DNA of 64,000 nt. It comes from Patescibacteria group bacterium. GTDB lineage: Bacteria; Patescibacteriota; Minisyncoccia; Moranbacterales; UBA2206. Each line of letters opens with the position of its first letter. Positions within the stretch are counted from its first letter, which is position 1. The notes below the pieces were generated by a model. The model was given only the letters and a program-made list of their open reading frames with translations, had not been told where the DNA came from and did no database searches. The translations under genes were made by a program, and so were the position numbers. Of the stretch, positions 1 through 64,000 are shown piece after piece. The stretch spans positions 5,884 through 69,883 of the forward strand of contig JAKLIG010000005.1 of assembly GCA_022709735.1 (NCBI GenBank). Reading direction: 5' to 3'.

Positions 1-614
1 TGATTTTTTTCCAAGAATTTTTGGAAAACTTTGGCGCCATAAAGCACTGAAAGAAAAATATAATTATGCGAAGAATATAAATCTTGGACTGAAACAGAAA
101 ATTCATCCGTCAAAAAATGATTGAAACAAATGCGATTGGCAATTTTATTTTTGTGCCTTCTTCGGCCAAAAATTTGGACCAGCGCTGTTGCCAAAAGTCT
201 TCCGGTAAAAATTTTTCCGCGCTGAAAAATAATCAACAAATCAATATCGCTTCCATTTTTCGCGTTTTTCATTCCTACTCGGCCGGCGACCGCTATCATT
301 TTTACAAAAGGAACAAATTGTAACCAAAAAATAATCTTTCGCGCTTTCTTGAGCTTCCATTGCGAAATTTTATTCCTCTCAATTCTTTCTTCAACTAAAT
401 TTTTTCGATCTTTTAAGAAATAAAACCCGCGATATTCAGAGACATACTTTTTAATTTCTTCAGTTTCTAAAATTTTTAAAACTTCCGTCAAAGATGTTTT
501 TTCGGCGTTTTGCGCTATCAAATATTTCCAAACTTCAAAAGCCGTCATCGGATAATCCAAAACATCGTAGTAAGTGATAGTGGAAAAAATATTTTTAGAA
601 AGACTATCTGCCAT
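1..614 (-). CDS. Hypothetical protein, partial (C-terminus lies beyond the window start)
   Basis: Reverse-strand ORF starting at ATG 614-612 (MADSLSKNIFSTITYYDVLDYPMTAFEVWKYL...) and running off the window edge, with an in-frame stop just upstream of the ATG. It is absent from the ORF track only because it is incomplete. I recognise no family. Confidence 0.5.
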   Translation of the reverse strand, partial: MADSLSKNIFSTITYYDVLDYPMTAFEVWKYLIAQNAEKTSLTEVLKILETEEIKKYVSEYRGFYFLKDRKNLVEERIERNKISQWKLKKARKIIFWLQFVPFVKMIAVAGRVGMKNAKNGSDIDLLIIFQRGKIFTGRLLATALVQIFGRRRHKNKIANRICFNHFLTDEFSVSVQDLYSSHNYIFLSVLYGAKVFQKFLEKN

Positions 615-735
615 AATTTTCAATGATCAATAATCAATTTACAATAAATCTGCAATTACCAATTTTCAATTGAAAATTATTTCATTAAAACATTGAAAAT
701 TGATTGAAAATTGTAAATTGAAAATTGAAAATTTC

Positions 736-3525
736 TCATAGGTATTTTCCAGTCCAGCTTCGTTTGCATTTTTTAAGCCCAACTGGAAATCCGGCATAAA
801 CTATTTCTCCACCTCCCCTTCCGCCTTCCGGCCCGAGATCAATTACCCAATCAGAATTTTTGACCACATCAGAATTATGCTCGACTACAATCACTGAATT
901 GCCTTTTTCTACGAGCGCATCCAAAACTTTCAAAAGTTTTTTGACATCTTCAAAATGAAGGCCAATTGTCGGCTCGTCTAAAATATACAAAGTTTTTCCG
1001 GTTGATTTTCGGGAAAGTTCCGCCGCTAATTTTATCCTCTGCGCTTCCCCGCCAGAAAGATTAGTTGCACTTTGCCCGAGTTTCAGATATCCCAATCCGA
1101 CTTCTTCCAGTGTTCGAAGTTTTTCCGCAATGAGCGGAGATTTTTTGAAAAATCTTAGCGCATAAGAAACGCTCATATCCAAAACTTGGGCAATGCTCAC
1201 CCCTTGATATTCAATATCCAAAGTTTTTTGATTATACCTGGTTCCTTGGCACGATTCGCACTTCACATACATATCCGGCAAAAGATGCATTTCAATTTTT
1301 TTTGTTCCATCTCCTTGGCACTGTTCGCATCGTCCACCTTTCATATTGAAACTAAATCGGCTGGCATCATAATTTCGATTTTTTGCTTCTTCGGTTGAAG
1401 CAAAAATTTCGCGAATAAGCGAAAAAACTCCGGTATAAGTGGCGGCGTTAGACCTAGGCGTCCGACCGATCGGACTTTGATCAACATTAATTACCTTGTC
1501 AATAAAATTCAAACCGGTTATTTTTTTATGTTTTCCGGGAATTTCTTTGGAACGAAAAAAATGCGCCGAAAGAGCTTTGGCTAAGACGTCAGAAATCAAA
1601 GTAGATTTTCCCGAGCCGGAAACACCCGTGATTGCCACAAATCTTCCCAGTGGAATTTCCACATCAATATTTTTCAAATTATGCTCGCTGGCAGAAATTA
1701 TTTTCAAATATTTTTGAGATTTTACGCGCGGTTTCTTTTTTTGAGAAATTTTTTCCCGACCGCTTAAAAAACAAGCGGTTTTAGTTTTGGAAGCTTTGAG
1801 CTTTTTCACATCTCCTTCAAAAATAATCCGGCCTCCTTCTTCACCGGCCCCCGGACCCATATCAATTATCCAATCCGCTTTTTCAATAATATCCTTGTCG
1901 TGCTCCACTACAATCAATGAATTTCCATTGTCTCTCAAAAATCGCATCGTTTGAATAAGTTTTTCCGTGTCCCGATTATGAAGACCGACTGACGGCTCGT
2001 CCAAAACATAAATTATTCCGGAAAGCTCCGAACTGATTTGCGTAGCGAGCCTGATTCTTTGCCCTTCTCCGCCAGAAATAGAATTGGCCCCGCGGAAAAG
2101 TTCCAAATATTCCAGACCGACATTTTTGAGCGCCTCCGCCTTCCCTTCCATTTCTTTGATGAGCGGGGCTGTTATTTCTTTTTTTGCTTCACTCATCGGT
2201 TCAACTGCCAAAGTTTTCAGAAAATTCAAAAAAGAATCTATGTCCAACTTCGCGATATCATCAATGGATTTTCCGGAAATCAAAACCGACAAATATTCTT
2301 TTTTCAATCTTTTGCCAAGACATTCCGAGCAAACCTTCTCCCGCATATATTTTTCAATTTCTTTTTTGAATGTGAAAGAAGATGATTCCTCATATTTATC
2401 CTTGATAAGAGAAACTACTCCCGGAAAAGAAATGCCCGCTTCTTCGTCTTTTAGTCCGTGAAAAATTATTTCTAAATTTTCCAGCGCTATTTTTTTTATC
2501 GGGTCATCCAAAGAAAAGCCTTTTTTTCTGCCTATTTTTTCCAAAACATCCAGATAATTTCCTTCGCTTCTTGTTCTTCCACCAAGTTTAGAAAGAGGCA
2601 ATACAGCGCCTTCCGAAAGAGACAGGTTTTTATTCGGAACGATGAGTTCCTCGTCTATTTCCTGAACAATTCCAAGCCCGGCGCAATGATCACAAGCACC
2701 TTCCGGACTGTTGAACGAAAAATGTTTGGGCGTAATTTCTGAAATTTTGAAAAAACAATTACTGCAGACAAAATCCCGATTATATATCCGGCTTTCTCCA
2801 TTGTCGATGCTCACCGCCATAAAACCTTTGCCGAGCTTGAATGCGGTTTCAATCGAATCCAAAATTCTTTCTTTGTCCGGATTTTTTTTCTTGAAAGTTA
2901 TTCGATCGACAACAATTTCCACATTGCCATTTAACAATTCTTCGGTGCTTGCCAGCGCTTCCGCGATAAGAATTGTCCGCCCGTTTATTTTTGCCCGCGC
3001 ATATCCTAATTGGCTGATATTTTTCAAAATTTCCCGAATATTTTTTCCATCCGGTCGAATTCTGGCCAGAATAGCTATTTGCGTATTATCCGGCGATTCT
3101 AAAATTTCGCCGATTATTTCCTGATTTTTTTTCCGCGCCATCGGCAATCGGCAATGCGGACAATATGGCAAGCCGGTTTTAGCAAACAAAATTCTAAGAT
3201 AATCATAAATTTCCGTCATTGTTCCAACTGTTGAACGAGGAGAACGGCTCAAACTTTTTTGATCAATCGAAATTGTCGGACTCAAATTTTCAATTTTGTC
3301 TGCATCGGGTTTGGCGGAAATTTCCAAAAATTGGCGAGCATAACTCGACAGAGATTCCAAATATCTTCGGTTGCCTTCCGCATTGATCACATCAAAAGCC
3401 AAGGTAGATTTTCCGCTCCCGGAAAGTCCGGTAATGACCACCAGTTTGTCGCGCGGAATTTCCACGCTTATATTTTTGAGATTATTCACTCTGGCGCCGG
3501 TAATTTTTATTTTGTCTTTTCTCAT
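736..3525 (-). CDS. uvrA: Excinuclease ABC subunit A (UvrA), full-length copy 1
   Basis: 940-aa ORF with two ABC ATPase modules (Walker [14 protein letters not shown] and [10 protein letters not shown]) and zinc-finger CxxC pairs. UvrA hallmarks [13 protein letters not shown] and LDEPSVGLH are present. The likely start is the internal [19 protein letters not shown] (3525) rather than 3558. Confidence 0.93.
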
Positions 3526-3632
3526 AAAAAATAAAATTGGAAAAATTAATTTAAACAAGCATTCTGGGTATTAATCTTACAGGAAATTTTTGAATTTGTC
3601 CACCCCCGCACTAAAATTGTTTTGCAAAGAAA

Positions 3633-3683
3633 AAAGCTCAACTTTAATGAATATTTTTAAGCATTTCAAAAAGTTGAGCTTTA
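3633..3683. terminator. Perfect 13-bp inverted repeat (AAAGCTCAACTTT ... AAAGTTGAGCTTT) flanked by T-runs on both strands; bidirectional terminator between the surface-protein operon and uvrA
   Basis: Read directly from the sequence. Confidence 0.55.
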
Positions 3684-3772
3684 AGATTTTTTTATATTCT
3701 ATACTTCACTTTTTCATTTTTCTTCGTGTCTCATGTTTCCTGCTTCATAATTCCTAATTCATAATTCATAAT

Positions 3773-6433
3773 TTACGGCGCCACTTCCTGCCAAGTACAG
3801 TCTTTTGTGCCAGTGCAAGTTATTGTTGGATTACATCCATCAGTATAATTTCCCACACAATGAGTTGCTCTGTCAGAATCAGAACATTCAGAATAGCCTG
3901 GATTTGGATTACAAGGCACTGAACTATCCGATGGCTTATCTCCTGAGCAACAAGCTTCTGGTGCCGTATTACCACCTGCCGTCAAACATATTGATGTTTG
4001 TGTTTGTGTTCCATTTGTACAAGTTCCAATACAACTACCATTTGGAATCCATCCCCAATTAGCACCTGCTGGACATATAGAAGCCTCACAAAAAGGAGAT
4101 TTTTTGCCTTCATACAATCCCAGACACTCCCATCGTGACGGACTCCCAACAGAAGGAAATGCAGGAAAAGGAGGGCCAACAGGGCTAATAGTTCCTTTGC
4201 TACAAAATGTATCCGTTCCAAAAACAGTTGCTGAAGCTGGATAAACTTTAGAAGCTGTTCCACATTCTCCATCCACTGGCGTAGCTGCTGCTTCTCTGGA
4301 AGCAGAACAATTCCCACTATCGATCCCGCCATAAATTCCAAAACACTTCCAGGTTACCGTTTGGCCCGGCTCGGGAAAACTCGGAGAATTAGCGCCAATA
4401 ATTCCCGACTGACAAAGTGAATAAGGGTTAAAGACGGTTGCCGAATAAGGATAAATCTTTCCGTTAGCACTGCCACAAGCACCATTTACCGGGGTACAAT
4501 TATCTCTTCTAGCTCTACAACTAGCAACGGCCCCTCCATACAAGCCTGAACAAGTCCAACTTAATGTTCTTCCATAAGTAGGAAAATTATTTTTATCTAT
4601 AAGATAATCATAGCTGGGGGTTGAACTTCCAACACTACAAAAAAAAGGACATATGCCAGGAAATTCAGTTTCGCCACAAGCATAAAATCTAGAAAGTGAA
4701 CTGCATTCTCCGGGAACTGGATGAATTGAAACCGAGTAATATGCATATGTATATATTGAATCGATTAATTCTTTGCTTGAATTATATACATTAGCCAAAA
4801 GATAAAAAGCATAATTTCCCACTGAAGATTGAGCAGTAAAATGAATCGGAGATGTGCCATTCCAAGACTTATTATTAACTTTCAAACTAACCATTGTTCC
4901 TCCAGGAAGAGATGTATTGCCTTTTATACTATAATGACCGTCTTCACTAGGAATATAATCAGCCTTATTTAAAACAAAACTGTAGCTGAATTGGATTCCG
5001 TTTTTATTATAATCCAGCCAATAAGTTGTGGCTTTTGCCTTGTTAATATTTACGAAAAAGAATGAAGAAAAAATAATACCTACCAGAAAAATCAGAAATT
5101 TTCCATTTCTTCTCTTTTTCAGAAGCCCAATATATATCATCACAACAAAAAATAGCGCAATAATTAAAATAATCAGAATAATTTTCGGCCAATTTTTATT
5201 AGCTATTTTATTTTTTTCTTTTTGGGGAGCAAGATTTTTAGCAGATTGGATACTTGGAGAAGAAACTGTCAAATTCTCACTAGCTAAAATATTTCCGCCC
5301 TCTCCCTTAATGGATAACTTAATTTGAGGATTGAGACATTCTGAAGTGATAGGAATTTCCAAATTTAAGCTGGAGTTAGCTGAATCAATTTTTTTAGATA
5401 CTAAGGCGGAACAATCGCTTTTTTCATTAGCGATCTTAAATTCTGCCAGAAAATTTTGAGAATTGGAAGACACTCCCGTCCAAAGCAAATTTATCTTGGC
5501 TATATCCCCTTTTTGATAGAAATCTTTATCCAATTTTATATTTTGAATAATCGCCATATCGCCTTTCAAAATATATCGGAAAATTATTTTATTGGAAAAA
5601 TCTTGTCCGTCTTTTTTGAGCGTTAAAATATCCAGATATTCCTGGGGAGTGTTAGCCTTGGGAATATTCATAGTAATATTTTTTTTCTCTCCCGAAGACA
5701 GTATTATAGGAAAATTTCCATCAATTTCTTGATCTGCCACCAAACCACCATAATCAATTTTTTGTGTTTCAAAAACCGGAATAAGCGTTATTTTTTCTTT
5801 TGCTTGATTTTGAACTGTGCAATTAAGCAACAGAGCGTCATCGTTTTCTAAAATAATATTTTGAATATTTTGCGACAATGAGAATTTTTCGGAAAATTTA
5901 CCTTCACCATTTTTTGTTTGCAAAAAACAGCTGACTGGATCAATAAAAACCATCGCCACAGATTGGCTTAATTTCAAATCTCCTACTTTTTCAAAAGCAT
6001 ATAACAATCCGGAAGGACTCTTAGCCTTGATCCAAAGCTGAAAATTCCCAGCTAAATTGCTTGGTGCGATATATTCAATTTCTTTAGTAATACTTTGCTT
6101 TGGCAAAAGAGTTATTGAATCAGAAAAAGCTTTAAAATCAATAATACTGTTGGTTTTATCTTTATTCTCTCTAGTAAGTTCGAAAGAATAATTTATTCCC
6201 GGCTGGACAACGCTGTCATCATTTGTGAGTTTGAAACTTGCCCGAAGGCTGTTTTTATTTTGAGAAATTACCTTAACATTACTAATATTCACATCTGCCA
6301 CAGGTATCGTTTCAGCTTCAGATGAAAAAGCAGTTTCTTCTGCCACTGGCAAAGTTTCCGCCGAGCAAACACTAAAAAATCCCGTCGAAAAAAGACCGAG
6401 CGTAGCAACAGTGAAAATAAATATTTTTTTCAT
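3773..6433 (-). CDS. Cys-rich surface protein paralog P1 (signal peptide, ectodomain, TM hairpin, Cys-repeat C-domain ending ...CTWQEVAP)
   Basis: 886 aa. N-terminal signal peptide MKKIFIFTVATLGLFSTGFFSVCSA. Central hydrophobic helix, KKRRNGK loop, second hydrophobic helix, then NINKAKA. C-terminal region holds three tandem ~45-aa Cys modules (CG.A.GK.YP.SATVF....C..G.......FP..G....W.C.G.YGG). The N-domain aligns with P3. Confidence 0.75.
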   Translation of the reverse strand: MKKIFIFTVATLGLFSTGFFSVCSAETLPVAEETAFSSEAETIPVADVNISNVKVISQNKNSLRASFKLTNDDSVVQPGINYSFELTRENKDKTNSIIDFKAFSDSITLLPKQSITKEIEYIAPSNLAGNFQLWIKAKSPSGLLYAFEKVGDLKLSQSVAMVFIDPVSCFLQTKNGEGKFSEKFSLSQNIQNIILENDDALLLNCTVQNQAKEKITLIPVFETQKIDYGGLVADQEIDGNFPIILSSGEKKNITMNIPKANTPQEYLDILTLKKDGQDFSNKIIFRYILKGDMAIIQNIKLDKDFYQKGDIAKINLLWTGVSSNSQNFLAEFKIANEKSDCSALVSKKIDSANSSLNLEIPITSECLNPQIKLSIKGEGGNILASENLTVSSPSIQSAKNLAPQKEKNKIANKNWPKIILIILIIALFFVVMIYIGLLKKRRNGKFLIFLVGIIFSSFFFVNINKAKATTYWLDYNKNGIQFSYSFVLNKADYIPSEDGHYSIKGNTSLPGGTMVSLKVNNKSWNGTSPIHFTAQSSVGNYAFYLLANVYNSSKELIDSIYTYAYYSVSIHPVPGECSSLSRFYACGETEFPGICPFFCSVGSSTPSYDYLIDKNNFPTYGRTLSWTCSGLYGGAVASCRARRDNCTPVNGACGSANGKIYPYSATVFNPYSLCQSGIIGANSPSFPEPGQTVTWKCFGIYGGIDSGNCSASREAAATPVDGECGTASKVYPASATVFGTDTFCSKGTISPVGPPFPAFPSVGSPSRWECLGLYEGKKSPFCEASICPAGANWGWIPNGSCIGTCTNGTQTQTSICLTAGGNTAPEACCSGDKPSDSSVPCNPNPGYSECSDSDRATHCVGNYTDGCNPTITCTGTKDCTWQEVAP

Positions 6434-6456
6434 TTTATTTTTATCTCCTTAAAAAA

Positions 6457-9024
6457 TTACGGCGCGACTTCCCGCCAATCACCAGAAGAATCAGAAAAAC
6501 CAGGATGGCCGGGAGAACAAGGACATGGAATTGAGCGACTACAATCGTTACATCGAGATTGTGGTAGTAAGGTGCCATTAGTGCTAACACACATATCCTG
6601 TACATCAACACCGCACTGACTTGGAGAACAAGTTGCCTTAATGCAACTAGGCAGTCCTTCAGGTGTTTCACCTTTATACCATTGGCATCCTATTATATTC
6701 GAACATTGACTGGAATTTTCTACCTCTGTCCAGGGAGTATCTTTTGTTAGCCCCGACTCGGTGTTGAGACATTTATTCTTGGGAAGCATAGGAGCTTCGC
6801 CCAAACATATAAAAGGAGCAACCGGTTCACGAACCACAATCATCCAAGAAACTGAGCATCCAGAAATAGGAGAAGCCGTCATGCTGTCCATTTTGTAAAA
6901 TCCGGCTTTATCGTTTTCACTCTTCTTTTCACCCTCTTCATACATCTGCCAAAAACCAGCCACAATTTTAGGTGTAACTGTCGGAAAATTAGCTGTTAAT
7001 ATTGCTATTCCGGGTTTCTTCGCAATACAATTTAATCCATTGCAAGATATCACGCTCGAATCGCTTGATTCAATGCTCCCGGCAACCGGCATCTTGTCAA
7101 AAACATTTAAATAGCCATAATGATCTTCCGTTTTTTCTTCTATTTCTTTTTGCAGTTTTTCAATTTGAGATCTTAAGGTCTCTATTCTTTTTTCTTGCTT
7201 TTGTTTGGCTGTCCCTGGCTCTTCTATTAGATTGTTTAATTCCTTTTCTAAATCAGATTGATATCTTTTTAGCAATTGTTCTTTATCTATGGAATAAAAT
7301 TTAAAATATTTATTTCCAGCGCTTCCGTCATCTATCGCCTTTTTTAGTATGGCTGACATTTCATCTGACGATTTATCCGTCCATTCTCCATACGGCGTAT
7401 CCCACGCTCCTCCGGATGCGTTGTAAGAAAGAAGTTCCGGAAGATAAGAAAAATTTATTGGATTGTTTATTTCAACAATATAATTTCCCGCTGTCATTTC
7501 CATATTGTGCGTCATATTGAAATCGAAATTAAATTTTGCGTCAGATCCAAAAAGTTCGAAAGCAATTGATTCTCCATTGTTTTCCGAACAAGTTTTTCCG
7601 TTATATCCTCCCAGCGCTTTATTCGGATTTGCAATCAGCATTCCAGAACTGATAAGCAAGAAAATGATAACGCTTCTAATTCCCATCCTTTTATTTCTAA
7701 AGAAAATAATAAGAATAACGGAAATTATAATCAAAAGAATTGTTACAAGCATTATTTTCACGCGCTTGGCCGTTTTTTGGTCTTCCATCATTTTGGAAAT
7801 TGTCGAAACAAAACATTTGTCTTTGTTGATTTTGTTACAATCGTAAACTGTTTCATATTCATCAACCATTTCATTCTTATCATTATTCATCGCGGCCCTT
7901 AGTTTTATATAATCATAATTTTTTTTCGCTGTAATATCTTTTTTGCCGGCCATCATTGCGCTGGTAATATTACCTTGATATTCCAACTTATCAATCAAGT
8001 TATCGTTTTTGTCATAAAGGCTTAGTGTAATTTTATTACTGGGCGAAACAACATCAGCCGTATTGTGGAAACAGGAAAAAAGAGTGAACTCATCATTTTC
8101 TTTCACAGGAAATTTGGTAATGGCCGGATAATTGAGTCTTGAGTGAATTTGCTTGCTCGAAAGACGGATGTTCACTATGGATTTTTCATTTTCCGAAATA
8201 GCTGTGATTTTTAGAAAATAGACGGAATCATTCATCTCATCAATGGCATAAGATAAGTTTTTTGATTCACCGGCTGGAATGGTAATTTCTTCTGTTTTAG
8301 ATGTAATCTTGTCTTTTTCATCCAGACTGTCCCAAAAATATAGATCATAAATAACCACCGCTTCCTTATCTTTTTCGTAAGTATTGTTAATCGGCTGAAT
8401 TATTTCCGCTTTTTGACCGGCTTTGATTTCCGGCCAGTTGCCGATATGCCTATATTTTTCGCCATTGACTTGAGTTTTTGATCTGTCAAAAAAAATAGAG
8501 GAATTATTATCAGAATTTATTTTGAAATTAGCCAGACCAGCTACAATTTCATTAGTGAAGGGCAATCCGCCGAGATTGAATTTTTTTCCAACAGAAAAAA
8601 AGAAATCCGCTCGGTATTCCCCGGCTTTGACATTTTCAGGAGCTGTCCAATTAAATTCCACCGCTTTGGTTTCTTTGGCATCAAGGCTAATGTCTTTTAC
8701 GGCAATGAGCTCGTCAATATTAAATTGGCCTTCTTTGGCATAATTTGGATTTTTTTCTGAAATCCTGACAAAAACATTGCCATCCACTACCGGATAATCA
8801 TTCTTGTTGGTAATCTCACCTTTGAATGTCACGGTTTCGCCGGAATTATATTCTCCTTTCTCTGTTCCCAAACTTACCTGAACGCTTTGGAATTTATAAT
8901 AATCAAAACAATCAACGCTGGAAGAATTTGTATCGATTTCTCCTTCTGCGCGAGCGTTCAAAGCCAAAACCGTTAGACCTAAAATTGTTAGCGCCAGGCT
9001 AATTAGAATTTTTTCTTTTCTCAT
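6457..9024 (-). CDS. Cys-rich surface protein paralog P2 (same architecture, different ectodomains, coiled-coil segment, ends ...GDWREVAP)
   Basis: 855 aa with a signal peptide, a central helix / RNKRMGIRS loop / helix, a Cys-rich C-terminal ~120 aa, and the same extreme C-terminal tail. Confidence 0.7.
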   Translation of the reverse strand: MRKEKILISLALTILGLTVLALNARAEGEIDTNSSSVDCFDYYKFQSVQVSLGTEKGEYNSGETVTFKGEITNKNDYPVVDGNVFVRISEKNPNYAKEGQFNIDELIAVKDISLDAKETKAVEFNWTAPENVKAGEYRADFFFSVGKKFNLGGLPFTNEIVAGLANFKINSDNNSSIFFDRSKTQVNGEKYRHIGNWPEIKAGQKAEIIQPINNTYEKDKEAVVIYDLYFWDSLDEKDKITSKTEEITIPAGESKNLSYAIDEMNDSVYFLKITAISENEKSIVNIRLSSKQIHSRLNYPAITKFPVKENDEFTLFSCFHNTADVVSPSNKITLSLYDKNDNLIDKLEYQGNITSAMMAGKKDITAKKNYDYIKLRAAMNNDKNEMVDEYETVYDCNKINKDKCFVSTISKMMEDQKTAKRVKIMLVTILLIIISVILIIFFRNKRMGIRSVIIFLLISSGMLIANPNKALGGYNGKTCSENNGESIAFELFGSDAKFNFDFNMTHNMEMTAGNYIVEINNPINFSYLPELLSYNASGGAWDTPYGEWTDKSSDEMSAILKKAIDDGSAGNKYFKFYSIDKEQLLKRYQSDLEKELNNLIEEPGTAKQKQEKRIETLRSQIEKLQKEIEEKTEDHYGYLNVFDKMPVAGSIESSDSSVISCNGLNCIAKKPGIAILTANFPTVTPKIVAGFWQMYEEGEKKSENDKAGFYKMDSMTASPISGCSVSWMIVVREPVAPFICLGEAPMLPKNKCLNTESGLTKDTPWTEVENSSQCSNIIGCQWYKGETPEGLPSCIKATCSPSQCGVDVQDMCVSTNGTLLPQSRCNDCSRSIPCPCSPGHPGFSDSSGDWREVAP

Positions 9025-9109
9025 TTTATTTATTTATATTTTTTATATTTTACTTTTTCATTTTGCTCCACGTCTCATACTTCCTAATTCATAATTCATA
9101 CTTCAGCAT

Positions 9110-11464
9110 TTACGGTGCCACTTCCTGCCAAGTGCAGTCTTTAGTGCCAGGTCCGCAATTATCATGTGATGGACATTTACTAATATAATCTTGACCTATG
9201 CAAGTATTAGCCCTACCGACAGGGCAACTATCGTTACAACAACTTTTAGTTCCTCCTGTGCATGATCCACAATTATTGCTAGACATCCATGTCTCTGTTG
9301 TGCAATGAGCAGAGGGATCGCCACAAACCGGAGTGCATGAACTAGCAGAAATAAATTCAGCTATTAAGGTTTTATTAGAGCTATTAACATGAATGTTGCA
9401 AACGAAATAATCTCCCGTAACACTTGTGCACAAATCGCTATCCCATCCGGCAAAAGTTGATCCGCTGTCAGGAGTAGCAGTTAATTCAACTGAAGTTGGA
9501 ACAGCAGAGCTAATATTTGCAGAACTTGTAGTACAAGTTGATCCGCAATTAATTATATCTTCATATTTATAATTTCTCCATTGCTTTCCGGATACTGTTC
9601 CCGTTCCACTGCCACTTTTATTTATGGTTAGCTTATAATAAGGAACTACATCATAACCCAAATAACCGCTATCATCATAGCATTCTTTTCTCTCATAGAT
9701 ATTATCATATACACATACATGCAACTTGACCTCTATTTCATAATGACCTTTTTTTGTCGGTGCTGAAAATCTATAAATCCCAGTGCTATGATTCATATCA
9801 GCAACTTTACGGTTGTCAATATATAGTTCAGCATCTGACAATGAAGTCCCTGTTGGCAAAGAATATGTCCCACCTGCATAAATTCGACCATAAACCTTGA
9901 TTTCTTCTCCCGGTTCATATTCAAATAAATCAACATCCGCATTTCCAAAAACGCCTATACAGGAAGGAAGGGAGGACATTATTGTTACATAATCCCCTGC
10001 TTTTGCGCTTTCCGTTTTAGCAAAAAATAAAGCTGGAGCTACAAAAAGAAAAACAAAAATAGTGAAAAATCCATTTCTGCCATTTTTTATCTTACGCCTA
10101 ATAACCCAAAGTAAAATTACCAGCCCTACCAAAATAATAATCAGCATGATAACTGATAATATTGTCCCAGTTGTTTCTGTTTTTTCCACTTGACTGTCTT
10201 CTTTTTTGTTTTCAATATCATTGGTATTTTCAATATTATTTTTTCTTTCCTGCGAAGTGAAAGATATTTTTTGATCAGTTATAACATCTCCTTTTTCATT
10301 TTTAATTATTATTTTAGCCTCAAATTCTTGGCAATCCCGGATTATGGGGATTTCCAAACTGGTCAAATTATTTTTGGAACTTAATTCTTTTTGAATAAGT
10401 TCGGAGCAAGGCTGATTTTTTTCGCCTATTATTTGCAAGGCTAGATAGGTCTTATTTTCTGGAATTTTTAGACTTATCTTGCGAGAATTATCATAGCTTG
10501 AAGAATTGGTTAAATAAGATCGAATGAAAGAAGCCTGAGCGATTTCTCCCTTTTTATAATTATCCTTGTCTAATTTAAAATTATTTATTGAAGCCCCTTG
10601 GCCGATTAAGGCATAATAAAATATTATTTTATTGGAAAAATCATTGCCCTCTTTTTGAAGAGTAAGCGCAGTTCCATAAATATGAGATAATTCAGCTTTC
10701 GGAACAATCAGGCTAACTTGTTTTTTTTCTCCGGCTGCCAAAGTTATCGGCAAATTGGAATTATTTTCTTGCTCGGAAGGTGAACCGGCATATCCATTTT
10801 CAAAAGTTTCAAACTTGGGATTTAGTGATATCTCTTGATTGAAATTATTCTTAATCAAACAATTCAAAATAAGATTTTCTTCGGCTTTCAAAACAACATT
10901 TTCATTGAGTGCATATTTTTTTCTCACATCATTATCTTCCTTTATCTGCAAATAACATTTGGAAGAATCGAGATAAGCCGATCGACTTGAATTTTTCAAA
11001 TTTAAATCACTTATCTTTTTAAAAGAAAAGGGCAAACCAAAGGAATTCCCAGCCTTAAGCCAAAGTTGATATTTTCCTTCCAAATAATCGGGAATATCAT
11101 ATTCGATTTGTCTAGATACGCTCTGATTGGGAGAAAGTGTTACAGCTTCCGGAAACATTTCATAATCAATAATTATTTGTTCTCCTTTTTTATTTTCTTG
11201 AACCAATTCAAAATAATATTTGGTTTCTGGCTGGACAAATTTGTCCTTATTCGTTAAATCAAAATTGATTTTCAACTTGTCCTCATCTTGAGAAACTATT
11301 TTAACATTTTGAAAAATCATCTTGGCTACCGTCGCATATGTTAGACTTTCGGGTTGTTCGCTAGCAGTTATAGCTTGAACATTGGCACCAAAAGAAAAAA
11401 TAGCCGAACTCACAAGTGTCAGTAATAACAAAACTAATAATATTTTTTTATTTTTTTTCTCCAT
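9110..11464 (-). CDS. Cys-rich surface protein paralog P3 (N-domain homologous to P1; C-domain has an InlB-B-repeat-like module; ends ...CTWQEVAP)
   Basis: Likely start MEKKNKKILLV at 11464. Signal peptide, central helix / RRKIKNGRNG loop / helix. Contains a module (INKSGSGTGTVSG...CGSTC...VELTATPDSGSTFAGWDSDLC...CNIHVNSSNKTLIAEF) resembling divergent InlB B-repeats. Shares the C-terminal tail and about 60 nt of 3' flank with P1. Confidence 0.72.
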   Translation of the reverse strand: MEKKNKKILLVLLLLTLVSSAIFSFGANVQAITASEQPESLTYATVAKMIFQNVKIVSQDEDKLKINFDLTNKDKFVQPETKYYFELVQENKKGEQIIIDYEMFPEAVTLSPNQSVSRQIEYDIPDYLEGKYQLWLKAGNSFGLPFSFKKISDLNLKNSSRSAYLDSSKCYLQIKEDNDVRKKYALNENVVLKAEENLILNCLIKNNFNQEISLNPKFETFENGYAGSPSEQENNSNLPITLAAGEKKQVSLIVPKAELSHIYGTALTLQKEGNDFSNKIIFYYALIGQGASINNFKLDKDNYKKGEIAQASFIRSYLTNSSSYDNSRKISLKIPENKTYLALQIIGEKNQPCSELIQKELSSKNNLTSLEIPIIRDCQEFEAKIIIKNEKGDVITDQKISFTSQERKNNIENTNDIENKKEDSQVEKTETTGTILSVIMLIIILVGLVILLWVIRRKIKNGRNGFFTIFVFLFVAPALFFAKTESAKAGDYVTIMSSLPSCIGVFGNADVDLFEYEPGEEIKVYGRIYAGGTYSLPTGTSLSDAELYIDNRKVADMNHSTGIYRFSAPTKKGHYEIEVKLHVCVYDNIYERKECYDDSGYLGYDVVPYYKLTINKSGSGTGTVSGKQWRNYKYEDIINCGSTCTTSSANISSAVPTSVELTATPDSGSTFAGWDSDLCTSVTGDYFVCNIHVNSSNKTLIAEFISASSCTPVCGDPSAHCTTETWMSSNNCGSCTGGTKSCCNDSCPVGRANTCIGQDYISKCPSHDNCGPGTKDCTWQEVAP

Positions 11465-11478
11465 TTCTAATTTTATCA

Positions 11479-12789
11479 TTAATTGCTAACGCTGTTTCTA
11501 AGCACAATGCAAGGAGCTTCAACATTCCCGTTTGTTTTTTTGCACTTCCAACTAACCCATCCGCCTTGAGATGGAAAATTTGGTTCATTTCCAACGAGAG
11601 TGGCGCTAGAAGAACAAAATTCATGCGAGCTGAAATCAGCAGACACGGAAGAATATGTTCCGGTTGTTCCGCTTCTTGATGATCCAAGCGCCGGACCACA
11701 TAAATTGACTGTCGCTTCCGGAAGTTTATTTTTAACCGTAGTGCCTGCTGTGTTTGAATTTGTCACTGAAGATTCCCTATCAACCACTCTGATAACTATA
11801 CTCACTGGCACAGACAAATTATTATTATTGTCCTTGACTTTTAAGTTTATCGTATGCTCGCCAGCTTTAGTAAATTTTGCTTTGGTGCTATATTTATTAC
11901 TTCCCTGACCCAATGGAAGACCGGTTTCATCCGTCCAATAATACCCAGAAATCATTCCGTCATCAGTCCCTTTTCCTTGAAAAACAACAAAATCACCAGC
12001 ATTGACAATTGTTCCATTCGCTGGAGAAAGAATTTTTGCAGTAGGGATAGCATTTGTTGCATTGGAAGAACCGGAAGAATCATTGGAGCCCCCAGAAACA
12101 GTGAAACGGACTGTCTTGCTTTTTATCGGCCTCATTTCTCCTACCCATCCGTCTCCACATTGAAAAGTGCAAGAAAAATTTCCCGCTGAAGTTGGTGTAT
12201 ATATCTTATCTTCAGAATTACCATTGCAACCATGAAGCGGAACAGTGTGCACTGATCCTTCGGGTCTCCTAGAATCATAGTAAGGGCAACCGGGTTTATT
12301 CTCAAATCCGCAATAATCGTTTCCTTTGATTGTTGTATGCCAATTCCAAGTAAATGTAATATTTTCTCCAAGTTTAATATTAGAAGATGAAGCGCTAAAA
12401 TCAAGCGTATCCAATGCAATTCCATAAGAATCAACACCTGACTTACCAGATGTGCATTCCCCGACTTTCGTCGGATTTACGTTATTGACTGGGCGTTCAA
12501 ACAGCCCGGTAGCGCTCCAGTCACAGGCTTTAGCCGTACATTCTGTCGAACCTTTTTTAGGAGTTTTGCATATTGCATTAACTTCTCCTCCAACATAATA
12601 GCCGTCAGACAATACGCTATTACCAGAAATTTGTCGGCAAGTGTTGCAACTTTCAATGCATCTCTCACCTGCGCCGCAAGTTACTTCAGCAAAAACAGAA
12701 GAAGAAAAAGTAAATAAGCCTAGAGCTACTAAAACGAAGAAAATTCCTAAGCTCACATATATCCTGCTAATTTTTTTTATAATTTTCAT
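11479..12789 (-). CDS. Secreted Cys-rich protein P4 (436 aa) carrying the same Cys module at its C-terminus
   Basis: Signal peptide/TM MKIIKKISRIYVSLGIFFVLVALGLFTFSSSVFA. The C-terminal FPSQGGWVSWKCKKTNGNVEAPC matches the P1 repeat unit. Confidence 0.65.
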   Translation of the reverse strand: MKIIKKISRIYVSLGIFFVLVALGLFTFSSSVFAEVTCGAGERCIESCNTCRQISGNSVLSDGYYVGGEVNAICKTPKKGSTECTAKACDWSATGLFERPVNNVNPTKVGECTSGKSGVDSYGIALDTLDFSASSSNIKLGENITFTWNWHTTIKGNDYCGFENKPGCPYYDSRRPEGSVHTVPLHGCNGNSEDKIYTPTSAGNFSCTFQCGDGWVGEMRPIKSKTVRFTVSGGSNDSSGSSNATNAIPTAKILSPANGTIVNAGDFVVFQGKGTDDGMISGYYWTDETGLPLGQGSNKYSTKAKFTKAGEHTINLKVKDNNNNLSVPVSIVIRVVDRESSVTNSNTAGTTVKNKLPEATVNLCGPALGSSRSGTTGTYSSVSADFSSHEFCSSSATLVGNEPNFPSQGGWVSWKCKKTNGNVEAPCIVLRNSVSN

Positions 12790-12831
12790 TTTTTTATTTA
12801 AATTTTTTTAATTTATGGAAGTTATTCGATT

Positions 12832-13266
12832 TTATTTTCTAATTATTACAGTAAGCATAATAAGATCATTACTTTGGCTGTTATAAGTTACATCCACTTC
12901 TTTTTCCAGAGGGATATCAAACAAACCAATGTCTTCCATAGTGCTTCCGCCTTCTGCTTTTTCTGTTTCCTTATACAACGAAACTTCCATTCCATTTTTT
13001 GAGGGGATATTAATAGAAATTTCTTTTCCTTGAGGATCTAAAATCTTAATGGTTTCGCGACTCAAATCTTTGACTGTTCCACCGGTAATTTGTTTTACAG
13101 GATTGGTATCGACGCCCAATTCATTTGTAGCAATCGGATTTTCTGTTTTTTCTAAAGACGATTGGCTGGATTTTTTGCCAAGAATGGAAGTTGTCACAGC
13201 GAAAACAACCACTATTGCCAAAACAATTAGACCGACAAGAATTGCATTTTTTTGTTTTTTTTGCAT
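12832..13266 (-). CDS. Hypothetical N-terminally membrane-anchored protein (144 aa)
   Basis: A single N-terminal TM segment and no recognisable domain. Confidence 0.45.
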   Translation of the reverse strand: MQKKQKNAILVGLIVLAIVVVFAVTTSILGKKSSQSSLEKTENPIATNELGVDTNPVKQITGGTVKDLSRETIKILDPQGKEISINIPSKNGMEVSLYKETEKAEGGSTMEDIGLFDIPLEKEVDVTYNSQSNDLIMLTVIIRK

Positions 13267-13335
13267 AAGAATAATTAAAAAATTACTAAGTTTTATCTTA
13301 GTATAATTCTACCACATTTTTGCCTTTGGCGCCAA

Positions 13336-14739
13336 CTATTTTTTGTCCACAGCTCGCCTAAATTCTTTGTTTCTTAGTTTTCGATGATACCCAATCGCAA
13401 AACGATGCGCTTTATCGCGGATTTGCTGAATTAAATTCAAGGAAATTTCGGGAACTGATCCGAATTTTCGAATATCCAATTTTTTCCGGCTCGGTCCCTT
13501 GGCCACCGCCATAATCGGAATTTCTAGTTTATAATTTCGAAGGATTTTCCGCGCCATATTCAAATGTCCCGCTCCGCCATCAAGAAGAATTAGATTTGGA
13601 AGTGTCCAGCTGTTTTGAAATCTCCTAATTAGTATTTCCCTCATCGCTCCGACATCATTGGCACCGGAAATAGTTTTTATCTTGAATTTTCGATATTCAT
13701 TTTTGTTAGGACCCATTTCACCTAAAGAATTATCAAATACCACCATTGATCCGACATTATGACTTCCGGAAATATTGGAAATATCATAACCCTCGATTCG
13801 CATCTGTTTCGTAGGGAACAAAAATTTTTGTCCCCTGCTGTCTGAAATTAACGCCACATCTCGAATATGTTGCAACGCAAAAATTTTATTTCTTATATCC
13901 AGCGCTTTTTCAAATTCTTCCTTTTTTGAGAATTCGTTCATTTCTTTTTTTAGCGTATTTATCAGATTTTTTTTCTTCCCTTCTAAAATCATTCGAATTC
14001 CCCTGATATTTTTCTGATAATCAAATGCCGAAATAGCGCCATCATACGGCCCAGGGCAAAGTCCAATTTGATAATCCAAACAGCCTTTTTCCGAATTTTC
14101 TTTTTTATTGTGATAGGGAAAAATTTTTCGAAGAATTTTGAGCGCAATTTCAATTTGTTTTTTGGAAGTATACGGCCCATAAATAGCTTTTAGCTTATAG
14201 CTTATAGCTTTTAGGCTTTCACTATTTTTTAGAAATTGGTAATTGGAAATTGGTAATTTATTGAAAATTGGAAATTGTCCGCCGGAGGCGGATCCGCCTT
14301 TGGCGGAAAAATTGAAAATTTTATCAAGTTCCCTGCCTCGCGCAATTAAAATCCTTGGAAATTCATCTTTCGTAATCACAACATAAACAAATGATTTGTC
14401 ATCTTTCCCATCAATATTGTATTTGGGCTGGAGTTTTTTAATTAAATTTTGCTCTAAAATATAGGCTTCTAGAACCGTATCGGTTTTTCTGATTTCAACA
14501 TTTGACACCTCATGAATCATAATTTCAATCGGCCGACCGCTAAAATATGTAGGGGTTTGATTTATCAAACCCTTTTCTGTTTTGGGTTCAATAAATTGAA
14601 CCCCTACAAAATATGAAGAAACCCTATCCTTCAAACTCGTCGCTTTCCCCACATACAAAACATCCCCGGTTTTATTTTTGAAGATATAAACTCCGGGAGA
14701 ATTGGGAAATTTAGCAATTTTACTCTTTAGGCTTGACAT
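13336..14739 (-). CDS. uvrC: Excinuclease ABC subunit C (UvrC), short form lacking the C-terminal (HhH)2 domain, with an in-frame low-complexity insertion
   Basis: N-terminal GIY-YIG (GVYIFKN...VLYVGKA). UVR-like segment and RNase-H-like endonuclease region (RIEGYDISN ... RDKAHRFAIGYHRK). The ORF ends soon after, at 467 aa versus roughly 600 typical. Confidence 0.8.
   Translation of the reverse strand: MSSLKSKIAKFPNSPGVYIFKNKTGDVLYVGKATSLKDRVSSYFVGVQFIEPKTEKGLINQTPTYFSGRPIEIMIHEVSNVEIRKTDTVLEAYILEQNLIKKLQPKYNIDGKDDKSFVYVVITKDEFPRILIARGRELDKIFNFSAKGGSASGGQFPIFNKLPISNYQFLKNSESLKAISYKLKAIYGPYTSKKQIEIALKILRKIFPYHNKKENSEKGCLDYQIGLCPGPYDGAISAFDYQKNIRGIRMILEGKKKNLINTLKKEMNEFSKKEEFEKALDIRNKIFALQHIRDVALISDSRGQKFLFPTKQMRIEGYDISNISGSHNVGSMVVFDNSLGEMGPNKNEYRKFKIKTISGANDVGAMREILIRRFQNSWTLPNLILLDGGAGHLNMARKILRNYKLEIPIMAVAKGPSRKKLDIRKFGSVPEISLNLIQQIRDKAHRFAIGYHRKLRNKEFRRAVDKK
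14186..14320. repeat. Mosaic simple-repeat insertion inside the uvrC coding sequence (AGCTTTT/AGCTTAT heptamers + GAAATTGG repeats + GC-rich palindromes CCGCCGGAGGCGG / CCGCCTTTGGCGG)
   Basis: The same heptamer satellite occurs at 59661-59720 and 30624-30653, and GAAAATTG-type repeats occur at 640-735. Here they are translated in frame (…GGSASGGQFPIFNKLPISNYQFLKNSESLKAISYKLKAI…). Confidence 0.6.
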
Positions 14740-14825
14740 ATTTATAAAATTTAAGGTAGACTTTATAACAAAATAAAAACATCTGATTTTAATTCTTTAA
14801 CAAAAACCGTTTAGGAGGAGCGGTC

Positions 14826-14948
14826 ATGATGAATAAAAATTTTTGGAAAATTGGATTTATGGTTTTTTTGGTTATCAGCATAATGTTTTTATCTGAAAAT
14901 ATGGTGCTGTATGAAAAAATATTATCAACCTTTAATTCATTCTTTTAA
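14826..14948 (+). CDS. Small hydrophobic peptide (40 aa) with a canonical RBS
   Basis: AGGAGG lies 6 nt upstream of ATGATG. The product MMNKNFWKIGFMVFLVISIMFLSENMVLYEKILSTFNSFF lies immediately upstream of the 105-aa ORF. It is absent from the ORF track because it is shorter than 60 aa. Confidence 0.4.
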   Translation: MMNKNFWKIGFMVFLVISIMFLSENMVLYEKILSTFNSFF

Positions 14949-14957
14949 GGAGGCGCG

Positions 14958-15275
14958 ATGACACTTTCAACAAAAGCTCATTTTGCAAAACTACTCTTAC
15001 TGACAACCGGCATTATTTTTTTTCTGATAATTGTAATCTGTGTGACAAGATGGCATGACCGAGAAGTAATGGCTGCCACTGCTGTCAACATTCCGGAAAA
15101 AAAATCTGAGCAAATCAGGGAAGAAACAGCAACCATCGAGTTGGAAGATGCAAAAATTGTCATCTTGCCACCCGGAGAAAAAAAACGATCTGTAACATTT
15201 TTTTCTTCTGGTGGAAAAACAGAGCTTTATTTTTACGCTAAGCCGGAGGATATCCCACCTCTCCTCCCCTATTGA
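14958..15275 (+). CDS. Small membrane protein (105 aa)
   Basis: RBS GGAGG, an N-terminal TM segment, and a rho-independent terminator downstream. Confidence 0.5.
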   Translation: MTLSTKAHFAKLLLLTTGIIFFLIIVICVTRWHDREVMAATAVNIPEKKSEQIREETATIELEDAKIVILPPGEKKRSVTFFSSGGKTELYFYAKPEDIPPLLPY

Positions 15276-15307
15276 ATTAAGCCTTTTAAATTTACTAAGT
15301 TTGCCAC

Positions 15308-15346
15308 CCGGCTCGCAGCGAACACCTGTGAGCCGGCTTTTTTTTA
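15308..15346 (+). terminator. Rho-independent terminator (CCGGCTC...GAGCCGG + T8)
   Basis: Stem-loop followed by TTTTTTTT. Confidence 0.7.
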
Positions 15347-15360
15347 TTTCAAAAAACTAG

Positions 15361-15441
15361 TTGTCATCCTCGCGAAAGCGAGGATCCAGTCTTAAATCTT
15401 TTGGTTTCTACACTAGATTCCCGCTTCCGCGGGAATGACAA
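15361..15441. repeat. TTGTCAT...ATGACAA element copy E1 (two perfect 8-bp hairpins inside)
   Basis: TTGTCAT-CCTCGCGAAAGCGAGG...ATTCCCGCTTCCGCGGGAAT-GACAA. Same end architecture as 19592-19654 and 21335-21390. Confidence 0.5.
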
Positions 15442-15455
15442 AAATATTTATTTTT

Positions 15456-18347
15456 TTATTTTCTATCCAGAATTTCCCTCAAATACTTCCCCGTCCAACT
15501 TTTTTTATAATATTTCGCCACTTCTTCCGGCGTGCCGGAAACAATTAATTTTCCTCCCTTATCCCCGCCTTCCGGCCCGAGATCAATTATCCAATCAGCA
15601 GTTTTGATGACATCCATATTATGTTCAATGACCACGACCGTGTTTCCCGCGTCCACCAAACGATTCAAAACTTTCAATAATTTTTTTATATCGTCAAAAT
15701 GCAGTCCGGTCGTTGGTTCGTCTAAAATATAAAGTGTATCGCCAGTCGCGCGCCGAGAAAGTTCGGTCGCTAATTTTATTCTTTGCGCTTCTCCGCCGGA
15801 AAGCGTTGTCGCACTTTGACCAAGCTGGATATATCCAAGTCCAACATCTTCGAGCACTGCCAACTTATCATGAATTTCTGGAAAATTTTCAAAAAATTCC
15901 CGCGCATCACTCACCGTCATTTCCAAAACTTCCGCAATATTTTTTTCTTTATATTTCACTTTCAAAGTTTCACTGTTATATCTTTTTCCGCCACAAACAT
16001 CGCACGGCAGATACACATCCGGCATAAATTGCATTTCGATTTTGAGATATCCGTCTCCCTGGCAATTATCACATCTTCCCCCAGAAATGTTAAACGAAAA
16101 TCTTCCGGGAGAATATCCTTTAGTCTTGGCATCTTTCGTCATCGAAAAAAGTTCGCGAATTGGAGAAAAAAGTCCGGTATAAGTGGCCGGATTGGAACGC
16201 GGGGTGCGCCCAATCGGACTTTGGTCAATCATAATAACTTTGTTGATATAATGCGCTCCGGCAATTTCATTATGACGCCCCGGTCGATCTAATGAACGCA
16301 TAATATTTCTTGCCAGAGATTTATAAAGTATTTCTTCTACTAGAGTTGATTTTCCGCTTCCGCTTACTCCGGTCACGCAAGTCAAAGCTTTCAGAGGAAA
16401 TTCCACCGTAATATTTTTTAGATTATTTTCCCGCGCTCCGCGAACAATGATTGATTTTTTGTTTTTCATACTCCGCCTGAAGCTCGGAATTTCAATTTTC
16501 AGTTCTTTTCGAAGATATTTGGCCGTTAATGATTTTTTATTTCTCAAAACTTCTTCTGGCAAACCTTGTGCCACAATTTCTCCGCCGTGACGCCCCGCGC
16601 CCGGACCGATATCGACTAAATAATCCGCTGCTAACATGGTTTCTTCATCATGCTCGACAACTATAAGCGTATTTCCAGTATCCCGAAGCTTAATTAATGT
16701 TTCTAAAAGTTTAGCGTTATCCCGCGCATGCAGACCAACTGATGGTTCGTCTAAAATATACAAAACTCCAACTAACTGCGATCCGATTTGTGAAGCCAAG
16801 CGAATTCTTTGCGCTTCTCCGCCAGCCAAAGTGCTGGCACTTCGACCCAGCGTCAAATATCCCAATCCGACATTTTCCAAAAAACTCAAGCGGTTTTGAA
16901 TTTCTTTTAAAATTCTTCCAGAGATCAATTCTTCTTTTTTATTTAATTTTAATTCTCGAAAAAATTCCAGAGATTCAAAAATACTAACATCAGAAATTTG
17001 AGATATATTTTTTCCGCCGACACTTACTAACAAAGTTTCTTTTTTATATCTAGAACCATTGCACATTGAACAAGGATTTTGCGACATATATTTTTCAATG
17101 TCAGTTCGGACCGCATCCGATTGCGTTTTTCGATATCGATCTTGCATATATCCCACCGCTCCTCGCCAGCTCATATTATATTTCCAAACCGCTCCAGTCT
17201 TACTCTTAAGTGTCACTGGGATTTGTTCGGCCTCATCTTCCAAAATCATATCTTTTGCTTCCGGCGCGCCAAATAGCAGTATATTAAAATCATCTTCGGA
17301 TAAATCACGCAGGCGGACATTGTCAGAAATATGGAAATGTTTGCAAACTGCGCGAAGAATTGTCCCTTGCCAATTATTTTTTTTATAACTCCACGGCATA
17401 ATTCCCCCTTCGGAAATAGTTTTATTTTTGTCTGGCGCCACAAGCGCTGGATCAATTTCTTTTTTTGTTCCAAGCCCTTCGCAAGCCGGACACGCGCCAT
17501 ACGGACTGTTGAAGGAAAATAACCGCGGTTCAAGTTCGGGAAATTCCACTTCATGAATCGGACAAGAAAGATTTTGGTTAAATATAATTTCTTTATTATT
17601 TTCTTTTTTTGATTTTAAGATTTGGGATTTAACTTTCACAAGCCCTCCTGAAAGTTTCAACGCTTTTTCCACTCCCTCAAAAATCCTAGAAATATTTTTA
17701 TCATTAATTTCCACTTCATCAATCAAAATATCAATGCTATGTTTTTTATATCTCTCAAGTTTTATTTCACTTTTTATTTTTAAATTCAGTTCAATTTTTT
17801 TTCCGTTAACATACGCCCAGGAAAATCCGCGCTGAAACATTTCAGCCATCATTGTCGAATATTCTCCTTTTCTTTGGCGGACAATCGGAGAAAGAATTTC
17901 TATTTTGCATTCTCCGCACATCTCAAGAATCCTATCCACAATTTCATCAGTGGAAAGTTTGGTAATTTCCCGATTACAAACAGGACAATGAGGAATTCCA
18001 ATTTTGGCATAAAGCAAGCGAAGATAATCTTGGATTTCTGTGACCGTCCCGACAGTTGATCGTGGATTGTGCGAAGCCGCTTTTTGATCGATAGAAATTG
18101 CCGGTGAAAGTCCTTCGATATAATCCACATCTGGCTTGTCTATTTGCCCCAAAAATTGCCGGGCATATGAAGACAAACTTTCTAAATACCGCCTTTGCCC
18201 TTCGGCAAAAATGGTATCAAAAGCCAGCGTGCTCTTTCCTGAGCCGCTGATTCCGGTGAAAACTATAAACTTGTTTCGAGGCAATTCAAGATTAATATTC
18301 TTAAGATTGTGCTCCCGCGCGCCTCGAATTATTAATTTATCATGCAT
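15456..18347 (-). CDS. uvrA: Excinuclease ABC subunit A paralog (second full-length UvrA, 963 aa)
   Basis: [18 protein letters not shown]..., Walker [14 protein letters not shown] and [23 protein letters not shown], Zn-finger cysteines. Clearly distinct in sequence from copy 1. Confidence 0.9.
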
Positions 18348-18509
18348 AAATGCAAAAAACTTCCCCTTTTGAGGTACTTAGTATTAAATTATTACCTTTC
18401 AATCATATTACACTTTATGCTATAAATATATTCTTGGCAAGAAACTTAATATTGAAAATCCAAATGACAAAATCTCAATATCCAATAAATTTCCAAATCT
18501 CAATTTTAA

Positions 18510-18887
18510 TTATTTTTTATTCTTGGAGCTATTTATTATAGATGAAAAAATCCAAACAAATTTTTGAGCTTCTTTATACAATTTTCTACAATTTTCCCTT
18601 CTATCAGAATTAGCTTTAGCTATCATCCTGAACCAATGCATACTTTCCTTTGACTCTTTTCGGCAAATTCCAATTTTATTTTCAAAATCTTTTTTGGAAA
18701 CTGCGCCATCAGCTTCCATGTAATTTGCTCCTATGCTCGTTCCAGATCGCACAATCTGATTTACAAGTGGCTTATTAATTTCATTATGCGGTAAAGAACT
18801 AACAAATTCAATTACATCTTCCCCGAATTTAGCAGTCCTTTCGATTAAATCATAATTACTTTTTTTACTTGGGATTTTATTTGTCAT
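18510..18887 (-). CDS. Four-helix-bundle protein (formerly '23S rRNA intervening-sequence protein' family)
   Basis: Diagnostic motifs SGTSIGANYMEADGAVSKKDF and CRKESKESMHWFRMI. The 125-aa length fits the family. Confidence 0.8.
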   Translation of the reverse strand: MTNKIPSKKSNYDLIERTAKFGEDVIEFVSSLPHNEINKPLVNQIVRSGTSIGANYMEADGAVSKKDFENKIGICRKESKESMHWFRMIAKANSDRRENCRKLYKEAQKFVWIFSSIINSSKNKK

Positions 18888-18910
18888 TGGGATTTTTAAA
18901 TTGGGATTTT

Positions 18911-19579
18911 CTATAAACTAATATATTTTACCGGCAGAACTTTCTTGAAAATTCCGGCAATCAAAACTGAATCAGAAGAGTGGATAAAAATCGGCTGATG
19001 AATCGTGTTGGAAGACCGCGGGAAAAGTCCGATGATTTCCTCACTTACTTTTTTATATCTCTTGATCGTCGCCATACCATTTATCACTGCCACGACAATT
19101 TTCCCTTCCAACTCTTCACTTTTACCATAATCATATTTTTCAAAAATAACATAATCGCCGTCATTGATGCCGTCTTTGTCCATCGAATCGCCCAAAGTTT
19201 TGACTGCGAAAAGTTTAGCGCTGTCTGCTCCACGAAAAAGCGCTTTGGAAATTTGCAAAAATCCGTCCACATTATCTTCGGCATAAGCCAGCGCTTCTCC
19301 GCAAGAAGCCAGGCCATAAACCGGAATGGAAAAAATATTTTTGAAATTAGCAAAGCTTTCATTTTCTACCAAATATATTTTTCTATCTTTGTCTCTTTTG
19401 ATCAGATCTTTTTTCTCCAGCGCTTCAATCACCTGCATCACAGATTTCAAACTATCTTTCACGCCTTGCGATTCCAAATATTTGTGCAATTTATAACTGG
19501 TCGGATTTTCTCCGCGCTGTTCGATCAGCTCGCGGATGTTTTCCAAAATACTTTGTTGCTTAGCTGTAAGTGTTGGCAT
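18911..19579 (-). CDS. lexA: LexA-family repressor (winged-HTH + S24 peptidase)
   Basis: C-terminal S24 Ser/Lys dyad context (AVKTLGDSM ... ATIKRYKK). The N-terminal winged-HTH region is judged from general similarity, not a specific motif. It lies adjacent to the uvr genes. Confidence 0.8.
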   Translation of the reverse strand: MPTLTAKQQSILENIRELIEQRGENPTSYKLHKYLESQGVKDSLKSVMQVIEALEKKDLIKRDKDRKIYLVENESFANFKNIFSIPVYGLASCGEALAYAEDNVDGFLQISKALFRGADSAKLFAVKTLGDSMDKDGINDGDYVIFEKYDYGKSEELEGKIVVAVINGMATIKRYKKVSEEIIGLFPRSSNTIHQPIFIHSSDSVLIAGIFKKVLPVKYISL

Positions 19580-19591
19580 AACAATTTTGAT

Positions 19592-19654
19592 TTGTCATGC
19601 TGAATTTATTTCAGCATCTTCTTAGTTGATCCTGGAACAAGTTCAGGATGACAA
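19592..19654. promoter_or_regulatory. TTGTCAT...ATGACAA element copy E2 immediately upstream of lexA; contains palindromes TGCTGAATTTATTTCAGCA and CCTGGAACAAGTTCAGG (candidate operator)
   Basis: Perfect 7-bp inverted repeats with a 5-nt spacer, 13 nt upstream of the lexA start. Confidence 0.4.
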
Positions 19655-19813
19655 AATATTTAATTATTTACAGTGATATGATAGCACTTCTCAAATATCA
19701 CTGCAACTCCCCCTGTGGATAACTCCACCTGCCTGATTTTTCTATCTTATTATCAAGCCTCAACTGTTTGAATTAAATAATCTTTATTCTTAGTTGTGAA
19801 AAAATATAACAAA

Positions 19814-19842
19814 TAAAAAAATCCCCCGCCTAAGCAGGGGAT
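19814..19842 (-). terminator. Rho-independent terminator for the DsbA-like gene (ATCCCC-loop-GGGGAT followed by T7 on the minus strand)
   Basis: Hairpin followed by an A7/T7 run. Confidence 0.6.
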
Positions 19843-19856
19843 TCTTACTTCTTGCT

Positions 19857-19917
19857 TCTTACTTCTTAATTCTTAATTCTTAATTCTTAATTCTTAATTC
19901 TTAATTCTTAATTCTTA
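19857..19917. repeat. Heptanucleotide microsatellite (CTTAATT)x8 overlapping the stop codon of the upstream gene
   Basis: Eight perfect tandem 7-bp units; the TAA stop of 19915..20946 lies inside the array. Confidence 0.9.
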
Positions 19918-20946
19918 ATTACAGCTTCCGCCTTGCGTTGTCGCAGTAGCAGAACTTAGCGCCTTAGCACATTCTGCTGGCGCAGTATTAAACGCATCGC
20001 AAATCGCTTTTTTATATTCTTCGGAATTTCCGTATTTATAAACTGCTTTAGTAGAAACACCGTTGATCAACATCGTTGGCGAACCGCTCGCTCCCGCTTC
20101 AGTCGAAAGTTTTTCATCGGCTTTCATAAGAGTCGCTCCTTCCGCTTTCACGCAAGCAGAAATTTTAGCTGAATTTAGTCCAACGCTTTTTGCGCCCGCT
20201 TCCCAACAAGCTCCGTCAGTTCCGCAATTTTTGTTAACATAAGCCACAAAATTCATCCACTTATCTTTGCCAAAATATTTGAGCACGCAGGCCTCTCTTT
20301 CATTTTGCGCGACTTCTTTTTCTCCATGCAAAGAATTAATTGTGTCTCCACTCGAGCTCACGATATAGCGAAAATTAAAATCAACTTTGTTTTTGAGAAG
20401 TTCATAAACCGATTTCATCGTGTCCTCCGCTTTGTTTCCAAATGGGCAAAAACTCATTACATAAAGATCAACTTTAGGCTTTTCTGCTTTGGGAACTTCC
20501 TTTTCTGGCTCGGCCGCTGCTTGCTTTTGTTCAGCGTTCTTCTTTTTTATTTCTGCTATATCCATCACTTGAGGAAAGAATTTCTTTCCGTCCAATGACA
20601 AATAAGCATCGATCTCTTGTTTTTGCTGTCCTTCCCCCACCGCAACTTTTATCTTAAACATTCCATTCTCTTTGGCGACTTCTCCTATTTCTGCTTTTTC
20701 TCCCTCTTGCATCAAATTATTATTGATAAAATCTTCTACTTGCGCCTTAGCTTCTTTTTGCGTCAGATTATTTTTCTTCCAAACCATTCTGTAATAACCT
20801 AACCCTCCAATGATGATGATAAAAATCAAGACTCCAATTATTTGAGGTAAAAACTTCTTATACTTTCCGCAAAAGTCTTTCCCGCAAAAACATTCTCCTT
20901 TTTCGCAGTTGCACACTTCGGCAGTTTCCTTTTTTTCTGTTTCCAT
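19915..20946 (-). CDS. Membrane-anchored DsbA-like thiol:disulfide oxidoreductase with an N-terminal Cys4 zinc-ribbon-like segment
   Basis: N-terminal CNCEKGECFCGKDFCGK, one TM segment, thioredoxin-fold CxxC (SFCPFGNKAE), and a DsbA-like C-terminal GSPTMLINGV. Confidence 0.6.
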   Translation of the reverse strand: METEKKETAEVCNCEKGECFCGKDFCGKYKKFLPQIIGVLIFIIIIGGLGYYRMVWKKNNLTQKEAKAQVEDFINNNLMQEGEKAEIGEVAKENGMFKIKVAVGEGQQKQEIDAYLSLDGKKFFPQVMDIAEIKKKNAEQKQAAAEPEKEVPKAEKPKVDLYVMSFCPFGNKAEDTMKSVYELLKNKVDFNFRYIVSSSGDTINSLHGEKEVAQNEREACVLKYFGKDKWMNFVAYVNKNCGTDGACWEAGAKSVGLNSAKISACVKAEGATLMKADEKLSTEAGASGSPTMLINGVSTKAVYKYGNSEEYKKAICDAFNTAPAECAKALSSATATTQGGSCN

Positions 20947-20982
20947 TTTTTTTAAATTAATTAATAATTATCCAGTTTTTAT

Positions 20983-21011
20983 ATTATAAATAATCGTTGA
21001 ATTTAACGCAA
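20983..21011 (-). promoter_or_regulatory. Sigma70-like promoter (TTGCGT-17-TATAAT) for the DsbA-like gene
   Basis: Minus-strand TTGCGT at 21006-21011 and TATAAT at 20983-20988 with a 17-nt spacer, about 40 nt upstream of the start. Confidence 0.45.
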
Positions 21012-21102
21012 GCGATGAGAAAATATCAATTTTTTGACAAATTTAAGGGGAGATGACTATGTCAGCTCCCCGGTTACGTGATTCATGGTTGATTTCCTTT
21101 TT

Positions 21103-21306
21103 TTAGTTTGCTTGTTTTCCCCACTTTGCCCAATCGGGAGTGAGAATTTCCTTGAATTTTCTGATGCAATGTTCTGCACCATTTAAAAAAACTTCGATTT
21201 CCTTATCTCCATTGATAATATTCATTGTCCCAGAAAGATCATTATTCCTAATGATGGTGTCTGCCAATGACATATATCCCCTTTGTATAACCACTCTTTC
21301 TGTCAT
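21103..21306 (-). CDS. Hypothetical small protein (67 aa)
   Basis: Only a complete ORF with no recognisable family. Confidence 0.35.
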   Translation of the reverse strand: MTERVVIQRGYMSLADTIIRNNDLSGTMNIINGDKEIEVFLNGAEHCIRKFKEILTPDWAKWGKQAN

Positions 21307-21334
21307 AATTCCACCTCCTCTTAAAAAACATTAT

Positions 21335-21390
21335 TTATCATCCCGAGCTTAGAAAGAATTTTTTATTCTTCGCTATGCTCGGAACGACAA
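21335..21390. repeat. TTGTCAT-family element copy E3 (TTATCATCCCGAGC ... GCTCGGAACGACAA)
   Basis: Its ends resemble E1 (TTGTCATCCTCGCG ... GCGGGAATGACAA). Confidence 0.4.
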
Positions 21391-21645
21391 ATCGGAGGCT
21401 TATTGTTTTTAATGAAACTGTTAATTATACACCATTTTTACCAAAAAGTCAAGGATGAACCATTTTAGGCTTTTAATAAAGCCTTTTTAAAGAACAAAAA
21501 AACACGCCTAAGCGTGATTCCTATTTAAACTTGCGATTTACTAAATTATAATAAATCCAAAACATATTAATTTATTTTTTGTTTTCTTTTACTCTACTAT
21601 TATATTATATCGCCAAATATTAGCAAATCGAAGTTATGCACAAGC

Positions 21646-21674
21646 TTGACTTCTTAATCAGATTGTTATATATT
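21646..21674 (+). promoter_or_regulatory. Sigma70-like promoter TTGACT-17-TATATT for the small membrane protein gene
   Basis: Near-consensus -35/-10 with 17-nt spacing, about 50 nt upstream of the ATG at 21727. Confidence 0.45.
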
Positions 21675-21726
21675 GCCCTGTCAGAACATAGTTTAAAAAA
21701 TATAAATCAAAATATAGGGGGGGATA

Positions 21727-21924
21727 ATGAGAAAAAAGGTTAAAGAAAATGATTACGCTATCTATGCAATCATTGGCATATATTTGCTAATATCGATAGC
21801 TTGGACAATAGAAGCTTTTTTCCAAGAGGAAATTCCTCTTGTGCCAATAATCAATGTGCCGATATCCATGCTTATTGGCTCAATAACCATTTTCCGTCTC
21901 ATCTGGCTATTGAGAAAAAAATGA
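21727..21924 (+). CDS. Small two-TM membrane protein (65 aa)
   Basis: Hydrophobic ORF with a promoter upstream and a strong terminator downstream. Confidence 0.5.
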   Translation: MRKKVKENDYAIYAIIGIYLLISIAWTIEAFFQEEIPLVPIINVPISMLIGSITIFRLIWLLRKK

Positions 21925-21941
21925 AAAGCCAGATGAGCGAT

Positions 21942-21984
21942 CCATTCCGGATTTGATATCGAAATATCAAATCCGGAATTTTTA
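21942..21984 (+). terminator. Rho-independent terminator (perfect 15-bp stem TTCCGGATTTGATAT / ATATCAAATCCGGAA + T-run)
   Basis: Read directly from the sequence. Confidence 0.75.
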
Positions 21985-22006
21985 TTTCATCTGCAATTTT
22001 CGAAGT
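21979..22006. repeat. Short copy (U1) of the uvrB 3'-end sequence (TTTATTTCATCTGCAATTTTCGAAG)
   Basis: Matches 24056-24082 and 22625-22651. Confidence 0.6.
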
Positions 22007-22077
22007 TATACACAGAACAAAAAAACAAAACTGCTAAACTTATTTTATATGTCTAGCAGTTTTAACGGCAACTCTTT

Positions 22078-22284
22078 TTATTTTTTATCCCCAAACAAGA
22101 AGGTTCTACTCCCTGTTTGTGGCGGAAGCTGTCGCCAGGGCTTAGCAACTCTTACATCTTCCGCAATAATGGAATCCAACACTTGCTCTATTTCTGTTTT
22201 TTTTGGCATTCTGCCAAACCTATTAGAAATTTCAGCAAGTTTTTTGGCCATTCTAAAACCAGTTGAGGCTTTAAGCGAATTCAT
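22078..22284 (-). CDS. Small ribbon-helix-helix-like protein, paralog A (68 aa)
   Basis: A beta-strand/helix/helix pattern at the N-terminus (LKASTGFRMAKKLAEISNRFG...KKTEIEQVLDSIIAEDV). It is a tandem paralog of the next ORF (shared ...EDV..A......P.Q.G.RTFL). Confidence 0.4.
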   Translation of the reverse strand: MNSLKASTGFRMAKKLAEISNRFGRMPKKTEIEQVLDSIIAEDVRVAKPWRQLPPQTGSRTFLFGDKK

Positions 22285-22311
22285 AATACCTCCTTAAATT
22301 TAATATGGTGG

Positions 22312-22533
22312 CTATTTACAGCCATACCTCATTTGCCCAAAACCTAAAAAAGTTCTGGTCCCTGCTTGGATGGGTCCCTGCTTGGATGTTTCAGCTGCTT
22401 CCACATCCTCTTTGACAATAGAAGCAACTAGTTGCGCTATTTCTCCTCTCGTAGGCTTTCTTTTAAAAAGACTAAGAAATTTTTTTAATTTCTTTTTTAA
22501 TCTGTTATCAAATGAAGCGCACATTGAATCCAT
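22312..22533 (-). CDS. Small ribbon-helix-helix-like protein, paralog B (73 aa)
   Basis: Alignable with paralog A (MDSMCASFDNRLKKKLKKFLSLFKRKPTRGEIAQLVASIVKEDV...GTRTFL). Confidence 0.4.
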   Translation of the reverse strand: MDSMCASFDNRLKKKLKKFLSLFKRKPTRGEIAQLVASIVKEDVEAAETSKQGPIQAGTRTFLGFGQMRYGCK

Positions 22534-22621
22534 AGAAACCTCCCTTCAAAATAGGTTAATAAATCGATAATAATTTTAAGTTACTTCCTAAATGGTAATG
22601 CCCTTTCGAAAAATTTGCAAT

Positions 22622-22667
22622 TTTTTATTTCATCTGCAATTTTCGAAGCTCCCCAATTTCATCCCAA
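22622..22667. repeat. 46-bp relic copy (U2) of the uvrB 3' terminus including its stop codon
   Basis: About 92% identical to 24053-24103. On the minus strand it would encode IWDEIGELRKLQMK*, against the uvrB C-terminus IIRDEIGELRKLQMK*. Confidence 0.7.
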
Positions 22668-22678
22668 ATAAAAATCAA

Positions 22679-23434
22679 CTATCCCAGCAGTTTGCTCATA
22701 GTCCATAGCGCTTCATAGAAAGCTCGCATAGTATCGGCAAACGATTTGCTTTCAATAACGAAACTGTAATTTTCTTCAATAGGAGCGAAAGAAGCAACGA
22801 CATTGCCATAAATAAGCAAAGAATTTTTTAGTTTCATATTCATCGGCAATTCGCGCGCTTCGCGATTGGTCGCTTTGAGAGTTTCCGGTGAATAATAGCG
22901 ATGCAGATTTTTTTGTCCGTAATTCCTAAGAATTTTGCTATGCATGCCTTTCTCTTTCACTTTTTCAATATAATGCTCTACAAATTGTTTTCCTAAAATA
23001 ATCGTAGTCGCTTCATGAGCAATCGTCCATAATAATTCCTTCTGCTTGGACTCCAAGGCATCCAGCCAAATTTTTTTCATTCCTTCTTTTCCGCGATAAT
23101 ATTTAAAATTAGTGGAAAATTTTTCTGATTCAAATATTTTCTTGAGACCAGGCATTGATTCTACCAGCGTGTTTTGATTTCTTTTTTGGATTTCTTCCAA
23201 AATTTCAGGACTTTCCGCAATAAACAATTTTCTTTTCCCGGATTGTGATTGACTTACCAATCCAAGCTGAATAAGTTTTTCGACAAAATTATATACAGTT
23301 GTTCTTTTGACCTTAGCCTTAACAGCAATATCCTGGATTGATCCGGCTCCCAATTCCAAGCAAGCTAAATAAATTTTAGATTCTTTTTCCGAAAACCCCA
23401 AATTCCTGATAGAAGCGATTATTTTTTGATTCAT
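22679..23434 (-). CDS. TrmB-family HTH transcriptional regulator
   Basis: N-terminal TrmB-type wHTH (LGFSEKESKIYLACLELGAGSIQDIAVKAKVKRTTVYNFVEKLIQLGLV). Length 251 aa. Confidence 0.55.
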   Translation of the reverse strand: MNQKIIASIRNLGFSEKESKIYLACLELGAGSIQDIAVKAKVKRTTVYNFVEKLIQLGLVSQSQSGKRKLFIAESPEILEEIQKRNQNTLVESMPGLKKIFESEKFSTNFKYYRGKEGMKKIWLDALESKQKELLWTIAHEATTIILGKQFVEHYIEKVKEKGMHSKILRNYGQKNLHRYYSPETLKATNREARELPMNMKLKNSLLIYGNVVASFAPIEENYSFVIESKSFADTMRAFYEALWTMSKLLG

Positions 23435-23570
23435 AAATTTAATATAAATTTGTCTAAATTATAGACAAAAAGTCTTGTATTTGTCAATTCCTCTGATAAA
23501 ATAAGCCAGTAAAAAAATATGTCTGTTAATTGCAAGTTCGTTAAAATTTTATTAAAAAGGAGGAATTATT

Positions 23571-23993
23571 ATGTTTTTCACAAAAGACATCAACCAGCTT
23601 GTAGCAGGATACGATCAAATTGAAAAAGCCGTTAATGAATTATTTAAGGAATTGGCTAAAGTTTCGACAGAAGCCGACATCCCACTGCAGATATTTGAAT
23701 CTACGTTAGAAACACTTAAAAAAATACGCTCCGAGATGAAAAAAAGAAAAATTCCAAAAGAAGTCTTGGAACAAATTTCTAAAAAAATATTTGAGCCTGC
23801 TGTGGAAACTGCCATTGTTAGAATTGCTTTTATTGAAGATAAATTAGAAGGAAAGGAAAAGAAAAAAATAAATAAGTCTTTGATGAATGTAATGGAATTA
23901 ATAGTAGGCAATACGGATGAATTCATTTTACATGTAGATAAGCAAGCGGCAATGGCGTTTGGAGATAAAATGTATCGACATAACATAAGATAA
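23571..23993 (+). CDS. Hypothetical protein (140 aa)
   Basis: Good RBS (AAAGGAGG) and a terminator hairpin at 24019-24046. No family recognised. Confidence 0.5.
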   Translation: MFFTKDINQLVAGYDQIEKAVNELFKELAKVSTEADIPLQIFESTLETLKKIRSEMKKRKIPKEVLEQISKKIFEPAVETAIVRIAFIEDKLEGKEKKKINKSLMNVMELIVGNTDEFILHVDKQAAMAFGDKMYRHNIR

Positions 23994-24018
23994 GAAGGGG
24001 CGGCAGATACAAAGAAAG

Positions 24019-24046
24019 GCTTGATTATAAATAATCAAGCCTTCCC
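24019..24046. terminator. Bidirectional terminator hairpin (AAGGCTTGATTA-TAAA-TAATCAAGCCTT)
   Basis: Perfect 12-bp stem between two convergent genes. Confidence 0.6.
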
Positions 24047-24058
24047 TATCGCAACTTT

Positions 24059-26065
24059 TTATTTCATCTGCAATTTTCGCAGCTCCCCGATTTCATCCCG
24101 AATGATCGCAGCTTTCTCGAACTCAAGATTTCTCGCCGAGTCTTTCATTTCACGCTCTCGCTGTTTGATATATCCCGCGATATCTTCCAAATTTTCCAGT
24201 TTCACAAAATCTTTGGAAATTTCCGGCTTGATTTCATGATCCACAATTGATTGAATTTTTTTCTGGATAGTTTTAGGCGTGATATGATGCTTCCTGTTAT
24301 ATTCCATTTGTAATTTTCTTCGTCGATTTGTTTCTGAAATCGCCCGCTTCATAGAACCGGTCAAGTTGTCGGCATATAAAATCACTTTTCCGCGAACATT
24401 TCTGGCTGCTCGTCCAATTGTTTGAATAAGTGAAGTTTCGCTTCGAAGAAATCCTTCTTTGTCGGCATCCAGTATTGCCACAAGCGAAACTTCCGGAAGA
24501 TCCAACCCTTCCCGAAGAAGATTTACTCCCACCAAAACATCGAACTCTCCTCGTCGAAGTTTTTCCAAAATTCTGATGCGATCCAGTGTGTCAACACCAC
24601 TATGCAAATATTCCGATTTTATTTTAGATTCTTTCAAAAATTCCGCCAGATCTTCCGCCATCCTTTTGGTCAGAGCTGTGATCAAAACTCTTTCCTTTCT
24701 CTCAATTATAATTTTAATTTCTTCTAAAACATTTTTAACTTGTCCTCGCGCCGGCTTAATTTCAATTTCCGGATCAATGAGTCCAGTCGGCCTAATTATC
24801 TGTTCCGTAATTCCGCTTTCCACTTTCGACTTTCGACTTTTAACTAGCTCGTAAGAGCCTGGCGTCGCTGAAGTAAAAATCACTTGGTTGATTTTCTTTT
24901 CAAATTCCGGAAACTTCAAAGGCCGGTTGTCAAAAGCACTCGGCAGACGAAAACCATTTTCTACCAAAGATTTTTTTCTAGAATAATCTCCGCTAAACAT
25001 TCCCCCGATTTGCGGAACAGTCACATGTGATTCGTCAATGACTAATAAAAAATCTTTCTCAAAATAATCAATTAGGGTATAGGGCGCTTCGCTCGCTTTT
25101 CTCCCGGAAAGATAGCGGGAATAATTTTCAATCCCGTTGCAATAGCCGATTTCTTTCATCATTTCAATATCTTGGCGAGTCCTGCGCGACAATCTTTCCG
25201 CTTCCAGAAGTTTTCCATTTTTTTTGAGATATTCCACGCGTTCTTCCATTTCTTTTTGGATTTCACCCAATGATTCTGCCATAACCGGTTCCGGCACTAC
25301 GAAATGCTTGGCGGGATAAATCAAAGTTTTTTCTAATCCGCCAGCTGGCGGACCCAATTCTTCCCCCGTCAAAAAATCATATTCGGAAATTTTGCTGATA
25401 GAATTATTTTCTAAAGTTATTCTGGTTATTACTTCTCTACCAGGCGTGATTATTTCCAAAGTATTTCCGGTGAGCCTAAATTTTCCGCGAGACAAAATAT
25501 CCGACCGGATATATTGCATGTCGATTAATTTTTTCACAATTTCATCGCGATCAAATTTTTCTCTTATTTTAATTTCCAACGAAATATCCCGATAATATTC
25601 CGGACTCCCCAAACCATAAATGCAGGAGACTGAAGCGCAAATAATCACATCCCGCCTTGAAAGCAAAGCGGAAGTAGCCGCATGGCGAAGCCGGTCAATT
25701 TCATCATTGATCTGAGCTTCTTTTTCAATATATGTGTCACTGGAAGCGATGTAGGCTTCCGGCTGATAATAATCATAATAACTCACAAAATATTCCACTG
25801 CATTTTTTGGAAAAAAAGTTCGAAATTCTTGGGCGAGTTGCGCTGCTAAAGTTTTGTTCGGCGCGATAACCAAAGTCGGTTTCTGCACTTTTTCAATCAC
25901 ATTCGCAATCGTAAAAGTCTTGCCTGATCCCGTCACGCCCAAAAGCGTCTGGAATTTTTTTCCAGCCTTTAATCCTTCCGTCAGCTTTTTAATCGCTTTC
26001 GGCTGATCACCCTCCGGCTTGAATTTTGAATTAATTTTAAATTTCATACCTATATACTCCCTCAA
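24059..26065 (-). CDS. uvrB: Excinuclease ABC subunit B (UvrB)
   Basis: GDQP..AI, Walker A GVTGSGKTFT, helicase motifs, C-terminal UVR domain (DEIGELRKLQ). The start is possibly the internal MKFKINS at 26047. Confidence 0.93.
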   Translation of the reverse strand: MREYIGMKFKINSKFKPEGDQPKAIKKLTEGLKAGKKFQTLLGVTGSGKTFTIANVIEKVQKPTLVIAPNKTLAAQLAQEFRTFFPKNAVEYFVSYYDYYQPEAYIASSDTYIEKEAQINDEIDRLRHAATSALLSRRDVIICASVSCIYGLGSPEYYRDISLEIKIREKFDRDEIVKKLIDMQYIRSDILSRGKFRLTGNTLEIITPGREVITRITLENNSISKISEYDFLTGEELGPPAGGLEKTLIYPAKHFVVPEPVMAESLGEIQKEMEERVEYLKKNGKLLEAERLSRRTRQDIEMMKEIGYCNGIENYSRYLSGRKASEAPYTLIDYFEKDFLLVIDESHVTVPQIGGMFSGDYSRKKSLVENGFRLPSAFDNRPLKFPEFEKKINQVIFTSATPGSYELVKSRKSKVESGITEQIIRPTGLIDPEIEIKPARGQVKNVLEEIKIIIERKERVLITALTKRMAEDLAEFLKESKIKSEYLHSGVDTLDRIRILEKLRRGEFDVLVGVNLLREGLDLPEVSLVAILDADKEGFLRSETSLIQTIGRAARNVRGKVILYADNLTGSMKRAISETNRRRKLQMEYNRKHHITPKTIQKKIQSIVDHEIKPEISKDFVKLENLEDIAGYIKQREREMKDSARNLEFEKAAIIRDEIGELRKLQMK

Positions 26066-26085
26066 TTTTAAAATTTTGTCTAATA

Positions 26086-26115
26086 GAAAAGCCGTAAGGT
26101 AAGACCATACGGCTT
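26086..26115 (-). terminator. Rho-independent terminator after argG (AAGCCGTA...TACGGCTT + T-run on the minus strand)
   Basis: 8-bp stem followed by TTTTCTATT on the minus strand. Confidence 0.55.
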
Positions 26116-26141
26116 TAGTTTTATAACATTGAAATTTAGAG

Positions 26142-27380
26142 TTAGGACTTATGAGCTAACCCGGCATGGGCCATAGCTCTTGCTGTGACGCCAGCGATGT
26201 TGAGATATCCTTGCGAATCTTCATGATTGAATTCTCCAATTTTTTCCATTGAAGATCGTTCGGGATCATAAAGGCTGTGTCTGGCGTCGGCTGATGCGAA
26301 AAAAATATTGCCTTTATATAACTTGAAAACAACAACTCCCGTTACCATTTTGGCAATATTTTCCGTTACAGCCAGCAGGTCGCTTGCTAACGGACTAAAC
26401 CATTCACCCTCATAAACTACATCGGCAAGTTTTCGGGAAATAATTTCAAAAGACTTTCGCCTTTCCCGATCCAAAATGAGTTCGAGCATTTTGGCATACG
26501 CTCTGCCGAGAAGCGTTACGCCCGGTGCTTCATAAATTCCCCGAGACTTGATGCCAACACGCCGGTTCTCAACCACATCCAGAATACCAACTCCATTGCG
26601 ACCAGCAATTTTGTTAAGCTCCAGAAAAATATTAACAAGATCAAGGCCATGACCATTAATGCCTACGGGGACACCGTTTTCAAAAACGATTAATACAGTT
26701 TCTTCCTTGTCCGGGGCATCTTTTGGATGAACGCACATGATAAAGTTGACAAAATCGGTGGGTGTGTTCAAAAATTCCAGCTTACCAGCTTCATGGGTAA
26801 GACCGCACAAATTAGAGTCCGTGCTGTAAGGTTTTTTGATAGTGGTGCTAACCTCGAGACAATGATTTTGGCAATACTCAATCATCTCCCGCCGGCCGCC
26901 GAATTCTTTTAAAAAATCACGCTTACGCCACGGGGCATAAATCTGAATTTTCGGATCGAGCATTGCAAATCCAAGTTCGAAACGAACTTGGTCGTTTCCA
27001 CGGCCGGTAGCTCCATGGACGACGGTTTTAATTTCTCTTTTTTGAATTTCCGATAAGGCCACAGACACAGCAGACATTCTGGCAATGCCCGTCGTATTCC
27101 AGTACCCGCCTTCGTGAAATGCCTGAGCATGGATAACTTTCATTGCGTCTTTCGCCAACCTGTTTTTTCCATCAATTAAGATAGCTTCTTCGGCTCCAGC
27201 CGCTTTCATTCTCCGCGGGATATCTTCCATATCGCTTTCGTCCGGCTGGCCAAGGTCAACGGTTAAGGCCAGAACTCGAACTCCCCTGGAAGACAACCAT
27301 TTAACAATTGTTGTTGAATCAAGGCCACCAGATACAAGCGCGACCACCCATTTGCCGACAAGATCTTTCCAAGTTTCCAT
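26142..27380 (-). CDS. argG: Argininosuccinate synthase (ArgG)
   Basis: PP-loop SGGLDSTT and ArgG signature GATGRGNDQVRFE. Length 412 aa. The locus appears visibly GC-richer than its flanks (eyeball estimate). Confidence 0.85.
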   Translation of the reverse strand: METWKDLVGKWVVALVSGGLDSTTIVKWLSSRGVRVLALTVDLGQPDESDMEDIPRRMKAAGAEEAILIDGKNRLAKDAMKVIHAQAFHEGGYWNTTGIARMSAVSVALSEIQKREIKTVVHGATGRGNDQVRFELGFAMLDPKIQIYAPWRKRDFLKEFGGRREMIEYCQNHCLEVSTTIKKPYSTDSNLCGLTHEAGKLEFLNTPTDFVNFIMCVHPKDAPDKEETVLIVFENGVPVGINGHGLDLVNIFLELNKIAGRNGVGILDVVENRRVGIKSRGIYEAPGVTLLGRAYAKMLELILDRERRKSFEIISRKLADVVYEGEWFSPLASDLLAVTENIAKMVTGVVVFKLYKGNIFFASADARHSLYDPERSSMEKIGEFNHEDSQGYLNIAGVTARAMAHAGLAHKS

Positions 27381-27662
27381 GTGCCACCTCTCCTTTTTTG
27401 GTTGATAAAATGTACAAACAATTAGTTCTCCTTTGCCTAATTGATATTGAAGTTTATAATGAAAAGTTTATAAAGTCAACTCCAATTTACATCTTACCCC
27501 TTATCCGCTATAATTAGAATGTTATGAAAAAGACAAGGTCAGAAAAAAGAGAAAAGAAGAAAAAGCTGAAAATGAAAGTTTCCGGCAAAAGCGTGTTTCA
27601 AATAAAGAAAATCATAGTTAAAAAGTCGAATTGACTAATAATATAACTTTTGATATCATAAT

Positions 27663-28022
27663 ATGAAGTTGGTTTCAAAATTAATAATCAGAATATTGGC
27701 TAATTGTGCCGCTATTTTAGCGGCTGATTATCTCGTTCCAGGCTTTGTCTTTAACGGAAATTGGCAGGATCTCGTCATTGCCGGAGCGATTCTCGGGATC
27801 GTCAACTCATTCATAAGACCGGTTGTGAAGCTCATAACTTTCCCACTGATTCTTCTGACTTTGGGACTATTCACAATAGTCATAAACATCGTCCTTTTCA
27901 TTCTAGCCATCAATTTCATCCCCTCACTTTCCGTCCATGGATTTTCTGCCATCGTTTGGGGAATAATCGTAATTAGTCTTGTAAATTATATATTACTATC
28001 AATTTTTGACACAAAAGAATAA
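27663..28022 (+). CDS. Four-TM membrane protein of the phage-holin-4_2 / DUF360 family
   Basis: About 119 aa with four hydrophobic helices. The motifs AADYLVPGF...G..W and LGIVNSFIRPVVKLITFPLILLTLGLF are typical of that family. Confidence 0.5.
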   Translation: MKLVSKLIIRILANCAAILAADYLVPGFVFNGNWQDLVIAGAILGIVNSFIRPVVKLITFPLILLTLGLFTIVINIVLFILAINFIPSLSVHGFSAIVWGIIVISLVNYILLSIFDTKE

Positions 28023-28023
28023 T

Positions 28024-28245
28024 ATGCTAAAAATTATAAACATTGCAGAAATAATCATCTCCGTATTGCTCGTTATCTCCATTCTCCTCCAAAACCGCGG
28101 AGCGGGACTTTCTGGAACATTCGGCGGAGGATTTGGCGGATACCACACTAAACGAGGTTTTGAAAAATTCCTAGTAACTTTTTCCGTAGTGCTGGCCGGA
28201 TTATTTATTATCTTAGCTATTGCCAATCTCATTTTAGCAAAATGA
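28024..28245 (+). CDS. secG: Preprotein translocase subunit SecG
   Basis: Two-TM protein with LLQNRGAGLSGTFGGGFGG. Confidence 0.75.
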   Translation: MLKIINIAEIIISVLLVISILLQNRGAGLSGTFGGGFGGYHTKRGFEKFLVTFSVVLAGLFIILAIANLILAK

Positions 28246-28504
28246 CAATTAATAATTTTAGTTAAAACATATTAGCGATTTTATTAATAGAAAAAATAAT
28301 TGGCCAAAAATCAGTGAATGGCCAAAAATCGTCCAAGTTCTAAGTTTCAAAGAAAAACTTCTTTTTTATTTTTTCCTATTATTATTTGTCGGCTCTATCA
28401 TTAGTTCGGGAGTCGTTTTTTATTATTCCAAAACTAAAGCTATTCCAAATTATGGCGGAGAATATATTGAAGGCATCGTCGGCCAGCCCCTTTATATCAA
28501 TCCT

Positions 28505-29983
28505 TTGCTTTCGCCGTCCAATGAAACGGACGCTGATTTAGTTCAATTGATTTATTCTTCTCTTTTCAAATATGACGGCGCGGGAAATGCCATTCCGGAT
28601 TTGGCGGAAAGTTATGATTTAAGCGAAGATAAACTAACTTATACCGTGCATCTTCGAAAAAATGTCCGCTGGCACGATGGAGAATCATTCAATGCAGACG
28701 ATGTAATTTTTACGATCAATTTGATTTCCAACCCAGCTTACAAAAGTCCGCTTCGGGGAAGTTGGCAAGGTATTGAAACAAACCTAATTGATGATTCCAC
28801 TATTGAGTTTAGAATAAAAACTCCTTTTGTTGGATTTCTGAATGATCTGACTTTTGGAATTTTACCCAAGCATCTTTGGGACGCCTCCGCGCCGGAAAAT
28901 TTCAGTTTGAACTCTTTGAATTTGCGCCCAATCGGCACCGGACCATATAAATACAGCGCTATTCAAAAAGATTCTAAAGATAATATTCTTTCCTATAAAT
29001 TAGTTTCCAATCCGGATTATTTTTCCGGCCGACCATATATTTCAAAAATGACTTTCAATTTTTATCTGGACGAAGAATCGGCTATAAGTGCCCTAAACCG
29101 CAAAGAAATCATGGGGATAAGCATTGCTTCTTCGGATAATATCAAAAGTATAAAAAATCAAAAAACAGTCGCCATTCATAAAGTGGAAATTCCCCGCTAT
29201 TTTGCGGTTTTTCTCAATCAAACAAAAAGCGTTTCCTTGGCCAGTGATGAAGTGAGAGAAGCGCTAAGCTATGCCACTGATCGAAAAGAAATTGTTGAAA
29301 AAGTTTTAGGCGGATTAGGTCAGGAAGTCTATTCTCCTTTTCTTCCTTATATGATTGGCTACCGTGCTGATGCAAATGAACCAGGTTTCGATTTGGAAAA
29401 AGCCAACAAAATTTTGGAAGAAAAAAATTGGAAAAAAACAGATGAGGGATGGCGAGAAAAAGATGGGACAAAATTGGAAATTAATTTAGTCACCACTGAT
29501 TGGGAAGAACTAACCAAGACCGCGGAAATTCTAAAAACCCAATGGGAGAAAGCCGGCATCAAAGTAAATATAAATTCCTATACCATTTCCGATGTCCAGG
29601 AAAATTATATCCGACCGCGCGAATATGAGGCTTTGCTTTTTGGCCAAGCCATTGGTGCTGACCCTGATCCATATTATTTCTGGCACTCGGACAACAAAAA
29701 AGATCCCGGCCTCAATCTTTCACTTTTTGGCAGTAGCGATTCTGATAAATTAATCGATGCGGGCCGAATAGAATTTGATAATGAAAAAAGAGCGCAAAAC
29801 TATACAGACTTTCAAAAACTTGTTTCCAAAGAAATCCCGGCTATTTTTCTCTATAGCCCAAACTATCTTTACCCGGTCAACCAGCGCGTCAAAGGCATAA
29901 ATATTGAAACTCTAATCTCACCTTCCAATCGTTTTAGCGAAGCTAATCTTTGGTATATAAAAACAAAAAGGATAAAAAAATAA
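28505..29983 (+). CDS. ABC transporter substrate-binding protein, peptide/nickel (family 5, OppA/DppA-like); N-terminus probably begins upstream (ATG 28318 in another frame)
   Basis: SBP_bac_5-like sequence throughout. The open frame continues upstream through a TM/lipid anchor-like LLFYFFLLLFVGSIISS without ATG/GTG/TTG. An ATG (MAKNRPSSKFQRKTSF) lies in the +1 frame before a T-homopolymer. Confidence 0.7.
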   Translation: MLSPSNETDADLVQLIYSSLFKYDGAGNAIPDLAESYDLSEDKLTYTVHLRKNVRWHDGESFNADDVIFTINLISNPAYKSPLRGSWQGIETNLIDDSTIEFRIKTPFVGFLNDLTFGILPKHLWDASAPENFSLNSLNLRPIGTGPYKYSAIQKDSKDNILSYKLVSNPDYFSGRPYISKMTFNFYLDEESAISALNRKEIMGISIASSDNIKSIKNQKTVAIHKVEIPRYFAVFLNQTKSVSLASDEVREALSYATDRKEIVEKVLGGLGQEVYSPFLPYMIGYRADANEPGFDLEKANKILEEKNWKKTDEGWREKDGTKLEINLVTTDWEELTKTAEILKTQWEKAGIKVNINSYTISDVQENYIRPREYEALLFGQAIGADPDPYYFWHSDNKKDPGLNLSLFGSSDSDKLIDAGRIEFDNEKRAQNYTDFQKLVSKEIPAIFLYSPNYLYPVNQRVKGINIETLISPSNRFSEANLWYIKTKRIKK

Positions 29984-29993
29984 TTTTAAAAAT

Positions 29994-30602
29994 ATGCAAA
30001 TTAATTTTGAATTTGTGCCCAAGCACTATGCCGCGCGAGAACATGAAGAAATGAAAGATGTGCTGATGGATCCAAATGGGATTGGTCCAGCGATTCACTA
30101 TTATATGATTCGTGGCGGAGTGGAACAAAAAAATGTTACTGTTTGGGAACCAGGAACTATTTCAGGGGAATATATAAAAACTTATGGCCACTATCATGTC
30201 GGGCAGTTAGAAGAAGATTACGATATTTTATTTGGAGAAGGCATTGCACTTCTGCAAAAATTATCCGTCGATGAAAATGGAAATATGATTGCCGACTGCG
30301 TCGAAGAATTCAAAGCGATTATAACAAAGCCGGGAGACAAAATTCATATGGGGCCAGGTTATGGGCATTTACTCGTCAATACCGGTTTGACTTATTTCAT
30401 CACCGCTGATACCAGCCCAGTCAACTTTGATGAAAAAAATCCAGTTGATTTTCCAGGACACGCTGACTATGAACCAGTAAAAAAGATGCGTGGCTTTGCT
30501 TATTATGTCATTGAAAATAACGGCAAGCCCGCTCTCAAAAGAAATCCTAATTACAAAAAAATCTTAAACGAAGATTTAGGCGGATTGGAAATAATTGGTT
30601 AA
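29994..30602 (+). CDS. Cupin-type glucose-6-phosphate isomerase (archaeal-type cPGI)
   Basis: Recalled from memory, it aligns with Pyrococcus cPGI: metal ligands TYGHYH...E...H, and a C-terminal YYVIENNGKPALKRNPNYKK matching cPGI's IVIEENGEVKVVDNPRWKK. Confidence 0.75.
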   Translation: MQINFEFVPKHYAAREHEEMKDVLMDPNGIGPAIHYYMIRGGVEQKNVTVWEPGTISGEYIKTYGHYHVGQLEEDYDILFGEGIALLQKLSVDENGNMIADCVEEFKAIITKPGDKIHMGPGYGHLLVNTGLTYFITADTSPVNFDEKNPVDFPGHADYEPVKKMRGFAYYVIENNGKPALKRNPNYKKILNEDLGGLEIIG

Positions 30603-30623
30603 TTTAATCATCTTTTGGCCTTG

Positions 30624-30653
30624 CTTCCCAGAAGCTAAAAGCTAAAAGCTAAA
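30624..30653. repeat. (AGCTAAA)x4 heptamer microsatellite upstream of manC
   Basis: Same unit as the arrays at 59661 and 14188, in reverse orientation. Confidence 0.8.
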
Positions 30654-30661
30654 AGCTAGTT

Positions 30662-32038
30662 ATGTACAGCGTCATCCTCTGCGGCGGATCAGGAACTCGC
30701 CTCTGGCCACTAAGCCGGAAAAATTTCCCCAAACAATTTCTAAAACTTATAAGCAATCATTCCCTTCTTCAGGAAACTTATCTTCGAATGAGAAAATTAA
30801 TGCCCGCTGACCATATTTTTTTCATTACCAATTATGAAAGTTATTTTAATGTTGTTAATCAAATCAAAGAAATTGAGAGCGGAAATTTCAATGAAAAAAG
30901 AGTAATCACGGAACCAATAAGCCTCAACACTGCTCCAGCTATCGCTCTTTCTGTAAAATATCTTGAAGAAAAATTTAAAGTAAAGAAAGACGATCCAATC
31001 CTTTTTCTTCCTTCTGATCATTATATTGGAAATTTAGAAAAATATGTTGAGGTTCTCAAAAATGCTTTTCAAAATGTTGGAGATAAAATTGGCACCATCG
31101 GTATCACGCCAAACAAACCGGAAACCGGTTACGGTTATATCAAAAAGGGAGAAAAAAAAGAAAATTATTTTGAAGTTTTAGAATTTAGCGAAAAACCCAA
31201 TGAAGACACAGCTAAAAAATACCTCGAAAGCGGAAATTATGTCTGGAACGCCGGAAATTATATGTTCACGCCAGAAGCTTTTTGGCGAGAAGCTAAATTA
31301 TATTCAAAAGAAATTTTTGATTTAGGAGCAAAAACATTTGATGAATTTTTGAAAAATTTTTCAACTCTTCCGGCTATTTCTATTGACTATGCCATTTCAG
31401 AAAAATCTAAAAATATCATCACCTTTGAGGGAGATTTTGGTTGGAGCGATATTGGATCATTTGAAAATCTAGCTGAAATAAAAAATAAAGATGAAAATAC
31501 AAGGACTGTTGAAATTGACAGTGAAAATATTTATGCCCTTAGCGCTGGCGGAAAATTAATTGCCACGGTTGGCGTCAAAGATCTTGTCATTGTGGAAAAT
31601 ACCGATAGCATTTTGATTCATAAAAAAGGACGCGGGCAAGATGTAAAAAAAGTTGTGGATTATCTCAAGGAAAATAAAATGCCGGAAGTCGAACATAATA
31701 TGATTGTCCACCGCCCTTGGGGAAAATACGAAGTTCTAATTGATGATCCTGAGCATAAAGTAAAAAAAATTACAGTCTATCCTAAAGGTAAATTAAGCTT
31801 ACAACATCATAATCGCCGAGCGGAACACTGGGTAGTAATTCAAGGAATTGCCAAAATAACCAATGGCGAAAAAGAAATTGAACTTGGAAAAAATGAAAGC
31901 ACCTTTATCCCTGTTGGCAACAAGCATAGATTAGAAAACCCGGGAGAAACTAATTTGGAATTAATTGAAGTTCAAACTGGTGATTACTTTGGCGAAGACG
32001 ACATTATTCGCCATGAAGATATTTATAAAAGAGCTTGA
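30662..32038 (+). CDS. manC: Bifunctional mannose-1-phosphate guanylyltransferase / mannose-6-phosphate isomerase (ManC/CpsB type)
   Basis: N-terminal nucleotidyltransferase LCGGSGTRLWPLSR, C-terminal cupin PMI domain. Length 458 aa. Confidence 0.85.
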   Translation: MYSVILCGGSGTRLWPLSRKNFPKQFLKLISNHSLLQETYLRMRKLMPADHIFFITNYESYFNVVNQIKEIESGNFNEKRVITEPISLNTAPAIALSVKYLEEKFKVKKDDPILFLPSDHYIGNLEKYVEVLKNAFQNVGDKIGTIGITPNKPETGYGYIKKGEKKENYFEVLEFSEKPNEDTAKKYLESGNYVWNAGNYMFTPEAFWREAKLYSKEIFDLGAKTFDEFLKNFSTLPAISIDYAISEKSKNIITFEGDFGWSDIGSFENLAEIKNKDENTRTVEIDSENIYALSAGGKLIATVGVKDLVIVENTDSILIHKKGRGQDVKKVVDYLKENKMPEVEHNMIVHRPWGKYEVLIDDPEHKVKKITVYPKGKLSLQHHNRRAEHWVVIQGIAKITNGEKEIELGKNESTFIPVGNKHRLENPGETNLELIEVQTGDYFGEDDIIRHEDIYKRA

Positions 32039-32074
32039 TTTAAGCCAAAATTAGCTGATTTTAGGAATTTGCCC

Positions 32075-32102
32075 TTGACAATTCTCTGGTTTGGAGTATA
32101 AT
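32075..32102 (+). promoter_or_regulatory. Consensus sigma70-type promoter TTGACA-16-TATAAT upstream of rnj (about 215-nt AT-rich leader)
   Basis: Perfect hexamers at 32075-32080 and 32097-32102. Confidence 0.55.
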
Positions 32103-32317
32103 AGTATGATATTATAAACTTGCTTAGATTTCTTTTATACATTTCTTGAATTCTTCACTTAGTTTTCAAAAATCTAATTTTTGTCTTTTTTTTCGTTTTT
32201 TATATTTTATATATTATTTTTTGCTAGTTTATTTTATTTATTCGTATTTAATACGAATTCTTTAATCATTAATAATTAATTAAGCTCATTTAATATGAGC
32301 AGTTTATTCTTAACTTT

Positions 32318-34096
32318 ATGTTTAGTAGAATTTCCAGCCTAGCTGTTTCAGCCAAGCCGGATCAAAAAACAATTCAAACAAAAGCTTTCGTAGAAAGAAA
32401 GCTTCAAATCCAAAGAGGCAATGCCCGCCATAATTTGCGGGTTATCCCTTTGGGAGGCCTTGAAGAAATCGGACGCAATATGACCGTTTTTGAATATGGC
32501 CAGGATATTATAATCGTCGATATGGGACTTCAGTTTCCAGATGAAGATATGCCAGGAATTGATTATCTCATTCCTGATGTTAGTTATCTTCGGGGCAAAG
32601 AAAAAAATATCCGCGGAATAATTATTACCCACGGGCATTACGACCACATTGGTGCCATTCCCCATTTGATGGAAAAAATCGGCAACCCGCCGATCTATAT
32701 GGCCGAGCTTACTCGTGGAATAGTTGTAAAAAGACAGGAAGATTATAAAGACAAAGCACCTCTAAATATTCGTATTGTCAAAAAAATAGACCGCATTCGA
32801 TTAGGATCATTCAGCGTGGAATTTTTCCATGTTAATCATACCATTCCGGATGCTATTGGACTCTCTATTTCCACTCCGGTTGGAACAATTGTTCACACTG
32901 GTGATTTTAAATTTGACCATTCTCCCGTTTCCGATGCACCGGCTGACATCGCAAAAATTGCACGCTTGGGAGATGAAAATATTTTGGCACTTATGAGTGA
33001 TTCTACATCTGCAATGACTCCCGGTTATTCACTTTCAGAATCGCATATTGCCAAAACACTCGATGAAGTTTTTGAAAAAAATCAGCAAGACCGTTTGATT
33101 TTTGCCACTTTTTCTTCTCTTATCAGCCGTATTCAATCTATTATGCTAGCAGCCGAAAAAAATGGAAGAAAAGTAGCGGTGGATGGATATTCTATGAAAA
33201 CCAATGTAGAAATTGCGAGAACATTGGGGTATCTGCAAATTAAAAAAACTACCCTGATTCCAATAAACAAAGTTAATGAATATCCGGATAATAAGGTGGC
33301 GATTTTATGCACCGGCTCTCAAGGCGAATCAAACGCAGTTTTGATGCGAATTGTAAATGGCGAACACCGTTTTGTGAAAGTCCACAAAAATGATATCTTT
33401 GTGCTTTCTTCTTCGGTCATTCCTGGAAATGAAAGGACAGTACAGTCTATCATGGATACTATCTATCGCCATGATGCCAAAGTTATAAACTATGAAATGA
33501 TGGATGTGCACGCGGGAGGACATGCTCGGCAAGAAGATCTCAAAATGATGATTAATCTAATTCGGCCGAAGTATCTTATCCCGATCCACGGAAATTATTA
33601 TATGTTGAAACTTCATGGCGAACTCGGCGTATCAGTCGGCATGGATCCGAAAAATATTCTGATTGGAGAAAACGGACGCGTGATTGAATTTGATTATCGC
33701 GGAAACGGCAAAGTGACTATGGAAAAATTAAATATTTCGAATGTTATGGTGGATGGGCTCGGCGTCGGCGACATCGGGCAAGTAGTCCTTAGGGACCGCC
33801 AGCTTCTCGCCAAAGACGGAATGTTTGTGATCACTGTGATCATCGACGGCCAGACGAAAAAAATTGTTGGAAAGCCTCAAGTGACTTCTCGCGGATTTAT
33901 TTTCGTCAAAGAAAATTTTGATCTCGTTAACGCCACCAAGAAAAAAGTGGAAGAAGTAATTTATTCCAAGATATCCCCTACTGGCGCGACTAACTGGGAT
34001 TATGTAAAAAATAATATCCGCGAAGTCGTTGGACAATTCTTATTCACCAAAACCCAACGGCGACCAATGGTGCTACCAGTAATAATAGAAGTGTAA
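32318..34096 (+). CDS. rnj: Ribonuclease J (metallo-beta-lactamase / beta-CASP)
   Basis: HGHYDH motif (ITHGHYDHIGAIP), beta-CASP region and RNase J C-terminal domain. Length 592 aa. Confidence 0.9.
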   Translation: MFSRISSLAVSAKPDQKTIQTKAFVERKLQIQRGNARHNLRVIPLGGLEEIGRNMTVFEYGQDIIIVDMGLQFPDEDMPGIDYLIPDVSYLRGKEKNIRGIIITHGHYDHIGAIPHLMEKIGNPPIYMAELTRGIVVKRQEDYKDKAPLNIRIVKKIDRIRLGSFSVEFFHVNHTIPDAIGLSISTPVGTIVHTGDFKFDHSPVSDAPADIAKIARLGDENILALMSDSTSAMTPGYSLSESHIAKTLDEVFEKNQQDRLIFATFSSLISRIQSIMLAAEKNGRKVAVDGYSMKTNVEIARTLGYLQIKKTTLIPINKVNEYPDNKVAILCTGSQGESNAVLMRIVNGEHRFVKVHKNDIFVLSSSVIPGNERTVQSIMDTIYRHDAKVINYEMMDVHAGGHARQEDLKMMINLIRPKYLIPIHGNYYMLKLHGELGVSVGMDPKNILIGENGRVIEFDYRGNGKVTMEKLNISNVMVDGLGVGDIGQVVLRDRQLLAKDGMFVITVIIDGQTKKIVGKPQVTSRGFIFVKENFDLVNATKKKVEEVIYSKISPTGATNWDYVKNNIREVVGQFLFTKTQRRPMVLPVIIEV

Positions 34097-34100
34097 TTGT

Positions 34101-34133
34101 AGAGAGCGCATATATGCGCTCTCTTTTATTTTA
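34101..34133 (+). terminator. Rho-independent terminator (perfect palindrome AGAGAGCGCATATATGCGCTCTCT + T-run)
   Basis: Read directly from the sequence. Confidence 0.75.
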
Positions 34134-34391
34134 TTATATTTTTTCAGCCTATTTCGGCGACGGCACAAATTGAAGTTTGCGAGCGTAAAAAATTTACTCA
34201 TTATTATCCTTAGAGGAGTTTAGTAAATTTAGCAAGCAAACTGAAAATTTGTCGGAGACGAAATTAGGCTGAGAGCTCTTTTTGCTACTTTTTCTCGCGG
34301 AGAGAAAAAGTAGAATGTGAATTTGCGTCTGCTCTTTTTGTTTGGTATTATTAATTTATCTAAAATAATTCAAGCCAAGGGGGCGAAAAAT

Positions 34392-34943
34392 ATGGACAAA
34401 ATAAAAGATAAATTAAGCGTAAAAAGATACTTCCTTTATTTGTGCCGTTGGCAATTATCTACGCCAATTATGGCTCCAGTCACCTATTATCTCGGTGCAA
34501 CAGTTGAGGGCGCTGTAGCAGCCAATTTAGTCGGCGGACTCATTTTCTTTTGGATTGATAAATTTATTTTTAGCTCCGACCGAAAAGATCTTTTCAAAAA
34601 ATATGTCCTCTATCTTGGGAGATGGCAAATGACTTCCGTTACGCTCTACCCTTGTATGCTTTTGTTTGGTTCAGAACTAAAAGGAATAATTATCGCAAAC
34701 TTTATCGGCGGACTAATTTTTTTCTGGGTTGATAAGTATATTTTTTCTGACAAAATCTATCCGACTTATTGGGATGTTTTGGAAGAAACGACTTGTTTTG
34801 ACTGCGGAAAAATCGGTCGAGGTTATCGAATAATTAAGGCGAAAAATTATGACCGAAGAAAAGATGTCGCGCCCGAATACCGCTGTGAGCAATGTTCCAA
34901 GAAAAAAACCGAGGAATTGAGGCTTCGAGGCATTGAAGTATAA
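34392..34943 (+). CDS. Membrane protein with an internally duplicated 2-TM module and a C-terminal CxxC...CxxC zinc ribbon
   Basis: Repeats KRYFLYLCRWQLS...GGLIFFWIDKFIFSS and KKYVLYLGRWQMT...GGLIFFWVDKYIFSD; C-terminal CFDCGK...CEQCSKKK. The likely start is the ATG at 34392 after a GGGGG RBS. Confidence 0.5.
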   Translation: MDKIKDKLSVKRYFLYLCRWQLSTPIMAPVTYYLGATVEGAVAANLVGGLIFFWIDKFIFSSDRKDLFKKYVLYLGRWQMTSVTLYPCMLLFGSELKGIIIANFIGGLIFFWVDKYIFSDKIYPTYWDVLEETTCFDCGKIGRGYRIIKAKNYDRRKDVAPEYRCEQCSKKKTEELRLRGIEV

Positions 34944-34961
34944 ATCACTAAAAATAATTTT

Positions 34962-36110
34962 ATGAAACAACGAATTTTTTCCGGCATTCAGCCTTCAGGC
35001 AATCTTCATTTGGGCAATTATTTAGGTGCAATTAAAAATTGGGTTAAGCTTCAAGATGAATACGACTCAATTTTTTGCGTCGTGGATATGCATGCAATCA
35101 CCGTTCCGCAAAATCCCCAAGATTTACGCCAAAGGACGATTGAAGTGGCAAAAGTTTATTTAGCTTCTGGCATAGACCCAAAAAAATCAGCAATGTTTAT
35201 CCAATCGCAAGTTTCAGAACACGCCGAACTGACTTGGATTTTGAATACAATTGCAAAAAATGGCGACTTAACAAAAATGACACAGTTTAAAGACAAGGCT
35301 GGTTTACAGTTTGACCTTGAAGATTTTGAAAAATCATTAGAAGAATTACAAAATCAAACATTTGAATACAAAAATAGAAAAGAGATTAAAGAACTTGATA
35401 AAAATACAGCTATTAAACTAGCCAGGGATGTGGCTTTTGAAACTTCACGAAAATTTATCCATGACTTTATTATTAAATTTAATTCTGCAAAAATTGGACT
35501 TTTTGGTTACCCTGTTCTTATGGCTTCCGATATTTTGCTTTATAATACAAATTTAGTTCCGGTTGGAAAGGATCAATTACAGCATATTGAATTAACCAGA
35601 GAATTAGCTAATCGATTTAATAAAAAATTCGGCGAAACTTTTGTAGTTCCCAAAGCCTACACAACACAAGAAAGCGAAAACATTATGGGGCTTGATGATC
35701 CGACTAAAAAAATGTCCAAGTCTGCCAAATCGGAATATAACTACATCGCACTAACTGACGATGAAGAAACAGTTCGAAGAAAAATTAAAAAAGCCGTCAC
35801 TGACAGCGGATCAGAAATTGTTTACAGCGATTCAAAACCAGCTTTAAAAAATCTTATTAACATCTATTCTTTAATCGCGGATATTTCTATTAAGGATGTT
35901 GAAAAAAAATTCCAGAAAAAAAATTACGCGGATTTTAAAGCGGATTTAGCGGAAGTTATTATCGCTTTTCTAAAACCTCTTCAAGAAAAAATGGCAAAAC
36001 TAACCGACGAAAAAGTTCTGAAAATCCTAGAAAACGGGGCAAAAAAAGTTCGACCAATCGCTACAAAAAAACTTCAAGAAGTTAAAGAAAAAATTGGGTT
36101 TATTAATTAA
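34962..36110 (+). CDS. trpS: Tryptophanyl-tRNA synthetase
   Basis: Class I HIGH region (GIQPSGNLHLGNYLG), KMSKS, and a TrpS-like fold with an insertion. Confidence 0.88.
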   Translation: MKQRIFSGIQPSGNLHLGNYLGAIKNWVKLQDEYDSIFCVVDMHAITVPQNPQDLRQRTIEVAKVYLASGIDPKKSAMFIQSQVSEHAELTWILNTIAKNGDLTKMTQFKDKAGLQFDLEDFEKSLEELQNQTFEYKNRKEIKELDKNTAIKLARDVAFETSRKFIHDFIIKFNSAKIGLFGYPVLMASDILLYNTNLVPVGKDQLQHIELTRELANRFNKKFGETFVVPKAYTTQESENIMGLDDPTKKMSKSAKSEYNYIALTDDEETVRRKIKKAVTDSGSEIVYSDSKPALKNLINIYSLIADISIKDVEKKFQKKNYADFKADLAEVIIAFLKPLQEKMAKLTDEKVLKILENGAKKVRPIATKKLQEVKEKIGFIN

Positions 36111-36116
36111 AATTTT

Positions 36117-36764
36117 ATGTCATTTGAAGTTGATGATTTTTTACCTACCAACCCCGACCTTCCAACATATGGGCTAAATATTGCTTTCGCTTGGCCATTG
36201 CCTGAAAATTTGAGAAAGGCTTATGAAAAACTATACAAAGAGCTCTCCTATTTTGGAGATAATGTTTATGTATATCCGTATGAAAAAACGCATACAACTG
36301 TAATGACCTTGGTAAATTTTAAAAATCATCAGAATCCAAGCAATGAAGAAATTCAAAAAATAAAAAAAATAATACCTGCTATTATTTCTATAGTTTCTGA
36401 AGTACTCCTAAGAGAAAGAATAAAACCCTTCAAAATAAACATAGGGTCTCCAATCCTTTCCAAGCGTGCTGCATATTTACCAATTTCTAACCCAACAGGT
36501 GAAATTTTTTTACTAAGGAAGAAAGTTGCACAAATTTTAGAAAAAAAACTTTCTTTGAAAGTTGAATATAACAAAGATTTTATTCATTCAACAATTATGC
36601 GCTTTTATAAGATTCCGTCTGATACAAAAAAATTTATAAATAAATTTGAATCAATCGCAAAGGATAATCAAATAGGATCAGCCACTATCAATGAATTGCT
36701 GTTAACATCAGAAACAATGCCCTATATGAGAAACGGTGAGAAAATACATGTATTTTCTCTCTGA
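36117..36764 (+). CDS. 2H-phosphoesterase superfamily protein (LigT / cyclic phosphodiesterase-like)
   Basis: Two H-x-T/S-x motifs (EKTHTTVMT and IHSTIMRF) at the expected spacing. Confidence 0.45.
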   Translation: MSFEVDDFLPTNPDLPTYGLNIAFAWPLPENLRKAYEKLYKELSYFGDNVYVYPYEKTHTTVMTLVNFKNHQNPSNEEIQKIKKIIPAIISIVSEVLLRERIKPFKINIGSPILSKRAAYLPISNPTGEIFLLRKKVAQILEKKLSLKVEYNKDFIHSTIMRFYKIPSDTKKFINKFESIAKDNQIGSATINELLLTSETMPYMRNGEKIHVFSL

Positions 36765-36766
36765 GT

Positions 36767-38227
36767 CTATTTCTTCATTTCAGCCAACTTATTTAAAACT
36801 TCTTCTGTCATTTTTTTCGATTTTTCTAAACTCCCTGTTTCACAATAAACTCGTAGTTCTGGCGAATTTCCCGAAGGTCTAACATGAAGAATTTCGCCAC
36901 TTGATAAAAACATTCGTGCACCATCAAGAAAATTAATTTCTTCTATCTCTGAAACCAGCCCAAATATTTTTTGCGCTGTTTTTTTAGCTGTTAAATCTCC
37001 GGCAGAAATTTTTTTCAAAATTTCCTGTCCTTTTTCCGTAGGAAAACCCTTAATACTTTGACTATAAACAAAACGCTGTGGGAAAAGTCTCACTAACTTT
37101 GAAAGCGGTAAATTCTTTTTTTTGGCCAATGCTAGCGCGCTAAGAATTGGTAGCATCGAATCGCGCGTTGGCAATGCCCGCAGTTCACACCCATTTAGTT
37201 TCAAGTTAGTCTGTAAAAGATATCCGCCGTTCGCTTCATAAGAGCCTACCCTTCTGAATCCTTTTTTCTCATCATTTTGCATTGCTTCAACCACATAAGG
37301 CGAACCAATTTTTGTTCTGTTTATTTTTCTAAAAAGTTTGCTTTTTTCCAGCGCCGTCGTGCAGCTGGCCGTTGCAGAAACTGAATCTGCTTTCAAATAT
37401 GCAGAAGTAATTACGCCCAAAAAATCACCGCGGATAAAAGTTCCTGTCTCATCAAATAACATCGGCCGATCGCTATCACCATCGGCTGATAGAATTGCAT
37501 CGGCTTTATATTTTTTCACCCAAGTCTGGGCTTTTTTCAAATAAATTTCCTGGATTGCCTCCGTGTCAATCGGAATAAATTTTTCTGAGCGTTCAACTTT
37601 TATCACCACGGCTCCTAGTTTTTTCAGCGCACTGGCCATAATATCGCGGATCACAGCCGAATGTTGGAAAACAACAATTCGCTTGCCTTTTAACAAATTC
37701 TTTGGAAAAAATTTCAAATATCTTTCAATATATTCCGTTTCAGCTTTTTTATTTAATTTTGGCAGAGAAATATTTTTTTTCAGCGTTCCTTTCTTGTCGA
37801 ATAATTGATTAAATTTTTCGTTGTTTGCTATTTTCTGATGTTTTGCTGTGATTATCTGCTCATCTTTTTTTAATATTTCTGCCGTTGGCAGATTAAATTT
37901 TATTCCATTCCTATCGTACGGGATATGACTTCCGGTTACCATGATACTTGGTATTTTTCTTTGAAAAGCATAGAAAGAAACTGTTGGAGTAGGAATAATT
38001 CCGCAATAATCAATCTGAAAGCCGAAATCCTTAATCGCTGCCACGCAAGCTTTCAAAATTCTCGGCGTGCTTGGACGAAAATCTCCAGCGATAGAAACAG
38101 TGCAATTTTTTTTGACTAATTTTAAATCTTGGAGATATTCCAAAAAAGCTATTGTATATAAATAACATTCTTTGTCAGTTAGCTCCTCTACTAATCCGCG
38201 AAGCCCGCTTGTGCCAAATTTTAACAT
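36767..38227 (-). CDS. Phosphohexomutase (phosphomannomutase/phosphoglucomutase family), copy 1
   Basis: Active-site loop TGSHIPYDRNG (variant of TASHNP) and metal-binding GDGDSDR. Length 486 aa. Confidence 0.65.
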   Translation of the reverse strand: MLKFGTSGLRGLVEELTDKECYLYTIAFLEYLQDLKLVKKNCTVSIAGDFRPSTPRILKACVAAIKDFGFQIDYCGIIPTPTVSFYAFQRKIPSIMVTGSHIPYDRNGIKFNLPTAEILKKDEQIITAKHQKIANNEKFNQLFDKKGTLKKNISLPKLNKKAETEYIERYLKFFPKNLLKGKRIVVFQHSAVIRDIMASALKKLGAVVIKVERSEKFIPIDTEAIQEIYLKKAQTWVKKYKADAILSADGDSDRPMLFDETGTFIRGDFLGVITSAYLKADSVSATASCTTALEKSKLFRKINRTKIGSPYVVEAMQNDEKKGFRRVGSYEANGGYLLQTNLKLNGCELRALPTRDSMLPILSALALAKKKNLPLSKLVRLFPQRFVYSQSIKGFPTEKGQEILKKISAGDLTAKKTAQKIFGLVSEIEEINFLDGARMFLSSGEILHVRPSGNSPELRVYCETGSLEKSKKMTEEVLNKLAEMKK

Positions 38228-38237
38228 ATTGTTTTAG

Positions 38238-39602
38238 TTATATACTACTTTTAATTTCGGAAATTATTTCCTCCTTTTTTTCGTCATATAATTCTTTTTT
38301 GTTTGCTTCAAAATTAAGCCTGATAACTGGTTCCGATTGAGATTTTCGAAGATTAAACCACCAATCTTTGAATATTACGCTTAGCCCATCTACTTCTAAA
38401 ATTTCTGCTCCTTCTTTAGAATATTTTTCTCTTAATCTGCCAATCACTTCATCAGCTTTTTGCATATTTGGCATTTCAAAATTCGTTTCATCCATTACAA
38501 AATATTTTTTTCTAAAATCTTCTATTATTCCATCGATTGGCTCTTCCTTAACACTAATAGCTTGCAAAAAAGTCAGCGCTGACATAATACCATCATCCGC
38601 TTCATGTAATTCTGGAAAAACATAATGACCGGAAGTTTCCCCTCCGATAATAACATCAGGATCATTTTGCATTTTTAATTTTATTGGAATAGTCCAACAC
38701 TCTGAAACCATGACACTTCCTCCGACTTTTCCCACCCAATCATGTACAATAGTGGAGGTTCTAGTTTCAATTACAACTTTCTTTTTCGAAGAATTCTTAA
38801 CCCTATATTCGGCAAGAATAGCCATCAAAAGGCTATAATCAAGAAGCTTGCCGTTTCTATCTATAACACACACCCTATCAGCATCACCATCAAACATAAA
38901 TCCCAAATCAGCTTTTTCTGCGATTACTTTTTCTTTGAGCTTTTCCCTATTCTCCGGAAGCTTCGGATTAGTTTCATGATTAGGAAAATTTCCATCCAAT
39001 TCGGTAAATATAGGAACAATATTTATGCCTAAGCCGGAAAAAACTTTTTCGATATAGAGTCCTGCCATGCCATTCCCAGCATCCATAACAACTTTTAGCG
39101 GTTTTATTTTTTCTTTAATTGAATTTTTTACTACTTGAACATAATTATTTGTAGGATCTTCTTCTGTTATCGATCCTTTGGTGCCAGAAATTGGCGATTG
39201 TTCTCCCATTACTATTTTTTTAAGTTCCAAAATCTGTTCTTTAGTTAATGGAACATTTTTGCCGAAAACCATTTTAAAACCATTATTTTCTTTGCTGGCG
39301 TGCGAAGCAGTCACCATTATTCCGCTATATTCAGATTCTCCAACAGTATAATAGAAGCAAGAGGTGCTACAAAGACCAATATCAATAACATTTACACCTT
39401 GGTCTGCTATGCCTTTTATAAGGTTCTCCGCTAAAGAAGGCGAAGAAAGTCGTGTGTCGCGTCCAACGATAATCGATTCACTTTTTGCGTAATTTGCAAA
39501 ACTCTGCCCAATTTTATAGGCTATTTCTTCATTTAGCTCCGTTGGATACACACCCCGAATGTCATAAGCCTTAAAAATGCCAGGATTTATTGGTTTTTCC
39601 AT
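38238..39602 (-). CDS. Phosphohexomutase (phosphomannomutase/phosphoglucomutase family), copy 2
   Basis: TASHASKENNG active-site loop, FDGDADR metal site. Length 454 aa. Confidence 0.7.
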   Translation of the reverse strand: MEKPINPGIFKAYDIRGVYPTELNEEIAYKIGQSFANYAKSESIIVGRDTRLSSPSLAENLIKGIADQGVNVIDIGLCSTSCFYYTVGESEYSGIMVTASHASKENNGFKMVFGKNVPLTKEQILELKKIVMGEQSPISGTKGSITEEDPTNNYVQVVKNSIKEKIKPLKVVMDAGNGMAGLYIEKVFSGLGINIVPIFTELDGNFPNHETNPKLPENREKLKEKVIAEKADLGFMFDGDADRVCVIDRNGKLLDYSLLMAILAEYRVKNSSKKKVVIETRTSTIVHDWVGKVGGSVMVSECWTIPIKLKMQNDPDVIIGGETSGHYVFPELHEADDGIMSALTFLQAISVKEEPIDGIIEDFRKKYFVMDETNFEMPNMQKADEVIGRLREKYSKEGAEILEVDGLSVIFKDWWFNLRKSQSEPVIRLNFEANKKELYDEKKEEIISEIKSSI

Positions 39603-39611
39603 ATTATTAAT

Positions 39612-40538
39612 TTAAATATTAATTTTATTTAGCTCAATTTTTGATTTCCAAAAAAAATATCCCACCACTCCAAAAGTTGAAAGAGGAGAAACCCAACTCG
39701 GAACTTTGATTCCAAAACTATCCATAAGCATAATTATTCCTAAAAATAAAATTGAATACATTGCACCATTTTTGAGATATATATATTTTTTTATTCTATC
39801 GATATTCCCAACCGTAAATTGTCTTAGGACTATAGCGCCCAGGCCATTTCCCAAAATTATAAGAGGCACGGATAAGGTAAAAGCAAAAGCTCCCAAAACT
39901 CCATCAATTGAAAAAGTGGCATCAATTACTTCCAAATATAAAATTTTGCTTATATCCGATAGATTTCGAGTATTATCCAATAATTCTTTTTCTCTCTGTT
40001 CCGCGTTTTGTTTGAATCCATGAGTTATAAAAAAAGCAGTAGATCCAACCACTGTCCCAAAGGCCATAAGAGGATTAATTTTTGAAGCAAACCAAACAAT
40101 AGTAGCAAGCAAAATTGATACGACCGCATAAAACCAAATGCCTTGTGAGTGAAAAAATCTTTCTCCTTTTAGCCCATAGTTTTTCGGTTCAATAAAAAGC
40201 CAATGAAAAAATAGAAAAATCAAGAAAGTTCCACCGCCAGCCAAAAGAATCGGGGAAGACATCTCAATCGCTTCAATAATTTTAGGATCATTGCTAAAAG
40301 TAGCAGTTAGCGATCCCAAAAATCCTAAACTCGGATTGGCTGCCCAAACAATGACCCAGGGTAAAAATCCCCGAACAATAAAAACTGCGAATAAGAGCCC
40401 CCAAAACAAAAACCACCTTCTGGCTTTTTTCCCCATAGTAGACAGAACTTCCGCGTTGACAATGGCGTTGTCAATACTACTAATTATCTCAAACAGACTT
40501 AATCCTAAAACTGTGAAAATCATTAACGATAAATTCAT
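39612..40538 (-). CDS. Polytopic integral membrane protein (DUF475/TerC-like)
   Basis: Multiple TM segments. N-terminal EIISSIDNAIVNA and LEVIDATFSIDGV resemble DUF475. Confidence 0.4.
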   Translation of the reverse strand: MNLSLMIFTVLGLSLFEIISSIDNAIVNAEVLSTMGKKARRWFLFWGLLFAVFIVRGFLPWVIVWAANPSLGFLGSLTATFSNDPKIIEAIEMSSPILLAGGGTFLIFLFFHWLFIEPKNYGLKGERFFHSQGIWFYAVVSILLATIVWFASKINPLMAFGTVVGSTAFFITHGFKQNAEQREKELLDNTRNLSDISKILYLEVIDATFSIDGVLGAFAFTLSVPLIILGNGLGAIVLRQFTVGNIDRIKKYIYLKNGAMYSILFLGIIMLMDSFGIKVPSWVSPLSTFGVVGYFFWKSKIELNKINI

Positions 40539-40643
40539 ATTTCTTTAGAAATAGCTTTTATACTAATATATTAGCACAAATTTTGCCCAAATCAAAAATC
40601 CCTTTTTAGGGGGATTTTTGAGTAAAAAAGCTACTTTATCAAA

Positions 40644-41414
40644 TTATCTATTGGTAGCAGTCATTTTCGAAGCAACCGTTTGCACATCGATTATGTCAAT
40701 TTTCCCATCATCGTTTAAGTTGCAATCAAAATTTCTATTTCTTTCTCCCTTGCAACACCCATAAACTGAACCGCAATCAGTATTCCAACTTGCTTTAACT
40801 ATTTCCAAATCCCTCGAGTCTGTTCTGCCGTCTCGATTTATATCCGCAGTATTATTATTTGGATATGGAGTAGCTATTTTCGAAGCCACTGTCTGCACAT
40901 CCACTATGTCAATTTTCCCATCGTCGTTTAAATTGCAATCGAAATTTTTATTTCTTTCGCCTTTGCAACAACCGTAAGTAGAACTGCAATTAGTATTCCA
41001 GCTATCCTTAACTATTTCTACATCATCCATATCCGTTTTGCCATCGCGATTTATATCCGCAGTATTACTATTTGGATATGGAGTGGTTACTGCTATCTTC
41101 GAAGCAACAGTTTGCACATCCACTATGTCAATTTTACCATCATCGTTTAAATTACAATCAAAGTCCTTATTGACATCGCCTTTGCAACAGCCATAAGCAT
41201 CTTCACAGCTTGTATTCCAATTTGCTTTGACTATCTCCAAATCTGCCATATCGATTTTTCCGTCTCGATTTATATCCGCAGTATTGTTATTAGTATATGG
41301 AGTTCCGCCTGTCATTACTGTCGCCGCCATTATTCCACCTGTTCCAATTATTGCTATAGCCAACGCCACCACAGTTCCAGTTTTAACTTTTGTTTTTGTG
41401 ATTGTTTGAGACAT
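40644..41414 (-). CDS. Secreted/membrane-anchored protein with three tandem dockerin-like Ca-binding repeat pairs
   Basis: N-terminal TM/signal, then 3x about 65-aa repeats: TADINRDGKIDMADLEIVKANWNT.C...YGCCKG..N..FDCNLNDDGKIDIVDVQTVASKI. The DNA shows 3 tandem units of about 200 bp. Confidence 0.55.
   Translation of the reverse strand: MSQTITKTKVKTGTVVALAIAIIGTGGIMAATVMTGGTPYTNNNTADINRDGKIDMADLEIVKANWNTSCEDAYGCCKGDVNKDFDCNLNDDGKIDIVDVQTVASKIAVTTPYPNSNTADINRDGKTDMDDVEIVKDSWNTNCSSTYGCCKGERNKNFDCNLNDDGKIDIVDVQTVASKIATPYPNNNTADINRDGRTDSRDLEIVKASWNTDCGSVYGCCKGERNRNFDCNLNDDGKIDIIDVQTVASKMTATNR
40655..41330. repeat. Three tandem units of about 200-225 bp (roughly 85% identical by eye) encoding the dockerin-like repeats
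   Basis: Repeated blocks begin near 40663, 40862 and 41090. Confidence 0.7.
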
Positions 41415-41483
41415 ATTATAAAATTAATAATTACATTTAACCTCTAAATTATAGCACCTTTCGCAATAATAGTTATCCACAGC

Positions 41484-42449
41484 CTAACTCTTAACTTCCT
41501 TATATTCCTCCGCTATCTTTTTGACATCCTCGACCTTTACTTCAGGAATTATTTTGCACTTTTTTGATTTTTTATTCTTGCCAACGCATTCCATTCTAGC
41601 CTTGCTCGATGCTTCATCCATAAGATCTATCGCTTTGTCCGGAAAAGACCGGCCAGGAAGCATTTTCTCTGATTGCTCTATGCAAGAAGCGAGAACTTTC
41701 TCTGAAATTCTAACATTATGAAAAGCTTCGTATTTTGTTTTTACTCCCTTGAGTATTTCTAAAGTCTCCTTTTTACTTGGTTCATTCACAAAAATCGGCT
41801 GCATTCTTCTCTTGAAAGCCAAGTCAACATGGAAATATTGGTCATATTCTTCTTTGGTCGTTGCCCCCACTATTTGAAGCTCTCCTCTGGCCATCGCCGG
41901 CTTGAAAATATCGCCGACTGAAACAGATTCGCCCGAGCTTTCCGCTTGGATAAGATTGTGAATTTCATCAATAAAAAGAATTATATTTCTTTTTGATTTG
42001 GATATTTCTTCCGTAAGTTTTCGCACTCTTTCTTCAAATTCACCCCGATATTTTGTCCCAGCCAAAAGCGCGTTAAGATCAAGCATCAAAACTCTTTTTC
42101 CAAAAAGACTAGGCGGAACATTTTTTGCAAAAACATTATGCGCCAATCCTTCAACAATCGCAGTTTTTCCCACTCCGGCCTCGCCGATAAGCACAGCATT
42201 ATTTTTTGTCCTTCGGCTTAGGACCATTATCAAATGATTTATTTCTTTTTGTCGGCCGACCACTGGATCAAGTTCATTCCTTCTGGCCGATTCCGTAATA
42301 TCCTTGGAAAAACTATTTATAATCGGCGTAGAAACAAATAAACTGGAAGATTTATTTCTCGAAAATTTAAATACCAAATAGCCTAAAATAATAATTCCTG
42401 CTATAGCTAGAAAAGAGATGGGATCAAAATGCCCGGAAAATATATTCAT
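41484..42449 (-). CDS. Membrane-anchored AAA+ ATPase resembling a lone Clp/Hsp100 D1 domain
   Basis: N-terminal TM. GEAGVGKTAIVEGLAHNV ... KYRGEFEERVRKL ... ILFIDEIHNL ... GELQIVGATT match ClpA/B/C NBD1. Only 321 aa. Confidence 0.6.
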   Translation of the reverse strand: MNIFSGHFDPISFLAIAGIIILGYLVFKFSRNKSSSLFVSTPIINSFSKDITESARRNELDPVVGRQKEINHLIMVLSRRTKNNAVLIGEAGVGKTAIVEGLAHNVFAKNVPPSLFGKRVLMLDLNALLAGTKYRGEFEERVRKLTEEISKSKRNIILFIDEIHNLIQAESSGESVSVGDIFKPAMARGELQIVGATTKEEYDQYFHVDLAFKRRMQPIFVNEPSKKETLEILKGVKTKYEAFHNVRISEKVLASCIEQSEKMLPGRSFPDKAIDLMDEASSKARMECVGKNKKSKKCKIIPEVKVEDVKKIAEEYKEVKS

Positions 42450-42508
42450 TCTTTTTATTTTTATTTATTATTTAATTTTATTATACCACAAAAAATTGGA
42501 TTTTTGAA

Positions 42509-44245
42509 TTACCAGCCTCCTCCGCCTCCGCCACCTCCGCCACCTCCTGATCCTCCTCCGCCACCAGCGCCAGAACCAGATGAAGAAGTGTTGGAACTTA
42601 CGCTAGAAGATATACTGTTCAATTTTGAAGTAAAACTGTCCGTATCAAAAGAAGCTAAATTGCCTGCGCTTCCAACATACCAGACCGGATGATAATTTTT
42701 GAAATAATCTGCTCCATATATTTCTTCCATTTTCTTTGCCCACTCCTTGGCAATGCCGAAAACTATGGCATAGGGCAGAAATTTTTCAAAAATATTTTCT
42801 TTTTCATAAAACTTTTGGCGGTATTTTTCCGCCGTTTCCATATATAATTTGAAGCCTTTTATCTTCCAATTCAGTTCCGCACCCATCGGTGTTCGTTTCG
42901 CCATAAAAAGACCAAAAATAAACAAAATCAGTCCTGATAATCCAACACCGGACCCCCAATAGATACTCACAAAAAATAAAAAGAAACTCACAATAAAACT
43001 AACGATTGCCAAAACGATAAAGCCTATCTTATAATTCAATCCTCTCTTGGTAATCCAGCCTCTGTCAATTATGTCTTTTTCCGCCCTCTCTTCTATTTGG
43101 CTTAATTTTTCGTTAAAATTGTTTTTGAGTGAAGAAAGTTCGATAGATTTTCTCCCCCCAAGCATCTTTTTTAGAATTAAATTTTCAATTGCATCCTTAT
43201 TGCTTGTTTCATAATCATCTTTTATGAGTTTTATTTTTATATCTTTTAATTTAAAAAAGGTGACTTTTTTTTCTGTTTCTTCGATAATTATTATTTTTTT
43301 GACTGCCAAATTGATAATTGCCGCTGAAATAAATTCATTACTGAAAGATCCGTTATCCATCACCATCCCCATTTGAATCGGCGTAATATTTTCAGGAATT
43401 CCAAATTCCGGAATTATTGTCTTTTTTATGCGAGGATCTTTTCCATATTTTACCCAAGTTTTAAAACAAAAGAAAAATATTAAAATTGGCAAAAAAACTG
43501 CCAAAATCCAATGCCATTTTTCCCAAAATGGTGGCTCATAAGGAATGAAGATGTTTTTTGGAAAAGTGACAGAGACGGTCACTCCTTGGCGCTCGTATAT
43601 TGTTCCGAGAGAATTAAATTCCAAAATATTTTTATCCGTCCATTTATACTCTGCCAAATTTTTATCTTTACTGTTAAGAATACCGGTATAATATTCCACT
43701 TGGCTATTTTTGTTGTCCACAACTTCTGGAAAAATAATTTTTACCTTAAATTTATCTATATCAATATCCCAAAAATTTCCAGTTAAATTCCAATACCATT
43801 CGTCAAATTGGGGATCATCAAATATTATCGCGTTTTCGATCTTATAAGTAATTTTGTAATAATTTACCCCATTCACTGTTTTGTCTGCATCTCCAATTTT
43901 CCAAGTAATCGTATTATTTGTAGTATCTTTTATTGTTTTATAATTTAATGATTTTCCATCAAAGTCAGTGATACTTATCAAACTCACGGGCATTTTCACC
44001 GTTTTTTTGGTTGTTTTCCAAGCAGTCGGCAAAACGCGAAAAATTCCATGCTTCCCCGGCAAATTCCCGCAATCCGCCGTTATCTTTTCGGTAATAAGTA
44101 GCGTCGAGTCTTCGTTTACTTTTATTTCCGACTCAAAATCCAGAATATACCAATCGGTGATGTTTTCACGAGCTTCGGAAAAAAACGGAATAAAAAGAAA
44201 CAGGCTAAAAAACAATAGGCCTATTATTTTATTAATTTTTTTCAT
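42509..44245 (-). CDS. DUF2207-family membrane protein with a C-terminal Gly-rich tail
   Basis: Signal peptide, large ectodomain, TM segments, C-terminal SSSGSGAGGGGGSGGGGGGGGGGGW. Confidence 0.55.
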   Translation of the reverse strand: MKKINKIIGLLFFSLFLFIPFFSEARENITDWYILDFESEIKVNEDSTLLITEKITADCGNLPGKHGIFRVLPTAWKTTKKTVKMPVSLISITDFDGKSLNYKTIKDTTNNTITWKIGDADKTVNGVNYYKITYKIENAIIFDDPQFDEWYWNLTGNFWDIDIDKFKVKIIFPEVVDNKNSQVEYYTGILNSKDKNLAEYKWTDKNILEFNSLGTIYERQGVTVSVTFPKNIFIPYEPPFWEKWHWILAVFLPILIFFFCFKTWVKYGKDPRIKKTIIPEFGIPENITPIQMGMVMDNGSFSNEFISAAIINLAVKKIIIIEETEKKVTFFKLKDIKIKLIKDDYETSNKDAIENLILKKMLGGRKSIELSSLKNNFNEKLSQIEERAEKDIIDRGWITKRGLNYKIGFIVLAIVSFIVSFFLFFVSIYWGSGVGLSGLILFIFGLFMAKRTPMGAELNWKIKGFKLYMETAEKYRQKFYEKENIFEKFLPYAIVFGIAKEWAKKMEEIYGADYFKNYHPVWYVGSAGNLASFDTDSFTSKLNSISSSVSSNTSSSGSGAGGGGGSGGGGGGGGGGGW

Positions 44246-44304
44246 ATTTATAAACCCTAATTTTTATGGCTTTATAATACCATATAAAATGATATACTTA
44301 AACT

Positions 44305-45543
44305 ATGCCAATTTTTAATTTTCCTACTAAAAAAAACATCTCTATTTTAGCTCTTGGCGCTGAATCAGCCGGAAACTTTTCCGTTTTCAATAAAGGAAAA
44401 ATTTATTTTTCCGAAGATTTTGGAGATTTGCTAGAAGAAAAAAACTGGAAAAAATTTCAGTCGGCAGTTTTGAAATATTTAAAAGATAATAAAATTAAGC
44501 CTGAAATAATTCTGACTGACCTTCACCCTCTTTTTAAAACTACCCTCTGGGGGAAAGAATTAGCCAAAAAATATGGCGCAAAACATATTCCAGTCCAGCA
44601 TCATATATCCCACACTTTTTCTTCTGTCGGCGATAGCTTCCTTAAGACACCCGGTGTCTTGAGTTTTAGACACCGGGTGTCTAAAACTTTTTATGGGATT
44701 GCTTTAGACGGCACCGGTTTTGGAACTGATGAAAAAATTTGGGGTGGAGAAGTTTTTAAGGGGAAAATGTCCGCAAGACAAAAGGGGTTAAGTGTTGAAA
44801 GAATTGGCCATCTTGAAAATCAAATTATGATTGGTGGAGATTTAGCAATAAAAGAGCCAGCCAGAATGCTAATTAGTATTTTGAATAAGTTTTTAAGTAA
44901 AAAAGAAATTTATTCTTTCGTTAAAAAATATTATACCCAAAACGAATTTGAATTAATTTATAATCAGCTAGCGCAAAATTTCAATTGCCTTGAAACTTCC
45001 AGCGCTGGAAGAGTTTTGGACGCCGTTTCGATTCTTTTAGGATTTTGCGGCAATGCTAGAAAATACAAGCACGAACCAATTGATAAATTAGAAAAAAATT
45101 CAACAAAACCATATACAGATTTAAGGCCTAAAATAGATAATAACTGCGAATTACAAATTACTTACTTATTTAATTACTTAATAAATTACTTGCATAAACG
45201 GGATAGAAAACGCCTCGCCGCCACTGCCCAGTTATATATTGCTCAAGGTTTATATAAAATAATTGAATTAGCGCGTCATCCTGATCCGCCAACTGGCGGA
45301 GAAGGATCTGCCTACAAAAATCTCAAGCTTAATAATTGTCGCAAAACAAAAAGTATCACAAAGCAGATTCTTCACAGCACTTCGCTTGTTCAGAATGACG
45401 ATGTTTTTATTTCCGGCGGCCTGACTAATAATAAAATAATTTCTTCTTTTTTGGAATCTAAGGGCGCTTATATAAACAAAAAAATCCCGCGTGGCGACGC
45501 CGGAATTTCTTTCGGACAATTGGTCTACTATTTATCTTCCTAA
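44305..45543 (+). CDS. hypF: HypF-like carbamoyltransferase, C-terminal Kae1-like domain only
   Basis: GIALDGTGFGTDEKIWGGE (HypF ALDGTGYG.DG.IWGGE) and C-terminal SGGLTNNKI...PRGDAGISFGQL (HypF SGGVFQN...P.NDGGISLGQ). Acylphosphatase, Zn-finger and YrdC domains are absent. Confidence 0.5.
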   Translation: MPIFNFPTKKNISILALGAESAGNFSVFNKGKIYFSEDFGDLLEEKNWKKFQSAVLKYLKDNKIKPEIILTDLHPLFKTTLWGKELAKKYGAKHIPVQHHISHTFSSVGDSFLKTPGVLSFRHRVSKTFYGIALDGTGFGTDEKIWGGEVFKGKMSARQKGLSVERIGHLENQIMIGGDLAIKEPARMLISILNKFLSKKEIYSFVKKYYTQNEFELIYNQLAQNFNCLETSSAGRVLDAVSILLGFCGNARKYKHEPIDKLEKNSTKPYTDLRPKIDNNCELQITYLFNYLINYLHKRDRKRLAATAQLYIAQGLYKIIELARHPDPPTGGEGSAYKNLKLNNCRKTKSITKQILHSTSLVQNDDVFISGGLTNNKIISSFLESKGAYINKKIPRGDAGISFGQLVYYLSS

Positions 45544-45646
45544 CATTCGATGTTAGGAATAATTGCTACTACATATAGGCGAATGGTAGTAAAAATAAAA
45601 CAAGGCGGGAACAATAATTTTACTTGTTCTCGCCTTGCGCAACTTG

Positions 45647-46270
45647 TCAGTGACCTATTTTTAATTTATCGCCCTCCTTTATGAGAGCACAGGTCTGATA
45701 AAAGAAAGAACTGCTTTCCAGTACCCGATTCATTGATTTTTTGAATTTTCTCATGTTGGGCAGTGTAATTAGAAAATCCACTTCTCCAACATGATTGAGA
45801 TGGAAGAATGGGGACTCCCACCCATCAGCGGTTTTTTTCGCATAAATGAGATAACAACCACCTATGCGAACCCATTTGCACAGGACAAACCAGGTACTTC
45901 CCAATTTTAGCGAGAAAATGATTCCCGCCGTCAACGATACAACATATAGCAGTGCGAAGTCTAATGTTTTTGGTAACGACAACGAGTAGCCTAACCCCAT
46001 AAGTAAAACTATCAGGGATAAACTACACCGAAAAAATACTGATATGCATTTTTGTGGTCCGGAGTATTTATTCACAACATACAGCGTTGTCGGAAATACA
46101 TAAAATGCTACAGTACACAACATTAATACATCGGCAATTTCCGCAAGGGAAAATATTTTTAAAAAAATAAAATATCCGATATACAACGCGACAAACAGCA
46201 TATCTCCCAGTTCATTTTTCCAATTTTTCATTATGTATGTTCTTCCCATGATCCACACCCTTTCTCTCAT
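45647..46270 (-). CDS. Hypothetical membrane protein (about 200 aa)
   Basis: Several TM helices, no motif recognised. Confidence 0.4.
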   Translation of the reverse strand: MRERVWIMGRTYIMKNWKNELGDMLFVALYIGYFIFLKIFSLAEIADVLMLCTVAFYVFPTTLYVVNKYSGPQKCISVFFRCSLSLIVLLMGLGYSLSLPKTLDFALLYVVSLTAGIIFSLKLGSTWFVLCKWVRIGGCYLIYAKKTADGWESPFFHLNHVGEVDFLITLPNMRKFKKSMNRVLESSSFFYQTCALIKEGDKLKIGH

Positions 46271-46390
46271 TTAGAATGAGAATTTTAAAGTACGACATCT
46301 GACCAGTGAAATACTGCTCGAAATCTCGAGTTAACCTGCGATCGCAGGATAAAATCAGATATCCTACTGTATCATACTTTTTATTATTTG

Positions 46391-47404
46391 TCAACAGATC
46401 CTTGGAATCAACTTCCCTCTTGGCACTTCGATTTTTTTTATGCTTCCTATTTTAGTTTTGAGCCAAACGCCGTTGCCTTTTTCAACTTCGCCGATAATCT
46501 TGGCGCCGGCATTATATTTTTGAAGAATTTTGATGACTTTTTGAGAATTATTTTTAGAAACTGTCGCCATAAATCGCCCTTCGGATGGGAAAGAAAATAC
46601 ATCTATGCCTAAGAGTTCTGAAATCGCAACAGTTTCTTTTTTAAACGGCAAAGTTTTTTCTTCCAAAATAAATTTAGTCTTAGATTTTTCTGACATTTCA
46701 TTTAATACCGCCGCTGTTCCGCCTCGCGTTGGATCTTTCGCCGAAGTTAGAAATTTTTCCACGCTTTGAATTTCTCGAGTTAGTGACTGGCAATCGCTTT
46801 TTATTTTCGTTTGATAATTAAACCTTTTGGAAAGAAGCGCTACGGCATGTTCGCCTAAATCTCCGGAAGCTATAATTACATCTCCAACTTTCGCTCCATC
46901 ATTAGAAATTATTTTTTTGGCAATCCCAACTCCGGAAGTTGTAATTTCAATTTTGTCTATTTTTCCTTTCTCTGTTACTTTCGTGTCCCCCGTCACGATT
47001 GGCACATTTTCTTTTTTAGAAATTTCTTGGATTGATTGAATTATTTTTCTCAAATCGCTTTCCGGAAATCCTTCTTCAATCACAATACTTAATGATAGCC
47101 CAATCGGACGCGCGCCCATAACAGAGAGGTCATTTATCGTCCCGCAAATAGCAATTTTGCCAATGTCCCCTCCTGAAAAAAATAATGGATCAATAATAAA
47201 AGCGTCCGTCGTGAAAACTAAATTATTTTGCTTCGTAGAGACGCAATTAATTGCGTCTCTACCTAAATCAAAAACTGCTCCATCATCTTTTGTATTTTTC
47301 CACTTTCCTTTGACACTCAAAACTTTTCTTATATTTGAAATAAGTTCTTCTGACTTTTTACCTCCTGCCCCCATTTCTAATTCAATTGTTTTATTCTCAT
47401 CCAT
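46391..47404 (-). CDS. hypE: Hydrogenase maturation protein HypE
   Basis: AIR-synthase-related fold, FTTDAFIIDPLFFSGGDIGKIAICGTINDLSVMGARP, IVTGDTKV, and the characteristic C-terminal PRIC. Confidence 0.85.
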   Translation of the reverse strand: MDENKTIELEMGAGGKKSEELISNIRKVLSVKGKWKNTKDDGAVFDLGRDAINCVSTKQNNLVFTTDAFIIDPLFFSGGDIGKIAICGTINDLSVMGARPIGLSLSIVIEEGFPESDLRKIIQSIQEISKKENVPIVTGDTKVTEKGKIDKIEITTSGVGIAKKIISNDGAKVGDVIIASGDLGEHAVALLSKRFNYQTKIKSDCQSLTREIQSVEKFLTSAKDPTRGGTAAVLNEMSEKSKTKFILEEKTLPFKKETVAISELLGIDVFSFPSEGRFMATVSKNNSQKVIKILQKYNAGAKIIGEVEKGNGVWLKTKIGSIKKIEVPRGKLIPRIC

Positions 47405-48428
47405 AACGATATTCTACATTACAACTTCCTTCTCTTGAAACCATGCAAGCTCCTTGCGGATTATCTGGCGTACAAACTTTTCTAAAAAGCGGACAATTTT
47501 TCGGCTCAATTATCCCTTGCAAAACTTCTCCACAATGACAAACACTAGGCTTGTTTTTTATATTTTTTTTAATTTTAGCAATCAATTCTCTGTGAATAAA
47601 TTCAGCATCTTGGTTTTTATATTTCTTTTTAATTTTAAGTCCAGAATTTTTAATTTCTCCCAAGCCCCTCCATCTGGCATTTTTGGCTTCAAAAACTTTG
47701 GAAATTAATTTCTGCGCTTTTTTATTTCCTTCTTTTTGCACAAGTCTCGCATATTCATTTTCTACTTTTTTTTCTTTTTTGGTTATTTGATCTAATAGCA
47801 TATCAATTGCTTTGATCACGTCCGTTGCGGAAAATCCGGCTACTACCTGGGGAATTTTAAATTTTTTATAAATCTCTGCACCGATTATCACACTCACATG
47901 TCCAGGATTAATAAAGCCGTCAATTTTAATTTTATTATTTCGTAGCAAGGCTCTCATCGCTGGCGGAAAAATTTTATGCGAAGAAAAAACCTTGAGACCA
48001 TTTTGAATTCCCCAAGCCGTCATTGGCGCGGTTGTTTCAAAGCCAATTCCCCAAAATATTAAATCAGGATTTTTTTTAGAAATTTTTAAAGCTTCTGAAA
48101 TATCATAAACAATATAAATTTCAGCTCCTTGTTGTCTGGCGTTTTCTAAACTTCCCAGATTTCCCGGGATATTAGCCGAATCGCCATAGCAGGCGATTGG
48201 AATGCCGGAAAGCGCAAGGCCAGTTATAATATCGACATCGCTTTGATCTGCCACGCAAACTGGACAGCCCGGACCGGAAATCATTTTTATATTTTTTGGC
48301 AAAATATTTTTTATTCCATATTTGGCAATTGTTTCACTGTGCGTTCCGCAAAGTTCCATAAGCCTAATCGGCCGTCTTATTATTTTCGCTTTTTCTTGAA
48401 TGTTTTTTAAAATTTTTTTATACTTCAT
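47397..48428 (-). CDS. hypD: Hydrogenase maturation protein HypD
   Basis: CGTH, GPGCPVCV and C-terminal CxCGxxL...CPxF...CTP..P.GACMVS.EG.C motifs. Confidence 0.88.
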   Translation of the reverse strand: MKYKKILKNIQEKAKIIRRPIRLMELCGTHSETIAKYGIKNILPKNIKMISGPGCPVCVADQSDVDIITGLALSGIPIACYGDSANIPGNLGSLENARQQGAEIYIVYDISEALKISKKNPDLIFWGIGFETTAPMTAWGIQNGLKVFSSHKIFPPAMRALLRNNKIKIDGFINPGHVSVIIGAEIYKKFKIPQVVAGFSATDVIKAIDMLLDQITKKEKKVENEYARLVQKEGNKKAQKLISKVFEAKNARWRGLGEIKNSGLKIKKKYKNQDAEFIHRELIAKIKKNIKNKPSVCHCGEVLQGIIEPKNCPLFRKVCTPDNPQGACMVSREGSCNVEYRYG

Positions 48429-48624
48429 TTTTTAAATAAGCTTTTATTTCTTTTGCATTATCTTTATCCATTTTTTCAATTGCAAATCCGGCATGTACCA
48501 TTACATAGTCGCCAATTTTTGCCGAAATTAGACTAATATTTATTTCTTTTTTCATGCCTTGAAAATCAACTATTGCCAGTTGATTTTTGATTTTTATTAT
48601 TTTTCCAGGAATTGCCAAACACAT
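48418..48624 (-). CDS. hypC: Hydrogenase assembly chaperone HypC
   Basis: Starts MCLAIPGKII. The ORF-track N-terminal extension (MQGCSILFLL...) is encoded by repeat element D1. Confidence 0.8.
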   Translation of the reverse strand: MCLAIPGKIIKIKNQLAIVDFQGMKKEINISLISAKIGDYVMVHAGFAIEKMDKDNAKEIKAYLKNEV

Positions 48625-48660
48625 GCCAATTTTGTCTGCGAACATAGTGAGCAGGAACAA

Positions 48661-48788
48661 AATTGAGCATCCCTGCACTAATTCACAAATTAAACTTTTT
48701 ATTAAAATATAACTAAGCCGTAGGCGATTCCGTGGAATAATTTTTACATTAAATAAAATCTCTATTCGGAATTAGTGCGGGATCGCCA
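48661..48788. repeat. Intercistronic repeat family D, copy D1 (about 125 bp, terminal inverted repeats GCATCCCTGCACTAATTC ... GAATTAGTGCGGGAT)
   Basis: Aligns along its length with 62470-62598 (D2). Both have 15-17-bp terminal inverted repeats and an internal AGCCGYAGGCGAATTC core. Confidence 0.7.
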
Positions 48789-48794
48789 GTCAAC

Positions 48795-49832
48795 TCACAA
48801 ACGAATTTTTCCTGTCTTTATCTTCTCCTTATCCCTAACCAGTCTTGCCACTTCCCTTTCAGAAAGCACATAATCTAAAAACTCGTTTTTATTTTTCTTT
48901 TTGTATATTTTGGAAGAGATGAAAAATACTGCGATGTCAGCTGGATTTATTTTTTCTTGCTTCGCATAATCAGTTTTAATTTGCTTTATAATTTCATCTT
49001 CGTTATCTTTGTCCTTTTCTGATAAACTTATAATTTTCTCAAAACCTAAATTAATTAGCAATTTATTCAAATCTTTCTCCGGGCTTATGCCAATTTTAAT
49101 TTGCTCTAATATTTTTTCTTCTATCCCAAAATCCAAAACTGCTACAGAAAATTTCTTGAGATCATCTAGTGTTTCTACAATTTCCCCATAATTATTTTGA
49201 TCCATAAGCGAAGCAGTCGGGCAAACTCGAACGCACTCCCCACAAAAACTGCAATCCAAAACTTTTTCATAAGGCGTCCCGACCACAATGTCACTTCCTC
49301 TGTGATTAAACCCAAAAGCTTTTTCTGGACAAACATTTATGCACTTCCGGCATTCCACGCAAAATTCGCTGTTTCTGGAAATGCATGGGTTTTCATTTTC
49401 CACTACGACTCTTGTCCAGTTGTCGCGTATCAAATCTAGCTCTTCCTGGCCAGTTATCTCGCCCTTTCTCGGAATAAAATGAAAATTTTCAATTTTATAT
49501 TCCTCGGCCAAACTTTGCAATTTGCACATTCGGTTTTTCTTGCAAGTCGCGCATTTTCCGGCATGATCTGCCCAAAGCAGTTCCAAATTAATTCTCCTAG
49601 CCTTGTCTATATTCTCGCTTTCGGTAATAATTTCCATCCCTTCCGCCACTTTCGTGTTGCAGGATGTCATTAATTTTCCATTAATTTCCACCACGCAAAT
49701 TCGGCATAATCCTTCCTGAAATTCTTTGCTCGAACACAAAGTGGGAATTTTTATTCCATTATTTTTACAAACTTTAAATATCCCCTCTCCCTCTTTCGCT
49801 TCGTAAATTTTATTGTTGATTTTTATTTCCAT
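48795..49832 (-). CDS. Iron-sulfur subunit resembling NuoG N-terminus / HoxU (2Fe-2S + His-ligated 4Fe-4S + two 4Fe-4S ferredoxin motifs), no H-cluster domain
   Basis: Cys patterns C..C...C (2Fe-2S), HAGKCATCKKNRMC, CVECRKCINVCP, CSFCGECVRVCP. The C-terminal about 110 aa has no cysteines. Confidence 0.65.
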   Translation of the reverse strand: MEIKINNKIYEAKEGEGIFKVCKNNGIKIPTLCSSKEFQEGLCRICVVEINGKLMTSCNTKVAEGMEIITESENIDKARRINLELLWADHAGKCATCKKNRMCKLQSLAEEYKIENFHFIPRKGEITGQEELDLIRDNWTRVVVENENPCISRNSEFCVECRKCINVCPEKAFGFNHRGSDIVVGTPYEKVLDCSFCGECVRVCPTASLMDQNNYGEIVETLDDLKKFSVAVLDFGIEEKILEQIKIGISPEKDLNKLLINLGFEKIISLSEKDKDNEDEIIKQIKTDYAKQEKINPADIAVFFISSKIYKKKNKNEFLDYVLSEREVARLVRDKEKIKTGKIRL

Positions 49833-51061
49833 ATTTTTAATTTTTCCACTGCGTCTTGAAACGCAGTTGCCGAAAATTTTCCCAGCGGGCAAAATGTAGT
49901 ATTATTCAGCGTCCACAAAATATCTTTAACCGCTTCTTTGTCTCTATCAGAAATTTTATTGTCCCGAAATCTTTTAGCAATTTCCCAAAGCCTAAAAGTT
50001 CCTTCCCGGCACGGCACGCATTTCCCGCAGGATTCCCGCCGAAAAAAATCCGTCCAAGAAATCAGAAGGTCGTGAATATTCACACTTTTATCAACCACTA
50101 AAATTGAACCGGAACCCATTTGTACGGACAGGTCGCGACCTGTCCCTACGCTGAAATTTAATTTTGCATCCAATTCTTTTTCCAAAAACAATTTTCCGCA
50201 TGCTCCGCCAATTTGCGCAAACCAAAATTCTTTTCCCTTTTGAATTCCGCCAGCATATTCTTCAATTAATTCTTTGACTGTTATCCCGGTCGGTGCTTCA
50301 TAAACTCCCGGATTCTTGACTGCTCCGCTTAGAATAAATAATTTTGTCCCAGGCGAATTTTTCGCGCCAATCTTTGCATATTCTTTTCCGCCCTGCAAAA
50401 TTATCCAGGGAATATTAGAAATAGTTTCGGCATTATTCACTGCTGTCGGACAACCAAATAATCCAGCCTGGGTAGGATAAGGCGGACGGTATTTTGGTTC
50501 TCCACGATTGCCTTTGATGGAGTTTATAAGCGCCGTTTCCTCTCCGCAGATATAAGCCCCGGCGCCAGAAAAAATTTCAATTTCCAAATTATATTCTGAA
50601 CCTAAAATATTTTCTCCCCAATATTTTTTTTCTTTGGCCTGCTCTATCGCTCTTTCCAAAATTTCTTTTTGTTTTTCAAAATTTCCATTAATATAGATAT
50701 AAGCGCGTTTCGCACCAATAGAAAGCGCGGAAATTATTATTCCTTCCAAAAGCAAATGTGGATTATTATCTACGATTAATCTATCTTTGTATGTTCCCGG
50801 TTCTGATTCTTCCAAGTTGCAGATAAAATATTTTTCCGCTTTAGGATTATTTGCTACCGACTCTAATTTATTTCCAGTTGAAAAGCCCGCTCCTCCTCTT
50901 CCGCAAAGCCCGGATTTTTTAATTTCTTCCACCACTTCTTCCGGTTTCATTTTCGAAATAAATTTTCCAAGCGCTTCATATCCGCCAACTCCAAGATAGT
51001 CTTCTATTTTTAGAGGATCTATTTTTCCCCAGTGTTCAGTTATGATTTTTATATCTTTCAC
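49823..51061 (-). CDS. NuoF/HoxF-like flavoprotein subunit (NADH-binding, FMN, 4Fe-4S)
   Basis: GLCGRGGAGFSTGNK, FMN/NADH motifs, and a C-terminal CGKCVPCREG cluster motif. GTG start. Confidence 0.8.
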   Translation of the reverse strand: MKDIKIITEHWGKIDPLKIEDYLGVGGYEALGKFISKMKPEEVVEEIKKSGLCGRGGAGFSTGNKLESVANNPKAEKYFICNLEESEPGTYKDRLIVDNNPHLLLEGIIISALSIGAKRAYIYINGNFEKQKEILERAIEQAKEKKYWGENILGSEYNLEIEIFSGAGAYICGEETALINSIKGNRGEPKYRPPYPTQAGLFGCPTAVNNAETISNIPWIILQGGKEYAKIGAKNSPGTKLFILSGAVKNPGVYEAPTGITVKELIEEYAGGIQKGKEFWFAQIGGACGKLFLEKELDAKLNFSVGTGRDLSVQMGSGSILVVDKSVNIHDLLISWTDFFRRESCGKCVPCREGTFRLWEIAKRFRDNKISDRDKEAVKDILWTLNNTTFCPLGKFSATAFQDAVEKLKIWK

Positions 51062-51062
51062 A

Positions 51063-51170
51063 GAATTTTTAATTTTATAATTTTATAATTTTTAAATAAT
51101 TTCTAATGCTAAAATTTTTAAACATTAAAAATTAATATTTATTTATAAAATTAAAAATTCAAAAATTACA
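51063..51170. repeat. Intercistronic AT-rich repeat family A/B, copy A (about 105 bp) between the NuoE-like and NuoF-like genes
   Basis: About 92% identical over about 100 bp to 58258-58372. It begins 2 nt from the NuoF-like start codon. Confidence 0.7.
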
Positions 51171-51175
51171 AAATT

Positions 51176-51589
51176 TTACAAATATTCTTCCAAAATATCC
51201 CGTAGCTTGCTCAAATTAACTTTTTCATAAATTTTTCCATTCACAATCATAATTGGCCCCTCGCCACATTTCCCCAAACAACTTATTTCTTCTGCTTTTA
51301 TTTTGAATGAATTTTCAATTTCTCTGATTATTTCAAAAGAATTGTTGACCGCGCAATTGGCCGAAGAACACACTTGAATCAAAATTTGCGGTTGTTTTTT
51401 TGTTTTTACTAAATCATAAAAACTGGCCGTTTCAAAAACTTTACTTTGGGGGATAGAAAAATAACCAGCGATTTTCTGCGCATCTTCTTCGCTCACATAA
51501 CCAAAAGTGGCGCTAGTTTTTTTTAGCGCCGGAAGTAAATTTTCTACTTTAGGTTCAAATTCCAGAAGTATTTTTTGTATTGTTTGCAT
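51176..51589 (-). CDS. NuoE/HoxE-like thioredoxin-fold 2Fe-2S subunit
   Basis: CSSANCAVNNS ... CLGKCGEGP four-Cys pattern. The likely start is MQTIQKI (51589). Confidence 0.7.
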   Translation of the reverse strand: MQTIQKILLEFEPKVENLLPALKKTSATFGYVSEEDAQKIAGYFSIPQSKVFETASFYDLVKTKKQPQILIQVCSSANCAVNNSFEIIREIENSFKIKAEEISCLGKCGEGPIMIVNGKIYEKVNLSKLRDILEEYL

Positions 51590-51603
51590 AATTTCATACG
51601 GCG

Positions 51604-51686
51604 ACCCGAATTTACAAATGAACACTCGAATGATTCGAATGAATTCGGGACATTCGGATGAAGATTCGAGTTATTCGAGTCGCTTA
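51604..51686. repeat. Intercistronic repeat family C, copy C1 (about 80 bp) between fba stop and NuoE-like start
   Basis: About 90% identical to 60772-60852 and 61214-61293. Its end overlaps the fba stop codon. It lies 15 nt upstream of the downstream ATG, as the other two copies do. Confidence 0.75.
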
Positions 51687-52547
51687 AGCTTTGTCTTCGC
51701 TTCCAAAATATTTTATTTTCTGCTTAACCACTTCCTCGACTGCTTCTCTCGCTTCTTCCAAAAGCTTTCGAATATCAAAAGAAACTTCTTCTTTTTTTGC
51801 AGAGTTTATTATTCGATCGACAAAGGCCATTCTAATTGCCGTATCAACATTAAGACAACTTATTCCTCTTTTTATCACTTCCGCCACTTTTCCATTTTCC
51901 CAATCTGATGCGCCATGAAGAATGAGAGGAATACCTCCGCAAAGTTCATTTATCTTGCTCAGTCTTTCAAAATCCGGCTCTGATCTCTCTCTCACAAATC
52001 CATGCGCATTTCCAATCGCCACTGCCAGCGCGTCTATTCCGGTTTCTTTCACAAATCTTTCCGCTTCGTTTGGATCAGTCATATATTTTTCCCAATTTAT
52101 CTCCCGACTTCCTGCTTCTCCAAGATACGGAACGCTACCCAATTCTCCCTGAACATCGATTCCTTTTTCATGACAGAAATCAACAACTTTTTTTGTTGCT
52201 TCAACATTATCTTCATATTTTTTTCGCGAACCGTCATACATAACTGAAGTTAGACCAATTTCAGCGCAATGCTGGATAATTTCAAAACTTTTTCCGTGAT
52301 CAAGATGAATGCCGACTGGAATTTCTGGCGCATAAAATTCAACATCATTTTTTACTAAATGATAAATTAATCTGCCACCAGCATATTCCATGGTTTTTTC
52401 AGTAATCTGGATAATCACCGGCGAATGCATTTTTTTAGCCGCATCCACAATTGCTCTGGTCGTTTCTAAATTAACTGTGTTAAACGCTCCGACAGCGTAT
52501 CCTCCTTCTTTAGCTTTGGTTAGAATTTCTTTGACTGAAGTAATCAT
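51684..52547 (-). CDS. fba: Class II fructose-bisphosphate aldolase
   Basis: YAVGAFN, HLDHG, Zn ligands and the class II FBA/TBA fold. The likely start is MITSVKEIL. Confidence 0.8.
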   Translation of the reverse strand: MITSVKEILTKAKEGGYAVGAFNTVNLETTRAIVDAAKKMHSPVIIQITEKTMEYAGGRLIYHLVKNDVEFYAPEIPVGIHLDHGKSFEIIQHCAEIGLTSVMYDGSRKKYEDNVEATKKVVDFCHEKGIDVQGELGSVPYLGEAGSREINWEKYMTDPNEAERFVKETGIDALAVAIGNAHGFVRERSEPDFERLSKINELCGGIPLILHGASDWENGKVAEVIKRGISCLNVDTAIRMAFVDRIINSAKKEEVSFDIRKLLEEAREAVEEVVKQKIKYFGSEDKA

Positions 52548-52555
52548 ATTTTTTA

Positions 52556-53320
52556 TTAATTTATTATCTCTGCTATTTTTATAAACTCGTGCGGGGTCAA
52601 ACTTTCTCTTCCTACAAGAACTCCATCCAGCCCTGGTTTCAAACAAACTTGATCAACATTCAAAGAAGAAACGGAACCGCCATAAATAATTTTCACTTTT
52701 TCTGCATATTTTACTCCGAAAAGACCGGAGAGAATTTTTCGAATCAAAACTTTTGCTTCCATAATTTCATTTTCCGTAGGAATGACATCAGTTCCAACCG
52801 ACCAAATTGGTTCATAGGCAATGATAATATTTTCCGCTTTTGTCCGACTGATTTTTTCCAAAGCATTCTTGACTTGCTGACTGATAATTTTTAGCGTCTG
52901 TCCGCTATCTTTTTCTACCTTGGATTCTCCGACACAAATAATTGGCATGAGTCTATTCTTGAGCGCGGAAATAATTTTAAAATTTATTTCTTCATCCCGT
53001 TCACAAAAATATCTCCTTCTTTCGCTGTGCCCGACTATCACATATTCGCAACCAAAATTCTTAAGCATCAATGGAGAAATTTCTCCAGTATATGATCCTT
53101 TTTCTTCCCAAAACATATTTTGAGCACCAATTTTTGTTTTTTTTATTTTAGCTTTTTCAAATCCTTCCAGATGGATAGCCGGCGGGCAAAGAACAATTTC
53201 ACAATTTTTTATTTTTTTTCCGGCCAATTCTTTTTGAAAAAGTTCCAAATATTGGTCTCGCTCTGTCTTGGACAGTATATTCATTTTTAAGTTAGCTACG
53301 ATTATTTTATTCATTTTCAT
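52556..53320 (-). CDS. tpiA: Triosephosphate isomerase
   Basis: ANLKMN, VGHSERR, AYEPIWSVGTD. Confidence 0.85.
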   Translation of the reverse strand: MKMNKIIVANLKMNILSKTERDQYLELFQKELAGKKIKNCEIVLCPPAIHLEGFEKAKIKKTKIGAQNMFWEEKGSYTGEISPLMLKNFGCEYVIVGHSERRRYFCERDEEINFKIISALKNRLMPIICVGESKVEKDSGQTLKIISQQVKNALEKISRTKAENIIIAYEPIWSVGTDVIPTENEIMEAKVLIRKILSGLFGVKYAEKVKIIYGGSVSSLNVDQVCLKPGLDGVLVGRESLTPHEFIKIAEIIN

Positions 53321-53933
53321 TTTTTCTTATATTAATATGTCTTTTTATAAACCAAATAACTCCGACTAAAATTATTATCCCAATAATCAAATCGAATTTA
53401 TGAAAATATACGCCTAAAGTATTCCAGTTCTCTCCTAATTTTTCCCCGATATAGGCCAAAAGAAAACAAAAAGGAAATGAACCTAAGAATGTATAGGTGA
53501 TAAACTGCCAGAAATTCATTCGAGCAATTCCGGCTGGAAGTGAAATAAAAGTTCGAACAACCGGAAGAAGGCGAGAAATAAAAACTGCCGTGTTCCCATA
53601 TTTTTTGAAAAAATTATCCGCGATATCTAAATCATGCTTTGTTACCAGGACATATCGCCCGTATTTTTCAGCCAGTGGCCGTCCGCCGATATAGCCAATC
53701 CAATAAGCTAAAATTGAACCAATCACGCAACCGATTGCTCCGGCCAGAGATACTCCTAAAAGCGAAAATTGCCCTTTGAAAACTAGGTATCCAGAAAAAG
53801 GCATAATTATTTCAGAAGGTAGCGGAATGCAAGCTGATTCAATCGCCATCATCAAAGCCACGCCGGAATATCCCAAGAGAGAAATTCCCCAAATTATAAA
53901 ACTAGCTAAAATTTCAATTATTTTTGCAACCAT
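53307..53933 (-). CDS. DedA-family (VTT/SNARE-associated domain) membrane protein
   Basis: ESACIPLPSEIIMPFSGYLV motif with about 5 TM segments. Length 208 aa. Confidence 0.7.
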   Translation of the reverse strand: MVAKIIEILASFIIWGISLLGYSGVALMMAIESACIPLPSEIIMPFSGYLVFKGQFSLLGVSLAGAIGCVIGSILAYWIGYIGGRPLAEKYGRYVLVTKHDLDIADNFFKKYGNTAVFISRLLPVVRTFISLPAGIARMNFWQFITYTFLGSFPFCFLLAYIGEKLGENWNTLGVYFHKFDLIIGIIILVGVIWFIKRHINIRKNENE

Positions 53934-54943
53934 TAATTTTCTCTTAAAAATTCTGACGCTTCTTCCGGATTCATTGTGATAATTTCAATGCCGGTTGAAA
54001 TTTCAAATCCCGCCCAAATATTCAATTTTGGCAGAATTTCTATATGCCAGTGGAAATGCGGATAATCTTTGCCGTCGCAAGGAGAAGTATGGATATAGAA
54101 ATTAAAATCCGGATTATTAAGTTTCTCACTCAATCTTTTTATCGCTTCGTGAAGCGCTTCGCCTCCTGAAATTTTTTCTTTTTCGCTTATTCTTTCAAAA
54201 TACGGCTTGTGTTTTTTCGGGATAACCCACATTTCAAAATTTGATCTCGATGCAAACGGACAGAAAAGCAAGAAGTCATCGTTTTCAAAAACTATTCTTT
54301 TTTTATGTTCCATTTCCCATTCAATCATCGCACAATAAGCGCAATGTTTGTTTTGCCGGTGATATTTTTCTGCGCCGTCCAATTCGCTTTCAACATAAGG
54401 CGAGATTACCGGAATAGCAATCAGCTGGGAATGCGGATGAGTAATGGATGCTCCGGCCGACGCTCCGTGATTGTGGAAAATATCAATGTAATTTACCGAC
54501 TTTTTATTCATGAGATCAATATATCTCGACTGATAGGCATCCAAAATTTCAGCCACCCCCAGCGGTTCCATTTTCCCAATATGATCATAGTGATCTTTTG
54601 TCACAATTACTTCATGATAACCGATTGAGTCCATCCAAAAATATGGCCCCTCTTCTTTATGTTTGATTTGTCCGCCGGAAGGCCTTGAGAAAGCCGGGAA
54701 CTTATTGGGAAAAACTCGAAGGCTCCAATCATTATCCGTTGTATTATAAATCAAAACATCCTTTTCTTGGCCACTCGCTTCGGGATTGCAAAACAAACAA
54801 TCATTCGGATTTTCTTCGATTAATTCTTTTTCTTTTTTAATGAATTCGTCCGGACGGCGCGAGCGGATTTTGGAAACGACTACCCAATCCCCCGTTACCA
54901 AATCTTGCCGAAGTTCTGAAATTTTATTTTTTTCCTCCTTCAC
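53933..54943 (-). CDS. Galactose-1-phosphate uridylyltransferase (GalT)-family HIT-like nucleotidyltransferase
   Basis: N-terminal CLFCNPE zinc-site cysteines, and HxHxQ in ITHPHSQLIAIP. Confidence 0.6.
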   Translation of the reverse strand: MKEEKNKISELRQDLVTGDWVVVSKIRSRRPDEFIKKEKELIEENPNDCLFCNPEASGQEKDVLIYNTTDNDWSLRVFPNKFPAFSRPSGGQIKHKEEGPYFWMDSIGYHEVIVTKDHYDHIGKMEPLGVAEILDAYQSRYIDLMNKKSVNYIDIFHNHGASAGASITHPHSQLIAIPVISPYVESELDGAEKYHRQNKHCAYCAMIEWEMEHKKRIVFENDDFLLFCPFASRSNFEMWVIPKKHKPYFERISEKEKISGGEALHEAIKRLSEKLNNPDFNFYIHTSPCDGKDYPHFHWHIEILPKLNIWAGFEISTGIEIITMNPEEASEFLREN

Positions 54944-54967
54944 TTTTATTTTATTTTAAAATTATTT

Positions 54968-55735
54968 TTATTTTTCAAATTCGCTCATTTTTTTATTGAG
55001 CTGATAAACTCCTCGCACCTTATTCCACCAAACCTTGAATAATTCTCGAAATGTAATAAGATAACCCTTGATTCCAACCAAACTATTTCCCATATCCAGC
55101 CATTCGACCGGCACTTCTTCTATTTTGTAGCCTAATTTTTTCGCGATCATCAAAATTTCAAAATCAATTCCCCAGCGATCAACTTTTGTCCGCGGAAAAA
55201 CTTCTTTCACCACTTCTTCTTTGAAAGCTTTGAAACCGCATTGCGTATCATAAATTCCATACAGTCCCATCATAATTTGAATCAAAATATTTCCAGCATT
55301 CCCCATCCATTCTTTCCATTTTGGCTGGTGTTTTTTTATGCTCGAAGCCTTAAGATCTCTTGAACCAATTACTATGTCGGTCTCTTTGAATTTTGGAATA
55401 AAATTATCCAAATTATCAATTGGCGTTGCGCCGTCCATATCAGTCCAGATCACCCATTCTCCTTTAGCCATTGCAAATCCTTCTCGAATACTATAGCCCT
55501 TGCCCTTATTTTCTTTTCTGTCGATTATTCTAAAGTTAGGTTTATTCTTAATTTTATCTCTGACTATTTCCGCTGTTTTGTCAGTTGGCCCGTCCAGCGC
55601 AATTATGACCTCATAACTCTTCCCTATTTTTTCAAAATAACTTTTAATAGAGTTGAGATGATCCTCCATTTCTTTTTCTTTTGGCGCTTCGTTGTAGGTT
55701 GGAATAACTACAGATATAAATGGTTTCTGTTCCAT
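54968..55735 (-). CDS. Family 2 glycosyltransferase (dolichyl/polyprenyl-phosphate glycosyltransferase-like)
   Basis: ISVVIPTYNE ... ALDGPTDKT ... DMDG motifs. Length 255 aa. Confidence 0.7.
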   Translation of the reverse strand: MEQKPFISVVIPTYNEAPKEKEMEDHLNSIKSYFEKIGKSYEVIIALDGPTDKTAEIVRDKIKNKPNFRIIDRKENKGKGYSIREGFAMAKGEWVIWTDMDGATPIDNLDNFIPKFKETDIVIGSRDLKASSIKKHQPKWKEWMGNAGNILIQIMMGLYGIYDTQCGFKAFKEEVVKEVFPRTKVDRWGIDFEILMIAKKLGYKIEEVPVEWLDMGNSLVGIKGYLITFRELFKVWWNKVRGVYQLNKKMSEFEK

Positions 55736-55861
55736 TTTTCTTGTGGGTTAATGGTTATTTATTGACTATATTGTAGCATAGAATTGATGAATTATGAAGT
55801 ATGAATCAAGAATTAGGAATTTTAAAATTTTATTCATAATTCATGCTTCTTAATTCCTAAT

Positions 55862-56287
55862 TCATTTCTTGTCCAGCCAGCTTTGAAGAATAATCCTCGC
55901 CGCTTCCTGATCATCAAATCTTTTGACGCCTTTGACTTTTTTGGCAATTAAATTCGCCTGCGCCATTTTGGTCGTGAACATTTCATTTTGATATTCAATT
56001 TCCATCTTAGGCAAAGATTTTTTTATCATTTCTCCTAGCTTTTCGCCTTCGTAAACGACCTCTTTTTTATTTATATAGCTCGGCACACCGATAATAATCT
56101 TGGAAATATTTTCTTTTTGGATAATTTTCAGCAAATTTTCCAGAAAATTTTTGTCATTTTCCAGTGTATTATAGGCAAAAGCAATTTTAGTCTCAAAATC
56201 TGCCAAAGCCAAACCAACTTTGGCTTCTCCAAAATCTATACCGAGAATGTGGCTTATTTGAGGGTCATTTTGCTGGTCTATTGACAT
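55862..56287 (-). CDS. ruvX: RuvX/YqgF Holliday-junction-resolvase-like nuclease
   Basis: ILGIDFGEAKVGLALAD RNase-H-like motif. The likely start is MSIDQQ. Confidence 0.75.
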   Translation of the reverse strand: MSIDQQNDPQISHILGIDFGEAKVGLALADFETKIAFAYNTLENDKNFLENLLKIIQKENISKIIIGVPSYINKKEVVYEGEKLGEMIKKSLPKMEIEYQNEMFTTKMAQANLIAKKVKGVKRFDDQEAARIILQSWLDKK

Positions 56288-56377
56288 ATTAGTAAAATTA
56301 GCGTATAATTTAGAGTTAGTATTAAAGTAAAGAATGTTCCCTAACAACAATAATATAAATTAAAAAAGGGGTGGCTT

Positions 56378-56746
56378 ATGAAATTAACAGGATGGGTCTA
56401 TTTTCTGGTTTTGGGAGGATTATTTCTGCTCGCAGGGAATGCTGGCTTTTCTGAAGGTCATTCAGTATTCGGATGGTGCTATATAACACTCGGGGTAGTT
56501 GTATTATTTTTTCCTTTTATCCTGAGATTCATTCAATCGAAGGGGAAGAAAAAGTTTTTCTGGAAATCGCTCCGAGTAGTTGGCAGCGGGATTGTTATTT
56601 TTACTATTGGCATCGTGTCTTGTGTATATGATGTCAATAATATTTTTAACAATCTTTATATTCTTATGCTTATTGGAGTAGCTTGCATGCTTGGCATAGG
56701 AATATCGCTAATTGTAGTATCCTCCTGGAAGTTACAGGAGAGATAG
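56378..56746 (+). CDS. Hypothetical polytopic membrane protein (122 aa)
   Basis: RBS AAAAGGGGTGG and four hydrophobic segments. Confidence 0.5.
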   Translation: MKLTGWVYFLVLGGLFLLAGNAGFSEGHSVFGWCYITLGVVVLFFPFILRFIQSKGKKKFFWKSLRVVGSGIVIFTIGIVSCVYDVNNIFNNLYILMLIGVACMLGIGISLIVVSSWKLQER

Positions 56747-56799
56747 GATAAGTTCGCTTTGTGATCATTCAACAATGATTGTCACTGAGCTTATCCGAA

Positions 56800-56838
56800 A
56801 ACCGGGACATGTCTAGCAGTAGACCCCCGGTTTTTTTA
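56800..56838. terminator. Terminator hairpin (AACCGGG...CCCGGTT + T7) between convergent genes
   Basis: Read directly from the sequence. Confidence 0.65.
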
Positions 56839-57597
56839 TTTTCTTGTCAAAATCTCGCACCCTCCTTTTTTGACTAGCACTGTATCTTCAAAATGCGCGC
56901 TAAGTTTTCCGTCGTCCGTAATATATGTCCAACCATCCGCGCCTAATTTAATCCTAAACTTTCCTTCATTTATCATCGGCTCAAGCGCGAGCGTCATTCC
57001 TTCTTTGAGAATTATGTCTTTGACATTCCAGCGATAATTTGGAATCTGCGGATCTTCATGAAGAATTTTTCCAACGCCGTGTCCGACTAAATCGCGAATA
57101 ACAGAAAATCCAAAAGTGCGAACATAACTTTCAACTGCCTCGGAATATTCGCTAAGCTTTGCTCCGGCTCTAATTTTTGCAATTCCTTGATTCAACGCTT
57201 CCTGCGTCGCTTTCACTAACTTATGCGCTTCAAGACTCACTGTTCCAACAGGAAATGTGCGAGCCATATCAGTTATCATTCCCTTATATTCCATGCCAAT
57301 GTCAATTTTCACCAAATCGCCTTCTCGAATTATAATTTTTTCGCTCGGAATTCCATGCACCACTTCATTATTTATCGAAGCGCAAATTGTCGCAGGATAT
57401 GGATTATTTTTTTCTCCATAACCTTTGAAGGCAGGTTTGCCCCCATTATCAAAAACAAGTCTCTCCGCGAGCTTGTCTAGTTCCAATGTATTTATGCCCG
57501 GAGCAATTTTCTCTCCTATTTCTTCCATAATACCCGCCAAAATTTTCCCTCCCCGGCGCATTGATTCTATTTCATTTTGAGTTTTAATTACTACCAT
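56836..57597 (-). CDS. map: Methionine aminopeptidase type I
   Basis: Pita-bread fold motifs (VVHGIP..., DLVKIDIG, metal ligands D/D/H/E/E). Confidence 0.88.
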   Translation of the reverse strand: MVVIKTQNEIESMRRGGKILAGIMEEIGEKIAPGINTLELDKLAERLVFDNGGKPAFKGYGEKNNPYPATICASINNEVVHGIPSEKIIIREGDLVKIDIGMEYKGMITDMARTFPVGTVSLEAHKLVKATQEALNQGIAKIRAGAKLSEYSEAVESYVRTFGFSVIRDLVGHGVGKILHEDPQIPNYRWNVKDIILKEGMTLALEPMINEGKFRIKLGADGWTYITDDGKLSAHFEDTVLVKKGGCEILTRK

Positions 57598-58256
57598 ATT
57601 TTCTCTAATATATCCTCGAACACTTTTTCAATTTCCTGATCACCGTTAATTTCTGCTAACTTTCCTTCTTTTTTATAATATTCCACAATTGGCATCGTTT
57701 CTTCTTTGAATATCCCCAATCTTTTTTTCACACCTTCTTCACTGTCATCAATCCGCTGAATTATTTTCCCTCCACATTCATTGCCTGCCTGCCGGTAGGC
57801 ATGGCATTTTTCTCCTGCACTCTGAATATCTTTTCCTAGAATAAAAACTTTTTTGCATTTTTCACAAACTCTTCTTTTGGAGATTCTTTTGATTGATTCT
57901 TCCTTTGAAAGATTAATGGAAATAACTTTGTCTATTTTTCTTCCTGATTCTTTGATCGCTTCTTCAAAATAGCCAAGCTGATCAATGCTTCTCGGCACCC
58001 CATCAAAAACAATTCCTTGTTCTCTTGGAAGCCCTAATAATTTCAAATGGATCACTTCTCGTAATATTCTGTCGCTTACTAATTCTTTTTTAATGTTAAC
58101 GATTTCGTGAATTTCTTTTCCAAGCGGAGTTTCAAGAAGCGCTACCTCGCGCAAAAACTTTCCCATATCAATATGTTCCGCTTCAAATTTCTTTGCTAAT
58201 TTTTCCGCTTGCGTTCCTTTGCCGGAACCTTGCGGACCTAAAATTACTATATTCAA
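57591..58256 (-). CDS. adk: Adenylate kinase (with Cys4 LID zinc site)
   Basis: NIVILGPQGSGKGTQA P-loop; CEKCKK...C...C in the LID. Apparent TTG start. Confidence 0.85.
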   Translation of the reverse strand: MNIVILGPQGSGKGTQAEKLAKKFEAEHIDMGKFLREVALLETPLGKEIHEIVNIKKELVSDRILREVIHLKLLGLPREQGIVFDGVPRSIDQLGYFEEAIKESGRKIDKVISINLSKEESIKRISKRRVCEKCKKVFILGKDIQSAGEKCHAYRQAGNECGGKIIQRIDDSEEGVKKRLGIFKEETMPIVEYYKKEGKLAEINGDQEIEKVFEDILEKIW

Positions 58257-58257
58257 A

Positions 58258-58372
58258 AAATTTTATAATTTTATAATTTTATAATTTTTAAATAATTTTT
58301 AATGCCAAATTTTTAAACATTAGAAATTAAGATTTATTTATAAAATTAAAAATTGGAAATTAAAAATTCGAG
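58258..58372. repeat. Intercistronic AT-rich repeat family A/B, copy B (about 110 bp) between secY stop and adk start
   Basis: Aligns with 51063-51170. It contains one extra TTTTATAA unit. Confidence 0.7.
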
Positions 58373-58385
58373 CGAAGCGAGTTTT

Positions 58386-59657
58386 TCAAAATCCTTCGTA
58401 ATCCCTCATTACCAATTGTCCTTCAATTTGATTGATAAGTTCAATTACCACGGAAACTACGATCAAAAGTCCCGTGCCTCCAATTGAAACTGAACCGATG
58501 CTGGTAAAATTTTGAACAATGAAAGGCAAGACGGCAATGAGCCCAAGAAACACGGCGCCGGTGAGCGTCACGCGATTCATAATCCGAAAAAGATATTCGG
58601 AAGTATTTTTTCCCGGACGAATTCCCGGAACATATCCGCCTTGTTTTTGCAAATTTTCCGCAATTTTGTTGGGATCAAAAACTACCGCGGTATAAAAATA
58701 AGTGAAAGCTACAACTAGAACGAAATAAATTGCGCCGTAGAAAAATTGATTTTGGAAAAAATTTCCCACTGCGCGCGCAATTCCAGCAACTGTTCCATTG
58801 GAAGAGCTAGCCAAAAAATTTGCTACCATTCCTGGGAAAAGCATAATCGACATCGCAAAAATAATTGGGATAACTCCGGCTTGATTGATGCGAAGCGGAA
58901 GATGCGTGGAAGTTCCGCCATACATTCGGTTTCCTCGAATTCTCTTGGCATAAGAAATGGGAATATTTCTCTGCCCTTCCGTCATAAAAACCACTGCGCC
59001 AACCGCGCCAACTGTGATGGCTAAAAATATAATATAAGTGAAAAGTTGGGATGAATCCCAAGTGGAAACAATGCGGGAAATCGCTGAAGGCAAACTAGAA
59101 ACTATGCCGGCAAAGATAATAAGCGAAACTCCATTGCCGATTTTTTTTTCTGTAATCAACTCACCTAGCCACATCAGAAATATCGTTCCGGCCACAGCTA
59201 CAATTATAATTGAGGCTAGCCCAAACATACCTTCCGGCGCCATAATTTGTTGAGCACGAAAAAGCGACATCATACCAATTGTTTGAAGCGCCGCGAGAGG
59301 AACTGTGAGCCAGCGAGTCCATTGATTGAATTTTTCCCGGCCGGCTTCGCCTTCTTCCTTGTAGATTTGTTCGAGTCTCGGGCTAATCATTGTCATAAGC
59401 TGCATAATAATAGAAGAGGTAATGTATGGTCCGACTCCGAGCATCACGATTGAAATACTGGATAGTCCTCCGCCGGAAAAAAGATTAAGTAGCCCGAAAA
59501 ATTGATTGTTATCAAAAAACATCTTGAGTCTTTCCTGGTCAATTCCTGGTATAGGAATGTTGGCCGCCAGACGAAAAATTACCAAAAGCGCCAAGATAAA
59601 AAATATCTTGTTTCTTAGTTCTTTTACTTTGAAGATTTGGATTATTTTGTCAAACAT
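58386..59657 (-). CDS. secY: Preprotein translocase subunit SecY
   Basis: 10-TM SecY topology and motifs. Length 423 aa. Confidence 0.9.
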   Translation of the reverse strand: MFDKIIQIFKVKELRNKIFFILALLVIFRLAANIPIPGIDQERLKMFFDNNQFFGLLNLFSGGGLSSISIVMLGVGPYITSSIIMQLMTMISPRLEQIYKEEGEAGREKFNQWTRWLTVPLAALQTIGMMSLFRAQQIMAPEGMFGLASIIIVAVAGTIFLMWLGELITEKKIGNGVSLIIFAGIVSSLPSAISRIVSTWDSSQLFTYIIFLAITVGAVGAVVFMTEGQRNIPISYAKRIRGNRMYGGTSTHLPLRINQAGVIPIIFAMSIMLFPGMVANFLASSSNGTVAGIARAVGNFFQNQFFYGAIYFVLVVAFTYFYTAVVFDPNKIAENLQKQGGYVPGIRPGKNTSEYLFRIMNRVTLTGAVFLGLIAVLPFIVQNFTSIGSVSIGGTGLLIVVSVVIELINQIEGQLVMRDYEGF

Positions 59658-59660
59658 AAG

Positions 59661-59720
59661 TTAGCTTTTAGCTTTTAGCTTTTAGCTTTTAGCTTTCTCT
59701 ATAAGCTATAAGCTAACTCC
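59661..59720. repeat. Heptamer microsatellite (AGCTTTT)x5 followed by (TATAAGC) units
   Basis: GTTAGCTTTTAGCTTTTAGCTTTTAGCTTTTAGCTTTCTCTATAAGCTATAAGCTAAC. Confidence 0.85.
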
Positions 59721-60157
59721 TATAAGCTAATCTTGCTATTGGATTTTTCAATTGACTTTGAAAAGAGAATGCCTTTTTCAAAAGAAAGTTTCTTTGTAAT
59801 TTTCCCGCCACCGATAATTTTCACACCATTCTTTTTATTCTTTCTGTCAATTAAACCGGCCTGAATTAAAGTATCAATGCTTACAGTTTCTCCATCCTTG
59901 AATTTTTTTTCAATCTTGGAAAACTGGACTATATTCTTTTTTTCTTTTCTAGATTTGAAACCTCTATTTTTTTTCATGTGATCAATAAGCGTTGAGCGCC
60001 CGCCTTCAAATAAAGGATCAACATGCGCGCCACTTCGCGCCTTTTGCCCCTTGTTTCCCTTACCACAATATGTTCCCTTTTTTCCGCCTCGCCCGATAGT
60101 CTTTCTTTTTTTTCTTTTATTATTAAGTTTTAGATTATTAACTTGCATATTTTTCAT
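59720..60157 (-). CDS. rplO: 50S ribosomal protein L15
   Basis: GRGGKKGTYCGKGNKGQKARSG matches the uL15 signature. Confidence 0.8.
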   Translation of the reverse strand: MKNMQVNNLKLNNKRKKRKTIGRGGKKGTYCGKGNKGQKARSGAHVDPLFEGGRSTLIDHMKKNRGFKSRKEKKNIVQFSKIEKKFKDGETVSIDTLIQAGLIDRKNKKNGVKIIGGGKITKKLSFEKGILFSKSIEKSNSKISL

Positions 60158-60259
60158 TTACGAACTACGAAATGATCGAAATACGAAACGTTTTTAGATA
60201 TATTCTCGTATTAATTTTTCGTATTTTCGTATTTAGTATTAATTTCGTATTTCGTAAAA

Positions 60260-60757
60260 CTATTTCATTCTTTCTCCTCTTGTTTTTGAATCTTTAAGAA
60301 TTTTCAAAGCTTCAATGGTGGCTCTCGCAACATTCAGCTTGTTCGCTGTTCCTAGAGATTTTGAAACGATATCTTTTATTCCAGCCAAATCAATGACCGC
60401 TCGCACTGCACCTCCTGCCACGATTCCTCGTCCTTTCGGCGCTGGTTTCAAAATTATCTTAGCACTGCCTGATTTTATGAATATATCATGGCTAATCGTA
60501 TTTTTTTGAACATCAATGTTTATCATGTTCTTTTTGCCGTCATCAAAAGCTTTTTTGATTGCATCTGTCACATCAGCGCCTTTTCCGACTCCTACACCTA
60601 CTCGCCCTTTTTTATTGCCAATAACCAAAGTAGCGCGGAATCTAAATCTTCTTCCACCCTTAACCACGCGAGTGACTCTCGCTAAATCCAAAAGTTTTTG
60701 GTCATATTCCGGCTTTTCTCTTCTGCCTTTTGATCTTCGATTATTATCTCTTCCCAT
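60260..60757 (-). CDS. rpsE: 30S ribosomal protein S5
   Basis: dsRBD-like N-terminal and S5 C-terminal domains (VVKGGRRFRF...). Confidence 0.88.
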   Translation of the reverse strand: MGRDNNRRSKGRREKPEYDQKLLDLARVTRVVKGGRRFRFRATLVIGNKKGRVGVGVGKGADVTDAIKKAFDDGKKNMINIDVQKNTISHDIFIKSGSAKIILKPAPKGRGIVAGGAVRAVIDLAGIKDIVSKSLGTANKLNVARATIEALKILKDSKTRGERMK

Positions 60758-60771
60758 TTGATTTATGCGAC

Positions 60772-60852
60772 ACTAATTTACGAATGATCACTCGAATGTT
60801 TCGAATAAATTCGGGTCATTCGGGTGATAATTCGTATTATTCGAGTCGCTTT
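60772..60852. repeat. Intercistronic repeat family C, copy C2 (between L18 stop and S5 start)
   Basis: TAATTTACGAATGATCACTCGAATGTTTCGAATAAATTCGGGTCATTCGGGTGATAATTCGTATTATTCGAGTCGCTTT. Confidence 0.75.
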
Positions 60853-61199
60853 TAGAATTTTAATCCGCCCGTTCTTGCTCCTTCAGCCAGAGCTTTTATT
60901 TTTCCGTGATATTTATAACCGCTTCTATCATATACGACTTCATTAATTTTTTTCTCAAGACATTTTTTCGCTACCAATTCTCCGACGCTTTTCGCTCCTT
61001 CTAAATTATTTTTAGCTTTTTTTATTTCCTTAAGACTGGCAAAAACCAGCGTCTTTCCCTTGGTGTCATCAATTACTTGCGCCGATATTCCCTTAAGGCT
61101 TTTGAAAACTGAAAGTCGCGGTCTTTTAGCCTCGCCTTTAACTTTCGCCCTTACGCGTCTTTTTCGATGGAGTCTTAGATTGTTTCTACTTGTTTTCAT
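60852..61199 (-). CDS. rplR: 50S ribosomal protein L18
   Basis: uL18 N-terminal basic region and fold. Length 115 aa. Confidence 0.85.
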   Translation of the reverse strand: MKTSRNNLRLHRKRRVRAKVKGEAKRPRLSVFKSLKGISAQVIDDTKGKTLVFASLKEIKKAKNNLEGAKSVGELVAKKCLEKKINEVVYDRSGYKYHGKIKALAEGARTGGLKF

Positions 61200-61213
61200 A
61201 TAATTTATGCAAC

Positions 61214-61293
61214 CCTAATTTACGAATGAACACTCGAATTATTCGAATGAATTCGGGTCATTCGGGTGATAATTCGTGTCATTCGAGTCGCTT
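61214..61293. repeat. Intercistronic repeat family C, copy C3 (between L6 stop and L18 start)
   Basis: Near-identical to C2. It ends at the L6 stop codon and lies 15 nt upstream of the L18 ATG. Confidence 0.75.
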
Positions 61294-61837
61294 ATTTAAC
61301 GGCTCCCGCTTTTTTTCCAACTTTTCTTATAACTTTTTCTCCCTGATATCTGAATCCTTTTCCTTTATACGGTTCAACTTTCTTAAGCGCTCTAATGTTT
61401 GCGGTAAATTGTCCAACTTTTTGCTTGTCAAATCCAGAAATAGACAGCGTGTTATTTTCTTCAATTTTAACTGTCAGTCCTTCCGGAACAATTACTTCTA
61501 CCGGATGAGAAAATCCCAGCGCCATAACTAATTTCTTGCCCTGAAGAGACATTCGAAATCCCACGCCCTGAAGCTCCAATTTTTTCTCATAACCATTTTT
61601 TGCGCCAATAATCATATTATTCACCAGCGCCCGAGTGAGCCCCCAAAGCGCATTCGCTTCCTTGGAACTTCTAAGTGGAGAGGTTTTTATTTCTCCGTCA
61701 GCTATTTCCAATTTGATCTGGCGATTAACTTCCAAATTCAAAGTTCCCTTGGGGCCTTTTACTTCCAATTTATCACCTTCGAGTTTTACTTCAATCCCCT
61801 GCGGAATTGTAATTATTTTTTTTCCTATTTTTGACAT
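61292..61837 (-). CDS. rplF: 50S ribosomal protein L6
   Basis: Two uL6 alpha/beta repeats. The likely start is MSKIGKKIITIP. Confidence 0.85.
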   Translation of the reverse strand: MSKIGKKIITIPQGIEVKLEGDKLEVKGPKGTLNLEVNRQIKLEIADGEIKTSPLRSSKEANALWGLTRALVNNMIIGAKNGYEKKLELQGVGFRMSLQGKKLVMALGFSHPVEVIVPEGLTVKIEENNTLSISGFDKQKVGQFTANIRALKKVEPYKGKGFRYQGEKVIRKVGKKAGAVK

Positions 61838-61847
61838 AAATTTATGT

Positions 61848-62240
61848 TTACCAGACTTCGCAAATATATTCTCCACCTAAACCAAGTTTCCTTGATTCAC
61901 TGCCGGTCATTACTCCTTTAGAAGTAGAGAGAATAGCTGTGCCATAATTATTTTTAACATCCTTAATATCCTTATTTTTAATATAAATTCTCTGGCCCGA
62001 TTTACTGATTTTTCGCAGTCCCGTAATGGCCGGAATTTTTCTAGTCTTCGAAGCTTGATAATATTTCAGGGTTATTTTGATCAATCCTTCTTTCTCCATA
62101 GAAACTGCTTCTATGAAACCTTCCTTTTTTAATATTTCCGCCAAAGCAAATCTAAGCTTAGACGGTCTTATCACCGTTTCCTTTTGCCCAGCCATCTGAG
62201 CATTTCTTATTTTAGTTAGCATTTCAGAAATTTTGTCCAT
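61848..62240 (-). CDS. rpsH: 30S ribosomal protein S8
   Basis: MLTKIRNA... uS8 signature. Length 130 aa. Confidence 0.88.
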   Translation of the reverse strand: MDKISEMLTKIRNAQMAGQKETVIRPSKLRFALAEILKKEGFIEAVSMEKEGLIKITLKYYQASKTRKIPAITGLRKISKSGQRIYIKNKDIKDVKNNYGTAILSTSKGVMTGSESRKLGLGGEYICEVW

Positions 62241-62254
62241 AATTTATAAATTAA

Positions 62255-62440
62255 TTACCAACTGGCTTTTTTAACTCCTGGAATTTGTCCGGTACTGGCT
62301 AATTCTCGAAAACATATCCGGCAAAGATCAAAATGCCTCATATAGCCATGCTTTCTTCCGCACTTCCAACAACGCCTGACAATTCGGGTTGAAAATTTAG
62401 GTTTTTTTCGAGCTCTTGCTTCTGTTGATTTCTTTGCCAT
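62255..62440 (-). CDS. rpsN: 30S ribosomal protein S14 type Z (zinc-binding)
   Basis: 61-aa core MAKKST...[25 protein letters not shown]. The upstream extension in the ORF track is encoded by repeat D2. Confidence 0.82.
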
Positions 62441-62469
62441 AATTGTCTTCGAGCGGAGCGAGAAGCTAC

Positions 62470-62598
62470 AATTATGAGCATCCCGCACCAATTCACAGAT
62501 TAATTTTTCTATTACATCTTAGCTTAGCCGCAGGCGAATTCGCAATTTAAATTATACACTTTGTAAAATTTTAATTGGAATTGGTGCGGGATAGCCAT
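62470..62598. repeat. Intercistronic repeat family D, copy D2 (terminal inverted repeats GCATCCCGCACCAATTC ... GAATTGGTGCGGGAT)
   Basis: Aligns with 48661-48788. It lies between the L5 stop and the S14 start. Confidence 0.7.
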
Positions 62599-62616
62599 CT
62601 TTTTTCTTCTTTATTG

Positions 62617-63159
62617 TTATTTAACCTCCATCGGAAATCCTAATAATTTAAACAGGGTTAATCCTTTGGCTCTATCATGTGCATCCGTTACTATCGTCAC
62701 TTCCAAGCTGAAAATATTCTTAACTTCTTCCGGCAAAATTTCTGGAAAAATCAAATGCTCTTTTATCCCGATATTCAAATTCCCCGATGCATCCACTGCT
62801 GAATCCTTGAGCCCGTGAAAATCTTTCACGCGAGGAAGCGCTGCTTGGACTAATTTTTCCACAAAATTCCACATTCTTTCTCCGCGCAAAGTCACTTTCA
62901 TTCCAACTTCCAATCCTTCTCTTATTTTGAAACCAGCAATTGATTTTTTTGATTTGGTTGAGAGCGGTTTTTGACCAGTAATAGTCGAGATGGATTTTGC
63001 TATATCTTCAATCTGATTGGAATCTTTCAAAAATTTCCCCACTCCGACATTCACTACAACTTTTTTGATTCTTGGCACTTCTAAATCGTTGGAAAGATTG
63101 AATTCTTTCTTCATTTGAGGAACTACTTCTTTTTTATACTTTTCGCGAATACTATTCAT
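62617..63159 (-). CDS. rplE: 50S ribosomal protein L5
   Basis: uL5 fold. Length 180 aa. Confidence 0.88.
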   Translation of the reverse strand: MNSIREKYKKEVVPQMKKEFNLSNDLEVPRIKKVVVNVGVGKFLKDSNQIEDIAKSISTITGQKPLSTKSKKSIAGFKIREGLEVGMKVTLRGERMWNFVEKLVQAALPRVKDFHGLKDSAVDASGNLNIGIKEHLIFPEILPEEVKNIFSLEVTIVTDAHDRAKGLTLFKLLGFPMEVK

Positions 63160-63183
63160 GGGTTTTTTACTAATTACTAAATT

Positions 63184-63489
63184 TTATATTTCTCCTTGGC
63201 ATTTTTTACAAATTCTTTGTTTTTCTCCGTTTATAATTTTATATCCAATTCGGGAAGTTTTCGCGCATTTCGGACAAACTAGCATTGCGTTGGAAACTTC
63301 AACTTTTCTCGGTATCTCAATTCGCTGTCCTTTTTCTCCTTGCTTCCTCGGTTTAGCATGCTTTTTCATTATATTTAAACCTTCCACAGTTATTTTTCCT
63401 TCTTGTGGAAAAGACTGTAAAACTTTTCCGGTTTTCCCAGAATCTTTTCCTGCTTTCATTTTAACTATGTCATTTTTCTTTATCTTCAT
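63184..63489 (-). CDS. rplX: 50S ribosomal protein L24 (with C-terminal CxxC...CxxC extension)
   Basis: KOW motif IKKNDIVKMKAGKDSGKTGKV; C-terminal CPKCAK...CKKCQG. Confidence 0.85.
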   Translation of the reverse strand: MKIKKNDIVKMKAGKDSGKTGKVLQSFPQEGKITVEGLNIMKKHAKPRKQGEKGQRIEIPRKVEVSNAMLVCPKCAKTSRIGYKIINGEKQRICKKCQGEI

Positions 63490-63509
63490 AATATTTTCTT
63501 AAACAATTC

Positions 63510-63875
63510 TTACAAAACTTCTGGCGCGAGTGAAATTATCTTATTATATCCTCTGTCTCTTATTTCTCTGGCTACCGGCCCGAAAATTCTTGTACCCTTT
63601 GGTTCTTCACCTTCCAAAATAACTGCCGCGTTTTCATCAAATCTAATATATGATCCGTCGCGTCTTCGCAGTTCTTTTCTTTGTCTCACTATTACCGCTT
63701 TTACCTTGTCTCCCTTTTTTACCATTCCACGCGGTTCAGCAGATTTCACCGAAGCCACGACAACATCTCCGATTCTAGCAAATCGTCTTCTTGTCCCACC
63801 CAAAACCTTGAAGCATTCAATTATTTTTGCTCCAGTGTTATCAGCTACTTTCAATTTTGTTTCTGCTTGAATCAT
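63510..63875 (-). CDS. rplN: 50S ribosomal protein L14
   Basis: [17 protein letters not shown]... uL14 signature. Confidence 0.9.
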
Positions 63876-63889
63876 ATATTTAAACTATC

Positions 63890-64000
63890 TTATATTTCTT
63901 ATCCTTGCTCATTGGTCGACAAGCGACAATTTCTACTTTGTCTCCGACCTGACATTTATTTTCTTCATCATGCGCCTTGTATCTTTTGGTTGATTGATAT
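63890..64000 (-). CDS. rpsQ: 30S ribosomal protein S17, partial (N-terminus beyond the window end)
   Basis: Reverse-strand reading to the window end gives ...[35 protein letters not shown]. Confidence 0.7.

Follow-up and report, generated by a model that had tools for sequence, protein, structure and literature searches.

A putative family of bipartite surface-protein precursors in Patescibacteria and its W-x-E-V-x-P C-terminal tail

Signal peptidase cuts the precursors of bunyaviruses, flaviviruses and alphaviruses, after which the upstream fragment retains the signal peptide in the form of a second membrane helix. A bacterial polyprotein, the cytochrome b-c1 precursor FbcH of Bradyrhizobium japonicum, has its second part exported and released via an internal signal sequence. 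In the WxL system, secreted proteins have a Trp-containing C-terminal domain by which a DUF916-type protein with a TM anchor holds them; this WxL domain is about 150 aa long with two W-x-L motifs. The sortase (LPXTG), exosortase, archaeosortase and rhombosortase signals are short C-terminal motifs found on unrelated exported proteins of one lineage. In SFTSV, Gn/Gc processing is reported to need the internal Gc signal peptide (PMC5113920).

Three proteins (P1 to P3) encoded in the window, by which we mean the whole 64,000-nucleotide stretch analysed, follow the same order as the bunyavirus Gn/Gc precursors (and those of flaviviruses and alphaviruses), with an ectodomain, a TM anchor, a short cytosolic segment, an internal signal peptide and a second ectodomain. 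Taken as one joint proposition, we find it moderately probable that P1, P2 and P3 belong to a large uncharacterised Patescibacteria (CPR) family of bipartite surface-protein precursors that would be cleaved after the second hydrophobic segment (TM2) and carry their C-terminal tail as a tag; cleavage, fragment association and tail function are the parts that we infer.

Layout of the locus and extent of the family

The sequence-only reading had described four tandem, paralogous, Cys-rich surface proteins. Four minus-strand ORFs of exactly the claimed sizes were recovered (Table 1), and their description as exported, Cys-rich and tandem is supported, as is the build proposed for P1, P2 and P3, namely a signal peptide, an ectodomain, TM1, a basic loop, TM2 with an A-x-A site and a Cys-rich C-part. 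Signal peptides were called by heuristic rules of this analysis, not by SignalP. A hypothetical protein in NCBI, from a Candidatus Moranbacteria MAG, matches P1 at 100% identity. The paralogy does not extend to all four: P4 lacks the hairpin, the N-domain and the tail, and its BLASTP match to P1 covers 62 aa only (E = 2e-4), so the array is better described as three hairpin proteins, P2 with an N-domain of different type, and one neighbour that has a single module in common with P1.

Table 1. Positions of the features in the window
Feature	Position	Strand	Basis and remarks
P1, 886 aa	3773..6433	-	ORF; signal peptide, N-domain, TM1, basic loop, internal signal peptide, Cys-rich C-part, WQEVAP
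P1 N-domain, residues 38-400	5234..6322	-	hmmsearch match; conserved all-beta ectodomain of family
P1 TM1, residues ~418-438	5120..5182	-	hydropathy scan and direct reading; predicted stop-transfer anchor
P1 basic loop KKRRNGK, residues 439-445	5099..5119	-	direct reading; predicted cytoplasmic
P1 TM2 (about 446-463) and c-region, to residue 468	5030..5098	-	direct reading; read as internal signal peptide
P1 four-Cys modules (three), residues 577-639, 653-709, 724-782	4088..4705	-	regex and alignment
P1 tail WQEVAP and TAA	3773..3793	-	
Terminator-like hairpin past P1	3628..3682	-	13-bp outer stem, then U run
P2, 855 aa	6457..9024	-	ORF; P1-like build, other N-domain type, WREVAP end
P2 hairpin: TM1 424-442, loop RNKRMGIRS, TM2 and c-region 452-472 (NPNKALG/G)	7609..7755	-	hydropathy and reading
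P2 tail WREVAP and TAA	6457..6477	-	
P3, 789 aa	9110..11479	-	ORF; P1-like build, WQEVAP end; AlphaFold2 model made
P3 hairpin: TM1 440-460, loop RRKIKNGRNG 461-470, predicted internal signal peptide 471-494 (TESAKA/GD)	9998..10162	-	
P3 InlB B-repeat-like module, residues 661-710	9350..9499	-	Pfam Flg_new_2
P3 tail WQEVAP and TAA	9110..9130	-	
P4, 436 aa	11479..12789	-	ORF; secreted, Cys-rich; PKD/Big_7 domain ~249-327, one Cys module ~364-430
Direct repeat, 128 nt	copy 1 3686-3813, copy 2 9023-9150		last codons and 3' flank of P1 (copy 1) and P3 (copy 2)
Thiol oxidoreductase-like gene, membrane-associated	19915..20946	-	Pfam GILT

The C-parts of P1, P2 and P3 hold 27, 16 and 19 Cys against 5, 4 and 4 in their N-parts, which bears out the Cys-rich C-terminal domains. 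The repeated Cys module, with four Cys and an invariant Trp, occurs three times in P1 (the first copy degenerate) and once at the end of P4 as proposed, at a length of ~60 aa rather than ~45 aa; AlphaFold2 models the middle P1 copy with a pLDDT of 90.8, and this model found no match in the PDB. The InlB-B-repeat-like module proposed for P3 is matched by Flg_new_2 over the cutoff (E = 3.1e-6, 27.5 bits, cutoff 23.6). P1 and P3 do share their 3' flank, although as a 128-nt direct repeat (77% identity between copies) and not as the ~60 nt first noticed. The hairpin 3' of P1 has an MFE of -17.5 kcal/mol (z = -4.2), with as good a fold in 0/200 shuffles. The gene described earlier as DsbA-like and 8 kb away is thiol oxidoreductase-like by a GILT/thioredoxin-type Pfam match (E = 8.8e-7) and lies ~7 kb from P4; its product probably serves exported Cys-rich proteins in general. 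At another locus, L001, family genes likewise have a DSBA/thioredoxin gene ~5 kb away.

The N-domains of P1 and P3 are alignable, as had been claimed, with HMM matches at E = 2.9e-151 and E = 1.3e-156; the two proteins are 33% identical across 550 aa (E = 1e-87) and 52% identical over their final 42 aa. The P3 model has a confident all-beta N-domain (pLDDT above 90 in the region homologous to that of P1) and, beyond the two helices of the hairpin (437-463 and 471-486), a beta module. The P2 N-domain is marginally related to the P1/P3 profile (hhalign probability 49%), and P2 residues 4-464 are 47% identical to a metagenome protein, L047, which has the hairpin and ends in GGNWKEVAP. The P1/P3 profile search returned at least 1,901 clusters (50% identity); the loci sampled from this N-domain family are all from Patescibacteria under several candidate-phylum labels, an extent that does not fit the lineage-specific family first supposed.

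The hairpin in fused and split genes

In P1, TM2 consists of the h-region FLIFLVGIIFSSFFFV and the c-region NINKAKA, with a predicted cut at A468/T469 (NINKAKA/TT). Of 128 family hairpins, 121 have Ala at position -1 of this site and 105 have Ala or Val at -3, a Pro or Gly is often seen at -6/-7, and positions +1 to +3, which were left out of scoring, read D-T-F; the loop between the TMs is 10 aa long at the median and carries a net charge of +3.5 on average. The hairpin build was present in 7/7 first homologues, in ~30/45 members from 36 genome loci, L001 and the window, and in 123 of 152 sequences inspected (the best 150 listed matches of the family of at least 1,901 clusters, with the earlier homologues); another 25 of the 152 stop after TM1.

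Nine locus members have this short form, stopping directly behind TM1 and a basic tail. In 9/9 loci the next gene, 0-40 nt downstream of the anchor gene or overlapping it, opens with the n, h and c regions of a signal peptide and an A-x-A site. In six of the nine partners, the signal peptide is followed by the same module that is found past TM2 in fused forms, with matches of the module HMM at or near the N-termini in L031 (7e-27), L020 (8e-24), L022 (8e-17), L029 (1e-10), L027 (5e-8) and L018 (9e-7). As the split partners start with an ordinary signal peptide and most continue into this module, TM2 is, on comparison of the sequences, a signal peptide captured through in-frame gene fusion. The chains P0009 (anchor-joint-anchor) and P0015 (anchor-joint-anchor-joint-payload) show that this in-frame connector can be used repeatedly.

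It may be proposed that the N-terminal signal peptide exports the ~360-aa beta-sandwich ectodomain, that TM1 halts transfer so that the short basic loop would remain cytoplasmic, and that the C-part is exported by TM2 in the role of another signal peptide, an internal one. Signal peptidase I would then most likely cut past the conserved A-x-A, leaving an N-fragment anchored via the TM1-loop-TM2 hairpin and releasing a free C-fragment, which would comprise the first beta module (conserved), the Cys-rich payload (variable) and the tail; the two fragments could associate, and the tail could be read by a putative surface component. With such a cut, the fused gene would do the work of an anchor gene and a secreted-partner gene, the two-gene arrangement that other genomes carry.

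The two ectodomains could instead stay on one uncleaved membrane hairpin, with TM1 and TM2 joined and the fusion tethering the payload. This topology fits the positive-inside rule, an uncleaved four-segment topology is equally legal, the predominance of fused over split forms (123 against 25) would be sensible if tethering were an advantage, and in roughly half of the fused forms there is no tail by which a released fragment could be retained. The residues at -1 and -3, the helix breaker at -6/-7 and the D-T-F mature N-terminus would, however, be hard to keep at such frequencies without selection by signal peptidase, and split genes use the same segment as an ordinary N-terminal signal peptide; we consider the uncleaved form unlikely. 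With Ala at -1 so widely conserved, TM2 is likely followed by a cut that separates an anchored N-fragment from a free C-fragment. Of the two interpretations that the sequence-only reading had offered, the fused precursor with a C-terminal anchor and an internal signal peptide is thus favoured over the TM hairpin, given the split adjacent genes and an A-x-A site kept across 128 relatives.

The W-x-E-V-x-P tail

The end W(Q/R)EVAP reported directly before the stop of P1, P2 and P3 was confirmed: tail and stop (TGGCRGGAAGTNGCNCCGTAA) have three exact matches in the window, all at these 3' ends, where 0.01 would be expected, and W.E[VIL].P occurs nowhere else in the window in any frame. Conservation of the tail outside this genome had been set beforehand as a test, and both long-form relatives and metagenome proteins were found to carry it. 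Among 124 long forms, 29 end in W.EV.P (plus 0-4 aa), with no internal W.EV.P in 124,300 positions. Many family members are without any tail, 22 of them ending in F.V.C.. and 42 in other ways, and the architecture thus does not need it. A tail-only metagenome scan, for DNA coding NWKEVAP then TAA, found 51 loci whose tail-bearing ORFs include at least four unrelated secreted protein types, some without a hairpin and none with the P1/P3 N-domain. One type keeps W[KRN]EVAP in 20/20 complete homologues, and related endings occur more often on signal-peptide proteins (18/164) than on other proteins (6/337). The tail is thus not the property of one surface-protein family, as had been thought, but an autonomous C-terminal short motif common to many unrelated secreted CPR proteins. 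It matched no Pfam or NCBIfam model, and the literature searched held no description of it.

This putative signal is probably a retention, docking or sorting tag. Anchor-like short genes directly follow tail genes in L072, L076 and L077, and an anchor-type gene is present in only 3-4 of ~19 long tail-selected loci. In the P3 model the C-terminal 80 residues, among them the tail, have a pLDDT below 50, and the model therefore gives no structural hint of the tail docking on the N-domain.

Alternatively, the six residues could simply be where a terminal disulfide-rich domain ends structurally, passed on together with it and carrying no signal. The Trp lies 1-6 residues past a Cys in P1, P3, L035, L011 and many others, and the 40-60 aa before it are rich in Cys and can in part be aligned, showing a TSP1-like W..C...CG.G..Q....C pattern. 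It is nonetheless improbable that this accounts for the tail, which also ends a Cys-free last domain (the ...EYAPDQILLFP..L..RKINWKEVAP type) and other unrelated last domains, is never internal even though Cys modules repeat internally, and is not made part of the domain fold by AlphaFold2.

The tail codons raise a further consideration, as G-ending codons are over-used (GTG 54% against 15% background, CCG 58% against 25%), which a purely peptide-level signal does not explain. It could be speculated that the 3' end works on translation or RNA, for example through a small RNA hairpin or through a pause, caused either by termination at Pro-stop or by rare codons. Across lineages the tail favours rare G-ending codons, the stop is TAA in 52/57, translation in E. 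coli terminates poorly when Pro is the last residue, and in P2 the codons of the tail score as a terminator-like hairpin of 5 bp with a T run behind it. Such a role is very improbable in view of conservation at the amino-acid level, with the x and K/R/Q positions varying in sequence, of variants with 1-4 residues past Pro (PN, PNI, PR, PTGN) or without Pro (the ...FKEI and ...FNEF class), of the restriction to secreted-type proteins bar about three apparent chance matches, and of a possible stem of just 3-4 bp in P1 and P3.

Comparison with known systems

A divergent WxL/WxL-interacting-protein system, as in Enterococcus and Lactobacillus, shares the logic of an anchored beta-rich protein encoded beside secreted partners, which in these Firmicutes are held non-covalently via a Trp-containing C-terminal element, and the P2 N-domain has a weak WxLIP_PGBD match (E = 1.6e-4, 22.2 bits), but the idea is hardly credible here, with that match under the Pfam cutoff of 27.3 and absent from P1, P3 and the family profile, no WxL domain in any protein searched with Pfam, and a tag of six residues in place of a domain. 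Sortase-type signals are all described as tripartite, the motif being followed by a TM helix and this by a basic tail, whereas W-x-E-V-x-P forms the very last residues with nothing hydrophobic beyond, and no LPXTG-like motif precedes the mid-protein TM-plus-basic segment of P1-P3.

For the ectodomain, Foldseek aligned the P3 model with MG/Ig-like beta-sandwich arrays, among them those of the alpha-2-macroglobulin/C3 family and of the Haloferax S-layer glycoprotein (7ptp), at E about 1e-8; the latter protein, too, is a string of Ig-like domains with a membrane anchor. With TM-scores of only 0.1-0.2 the likeness is generic and at domain level; no sequence relationship to such arrays was found, nor the thioester CGEQ motif.

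FbcH provides a precedent for bacterial signal peptidase processing joints of this kind, although it is a single respiratory-complex case and involves neither a large variable-payload surface family nor a C-terminal tag. The Gn/Gc-type precursors are proteins of eukaryotic viruses that are processed in the ER and have no sequence or fold relationship to the window proteins; unlike theirs, the joint of P1-P3 links bacterial genes that also exist unfused.

The surface-protein array and its N-domain family

The four minus-strand surface-protein genes P1 to P4 stand head to tail in the order P4-P3-P2-P1, with intergenic gaps of -1, 85, and 23 nt, and because P1 is followed by a hairpin resembling a strong terminator (-17.5 kcal/mol, z = -4.2), they look like a single transcription unit. 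DNA-repair genes flank the array (736-3558 and 13336-19579). A MAG of Candidatus Moranbacteria contains a hypothetical protein that is 100% identical to P1.

Features of the window referred to in the text, with the basis on which each was assigned
Feature	Position	Strand	Basis or remark
UvrA-like genes	736..3558; 15456..18347		translations read
P1	3773..6433	minus	ORF, 886 aa
P2	6457..9024	minus	ORF, 855 aa
P3	9110..11479	minus	ORF, 789 aa
P4	11479..12789	minus	ORF, 436 aa
UvrC-like gene	13336..14739		translation read
23S-rRNA-intervening-sequence protein	18510..18887		
LexA-type repressor	18911..19579		Pfam Peptidase_S24 + LexA_DNA_bind
GILT/thioredoxin-type gene	19915..20946		
578-aa protein	42509-44245		N-terminal signal peptide; C-terminus a run of ~14 Gly, then Trp (...GGSGGGGGGGGGGGW)
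putative hypE, hypD, hypC (hydrogenase maturation)	46391-48678	minus	three consecutive genes; motif only (MCLAIPGKI...)

The descriptive points of the sequence-only reading are all borne out. P1, P2, and P3 each have an N-terminal signal peptide and, in mid-protein, a joint consisting of a hydrophobic helix (TM1), a short basic loop, and a second helix (TM2); the C-parts beyond it are Cys rich, with 27, 16, and 19 Cys, compared with 5, 4, and 4 for the N-parts. The common 3' flank of P1 and P3 proves to be a 128-nt repeat spanning both 3' ends, and the DsbA-like oxidoreductase noted nearby is the GILT/thioredoxin-type gene. The Cys module said to be shared is present three times in P1 and once in P4. 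It comprises ~60 aa with four Cys (C..C..W.C..GG..C) and was found again in 14 family proteins examined; the P1 copy at residues 648-716 (window 4286-4492) gives a confident AlphaFold2 model of four strands (pLDDT 90.8), for which the PDB returned no significant match (best E = 0.5). For P1 to P4, the only domains recovered with Pfam and NCBIfam were an InlB B-repeat (P3) and PKD (P4). The former confirms the InlB-B-repeat-like module proposed for P3 (Flg_new_2, residues 661-710, 27.5 bits, cutoff 23.6); above the gathering score in P4 are PKD (31.8 bits, cutoff 23.5) and Big_7 (31.7, cutoff 24.1). The P2 C-part (residues ~547-640; window 7130-7390) has a Lys/Glu-rich stretch (...LEKELNNLIEEPGTAKQKQEKRIETLRSQIEKLQKEIEEKTE...) that draws several weak coiled-coil-type Pfam matches and has no counterpart in P1 or P3.

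Two of the earlier claims do not stand. The four proteins are not four paralogues, as the likeness of P4 to P1 is confined to one 62-aa module and the P2 N-domain is of a different type (hhalign probability 49% against the P1/P3 type). Nor is the family lineage specific. An N-domain-only profile, hairpin excluded, searched against 1.84 billion representatives matched 1,901 clusters with E-values of 1e-3 or lower and 1,029 with 1e-30 or lower, and a scan in which each species was represented by one genome gave 36 loci, every one from a Patescibacteria (CPR) MAG, labeled Moranii-, Campbell-, Parcu-, Pacei-, Nomura-, Gribaldo-, or Portnoybacteria. Tandem copies are frequent (three in locus L001 and two each in L006, L008, L009, and L026). 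The N-domain and hairpin recur in the first homologues (P0002-P0005) with different C-parts, and the P2 N-domain type likewise occurs with hairpin-bearing relatives, in L047 (47% identity, E = 2e-139) and L072.

The N-domains have no sequence relative of either type in Pfam, NCBIfam, or the PDB, and Pfam gave nothing consistent on six N-domain sequences (alignment A2). In the AlphaFold2 model of P3, residues 50-408 form a confident all-beta array (pLDDT above 90), two helices span 437-463 and 471-486, residues 498-590 make up a beta module, and the Cys-rich end is unfolded; Foldseek with this model found only generic MG/Ig-like beta-sandwich arrays (E ~1e-8, TM 0.1-0.2). Literature searches on the motif strings, on sorting signals in CPR, and on internal signal peptides of bacteria gave no account of the family or its C-terminal tail; the matches to the motif strings were the name of a hydrology parameter.

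The second hydrophobic segment as a probable internal signal peptide

Among 152 inspected proteins (the best 150 profile matches plus earlier homologues), TM1, basic loop, and TM2 are present in 123, and 25 end directly after TM1 and a basic tail. TM2 was assessed by signal-peptide rules of our own, which ask for basic residues in the n-region, ~12-18 residues in the h-region, a helix breaker close to -6, small side chains at -3/-1, and no Pro at +1. By these rules it has the features of a Sec/SPase I signal peptide, as in P1 (KKRRNGK / FLIFLVGIIFSSFFFV / NINKAKA|T) and P3 (RRKIKNGRNG / FFTIFVFLFVAPALFFA / KTESAKA|G). Across 128 hairpins, Ala occupies -1 in 121 and Ala or Val -3 in 105, positions -6/-7 often hold Pro or Gly, and the loop carries a mean charge of +3.5; residues +1 to +3, which lie outside the scoring, read D-T-F.

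The short forms, in which the anchor gene (N-domain) stops after TM1, are informative here. At all nine such loci the next gene overlaps the anchor gene or starts 0-40 nt downstream, and its product opens with a signal-peptide-like n/h/c segment and an A-x-A site, as in L031 (MNLKNFKILLFVVAFLILLPAGSAKA|DSF...), L020 (...MPQHAQA|DTF...), and L029 (...PHAAKA|DTF...). An HMM built from the 120 residues after TM2 in 121 fused proteins matches six of these nine partners at or near the N-terminus (7e-27 to 9e-7). Together, the partners' signal peptides and the HMM matches indicate that the fused and split states are homologous. A small indel at the junction would suffice to interconvert them, and the favored origin of TM2 is a signal peptide captured from a separate gene. 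The joint can also recur within one ORF: P0009 reads anchor-joint-anchor, and P0015 reads anchor-joint-anchor-joint-payload, the payload being ~1,000 aa and ending GRIIETRP. In P2, Met447 (window 7675-7677) opens the internal signal peptide (FFRNKR-M-GIRSVIIFLL...); it could be the start-codon relic of a once separate gene or an internal start, and neither P1 nor P3 has Met at the corresponding position.

An assembly or frameshift artefact was rejected as the source of the fusion on the grounds that the joint occurs in three paralogues and in 123 of the 152 proteins inspected. A different competitor is a TM1-TM2 hairpin that stays uncleaved and simply anchors two ectodomains. This was one of the two readings originally offered and is still a live rival, though we consider it rather improbable, and the comparative evidence favors the other, a fused precursor, for P1 to P3. 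According to the fused-precursor reading, signal peptidase I would cut after TM2, the hairpin would hold the N-fragment after the cut, and the C-fragment is predicted to start at T469 in P1, about G473 in P2, and G495 in P3. The module directly after the predicted cut is the best-conserved section of the C-fragment, and our best guess is that it may be the part contacting the anchor domain.

The C-terminal tail

The conserved W(Q/R)EVAP tail reported for P1 to P3 is upheld: together with its stop it occurs exactly three times in the window, where 0.01 are expected. A census of 124 long family sequences found 29 ending in W-x-E-V-x-P (plus 0-4 residues), 8 with relaxed endings (FEEVSL, YQEVAP, WKEITP...), 23 in a related Phi-x-E-x class (PIFKER, FNEF, IIKEI, WQEK...), 22 with an F.V.C.. 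ending in place of the tail, and 42 with other endings; inside the long family sequences the strict pattern is absent from 124,300 positions.

Sampling by the tail alone, through a metagenome scan for DNA encoding N-W-K-E-V-A-P-TAA, gave 51 loci. By reading of the sequences, ~42 matches lie at the ends of long secreted-type ORFs, and six belong to ORFs of very small size, four or more of which look like truncated carrier ends; the three in cytoplasmic-type proteins are about as many as a rough chance estimate predicts (18 fixed and three two-fold positions). None of these ORFs contains the P1/P3 N-domain. At least four unrelated types of carrier can be distinguished: a family free of Cys (...PAEFFEYAPDQILLFP..L..RKINWKEVAP), C.G.R.CD[YFT]NWKEVAP proteins, TSP1-like WSNCSVACGGGTQTRSC... 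proteins, and LPWGG-repeat and GVGWIS-repeat proteins. A signal peptide or TM start was read in 12 of the 13 carriers of at least 300 aa with a complete N-terminus, and in the Cys-free type W[KRN]EVAP is kept in 20/20 complete homologues (48-74% identity). From its confinement to the C-terminus and its unrelated carriers, it follows that the tail is an autonomous motif of the CPR secretome, specific to the C-terminal position.

The tail matches no Pfam or NCBIfam model, and the unrelated carriers gave nothing above curated cutoffs (NCBIfam, four proteins; Pfam, five proteins). A word-indexed protein search with five aligned C-terminal regions that carry the tail was uninformative, collecting only 35 candidates and giving one match, and the P3 model leaves the tail unplaced (pLDDT below 50). 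Standalone tail proteins adjoin family genes (L011_4899, L035_5336, L001_19806, and L015_2923), and short anchor-like genes lie directly 3' of tail genes in L072, L076, and L077. In L069 (8041-13383), two EYAPDQ-type tail proteins ending IQWKELAP and LNWKEVAP each come after a 296-aa protein that has a TM segment at its N-terminus, a second kind of membrane-protein and tail-protein pair.

Codon use within 57 tails (window 3776-3793, 6460-6477, and 9113-9130, with L001-L088) is biased toward rare G-ending codons: Val is GTG in 54% (31/57; background 15%), Ala GCG in 40% (20/50; background 18%), and Pro CCG in 58% (33/57; background 25%). Of the 57 tails, 52 are closed by TAA. The preference is striking for a genome of 36% GC. 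An RNA hairpin in the tail codons fails as a general explanation, a 5-bp stem being present in P2 only. Prepilin-type operons with many GFTLIELL genes lie near EYAPDQ-type tail genes (L046 488-6694, L087 907-10859, and L088 159-1050), the one in L087 preceded by three large ORFs, putative pilus ATPase and platform genes, and one pilin-like protein near tail carriers ends ...QCVTWEP. A link to type IV pili is unsupported: the pilin clusters are 1.5-6 kb off on the opposite strand and separated from the tail genes by unrelated ones, and the window has no pilin motif.

A possible sorting system and its relation to known ones

CPR bacteria make up a large share of bacterial diversity and live attached to other cells; to our knowledge, almost nothing is known of how their surface is constructed. 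It is conceivable, albeit doubtful at present, that a TM-less C-terminal sorting signal, a surface receptor or enzyme, and signal-peptidase-split anchor-cargo polyproteins are in use Patescibacteria-wide. W-x-E-V-x-P-COOH and its relative Phi-x-E-Phi-COOH could then together constitute a protein-sorting signal of a type new to prokaryotes. Such a tag, 4-7 residues long, located at the very C-terminus and lacking a TM helix, would serve throughout Patescibacteria to pass Sec-exported proteins to a dedicated cell-surface receptor or enzyme. Possible candidates for this role would be the conserved beta-sandwich anchor proteins, held by a TM segment, whose genes lie next to those of the carriers or are fused with them, and the fused genes of the window would be naturally occurring anchor-cargo polyproteins, divided by signal peptidase at the internal signal peptide. 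If so, more than 1,900 clusters annotated as hypothetical would yield two or more products per ORF, and the annotation and searching of CPR secretomes and proteomes would have to change. A surface-protein set with a common tag would become findable by a simple pattern, the tag could serve as bait for the receptor, and a bacterial counterpart, widespread in the phylum, would exist to internal-signal-peptide polyproteins, otherwise mainly known in enveloped viruses.

Membership in each established family tested fails on a defining feature. Alpha-2-macroglobulin/complement thioester proteins, defined by an MG-domain array, a thioester CGEQ motif, and a TED domain, are matched at the level of domain fold only (TM 0.1-0.2), without a C[GL]EQ motif and with sub-threshold Pfam MG2 matches. 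Pfam TSP_1 is absent from P1 to P3 and from L075, whose end (WSNCSVACGGGTQTRSC) resembles thrombospondin type 1 at motif level only. The T9SS CTD is a C-terminal beta-sandwich of ~80 aa described by the Por_Secre_tail models; here no Pfam or NCBIfam match was obtained, and the last 80 residues are Cys rich and not confidently folded. The WxL system pairs a C-terminal WxL domain on the secreted partner with DUF916/WxLIP domains on the anchor; with the Pfam threshold relaxed to E = 1, the window proteins gave no WxL match, and WxLIP_PGBD appears in P2 only (22.2 bits, cutoff 27.3) and is absent from the six A2 sequences. PEP-CTERM, GlyGly-CTERM, MYXO-CTERM, and PGF-CTERM consist of a motif, a TM helix, and an Arg/Lys-rich end, whereas P1 to P3 stop right after W-x-E-V-A-P with no hydrophobic segment and no NCBIfam match. 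A sortase signal places its motif before a C-terminal hydrophobic segment and basic tail, whereas P1 to P3 continue for 300-420 residues past that segment and have no LPxTG-like motif near TM1; in NCBIfam the sole hint is EF0750_LPXTG, which P3 matches with 19.5 bits where the cutoff is 47.

More generally, sortase, exosortase, and rhombosortase signals require a TM helix, which the tail lacks, and the T9SS and WxL domains are much longer than the tail. The FbcH polyprotein is among the closest known systems by mechanism. So are the Gn/Gc-type precursors of viruses, which contain internal signal peptides (PMC5113920), and by logic the tail is closest to short C-terminal sorting signals.

Follow-up and report, generated by a model that had tools for sequence, protein, structure and literature searches.

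TGTC-tagged hairpin dimers beside lexA and uvrA in a Candidatus Moranbacteria genome

Several families of small hairpin repeats carry a (C/T)GTC tag, and the Neisseria dRS3/NTS repeats, the Rickettsia RPE-4/6 elements and the Ssn-related motifs (SRM) all fall within this one class. The (C/T)GTC-tagged REP superfamily was described by Di Nocera, De Gregorio & Rocco (2013, BMC Genomics 14:522; PMC3733652). The tag, CGTC or one of its variants (often TGTC, also CCTC), is unpaired at one end of a hairpin whose 8-9 bp stem opens with A-T and T-A pairs; the loop is 4-5 nt, the tail is approximately CCA, and the repeats occur mostly as head-to-head (HH) dimers with the tags outside (PMC3733652).

GIY-YIG ssDNA nucleases of the Ssn type (single-domain, cd10448) were described together with the SRM/NTS motifs (Nat Commun 2025, PMC11893778). 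The Neisseria NTS consensus is CGTCATTCCCGCGMAVGCGGGAATCYRG, and the SRM search pattern is HGTCWYN(0-2)YYVSBRHN(0-5)WNVSBRGN(0-2)RNCYNB or, alternatively, the NTS with no more than one mismatch (PMC11893778). Cleavage by SsnA depends critically on the 3 nt that precede the palindrome, and its binding on the C that follows it; Ssn proteins were shown to cut ssDNA and to modulate transformation, with no transposition shown (PMC11893778).

Unit anatomy and comparison with described repeats

A 64-kb stretch of Candidatus Moranbacteria DNA (the window) was analysed. Three elements in it, E1, E2 and E3, had been predicted to share their ends and to differ inside. All three sequences were confirmed at their positions; E1 and E2 proved to be related, and the membership of E3 is doubtful.

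E1, 15361..15441, no strand: head-to-head dimer, tags outward, spacer of 23 nt
E1 left unit, 15362..15389, plus strand: TGTC tag, 8-bp stem ATCCTCGC/GCGAGGAT, loop GAAA, tail CCAG
E1 right unit, 15413..15440, minus strand: TGTC tag, stem ATTCCCGC/GCGGGAAT, loop GGAA, tail CTAG
E2, 19592..19654, no strand: head-to-head dimer inserted into the 5'UTR of lexA, on the downstream side of its promoter
E2 left unit, 19593..19621, plus strand: TGTC tag, stem ATGCTGAA/TTCAGCAT, loop TTTAT, tail CTTC
E2 right unit, 19625..19653, minus strand: TGTC tag, stem ATCCTGAA/TCCAGGAT with one mismatch, loop CTTGT, tail CAAC
E3, 21335..21390, no strand: one long hairpin whose ends, TTATCA / CGACAA, resemble tags

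E1 reads TTGTCA TCCTCGC-GAAA-GCGAGGA TCCAG ... CTAGA TTCCCGC-TTCC-GCGGGAA TGACAA and E2 reads TTGTCA TGCTGAA-TTTAT-TTCAGCA TC ... GA TCCTGGAA-CAAG-TTCAGGA TGACAA; the palindrome TGCTGAA-N5-TTCAGCA that had been noted in E2 is therefore real. Each unit consists of an unpaired TGTC tag, an 8-bp stem opening with A-T and T-A (one mismatch in the right unit of E2), a loop of 4 nt in E1 or 5 nt in E2, and then an invariant C, the only constant position in the tails CCA (E1 left), CTA (E1 right), CTT (E2 left) and CAA (E2 right). The E1 left unit and the reverse complement of the E2 right unit have TTGTCATCCT in common. What had been read as a 7-bp terminal inverted repeat (TIR) combines the TGTC tag with the two opening stem pairs of REP-type units, two of which stand head to head.

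The spaced pair TTGTCAT-N30-60-ATGACAA, which had been suggested as a search string, occurred once in the window and never in 100 shuffles, but neither form of the heptamer was enriched by itself (9 and 6 copies); the family signal is the tag plus the adjoining hairpin, not the heptamer. A leave-out covariance model, trained solely on 19 units from other Moranbacteria genomes, detected exactly four half-sites in the whole window, with E between 1e-7 and 4e-5, namely E1 left (37 bits, E=2e-7), E1 right (38 bits, E=1e-7), E2 left (E=6e-6) and E2 right (E=3.6e-5); the opposite strands of these half-sites gave E of about 1. Across approximately 0.98 Mb of Moranbacteria DNA from 62 related genomes, a 5' TGTC tag was present on 40 of 3555 hairpins compared to 11.4 expected (3.5-fold, P=3e-11), and it was found in 4/4 half-sites of E1 and E2 and in 23/23 clean units of relatives. 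Within the 23 clean units TGTCAT...ATC is invariant, A5 and T6 included, and the stems covary, although the pairing statistics are partly circular because clean units were chosen for being hairpins. Head-to-head dimers with the tags outside also occur in the related loci L127, L129, L137, L142, L148, L171, L177 and L181. These results place the E1 and E2 units in a family, directional and covarying, that is found in many Moranbacteria genomes. The E1 unit pattern also had more than 120 matching stretches in IMG/VR and again more than 120 in metagenomes; across the viral loci listed, GC content ranged from 0.32 to 0.72. The E2 unit pattern matched 117 IMG/VR stretches (GC 0.28-0.71), and in IMG/VR the E2 left-unit type is widespread, its loop being CTTGT, CTCGT or TTTAT. 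Copy number in the window was low, at two clean dimers per 64 kb.

E1 and E2 are new Candidatus Moranbacteria members of a known and very widespread class of small hairpin repeats. With the CGTC-tagged REPs (CGTC-1, CGTC-2) they share the (C/T)GTC tag, the 8-bp A,T stem, the 4-nt (E1) or 5-nt (E2) loop, and head-to-head dimers with spacers of 10-100 nt; the CCA tail is shared by the E1 left unit. As in that class, they are located between convergent genes or beside coding regions, have no adjoining transposase, and coexist with GTAG REPs. In contrast, the Patescibacteria, to which the Candidatus Moranbacteria host belongs, lie outside the five phyla listed for CGTC-tagged REPs, the tag of the E1/E2 family is always TGTC, its copy number looks low, and the E2 tails depart from CCA.

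The E1 left unit fits the published SRM search pattern exactly; the window holds no second match, and simulations gave a mean of 0.05. The E1 right unit misses the pattern by one loop base and differs from the Neisseria NTS at two positions (one in the loop, the other at the start of the tag); E2 left, E2 right and E3 do not match the pattern. The invariant GTC tag and post-stem C of E1 and E2 correspond to the positions needed for SsnA cleavage and binding, whereas the stems of E2 do not conform to the SRM pattern and clustering here is below the Neisseria scale. The likeness to REPINs lies in a non-autonomous mobile unit of two inverted hairpins, each with a conserved short tag on its 5' side, but E1 and E2 carry GTC where REPINs carry GTAG, and they showed no association with RAYT. 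True GTAG doublets form a separate family in the same window (for example at 14549-14607). Rickettsia RPE-4/RPE-6, classed as CGTC-4/CGTC-1, likewise invade small genomes; in-frame insertion into genes, uvr genes among them, is possible for these elements, whereas E1 to E3 are all extragenic. The in-frame insert of the window's uvrC is a GTAG-type doublet.

It is doubtful that E3 belongs with E1 and E2, of which it is at best a degenerate relative. Its ends, TTATCAT/ACGACAA, have one mismatch apiece to TTGTCAT/ATGACAA, it forms one long hairpin instead of two units and was not fitted by the unit model, and it was undetected by both covariance models at cut-offs of E<=10 and E<=5. E3 is flanked by a TTGACT-N17-TATAAT promoter-like site on one side and by the RBS of a 67-aa ORF on the other; TGTCATYCCGAGC... 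units in locus L134 are similar to it.

Dimers at orthologous sites and the genes they flank

E1 is located 15 nt beyond the uvrA stop codon, in the uvrA 3'UTR between convergent genes. As originally predicted, E2 lies just upstream of lexA, its near end 12 nt from the ATG at 19579 on the minus strand, in a neighbourhood that comprises uvrC, two uvrA genes, uvrB and lexA. Orthologues of lexA from Candidatus Moranbacteria MAGs showed 63-92% identity.

lexA, 18911..19579, minus strand: LexA_DNA_bind and Peptidase_S24 domains; the leader carries E2

The E2 dimer was present in 2 of 62 lexA leaders, those of the window and L127. Its site was empty in the orthologous leaders of L129, L131, L132, L149, L150 and L155-158, and the LexA protein of L129 is 90% identical. 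The lexA leader of L144 contains a different TTGTCAT...GTGACAA element, and elsewhere other, unrelated palindromic families fill the site. Independent dimers were found in the uvrB leader of L129, L126 and L177, a site that is empty in L125, L151 and the window itself; at the uvrA 3' end, dimers comparable to E1 were present in L148 and L142 and absent from L127, L136 and L130. No target-site duplication was found at the lexA or uvrB junctions examined. These comparisons show that orthologous sites gain or lose dimers as a whole, and that no target duplication accompanies the change. Of the suggestion that these were miniature mobile elements with 7-bp TIRs, the mobility was upheld by the filled and empty sites at lexA, uvrB and uvrA, and the TIR reading was not.

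Small single-domain GIY-YIG genes in Parcubacteria and other low-GC contigs are bordered by units of the same types, tags outward. These Ssn-like genes, with PF01541 only and approximately 97 aa long, have E1-type units on both sides in L197 and L214, and TGTCATTGCGAGG-type units on both sides in the Parcubacteria contigs L310, L320 and L326; one Ssn-like gene in L445 adjoins E2-type units. Since the same unit types flank Ssn-like genes, E1 and E2 look like miniature versions of such cassettes that lack the gene. The 64-kb window and 61 related loci contained no gene for an Ssn-like protein, a RAYT or any other transposase; these loci sample about 20 kb of each genome, so such a gene may or may not be present in the rest of the genome.

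Proposed origin and alternative explanations

The gene-less dimers would be miniature derivatives of SRM-ssn-SRM cassettes. As ssDNA, they would be bound at the palindrome and the 3' C by an Ssn-type nuclease which, supplied in trans, would nick beside the GTC tag; this binding and nicking would underlie both the spread of the dimers and their effects on recombination. Insertion placed E2 in the 5'UTR of lexA and E1 in the 3'UTR of uvrA, and there, we propose, both contribute stable hairpins to the mRNA as a side effect; incidental effects on these mRNAs are possible. Taken as a whole, the explanation that E1 and E2 are tagged REP dimers, that they are Ssn-cassette miniatures nicked in trans and that the LexA operator lies elsewhere is, in our judgement, highly probable.

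A more far-reaching proposal is possible but doubtful: the dimers would be true miniature transposable elements from SRM-ssn-SRM cassettes, driven by the GIY-YIG enzyme, and in Moranbacteria they would favour SOS and excision-repair genes (lexA, uvrB, uvrA), landing in the short leaders and trailers. If true, it would represent a type of mobile element driven by a GIY-YIG ssDNA nuclease and would physically couple ssDNA-hairpin elements to the ssDNA-sensing SOS circuit.

It is unlikely that the primary role of the elements is at the RNA level, with selected UTR hairpins stabilising or attenuating the lexA, uvrA and neighbouring mRNAs. E2 and E3 are in 5'UTRs and E1 occupies a 3'UTR, RNA folding predicts structures far stabler than those of shuffles (z -3.3 and -7.2), with E1 predicted to form two hairpins as DNA and one long hairpin as RNA (z=-7.2), and REPs have been reported as mRNA stabilisers in other bacteria (PMC3733652). 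However, presence per gene was patchy among close relatives and there were no Rfam matches in the window at gathering threshold, results that also told against the dedicated structured cis-regulatory RNA of the original prediction. Furthermore, the conserved strand-specific tag and 3' C matter for an ssDNA nuclease, and SsnA is inactive on RNA (PMC11893778).

Mobilisation of REPIN-like doublets by RAYT, an IS200/IS605-type Y1 HUH transposase, instead of by an Ssn nuclease was considered quite unlikely. The published survey found CGTC repeats to be unassociated with RAYT genes, although it left their mobilisation by RAYT open (PMC3733652). The doublet architecture is shared with REPINs and GTAG-tagged REP doublets coexist in the window and in relatives, but the tag is GTC, not GTAG, a Y1 transposase was absent among the window ORFs, and the genes flanked by such units are GIY-YIG genes.

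Classical MITEs, that is, deletion derivatives of DDE-type IS elements with 7-bp TIRs that move by cut-and-paste with target-site duplication, would agree with the inverted ends, the short elements, and the filled and empty orthologous sites. This explanation is highly improbable: target-site duplication was absent at every junction examined, the conserved part is a directional tag and hairpin in each half and no simple TIR, there is no transposase in the window, and the gene found between such units elsewhere encodes a GIY-YIG nuclease, not a DDE enzyme. Designation as a new MITE family was rejected, since E1 and E2 belong to a described class (CGTC-tagged REPs, NTS/SRM) and no target-site duplication was visible.

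The lexA leader and a candidate operator

The lexA promoter, which is outside the repeat family, has the following features.

19672..19722, minus strand: conserved lexA promoter
19714-19722, minus strand: DnaA box TTATCCACA
19701-19706, minus strand: -35 box TTGCAG
19678-19683, minus strand: -10 box TATCAT
19672-19688, minus strand: palindrome AGTGCTA-TCA-TATCACT, candidate operator

A GTGATA-N3-TATCAC palindrome over the -10 box was conserved in 46/61 Moranbacteria lexA loci, at 40-306 nt from the ATG and often with a perfect DnaA box. This palindrome is upstream of E2, and at 19672-19688 it is the likely candidate for the lexA operator. E2 is an insertion into the lexA leader, not a lexA control site. 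The rival view, that the E2 palindrome is the LexA operator and the family a set of SOS boxes near DNA-damage genes, appeals to the position of E2 12 nt before the lexA start with uvrA, uvrB and uvrC nearby and to the wide variation of LexA motifs between phyla (PMC8565304), but it is barely credible: E2 is downstream of the conserved promoter, most lexA orthologues, including that of L129, are without it, its stems occur far from lexA in L129, L159, L171, L177 and the 117 viral-contig stretches, the E1 stems are quite different and unrelated, the leave-out model found E2-type units nowhere else in the window, at other DNA-damage genes or otherwise, and it is the other palindrome that is conserved.

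These findings extend the (C/T)GTC-tagged REP/SRM class to a reduced Patescibacteria genome. The filled and empty orthologous sites provide evidence on how repeats with no known transposase spread, with whole dimers that come and go. A mis-annotation is averted, in that the palindromes beside lexA are not an SOS box, and the comparison reveals a likely Moranbacteria lexA operator together with an unusually expandable lexA leader.

Anatomy and class of E1, E2 and E3

Through its LexA protein, the window was matched to JGI metagenome contig Ga0116154_10000225 (82 kb), of which it represents the reverse strand. It has a GC content of approximately 36%, and orthologues of its LexA protein (63-92% identity) carry the names Candidatus Moranbacteria / Moraniibacteriota, Patescibacteria. 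The genes around the three elements are as follows.

736-3558: second uvrA gene
13336-14739, minus strand: uvrC
15456-18347, minus strand: uvrA
18510-18887, minus strand: gene of the 23S-rRNA-IVP (intervening-sequence-protein) family (PF05635), between lexA and uvrA
18911-19579, minus strand: lexA
19915-20946, minus strand: GILT-like gene
21103-21306, minus strand: 67-aa ORF
22679-23434, minus strand: gene for a TrmB-like regulator
24059-26065, minus strand: uvrB

The remaining window ORFs of at least 150 aa were for the most part housekeeping genes, six of them without a Pfam match, and no transposase, RAYT or single-domain GIY-YIG gene was found among ORFs of this size. Neither the 105-aa ORF adjoining E1 nor the 67-aa ORF adjoining E3 had a Pfam match or GIY-YIG features, and the latter had no orthologue among the relatives; a crude regular-expression search of the window and its relatives for small ORFs of the GIY-YIG type was also negative. 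The gene order lexA-IVP-uvrA was also seen in Logan contig L002, which encodes the same LexA as the window and showed no differences across the region, so that there was no strain variation to read. Elsewhere, at 44305-51061, a hydrogenase-maturation cluster (HypF-like, HypE/AIRS-like and HypD genes) was accompanied by NuoF/NuoG-like iron-sulfur genes, a type of cluster that would appear to be uncommon in this group.

Sequence inspection confirmed the presence of all three elements, at 15361-15441 (E1), 19592-19654 (E2) and 21335-21390 (E3). E1 reads TTGTCA-TCCTCGC-GAAA-GCGAGGA-TCCAG, a 23-nt spacer, then CTAGA-TTCCCGC-TTCC-GCGGGAA-TGACAA. E2 has the same layout, with stems ATGCTGAA/TTCAGCAT (loop TTTAT) and ATCCTGAA/TCCAGGAT (loop CTTGT, one mismatch). 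By itself, the heptamer TTGTCAT was not enriched in the window (9 and 6 copies); the pattern TTGTCAT-N30-60-ATGACAA occurred once, compared to no occurrences in 100 shuffles. The common TTGTCAT...ATGACAA ends that had been proposed for all three elements held for E1 and E2, but not for E3, each end of which carries one mismatch. The units are directional, the feature common to the halves of E1 and E2 being a tag with a hairpin directly after it. E3, which has a TTGACT-N17-TATAAT site on one side and an RBS on the other, folds as a single long hairpin and was not picked up by the covariance models of the unit; TGTCATYCCGAGC-type units in locus L134 suggest that it is a related but degenerate type. 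The predicted RNAs of E2 and E1 are stable UTR structures (z of -3.3 and -7.2, respectively), and the window gave no matches in Rfam or tRNA scans; any regulatory effect of the three elements at the RNA level would be incidental.

By their anatomy, E1 and E2 belong to the CGTC-tagged REP superfamily defined by Di Nocera et al. 2013 (PMC3733652), which includes the Neisseria dRS3 and Rickettsia RPE-4/6 elements. Its members carry a CGTC, frequently TGTC, tag, stems of 8-9 bp with first bases that are almost always A and T, loops of 4-5 nt and a tail of approximately CCA; head to head dimers (tags outside) predominate, and there is no associated transposase (PMC3733652). E1 agrees with the CGTC-1 layout and E2 with that of an 8-bp stem and a 5-nt loop. 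The E1 unit pattern, GTCATYCYCGC-N4-GCGRGRATC, was found in at least 120 IMG/VR stretches; the loci listed had GC contents of 0.32-0.72, and the sequence in nearly all of them was GTCATTCCCGCG-NNN-GCGGGAATC(C/T)AG. With a TTGTCAT prefix, the pattern was present in at least 120 metagenome contig stretches.

The lexA promoter and the position of E2

Alignment of the sequences upstream of lexA revealed a conserved module consisting of (G)TTATCCACAG, approximately 8 nt, TTGCAGTGATA, approximately 8 nt, and AGTGMTA-GAA-TAWCACTGTAA. The corresponding features in the window are as follows.

19714-19722, minus strand: DnaA box of perfect consensus, TTATCCACA, directly upstream of the -35 box
19701-19706, minus strand: -35 box, TTGCAG
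19678-19683, minus strand: -10 box, TATCAT
19672-19688, minus strand: palindrome across the -10 box (GTGATA-N3-TATCAC type)

An additional half-site, CAGTGATA, follows the -35 box. In 46 of the 61 loci examined the palindrome was located no more than 500 nt from lexA, at 40 to 306 nt from the ATG; the DnaA box was likewise present within 500 nt in 33 of the 61. In the window the palindrome occurred at lexA only; elsewhere in the window neither it nor the DnaA box exceeded chance expectation. Judged from this conservation, the palindrome over the -10 box is likely to be the LexA operator, and the DnaA box may link lexA expression to DnaA.

E2 lies between this promoter and the ATG and is therefore in the 5'UTR. 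The E2 site was empty in L129, whose LexA is 90% identical, and in L131, L132, L149, L150 and L155-158. L127 had the orthologous dimer at this position, and L144 another element, with TTGTCAT...GTGACAA ends. In L141, L142 and L148, and in L124-126, L128, L133, L134 and L151 (CGAAT-rich), the site was filled by palindromic families that are unrelated. E2-type stems were found at other places in L129, L159, L171 and L177, and in 117 IMG/VR stretches (GC 0.28-0.71) with the loops CTTGT, CTCGT and TTTAT as before. The original prediction that the E2 palindrome could be a LexA operator was not supported: E2 is downstream of the conserved promoter, its site is empty in relatives and its stems are found elsewhere. 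Since E2 is patchy at lexA and its stems are widespread, it is, on this comparative evidence, a generic repeat that was inserted in a lineage-specific manner.

The window also carries two copies of a CGAAT-rich palindromic element of approximately 85 nt (60765-60850 and 61205-61293), in the leaders of the gene for ribosomal protein S5 and of its upstream neighbour; by eye, the repeats in the CGAAT-rich lexA 5'UTRs resemble these.

Tagged repeats in Moranbacteria and the gain and loss of dimers

The 61 loci around lexA orthologues (GTDB genomes) and the window, approximately 0.98 Mb in total, contained 3555 hairpins with an 8-bp stem, at most one mismatch and at least three G/C. The top non-homopolymer 5' tags were GTAG (50, compared to 5.2 expected) and TGTC (40, compared to 11.4 expected; P=3e-11). 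The 23 clean TGTC units had few stem types, namely ATYCCCGC (GNAG loop), ATNCYGAA (CTTGT-type loop) and ATTCCGGA, and TGTCAT...AT-C was invariant in them. Four of the seven stem pairs showed covariation; the percentage of pairing is partly circular, as the units were chosen as hairpins. The usual arrangement was a tag-outward dimer of 55-170 bp. When a model built from 19 units of other genomes was used to search the window with filters off, its only matches were the two half-sites of E1 and the two of E2 (E values of 1e-7 to 4e-5), each in a single orientation.

The uvrB leader (window 26048-26066) was unbroken in the window, L125 and L151, reading ...ATTGAGGGAGTATATAGGT-ATG, and was occupied by three different tag-outward TGTC dimers in L129 (5991-6059), L126 (~5560-5690) and L177 (18358-18425); these three dimers share the same flanks, with no target duplication. 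This leader is a second insertion hotspot besides that of lexA. TGTC dimers were present 3' of uvrA in the window (E1), L148 and L142, and uvrC followed uvrA directly in L127, L130, L136, L140 and L143. These filled and empty orthologous sites thus record the gain and loss of dimers, which come and go as whole units.

The GTAG superfamily coexists with the TGTC superfamily in this genome. A GTAG...CTAC-tagged doublet, GTAG-GGGTTCAAT-tt-ATTGAACCC ... GGGTTTGAT-..-ATCAAACCC-CTAC, is located at 14549-14607 (minus strand) in frame within uvrC, where it extends the protein by approximately 22 aa behind the conserved SYF of its GIY-YIG domain; a doublet of this GTAG family lies 3' of uvrA in L138 and L165. 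A second in-frame repeat-derived insert, at ~14250-14320 of uvrC, consists of TTGTCCGCCGGAGGCGGATCCGCCTTTGGCGG and AATTGAAAATTG-like sequence. Inserts at both uvrC positions are different or absent in orthologues, and these positions are therefore insertion hotspots. GTAG-tagged hairpins (9-bp stem, 2-nt loop) were also seen at 34099, 47235-47290 and 50149, and include a GTAG...CTAC palindrome close to the start of the AIRS/HypE-like ORF. Intergenic regions at 615-733, 51064-51184 and 58270-58368 contain AT-rich arrays in which AATTGAAAATTG-like repeats occur in both inverted and direct orientation.

Ssn-like genes and a possible mechanism

The small GIY-YIG nucleases of the Ssn family (cd10448) bind and cut hairpins of the Neisseria NTS, CGTCATTCCCGCGMAVGCGGGAATCYRG, and of the degenerate Ssn-related motif (SRM), solely as ssDNA (2025, PMC11893778). 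Cleavage requires three bases upstream of the palindrome, the C directly after it is the strongest determinant of binding, and the NTS-ssnA-NTS arrangement has been likened to an insertion sequence (PMC11893778). E1L, the left unit of E1, is an exact SRM match and the only one in the window (simulated mean 0.05); the right unit, E1R, departs from the NTS at two positions, and the E2 units do not fit the SRM pattern. At the sequence level, exactly the positions that are reported to be critical for SsnA are conserved in the units.

An HMM seeded with small GIY-YIG ORFs located between NTS-like units in fetched contigs recovered ten Ssn-like genes. The same unit types physically adjoin such genes in related and in other low-GC genomes. 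In L197 (GC 0.40) the gene lies between CGTCATTCCTGCGAATGCAGGAATCCAG and an inverted CTGGATTCCCGCTTCCGCGGGAATGACAA, the latter identical to E1R at 28 of 29 positions; in L214 the flanking TGTCATCCTTGCGAAAGCGAGGATCCAG units have one mismatch to E1L, and in L445 the gene is followed by E2-type units. MAGs of Patescibacteria, Parcubacteria and Uhrbacteria contain annotated homologues of ~60-65% identity, and three of these homologues each lie between 40-nt TGTCATTGCGAGGAGC...GCAATCTC units with tags outward. The HMM detected no Ssn-like gene in the window, nor in any of the 61 Moranbacteria loci (~20 kb sampled per genome); apart from a truncated small GIY-YIG gene at the end of L166, its matches were confined to uvrC-unrelated contigs. 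The map-ruvX gap, which holds an Ssn cassette in Parcubacteria contig L326, contains a membrane-protein ORF and no cassette remnant in the window.

Two sets of candidates were rejected. The truncated gene of L166 was dropped, as its full-length relative P0121 has a different C-terminal motif to the recovered Ssn-like proteins and looks COG2827/UPF0213-like. In L166 (13921-14120) and the P0121 loci (L304-L309) this small GIY-YIG gene is preceded by a conserved structured sequence that includes a TGTC-tagged GC hairpin and a tRNA-like 5' half; distant contigs share this upstream region at the DNA level. The NTS-flanked ORFs of viral contigs L060 and L073 were phage genes rather than nucleases.

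E1 and E2 may be gene-less derivatives of SRM-ssn-SRM cassettes; an Ssn-type enzyme would act on them in trans in ssDNA, and their spread would follow from this action. Apart from one incidental co-mention, no literature linking REPs to Patescibacteria was found. This kind of element is already known, but its host here, Patescibacteria, is absent from the phyla listed in the 2013 survey of CGTC repeats (PMC3733652). With regard to the lexA operator, the result is a useful correction.

What the first reader, a model, noticed from the sequence alone, without database searches (positions are those of the whole stretch)
44305..51589. Hydrogenase maturation genes (hypC, hypD, hypE, truncated hypF) next to a NuoE/F/G-like diaphorase trio, with no catalytic hydrogenase subunit
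On the minus strand the order is NuoE-like, NuoF-like, NuoG/HoxU-like, hypC, hypD, hypE. A HypF-like gene lies nearby on the plus strand.

No [NiFe] large or small subunit is present. The NuoG-like protein has no H-cluster domain, so it is not an [FeFe] hydrogenase. HypF is represented only by its C-terminal Kae1-like half (412 aa); the acylphosphatase, Zn-finger and YrdC domains are missing.

The HypCDEF machinery makes the Fe(CN)2CO cofactor of [NiFe] enzymes. Its pairing with only a diaphorase module is unexpected. Either the catalytic subunits are encoded elsewhere, or the locus is a decaying remnant of a group 3 bidirectional hydrogenase. The N-terminal half of HypF may also be a separate gene.
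Basis: partly seen in the sequence, partly recalled or inferred. Interest (0 to 1): 0.55.

Follow-up and report, generated by a model that had tools for sequence, protein, structure and literature searches.

The report
Split hydrogenase gene cluster in Moranbacteria
The window holds the electron-transfer and cofactor-assembly genes of a soluble nickel-iron hydrogenase from a tiny uncultivated bacterium, and the two catalytic genes are not lost but lie on another contig of what is very probably the same genome, so this is an ordinary split gene cluster.

Summary
On the minus strand lie NuoE-, NuoF- and NuoG/HoxU-like genes followed by hypC, hypD and hypE. A 412-aa HypF with only the Kae1-like domain lies on the plus strand. 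No hydrogenase catalytic subunit occurs anywhere in the 64 kb.

The "decaying remnant" reading is wrong. In other Moraniibacteriota (Patescibacteria/CPR) the same block continues directly into a [NiFe] small subunit, a large subunit, a HypA-like gene and GAPDH.

The window organism's two closest relatives share its split arrangement. In one of them (assembly JAURXY01) the large subunit is on a different contig.

For the window organism, an intact SSU-LSU-desulfoferrodoxin-HypA-GAPDH block opens contig DAOTEH010000004.1 of MAG GCA_035454065.1. Its NCBI protein accession (HRY82729) lies 98 after the window's HypF (HRY82631). Its tetranucleotide composition matches the window as well as the window matches itself.

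The short HypF is the normal form in this lineage: at least 120 clusters, with catalytic motifs invariant. It resembles the single-domain HypF1 of Cupriavidus necator.

The trio looks like a non-bifurcating HydABC-type module whose HydA has lost its H-cluster. The large subunit is closest to group 3b.

Interest is modest.

The parts
51176..51589 (-). NuoE/HoxE/HydC-like thioredoxin-like [2Fe-2S] ferredoxin. It is 137 aa from the JGI start; the open frame extends to 51625.
   Evidence: PF01257, E=2e-27. TIGR01958 scores 82 bits, below its cutoff. The CxxxxC...CxxxC cysteines are present.
49823..51061 (-). NuoF/HoxF/HydB-like FMN- and NADH-binding subunit with a single [4Fe-4S] motif, 412 aa. 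It has no extra N- or C-terminal FeS domains.
   Evidence: PF01512, PF10531 and PF10589. It aligns to residues 115-507 of the 597-aa HydB of the A. mobile NiFe-HydABCSL enzyme, and full-length to Aquifex NuoF.
48795..49832 (-). NuoG/HoxU-like FeS protein, 345 aa. It corresponds to the N-terminal F-cluster part of a HydA-type [FeFe] hydrogenase, followed by a cysteine-free tail where the H-cluster domain would be.
   Evidence: PF13510, PF10588 and 4Fe-4S dicluster families. The best NCBIfam match is NF040763 (NADH-dependent [FeFe] hydrogenase A6), positions 2-266 of 571; HoxU is second. The best PDB match is 8A6T_A HydA1, residues 7-265. There is no Cys after the last ferredoxin motif.
48418..48624 (-). 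hypC, 68 aa from the MCLAIPG start. The start overlaps nothing, and the stop overlaps the hypD start.
   Evidence: PF01455, E=9e-27; TIGR00074, 78 bits against a cutoff of 48. The N-terminal Met-Cys is present. tblastn with a relative's HypC aligns to 48624-48436.
47397..48428 (-). hypD, 343 aa.
   Evidence: PF01924, E=2e-124; TIGR00075, 407 bits against a cutoff of 193. NCBI protein HRY82634.1.
46391..47404 (-). hypE, 337 aa, with the C-terminal PRIC.
   Evidence: TIGR02124, 335 bits against a cutoff of 252. Sequence. HRY82633.1.
45647..46231 (-). Orphan hydrophobic ORF (194 aa) between hypE and hypF. It is probably not part of the system.
   Evidence: No Pfam or NCBIfam hit. tblastn finds it only in copies of this same contig, not in any relative.
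44305..45543 (+). Single-domain (Kae1-like only) HypF, 412 aa, transcribed divergently from the hypCDE block.
   Evidence: PF17788 and PF22521 only. It aligns to residues 400-754 of T. kodakarensis HypF 4G9I. There are at least 120 homologous clusters of 357-505 aa with the same two domains. The motifs HP, QHHxxH, DGTGxG...WGGE, SSxGRxLDA and GDxGxSxGQ are conserved in at least 98% of them. HRY82631.1.
44642..44688 (+). Near-perfect GC-rich hairpin inside the hypF coding sequence. It lies at a position where most family members have a gap.
   Evidence: Each 15-nt arm occurs only here in the window (expected by chance 0.02). Alignment gap at residues ~119-123.
41484..42449 (-). Membrane-anchored single-domain AAA+ (ClpA/B-like) ATPase. 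It is a neighbour of hypF that is conserved in the closest relatives. Its link to the hydrogenase is unknown.
   Evidence: PF00004 and PF17871. 80-84% identity to the gene in the same position in L005 and L007.
51684..53320 (-). Class II fructose-bisphosphate aldolase (51684-52547) and triose-phosphate isomerase (52556-53320). They form the conserved upstream flank of the lineage's hydrogenase supercluster.
   Evidence: PF01116 and PF00121. TIM-FBA precede the nuo/hyp/SSU/LSU genes in most related loci.

Best explanation
The window carries the accessory half of a cytoplasmic, probably NADH-linked [NiFe] hydrogenase system that is typical of Moraniibacteriota (Patescibacteria/CPR).

The ancestral layout in the lineage is a single supercluster: TIM-FBA-[NuoE/F/G-like]-hypC-[hypD-hypE-hypF]-SSU-(M10 peptidase)-LSU-(desulfoferrodoxin)-hypA-GAPDH. 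In the window organism and its closest relatives a rearrangement has cut this layout between hypF and the small subunit. The SSU-LSU-HypA-GAPDH block now lies elsewhere in the genome, at the start of contig DAOTEH010000004.1 of MAG GCA_035454065.1.

Proposed mechanism (inferred, not shown):

- HypC, HypD, HypE and a Kae1-only HypF build the Fe(CN)2CO unit. HypF carbamoylates the C-terminal Cys of HypE, probably using carbamoyl-adenylate that it cannot make itself.
- A 90-aa HypA-like protein without zinc-site cysteines helps nickel insertion.
- The large subunit ends exactly at the His of DPCxxCxxH, so no C-terminal proteolysis is needed.
- The mature group-3b-like SSU/LSU dimer is proposed to dock onto the NuoE/F/G-like module. 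That module oxidises NADH at FMN and passes electrons through its FeS chain to the small subunit and the Ni-Fe site, releasing H2. This would regenerate the NAD+ used by the GAPDH encoded in the cluster.
- The NuoF-like subunit has only one FeS cluster, so the enzyme is predicted to be non-bifurcating.
For: Gene identities.

Synteny in relatives:
- L003 and L005 show the same TIM-FBA-NuoEFG-hypCDE|hypF block running into SSU-M10-LSU-HypA-GAPDH.
- Of 40 GTDB loci with at least 7 kb upstream of the SSU, 14 have the trio and 22 have hyp genes only. HypA follows the LSU in 52 of 53 loci.

The split is shared by a clade:
- The closest relatives, L007 and L008 (mean 73-75% aa identity), have the window's order of hypF-(AAA)-PGM with no SSU or LSU.
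- Assembly JAURXY01, which contains L007, carries the LSU on another contig, L039.

Same genome for the window organism:
- LSU P0245 is HRY82729.1, on GCA_035454065.1 contig 4. The window proteins are HRY82631, 82633, 82634 and 82637.
- The gap of 98 accessions fits the remaining genes of the window's ~130-kb contig, followed by the next-longest contig (117,880 bp).
- The tetranucleotide correlation of the LSU contig with the window is 0.992-0.993. That equals the window's own 12-kb pieces (0.989-0.995) and exceeds every foreign locus.

Intactness of the catalytic block: LSU L1 is RICGICPVVH and L2 is DPCISCAVH followed by the stop. The SSU cysteine motifs are present.

Classification:
- The LSU is closest to P. 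furiosus sulfhydrogenase I alpha (214 bits) against 116 bits for HoxH.
- The trio is closest to HydABC-type proteins.
- No sulfhydrogenase beta/gamma genes are seen next to the SSU in split or unsplit loci.

Short HypF: it is a conserved family with invariant motifs. C. necator HypF1 has only one of the three canonical HypF domains, and its authors suggest it needs carbamoyl-adenylate (PMC9100943).

Moranbacteria are already reported to carry group 3b [NiFe] hydrogenases (PMC10811913).
Against: The tools never showed the NCBI contig accession of the window itself. Same-MAG membership therefore rests on the accession series, contig-length order, composition and the relative's precedent. MAG binning can also be wrong.

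Physical association of the trio with the SSU/LSU is inferred from gene neighbourhood only. In 26 of 40 loci the trio is not within 10 kb of the LSU, so it may be an optional or independent module.

No source of carbamoyl-adenylate, and no HypB, was identified.

H2 evolution from NADH alone is thermodynamically feasible only at very low H2 pressure.
Confidence: 0.85

Rival explanations
1. Decaying remnant. The organism has lost its hydrogenase, and the hyp and diaphorase genes are on their way to becoming pseudogenes.
For: No catalytic subunit in the 64-kb window or in the 10 kb read beyond its far end. The syntenic position where relatives have SSU-LSU holds other genes.
Against: All seven genes are full-length, with scores above the equivalog cutoffs for HypD and HypE and with catalytic motifs intact. 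The same split arrangement is kept in at least three genomes that differ by about 25% in protein sequence. An intact LSU block exists in the same MAG and in the relative's assembly.
Confidence: 0.03
2. Mis-binning. The SSU-LSU contig belongs to another Moranbacterium in the digester community. The window organism would then use HypCDE, the short HypF and the NuoEFG-like trio for something other than a [NiFe] hydrogenase.
For: The link between the two contigs is indirect. The LSU contig was shown for JGI sample 3300010429, not for the window's sample 3300009776. The metagenome scan gave no Ga0116154 hit.
Against: The consecutive NCBI accession series fits the contig order and the gene count. 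The composition match is as good as within the window. The LSU is 83% identical to that of the closest relative, in line with the other proteins at 74-84%. The closest relative's assembly has the same two-contig layout. The metagenome scan relied on six exact 8-residue peptides, so a miss is weak evidence.
Confidence: 0.07
3. The NuoE/F/G-like trio is not a hydrogenase subunit set. It is a stand-alone NADH:acceptor (for example ferredoxin) oxidoreductase that merely sits beside the hyp genes. The SSU/LSU dimer would use another partner.
For: Only 14 of 40 LSU loci have the trio within 10 kb, and many have TIM-FBA-hypC-SSU-LSU with no trio. In the window genome the trio is unlinked from SSU/LSU.
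Against: When present, the trio is always inserted between FBA and hypC in the same supercluster. In four GTDB loci it lies immediately upstream of the SSU, with at most hypC in between, in a hoxEFU-hoxYH-like order. No alternative beta/gamma-type partner genes are seen next to the SSU. The NuoG-like protein derives from a hydrogenase subunit, HydA. A NiFe enzyme of exactly this subunit logic exists: A. mobile NiFe-HydABCSL (PMC8880783, PMC9304861).
Confidence: 0.15

Closest known systems
NiFe-HydABCSL of Acetomicrobium mobile (Bfu family; PDB 7T2R/7T30; PMC8880783, PMC9304861)
   Same: The subunit logic is the same. NuoE-, NuoF- and NuoG-like HydC/B/A are combined with a conventional group 3 [NiFe] small and large subunit, and HydA lacks the H-cluster. 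The LSU of the MAG hits 7T2R_D at 179 bits and the NuoF-like protein hits 7T2R_B at 348 bits.
   Different: The window's HydB-like subunit is 412 aa and aligns only to residues 115-507 of the 597-aa A. mobile HydB. It lacks the extra FeS clusters (B2-B5) that define bifurcating Bfu enzymes. The HydA-like subunit is 345 aa against 692 aa and matches weakly (75 bits). The genes are split over two loci.
Group 3b [NiFe] hydrogenase (Pyrococcus furiosus sulfhydrogenase I, T. kodakarensis cytosolic hydrogenase)
   Same: The large subunit of the MAG and its relatives is closest to these enzymes: 9E1J_B at 214 bits and 5YXY_A at 210 bits. The length is similar (419 aa). Moranbacteria hydrogenases are called group 3b in the literature (PMC10811913) and "sulfhydrogenase subunit alpha" by JGI.
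   Different: No beta (FeS) or gamma (FAD/NADPH) subunit genes accompany the SSU and LSU. A NuoEFG-like FMN module is found in the cluster instead. The LSU has no C-terminal extension.
Group 3d NAD-linked bidirectional hydrogenase (HoxEFUYH / soluble hydrogenase, e.g. PDB 5XF9)
   Same: A diaphorase of NuoE-, NuoF- and NuoG-N-terminal-like proteins is coupled to a [NiFe] dimer. The gene order in some relatives is trio-hypC-SSU-LSU.
   Different: HoxU and HoxE equivalog scores are far below their cutoffs: 122 against 333 and 68 against 224. The LSU matches HoxH much less well than it matches 3b enzymes (116 against 214 bits). The small subunit carries cysteines for three clusters, not the single-cluster HoxY type (from the sequence, plus general knowledge).
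Non-bifurcating NADH-dependent [FeFe] hydrogenase (group A6, Syntrophomonas wolfei Hyd1ABC type)
   Same: The best NCBIfam match of the NuoG-like protein is NF040763, "NADH-dependent [FeFe] hydrogenase, group A6" (182 bits). The flavoprotein has a single FeS cluster, as in non-bifurcating homologues (PMC9304861).
   Different: The H-cluster domain and all its cysteine motifs are absent. Catalysis must come from a separate [NiFe] dimer.
HypF1 of Cupriavidus necator (single-domain HypF)
   Same: It comprises only one of the three domains of canonical HypF and lies in a hyp operon. Its authors suggest it needs carbamoyl-adenylate rather than carbamoyl phosphate (PMC9100943).
   Different: C. necator also has a full-length HypF2 (my own knowledge; the tools did not check it), whereas no full-length HypF was seen in any Moraniibacteriota locus examined.

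Membership tests
HypCDE core of the [NiFe] Fe(CN)2CO maturation machinery | HypC with an N-terminal Cys directly after Met | tested here: met
   MCLAIPG... from start 48624. TIGR00074 scores 78.5 bits against a cutoff of 48.
HypCDE core of the [NiFe] Fe(CN)2CO maturation machinery | Full-length HypD above the equivalog cutoff, with the CGxH, GPGCPVC and GFETT motifs and the C-terminal Cys cluster | tested here: met
   TIGR00075 scores 407 bits against a cutoff of 192.8, covering model positions 19-366 of 372. The motifs are visible in the translation.
HypCDE core of the [NiFe] Fe(CN)2CO maturation machinery | HypE with the AIR-synthase-like fold and the C-terminal PRIC cysteine that is carbamoylated | tested here: met
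   TIGR02124 scores 335 bits against a cutoff of 251.6. The sequence ends ...LIPRIC.
Canonical full-length HypF (TIGR00143) | Acylphosphatase domain, two zinc-finger motifs, YrdC-like domain and Kae1-like domain in one protein | tested here: not met
   Only PF17788 and PF22521 are present. TIGR00143 scores 211 bits against a cutoff of 466, matching positions 385-683 only. No tandem zf-HYPF motif occurs in 2.19 Mb across 165 loci including the window.
Single-domain HypF (C. necator HypF1 type) | Kae1-like carbamoyltransferase domain alone, with the metal- and nucleotide-binding motifs retained, encoded with hypCDE | tested here: met
   Alignment to 4G9I residues 400-754. Motifs invariant in 120 family members. 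Precedent described in PMC9100943. Homology to HypF1 itself was not tested.
Group 3b [NiFe] hydrogenase | Large subunit with the L1 and L2 CxxC motifs and closest to 3b enzymes | tested here: met
   This was tested on the LSU of contig DAOTEH010000004.1, not in the window. It has RICGICPVVH and DPCISCAVH. The best PDB hits are sulfhydrogenase I alpha and the T. kodakarensis cytosolic hydrogenase. No formal HydDB or phylogenetic classification was run.
Group 3b [NiFe] hydrogenase | Beta (FeS) and gamma (FAD/NAD(P)-binding) subunits encoded with alpha and delta | tested here: not met
   No such genes flank the SSU and LSU in L003, L005, L162/L163, L039, L043 or L046.
Group 3d HoxEFUYH bidirectional hydrogenase | HoxE, HoxF and HoxU equivalogs plus a HoxH-type large subunit | tested here: not met
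   HoxU NF005745 scores 122 against a cutoff of 333, and HoxE NF005747 scores 68 against 224. The LSU hits HoxH 5XF9_D at only 116 bits against 214 for 3b. The domain-level architecture is nevertheless the same.
Bfu (HydABC-type) electron-bifurcating enzymes | BfuB with five FeS clusters (B1-B5) plus BfuC with one (PMC9304861) | tested here: not met
   The NuoF-like protein is 412 aa with a single CxxCxxC...C motif. It aligns to the core only (residues 115-507 of 7T2R_B and 151-539 of 7P5H_B).
[FeFe] hydrogenase | H-cluster domain with the TSCCP, MPCxxK and ExMxCxxGCxxG motifs | tested here: not met
   None of these motifs occurs in any frame of the window. The NuoG-like protein has no Cys after residue ~225. 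Its similarity to HydA ends near residue 268, before the H-cluster cysteine motifs would begin.

The most novel reading that the evidence does not exclude
Moraniibacteriota as a lineage may run a stripped-down, hybrid hydrogenase system that has not been characterised biochemically.

The enzyme would be a group-3b-like [NiFe] dimer wired to a non-bifurcating diaphorase derived from [FeFe]-HydABC, in which the HydA has lost its H-cluster.

It would be matured by a minimal Hyp set:
- HypC, HypD and HypE.
- A Kae1-only HypF.
- A 90-aa HypA without cysteines.
- No HypB.
- No endopeptidase, because the large subunit ends at the L2 histidine.

If so, the CN ligands would be made from carbamoyl-adenylate supplied in trans, for example by a Sua5/TsaC-type enzyme or by the host. 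That would be a route distinct from the canonical HypF pathway.
Probability: 0.4. Interest if true: 0.55.

Novelty: new member of a known kind. Interest (0 to 1): 0.3.

Why it matters
For this window the result is mainly a clarification. The apparent orphan maturation and diaphorase locus is one half of a split but complete hydrogenase system, so it should not be counted as evidence for hydrogenase loss or for a new use of Hyp proteins.

At lineage level, the conserved supercluster embeds a NADH-linked hydrogenase between glycolytic genes (TIM and FBA upstream, GAPDH downstream). This supports the view that these ultra-small fermenters dispose of glycolytic reducing equivalents as H2. That is relevant to their association with H2 consumers in anaerobic digesters and aquifers.

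The minimal Hyp set (single-domain HypF, zinc-less HypA, no HypB, no protease) offers a natural test of which maturation steps are dispensable.

Tried and rejected
1. I looked for the catalytic genes inside the window by motif regex in six frames, and by tblastn with relatives' LSU, SSU, M10, HypA, GAPDH and amidohydrolase. Nothing was found.

2. I extended beyond the window's far end. It holds only the ribosomal-protein operon, EF-Tu and EF-G. The look-up meant to reach beyond the near end returned only a Logan contig (L081) that ends inside the window, so it added no new sequence. A look-up of the 940-aa ORF failed because its TTG start is not the called start.

3. I tried to make the tools display the NCBI contig of the window through three look-ups. 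Only JGI and Logan copies were shown. I used NCBI protein accession numbers instead.

4. A metagenome scan with the closest relative's LSU gave 80 loci but none from the window's sample, Ga0116154. This is uninformative, because the scan depends on six exact 8-residue peptides.

5. I looked for a repeat or an rRNA at the contig break upstream of the SSU. There is no match to the window and no Rfam hit there.

6. Rfam on the whole window gave no hit, and no tRNAs were found.

7. I searched 2.19 Mb of related loci for a separate HypF N-terminal half using the tandem zinc-finger motif. None was found. YrdC and acylphosphatase domains could not be searched genome-wide.

8. A promoter and terminator scan of the locus was not above the shuffled expectation.

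9. I considered canonical group 3b with beta and gamma subunits lost at the contig break. I rejected this because split relatives with sequence upstream of the SSU show unrelated housekeeping genes there.

Full report
**Observation**

The minus strand carries, in order:

- a thioredoxin-like [2Fe-2S] NuoE-type protein (51176-51589);
- a 412-aa NuoF-type FMN/NADH subunit (49823-51061);
- a 345-aa NuoG/HoxU-type FeS protein (48795-49832);
- hypC (48418-48624), hypD (47397-48428) and hypE (46391-47404).

The plus strand carries a 412-aa HypF-like gene (44305-45543). Pfam and NCBIfam scores are far beyond chance. HypD and HypE exceed their equivalog cutoffs: 407 against 193 bits and 335 against 252 bits.

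The HypF-like protein matches only the two Kae1-like HypF families. That corresponds to positions 385-683 of the 741-position HypF model and to residues 400-754 of Thermococcus kodakarensis HypF.

No catalytic subunit is present in the window:

- No [NiFe] L1/L2 motif and no H-cluster motif occurs in any frame of the 64 kb.
- tblastn with relatives' catalytic subunits finds nothing.
- The remaining window genes are repair, glycolysis/sugar, translation and surface-protein genes.

**Source**

The window is part of JGI contig Ga0116154_10000225 (81,954 bp, metagenome 3300009776). The same sequence occurs in a Logan assembly and in an NCBI MAG named Candidatus Moranbacteria bacterium, with locus tags P5232_. 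GC content is 36%.

**What relatives show**

The short HypF is not a fragment. At least 120 protein clusters of 357-505 aa have the same two domains only. They come almost entirely from Moranbacteria, Parcubacteria and Patescibacteria, and they are 51-63% identical to the window protein. The motifs HP, QHHxxH, DGTGxG...WGGE, SSxGRxLDA and GDxGxSxGQ are conserved in at least 98% of them.

On two long contigs of relatives (L003, 485 kb; L005, 354 kb) the block TIM-FBA-NuoE-NuoF-NuoG-hypC-hypD-hypE|hypF is followed, on the far side of hypF, by:

- a [NiFe] small subunit (PF01058);
- an M10 peptidase;
- a 409-419-aa [NiFe] large subunit (PF00374);
- sometimes a desulfoferrodoxin;
- a HypA-like gene;
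- GAPDH and an amidohydrolase.

A scan of GTDB species genomes with that large subunit returned 70 loci, nearly all Moraniibacteriota or Parcubacteria, at 64-100% identity (one outlier at 47%). Mapping the window's proteins onto these loci gives a modular supercluster:

TIM-FBA-[NuoEFG]-hypC-[hypD-hypE-hypF]-SSU-[M10]-LSU-[Dfx]-HypA-GAPDH.

Among 40 loci with at least 7 kb upstream of the SSU:

- 14 carry the trio;
- 22 carry hyp genes only;
- 4 carry neither.

HypA follows the LSU in 52 of 53 loci.

**The split**

The window's two closest relatives have the window's own order: SBP-GPI-ManC-RNaseJ-aaRS-PGM-(AAA)-hypF | hypE-D-C-NuoG-F-E-FBA-TIM, with no SSU or LSU within 10 kb. They are:

- L007, assembly GCA_030654225.1 (JAURXY01), mean identity 74.5%;
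- L008, a GW2011 Moranbacterium, mean identity 73.3%.

JAURXY01 also appears in the large-subunit scan, but on a different contig (L039). There SSU-LSU-Dfx-HypA-GAPDH-amidohydrolase-MurL is intact and is preceded by YchF. The split arrangement is therefore a clade character, and in that clade the catalytic genes are simply elsewhere.

**The window organism's own catalytic genes**

A protein search with the L039 large subunit found P0245 (83% identity), named [quoted passage not shown]. It is the second gene on GCA_035454065.1 contig DAOTEH010000004.1 (117,880 bp). The order there is SSU, LSU, desulfoferrodoxin, 90-aa HypA-like, GAPDH, amidohydrolase, MurL.

Three lines of evidence tie this contig to the window's genome:

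- **Accession series.** The LSU is HRY82729.1. The window's HypF, HypE, HypD and NuoF are HRY82631.1, 82633.1, 82634.1 and 82637.1. Numbering rises toward the ribosomal operon. The 96 proteins between HypF and the SSU fit the rest of a ~130-kb contig, followed by the next-longest contig.
- **Composition.** The tetranucleotide composition of the LSU contig correlates with the window at 0.992-0.993. That is the same as the window's own 12-kb pieces (0.989-0.995) and better than any locus from another genome.
- **Intact genes.** The LSU carries RICGICPVVH and ends ...DPCISCAVH-stop. The SSU has its cysteine motifs.

I did not manage to have the window's own NCBI contig accession displayed. Same-genome membership is therefore very probable rather than proven.

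**What kind of hydrogenase**

The large subunit is closest to group 3b enzymes: P. furiosus sulfhydrogenase I alpha at 214 bits and the T. kodakarensis cytosolic hydrogenase at 210 bits. Next come the large subunit of A. mobile NiFe-HydABCSL (179), MvhA (170) and HoxH (116). No sulfhydrogenase beta or gamma genes accompany SSU/LSU in any locus inspected.

The NuoG-like protein is best matched by the N-terminal 266 positions of the "NADH-dependent [FeFe] hydrogenase, group A6" model (182 bits). It is also matched by HydA1 of the bifurcating [FeFe] hydrogenases (8A6T_A residues 7-265). HoxU scores lower, at 122 and 61 bits. Its similarity to HydA runs about 45 residues past the last ferredoxin motif and then gives way to a cysteine-free tail. 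I read this as an H-cluster-less descendant of HydA.

The NuoF-like protein has only the core, with one [4Fe-4S] motif. It aligns to residues 115-507 of the 597-aa A. mobile HydB. The Bfu family is defined by five FeS clusters in BfuB, and non-bifurcating homologues lack B2-B5 (PMC9304861). The module therefore fails the Bfu test, and I predict it is a plain NADH-oxidising diaphorase.

The overall subunit logic, HydC/B/A-like plus group 3 SSU/LSU, is that of NiFe-HydABCSL (PMC8880783). Here it appears in a minimal, presumably non-bifurcating form. The link between the trio and the SSU/LSU rests on gene neighbourhood and is an inference.

**Maturation**

HypC has the Met-Cys start. HypD has its motifs. 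HypE ends in PRIC.

The Kae1-only HypF lacks the acylphosphatase, zinc-finger and YrdC-like domains. No tandem HypF zinc-finger motif exists in 2.19 Mb of related loci.

There is a precedent. [quoted passage not shown] I therefore propose that the short HypF performs only the last step, transfer of the carbamoyl group to HypE-Cys, using carbamoyl-adenylate made by another enzyme. That enzyme was not identified.

The HypA-like protein of the MAG is 90 aa and has no cysteines. It scores just under the Pfam cutoff (27.6 against 28.9 bits). No HypB was seen in any annotated locus. The large subunit has no C-terminal extension, so no maturation protease is expected.

**Verdict**

- Supported: the catalytic subunits are encoded elsewhere.
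- Not supported: the locus is a decaying remnant, the HypF is a truncated fragment, and the pairing with a diaphorase is unexpected.

The locus is an ordinary member of a lineage-typical hydrogenase system whose gene cluster has been split by rearrangement. Group 3b hydrogenases in Moranbacteria are already in the literature (PMC10811913).

The residual interest lies at lineage level. It concerns the hybrid make-up of the enzyme (a 3b-like dimer with an H-cluster-less HydABC-type diaphorase) and the unusually small Hyp toolkit. I could document both only by sequence and synteny.

Noticed in passing
window 44642-44688 (+), inside hypF: A near-perfect GC-rich hairpin lies within the HypF coding sequence. 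Its arms are AGACACCCGGTGTCT and AGACACCGGGTGTCT, each itself palindromic, separated by 8 nt. It sits where most family members have an alignment gap. A second insertion specific to the window protein spans residues ~326-360. This may be an in-frame insertion of a small palindromic element.
   Followed up: partly
L003 6384-7325; L005 5813-6766 (and about 20 other related loci): A 313-317-aa Peptidase_M10 (metzincin, HELGHxLGxxH) gene lies between the [NiFe] small- and large-subunit genes in many Moraniibacteriota. It has an N-terminal hydrophobic segment and a coiled-coil-like middle. It is absent from the window organism's SSU-LSU block. Its role is unknown.
   Followed up: no
L163 941-2200 and 2757-3029; L005 3775-4047: The lineage's [NiFe] large subunit ends exactly at the His of DPCISCAVH, with no C-terminal extension to cleave. 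The adjacent HypA-like protein is only 90 aa and has no cysteines, so no zinc site. It starts MHD in L005/L003 and VHD, from a GTG start, in the window organism's copy. No HypB was seen in any annotated locus.
   Followed up: partly
L003 11117-12536: In one relative a reverse transcriptase (RVT_1) and a bAvd-like gene lie directly next to hypF. These are the hallmarks of a diversity-generating retroelement. They interrupt the hypE-hypF junction.
   Followed up: no
window 736-18347: Two UvrA paralogues (736-3558 and 15456-18347), together with UvrC (13336-14739), bracket four large consecutive genes of 886, 855, 789 and 436 aa. These have no confident Pfam hit, only weak PKD/Big_7/Flg_new_2 matches. 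They are probably cell-surface proteins.
   Followed up: no
window 20947-22678: This ORF-poor 1.7-kb stretch has no Rfam hit. It contains two small tandem paralogous ORFs on the minus strand (22078-22284, 68 aa; 22312-22533, 73 aa) that share a ...EDV..A....Q.P.Q.G.RTFL... motif.
   Followed up: no
window 42509-44245 and 45647-46231: Two genes are inserted into the otherwise conserved locus in this organism only. One is a DUF2207 membrane protein with a poly-Gly C-terminus, between hypF and the AAA ATPase. The other is an orphan 194-aa hydrophobic ORF between hypE and hypF.
   Followed up: partly
L162 1-152 / L163 1-80 / L084 start: Three independent assemblies all break their ~118-kb contig 80-150 bp upstream of the small-subunit gene. 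The first 72 nt are 89% identical to the equivalent position in UBA2206 (L040). No repeat, rRNA or tRNA was identified there.
   Followed up: partly
window 51684-53320; L163 3152-4147: Glycolytic genes flank the hydrogenase supercluster throughout the lineage. TIM and FBA lie upstream, and GAPDH lies immediately after HypA (46 of 53 loci). This suggests a functional link between NADH from glycolysis and H2 formation.
   Followed up: partly
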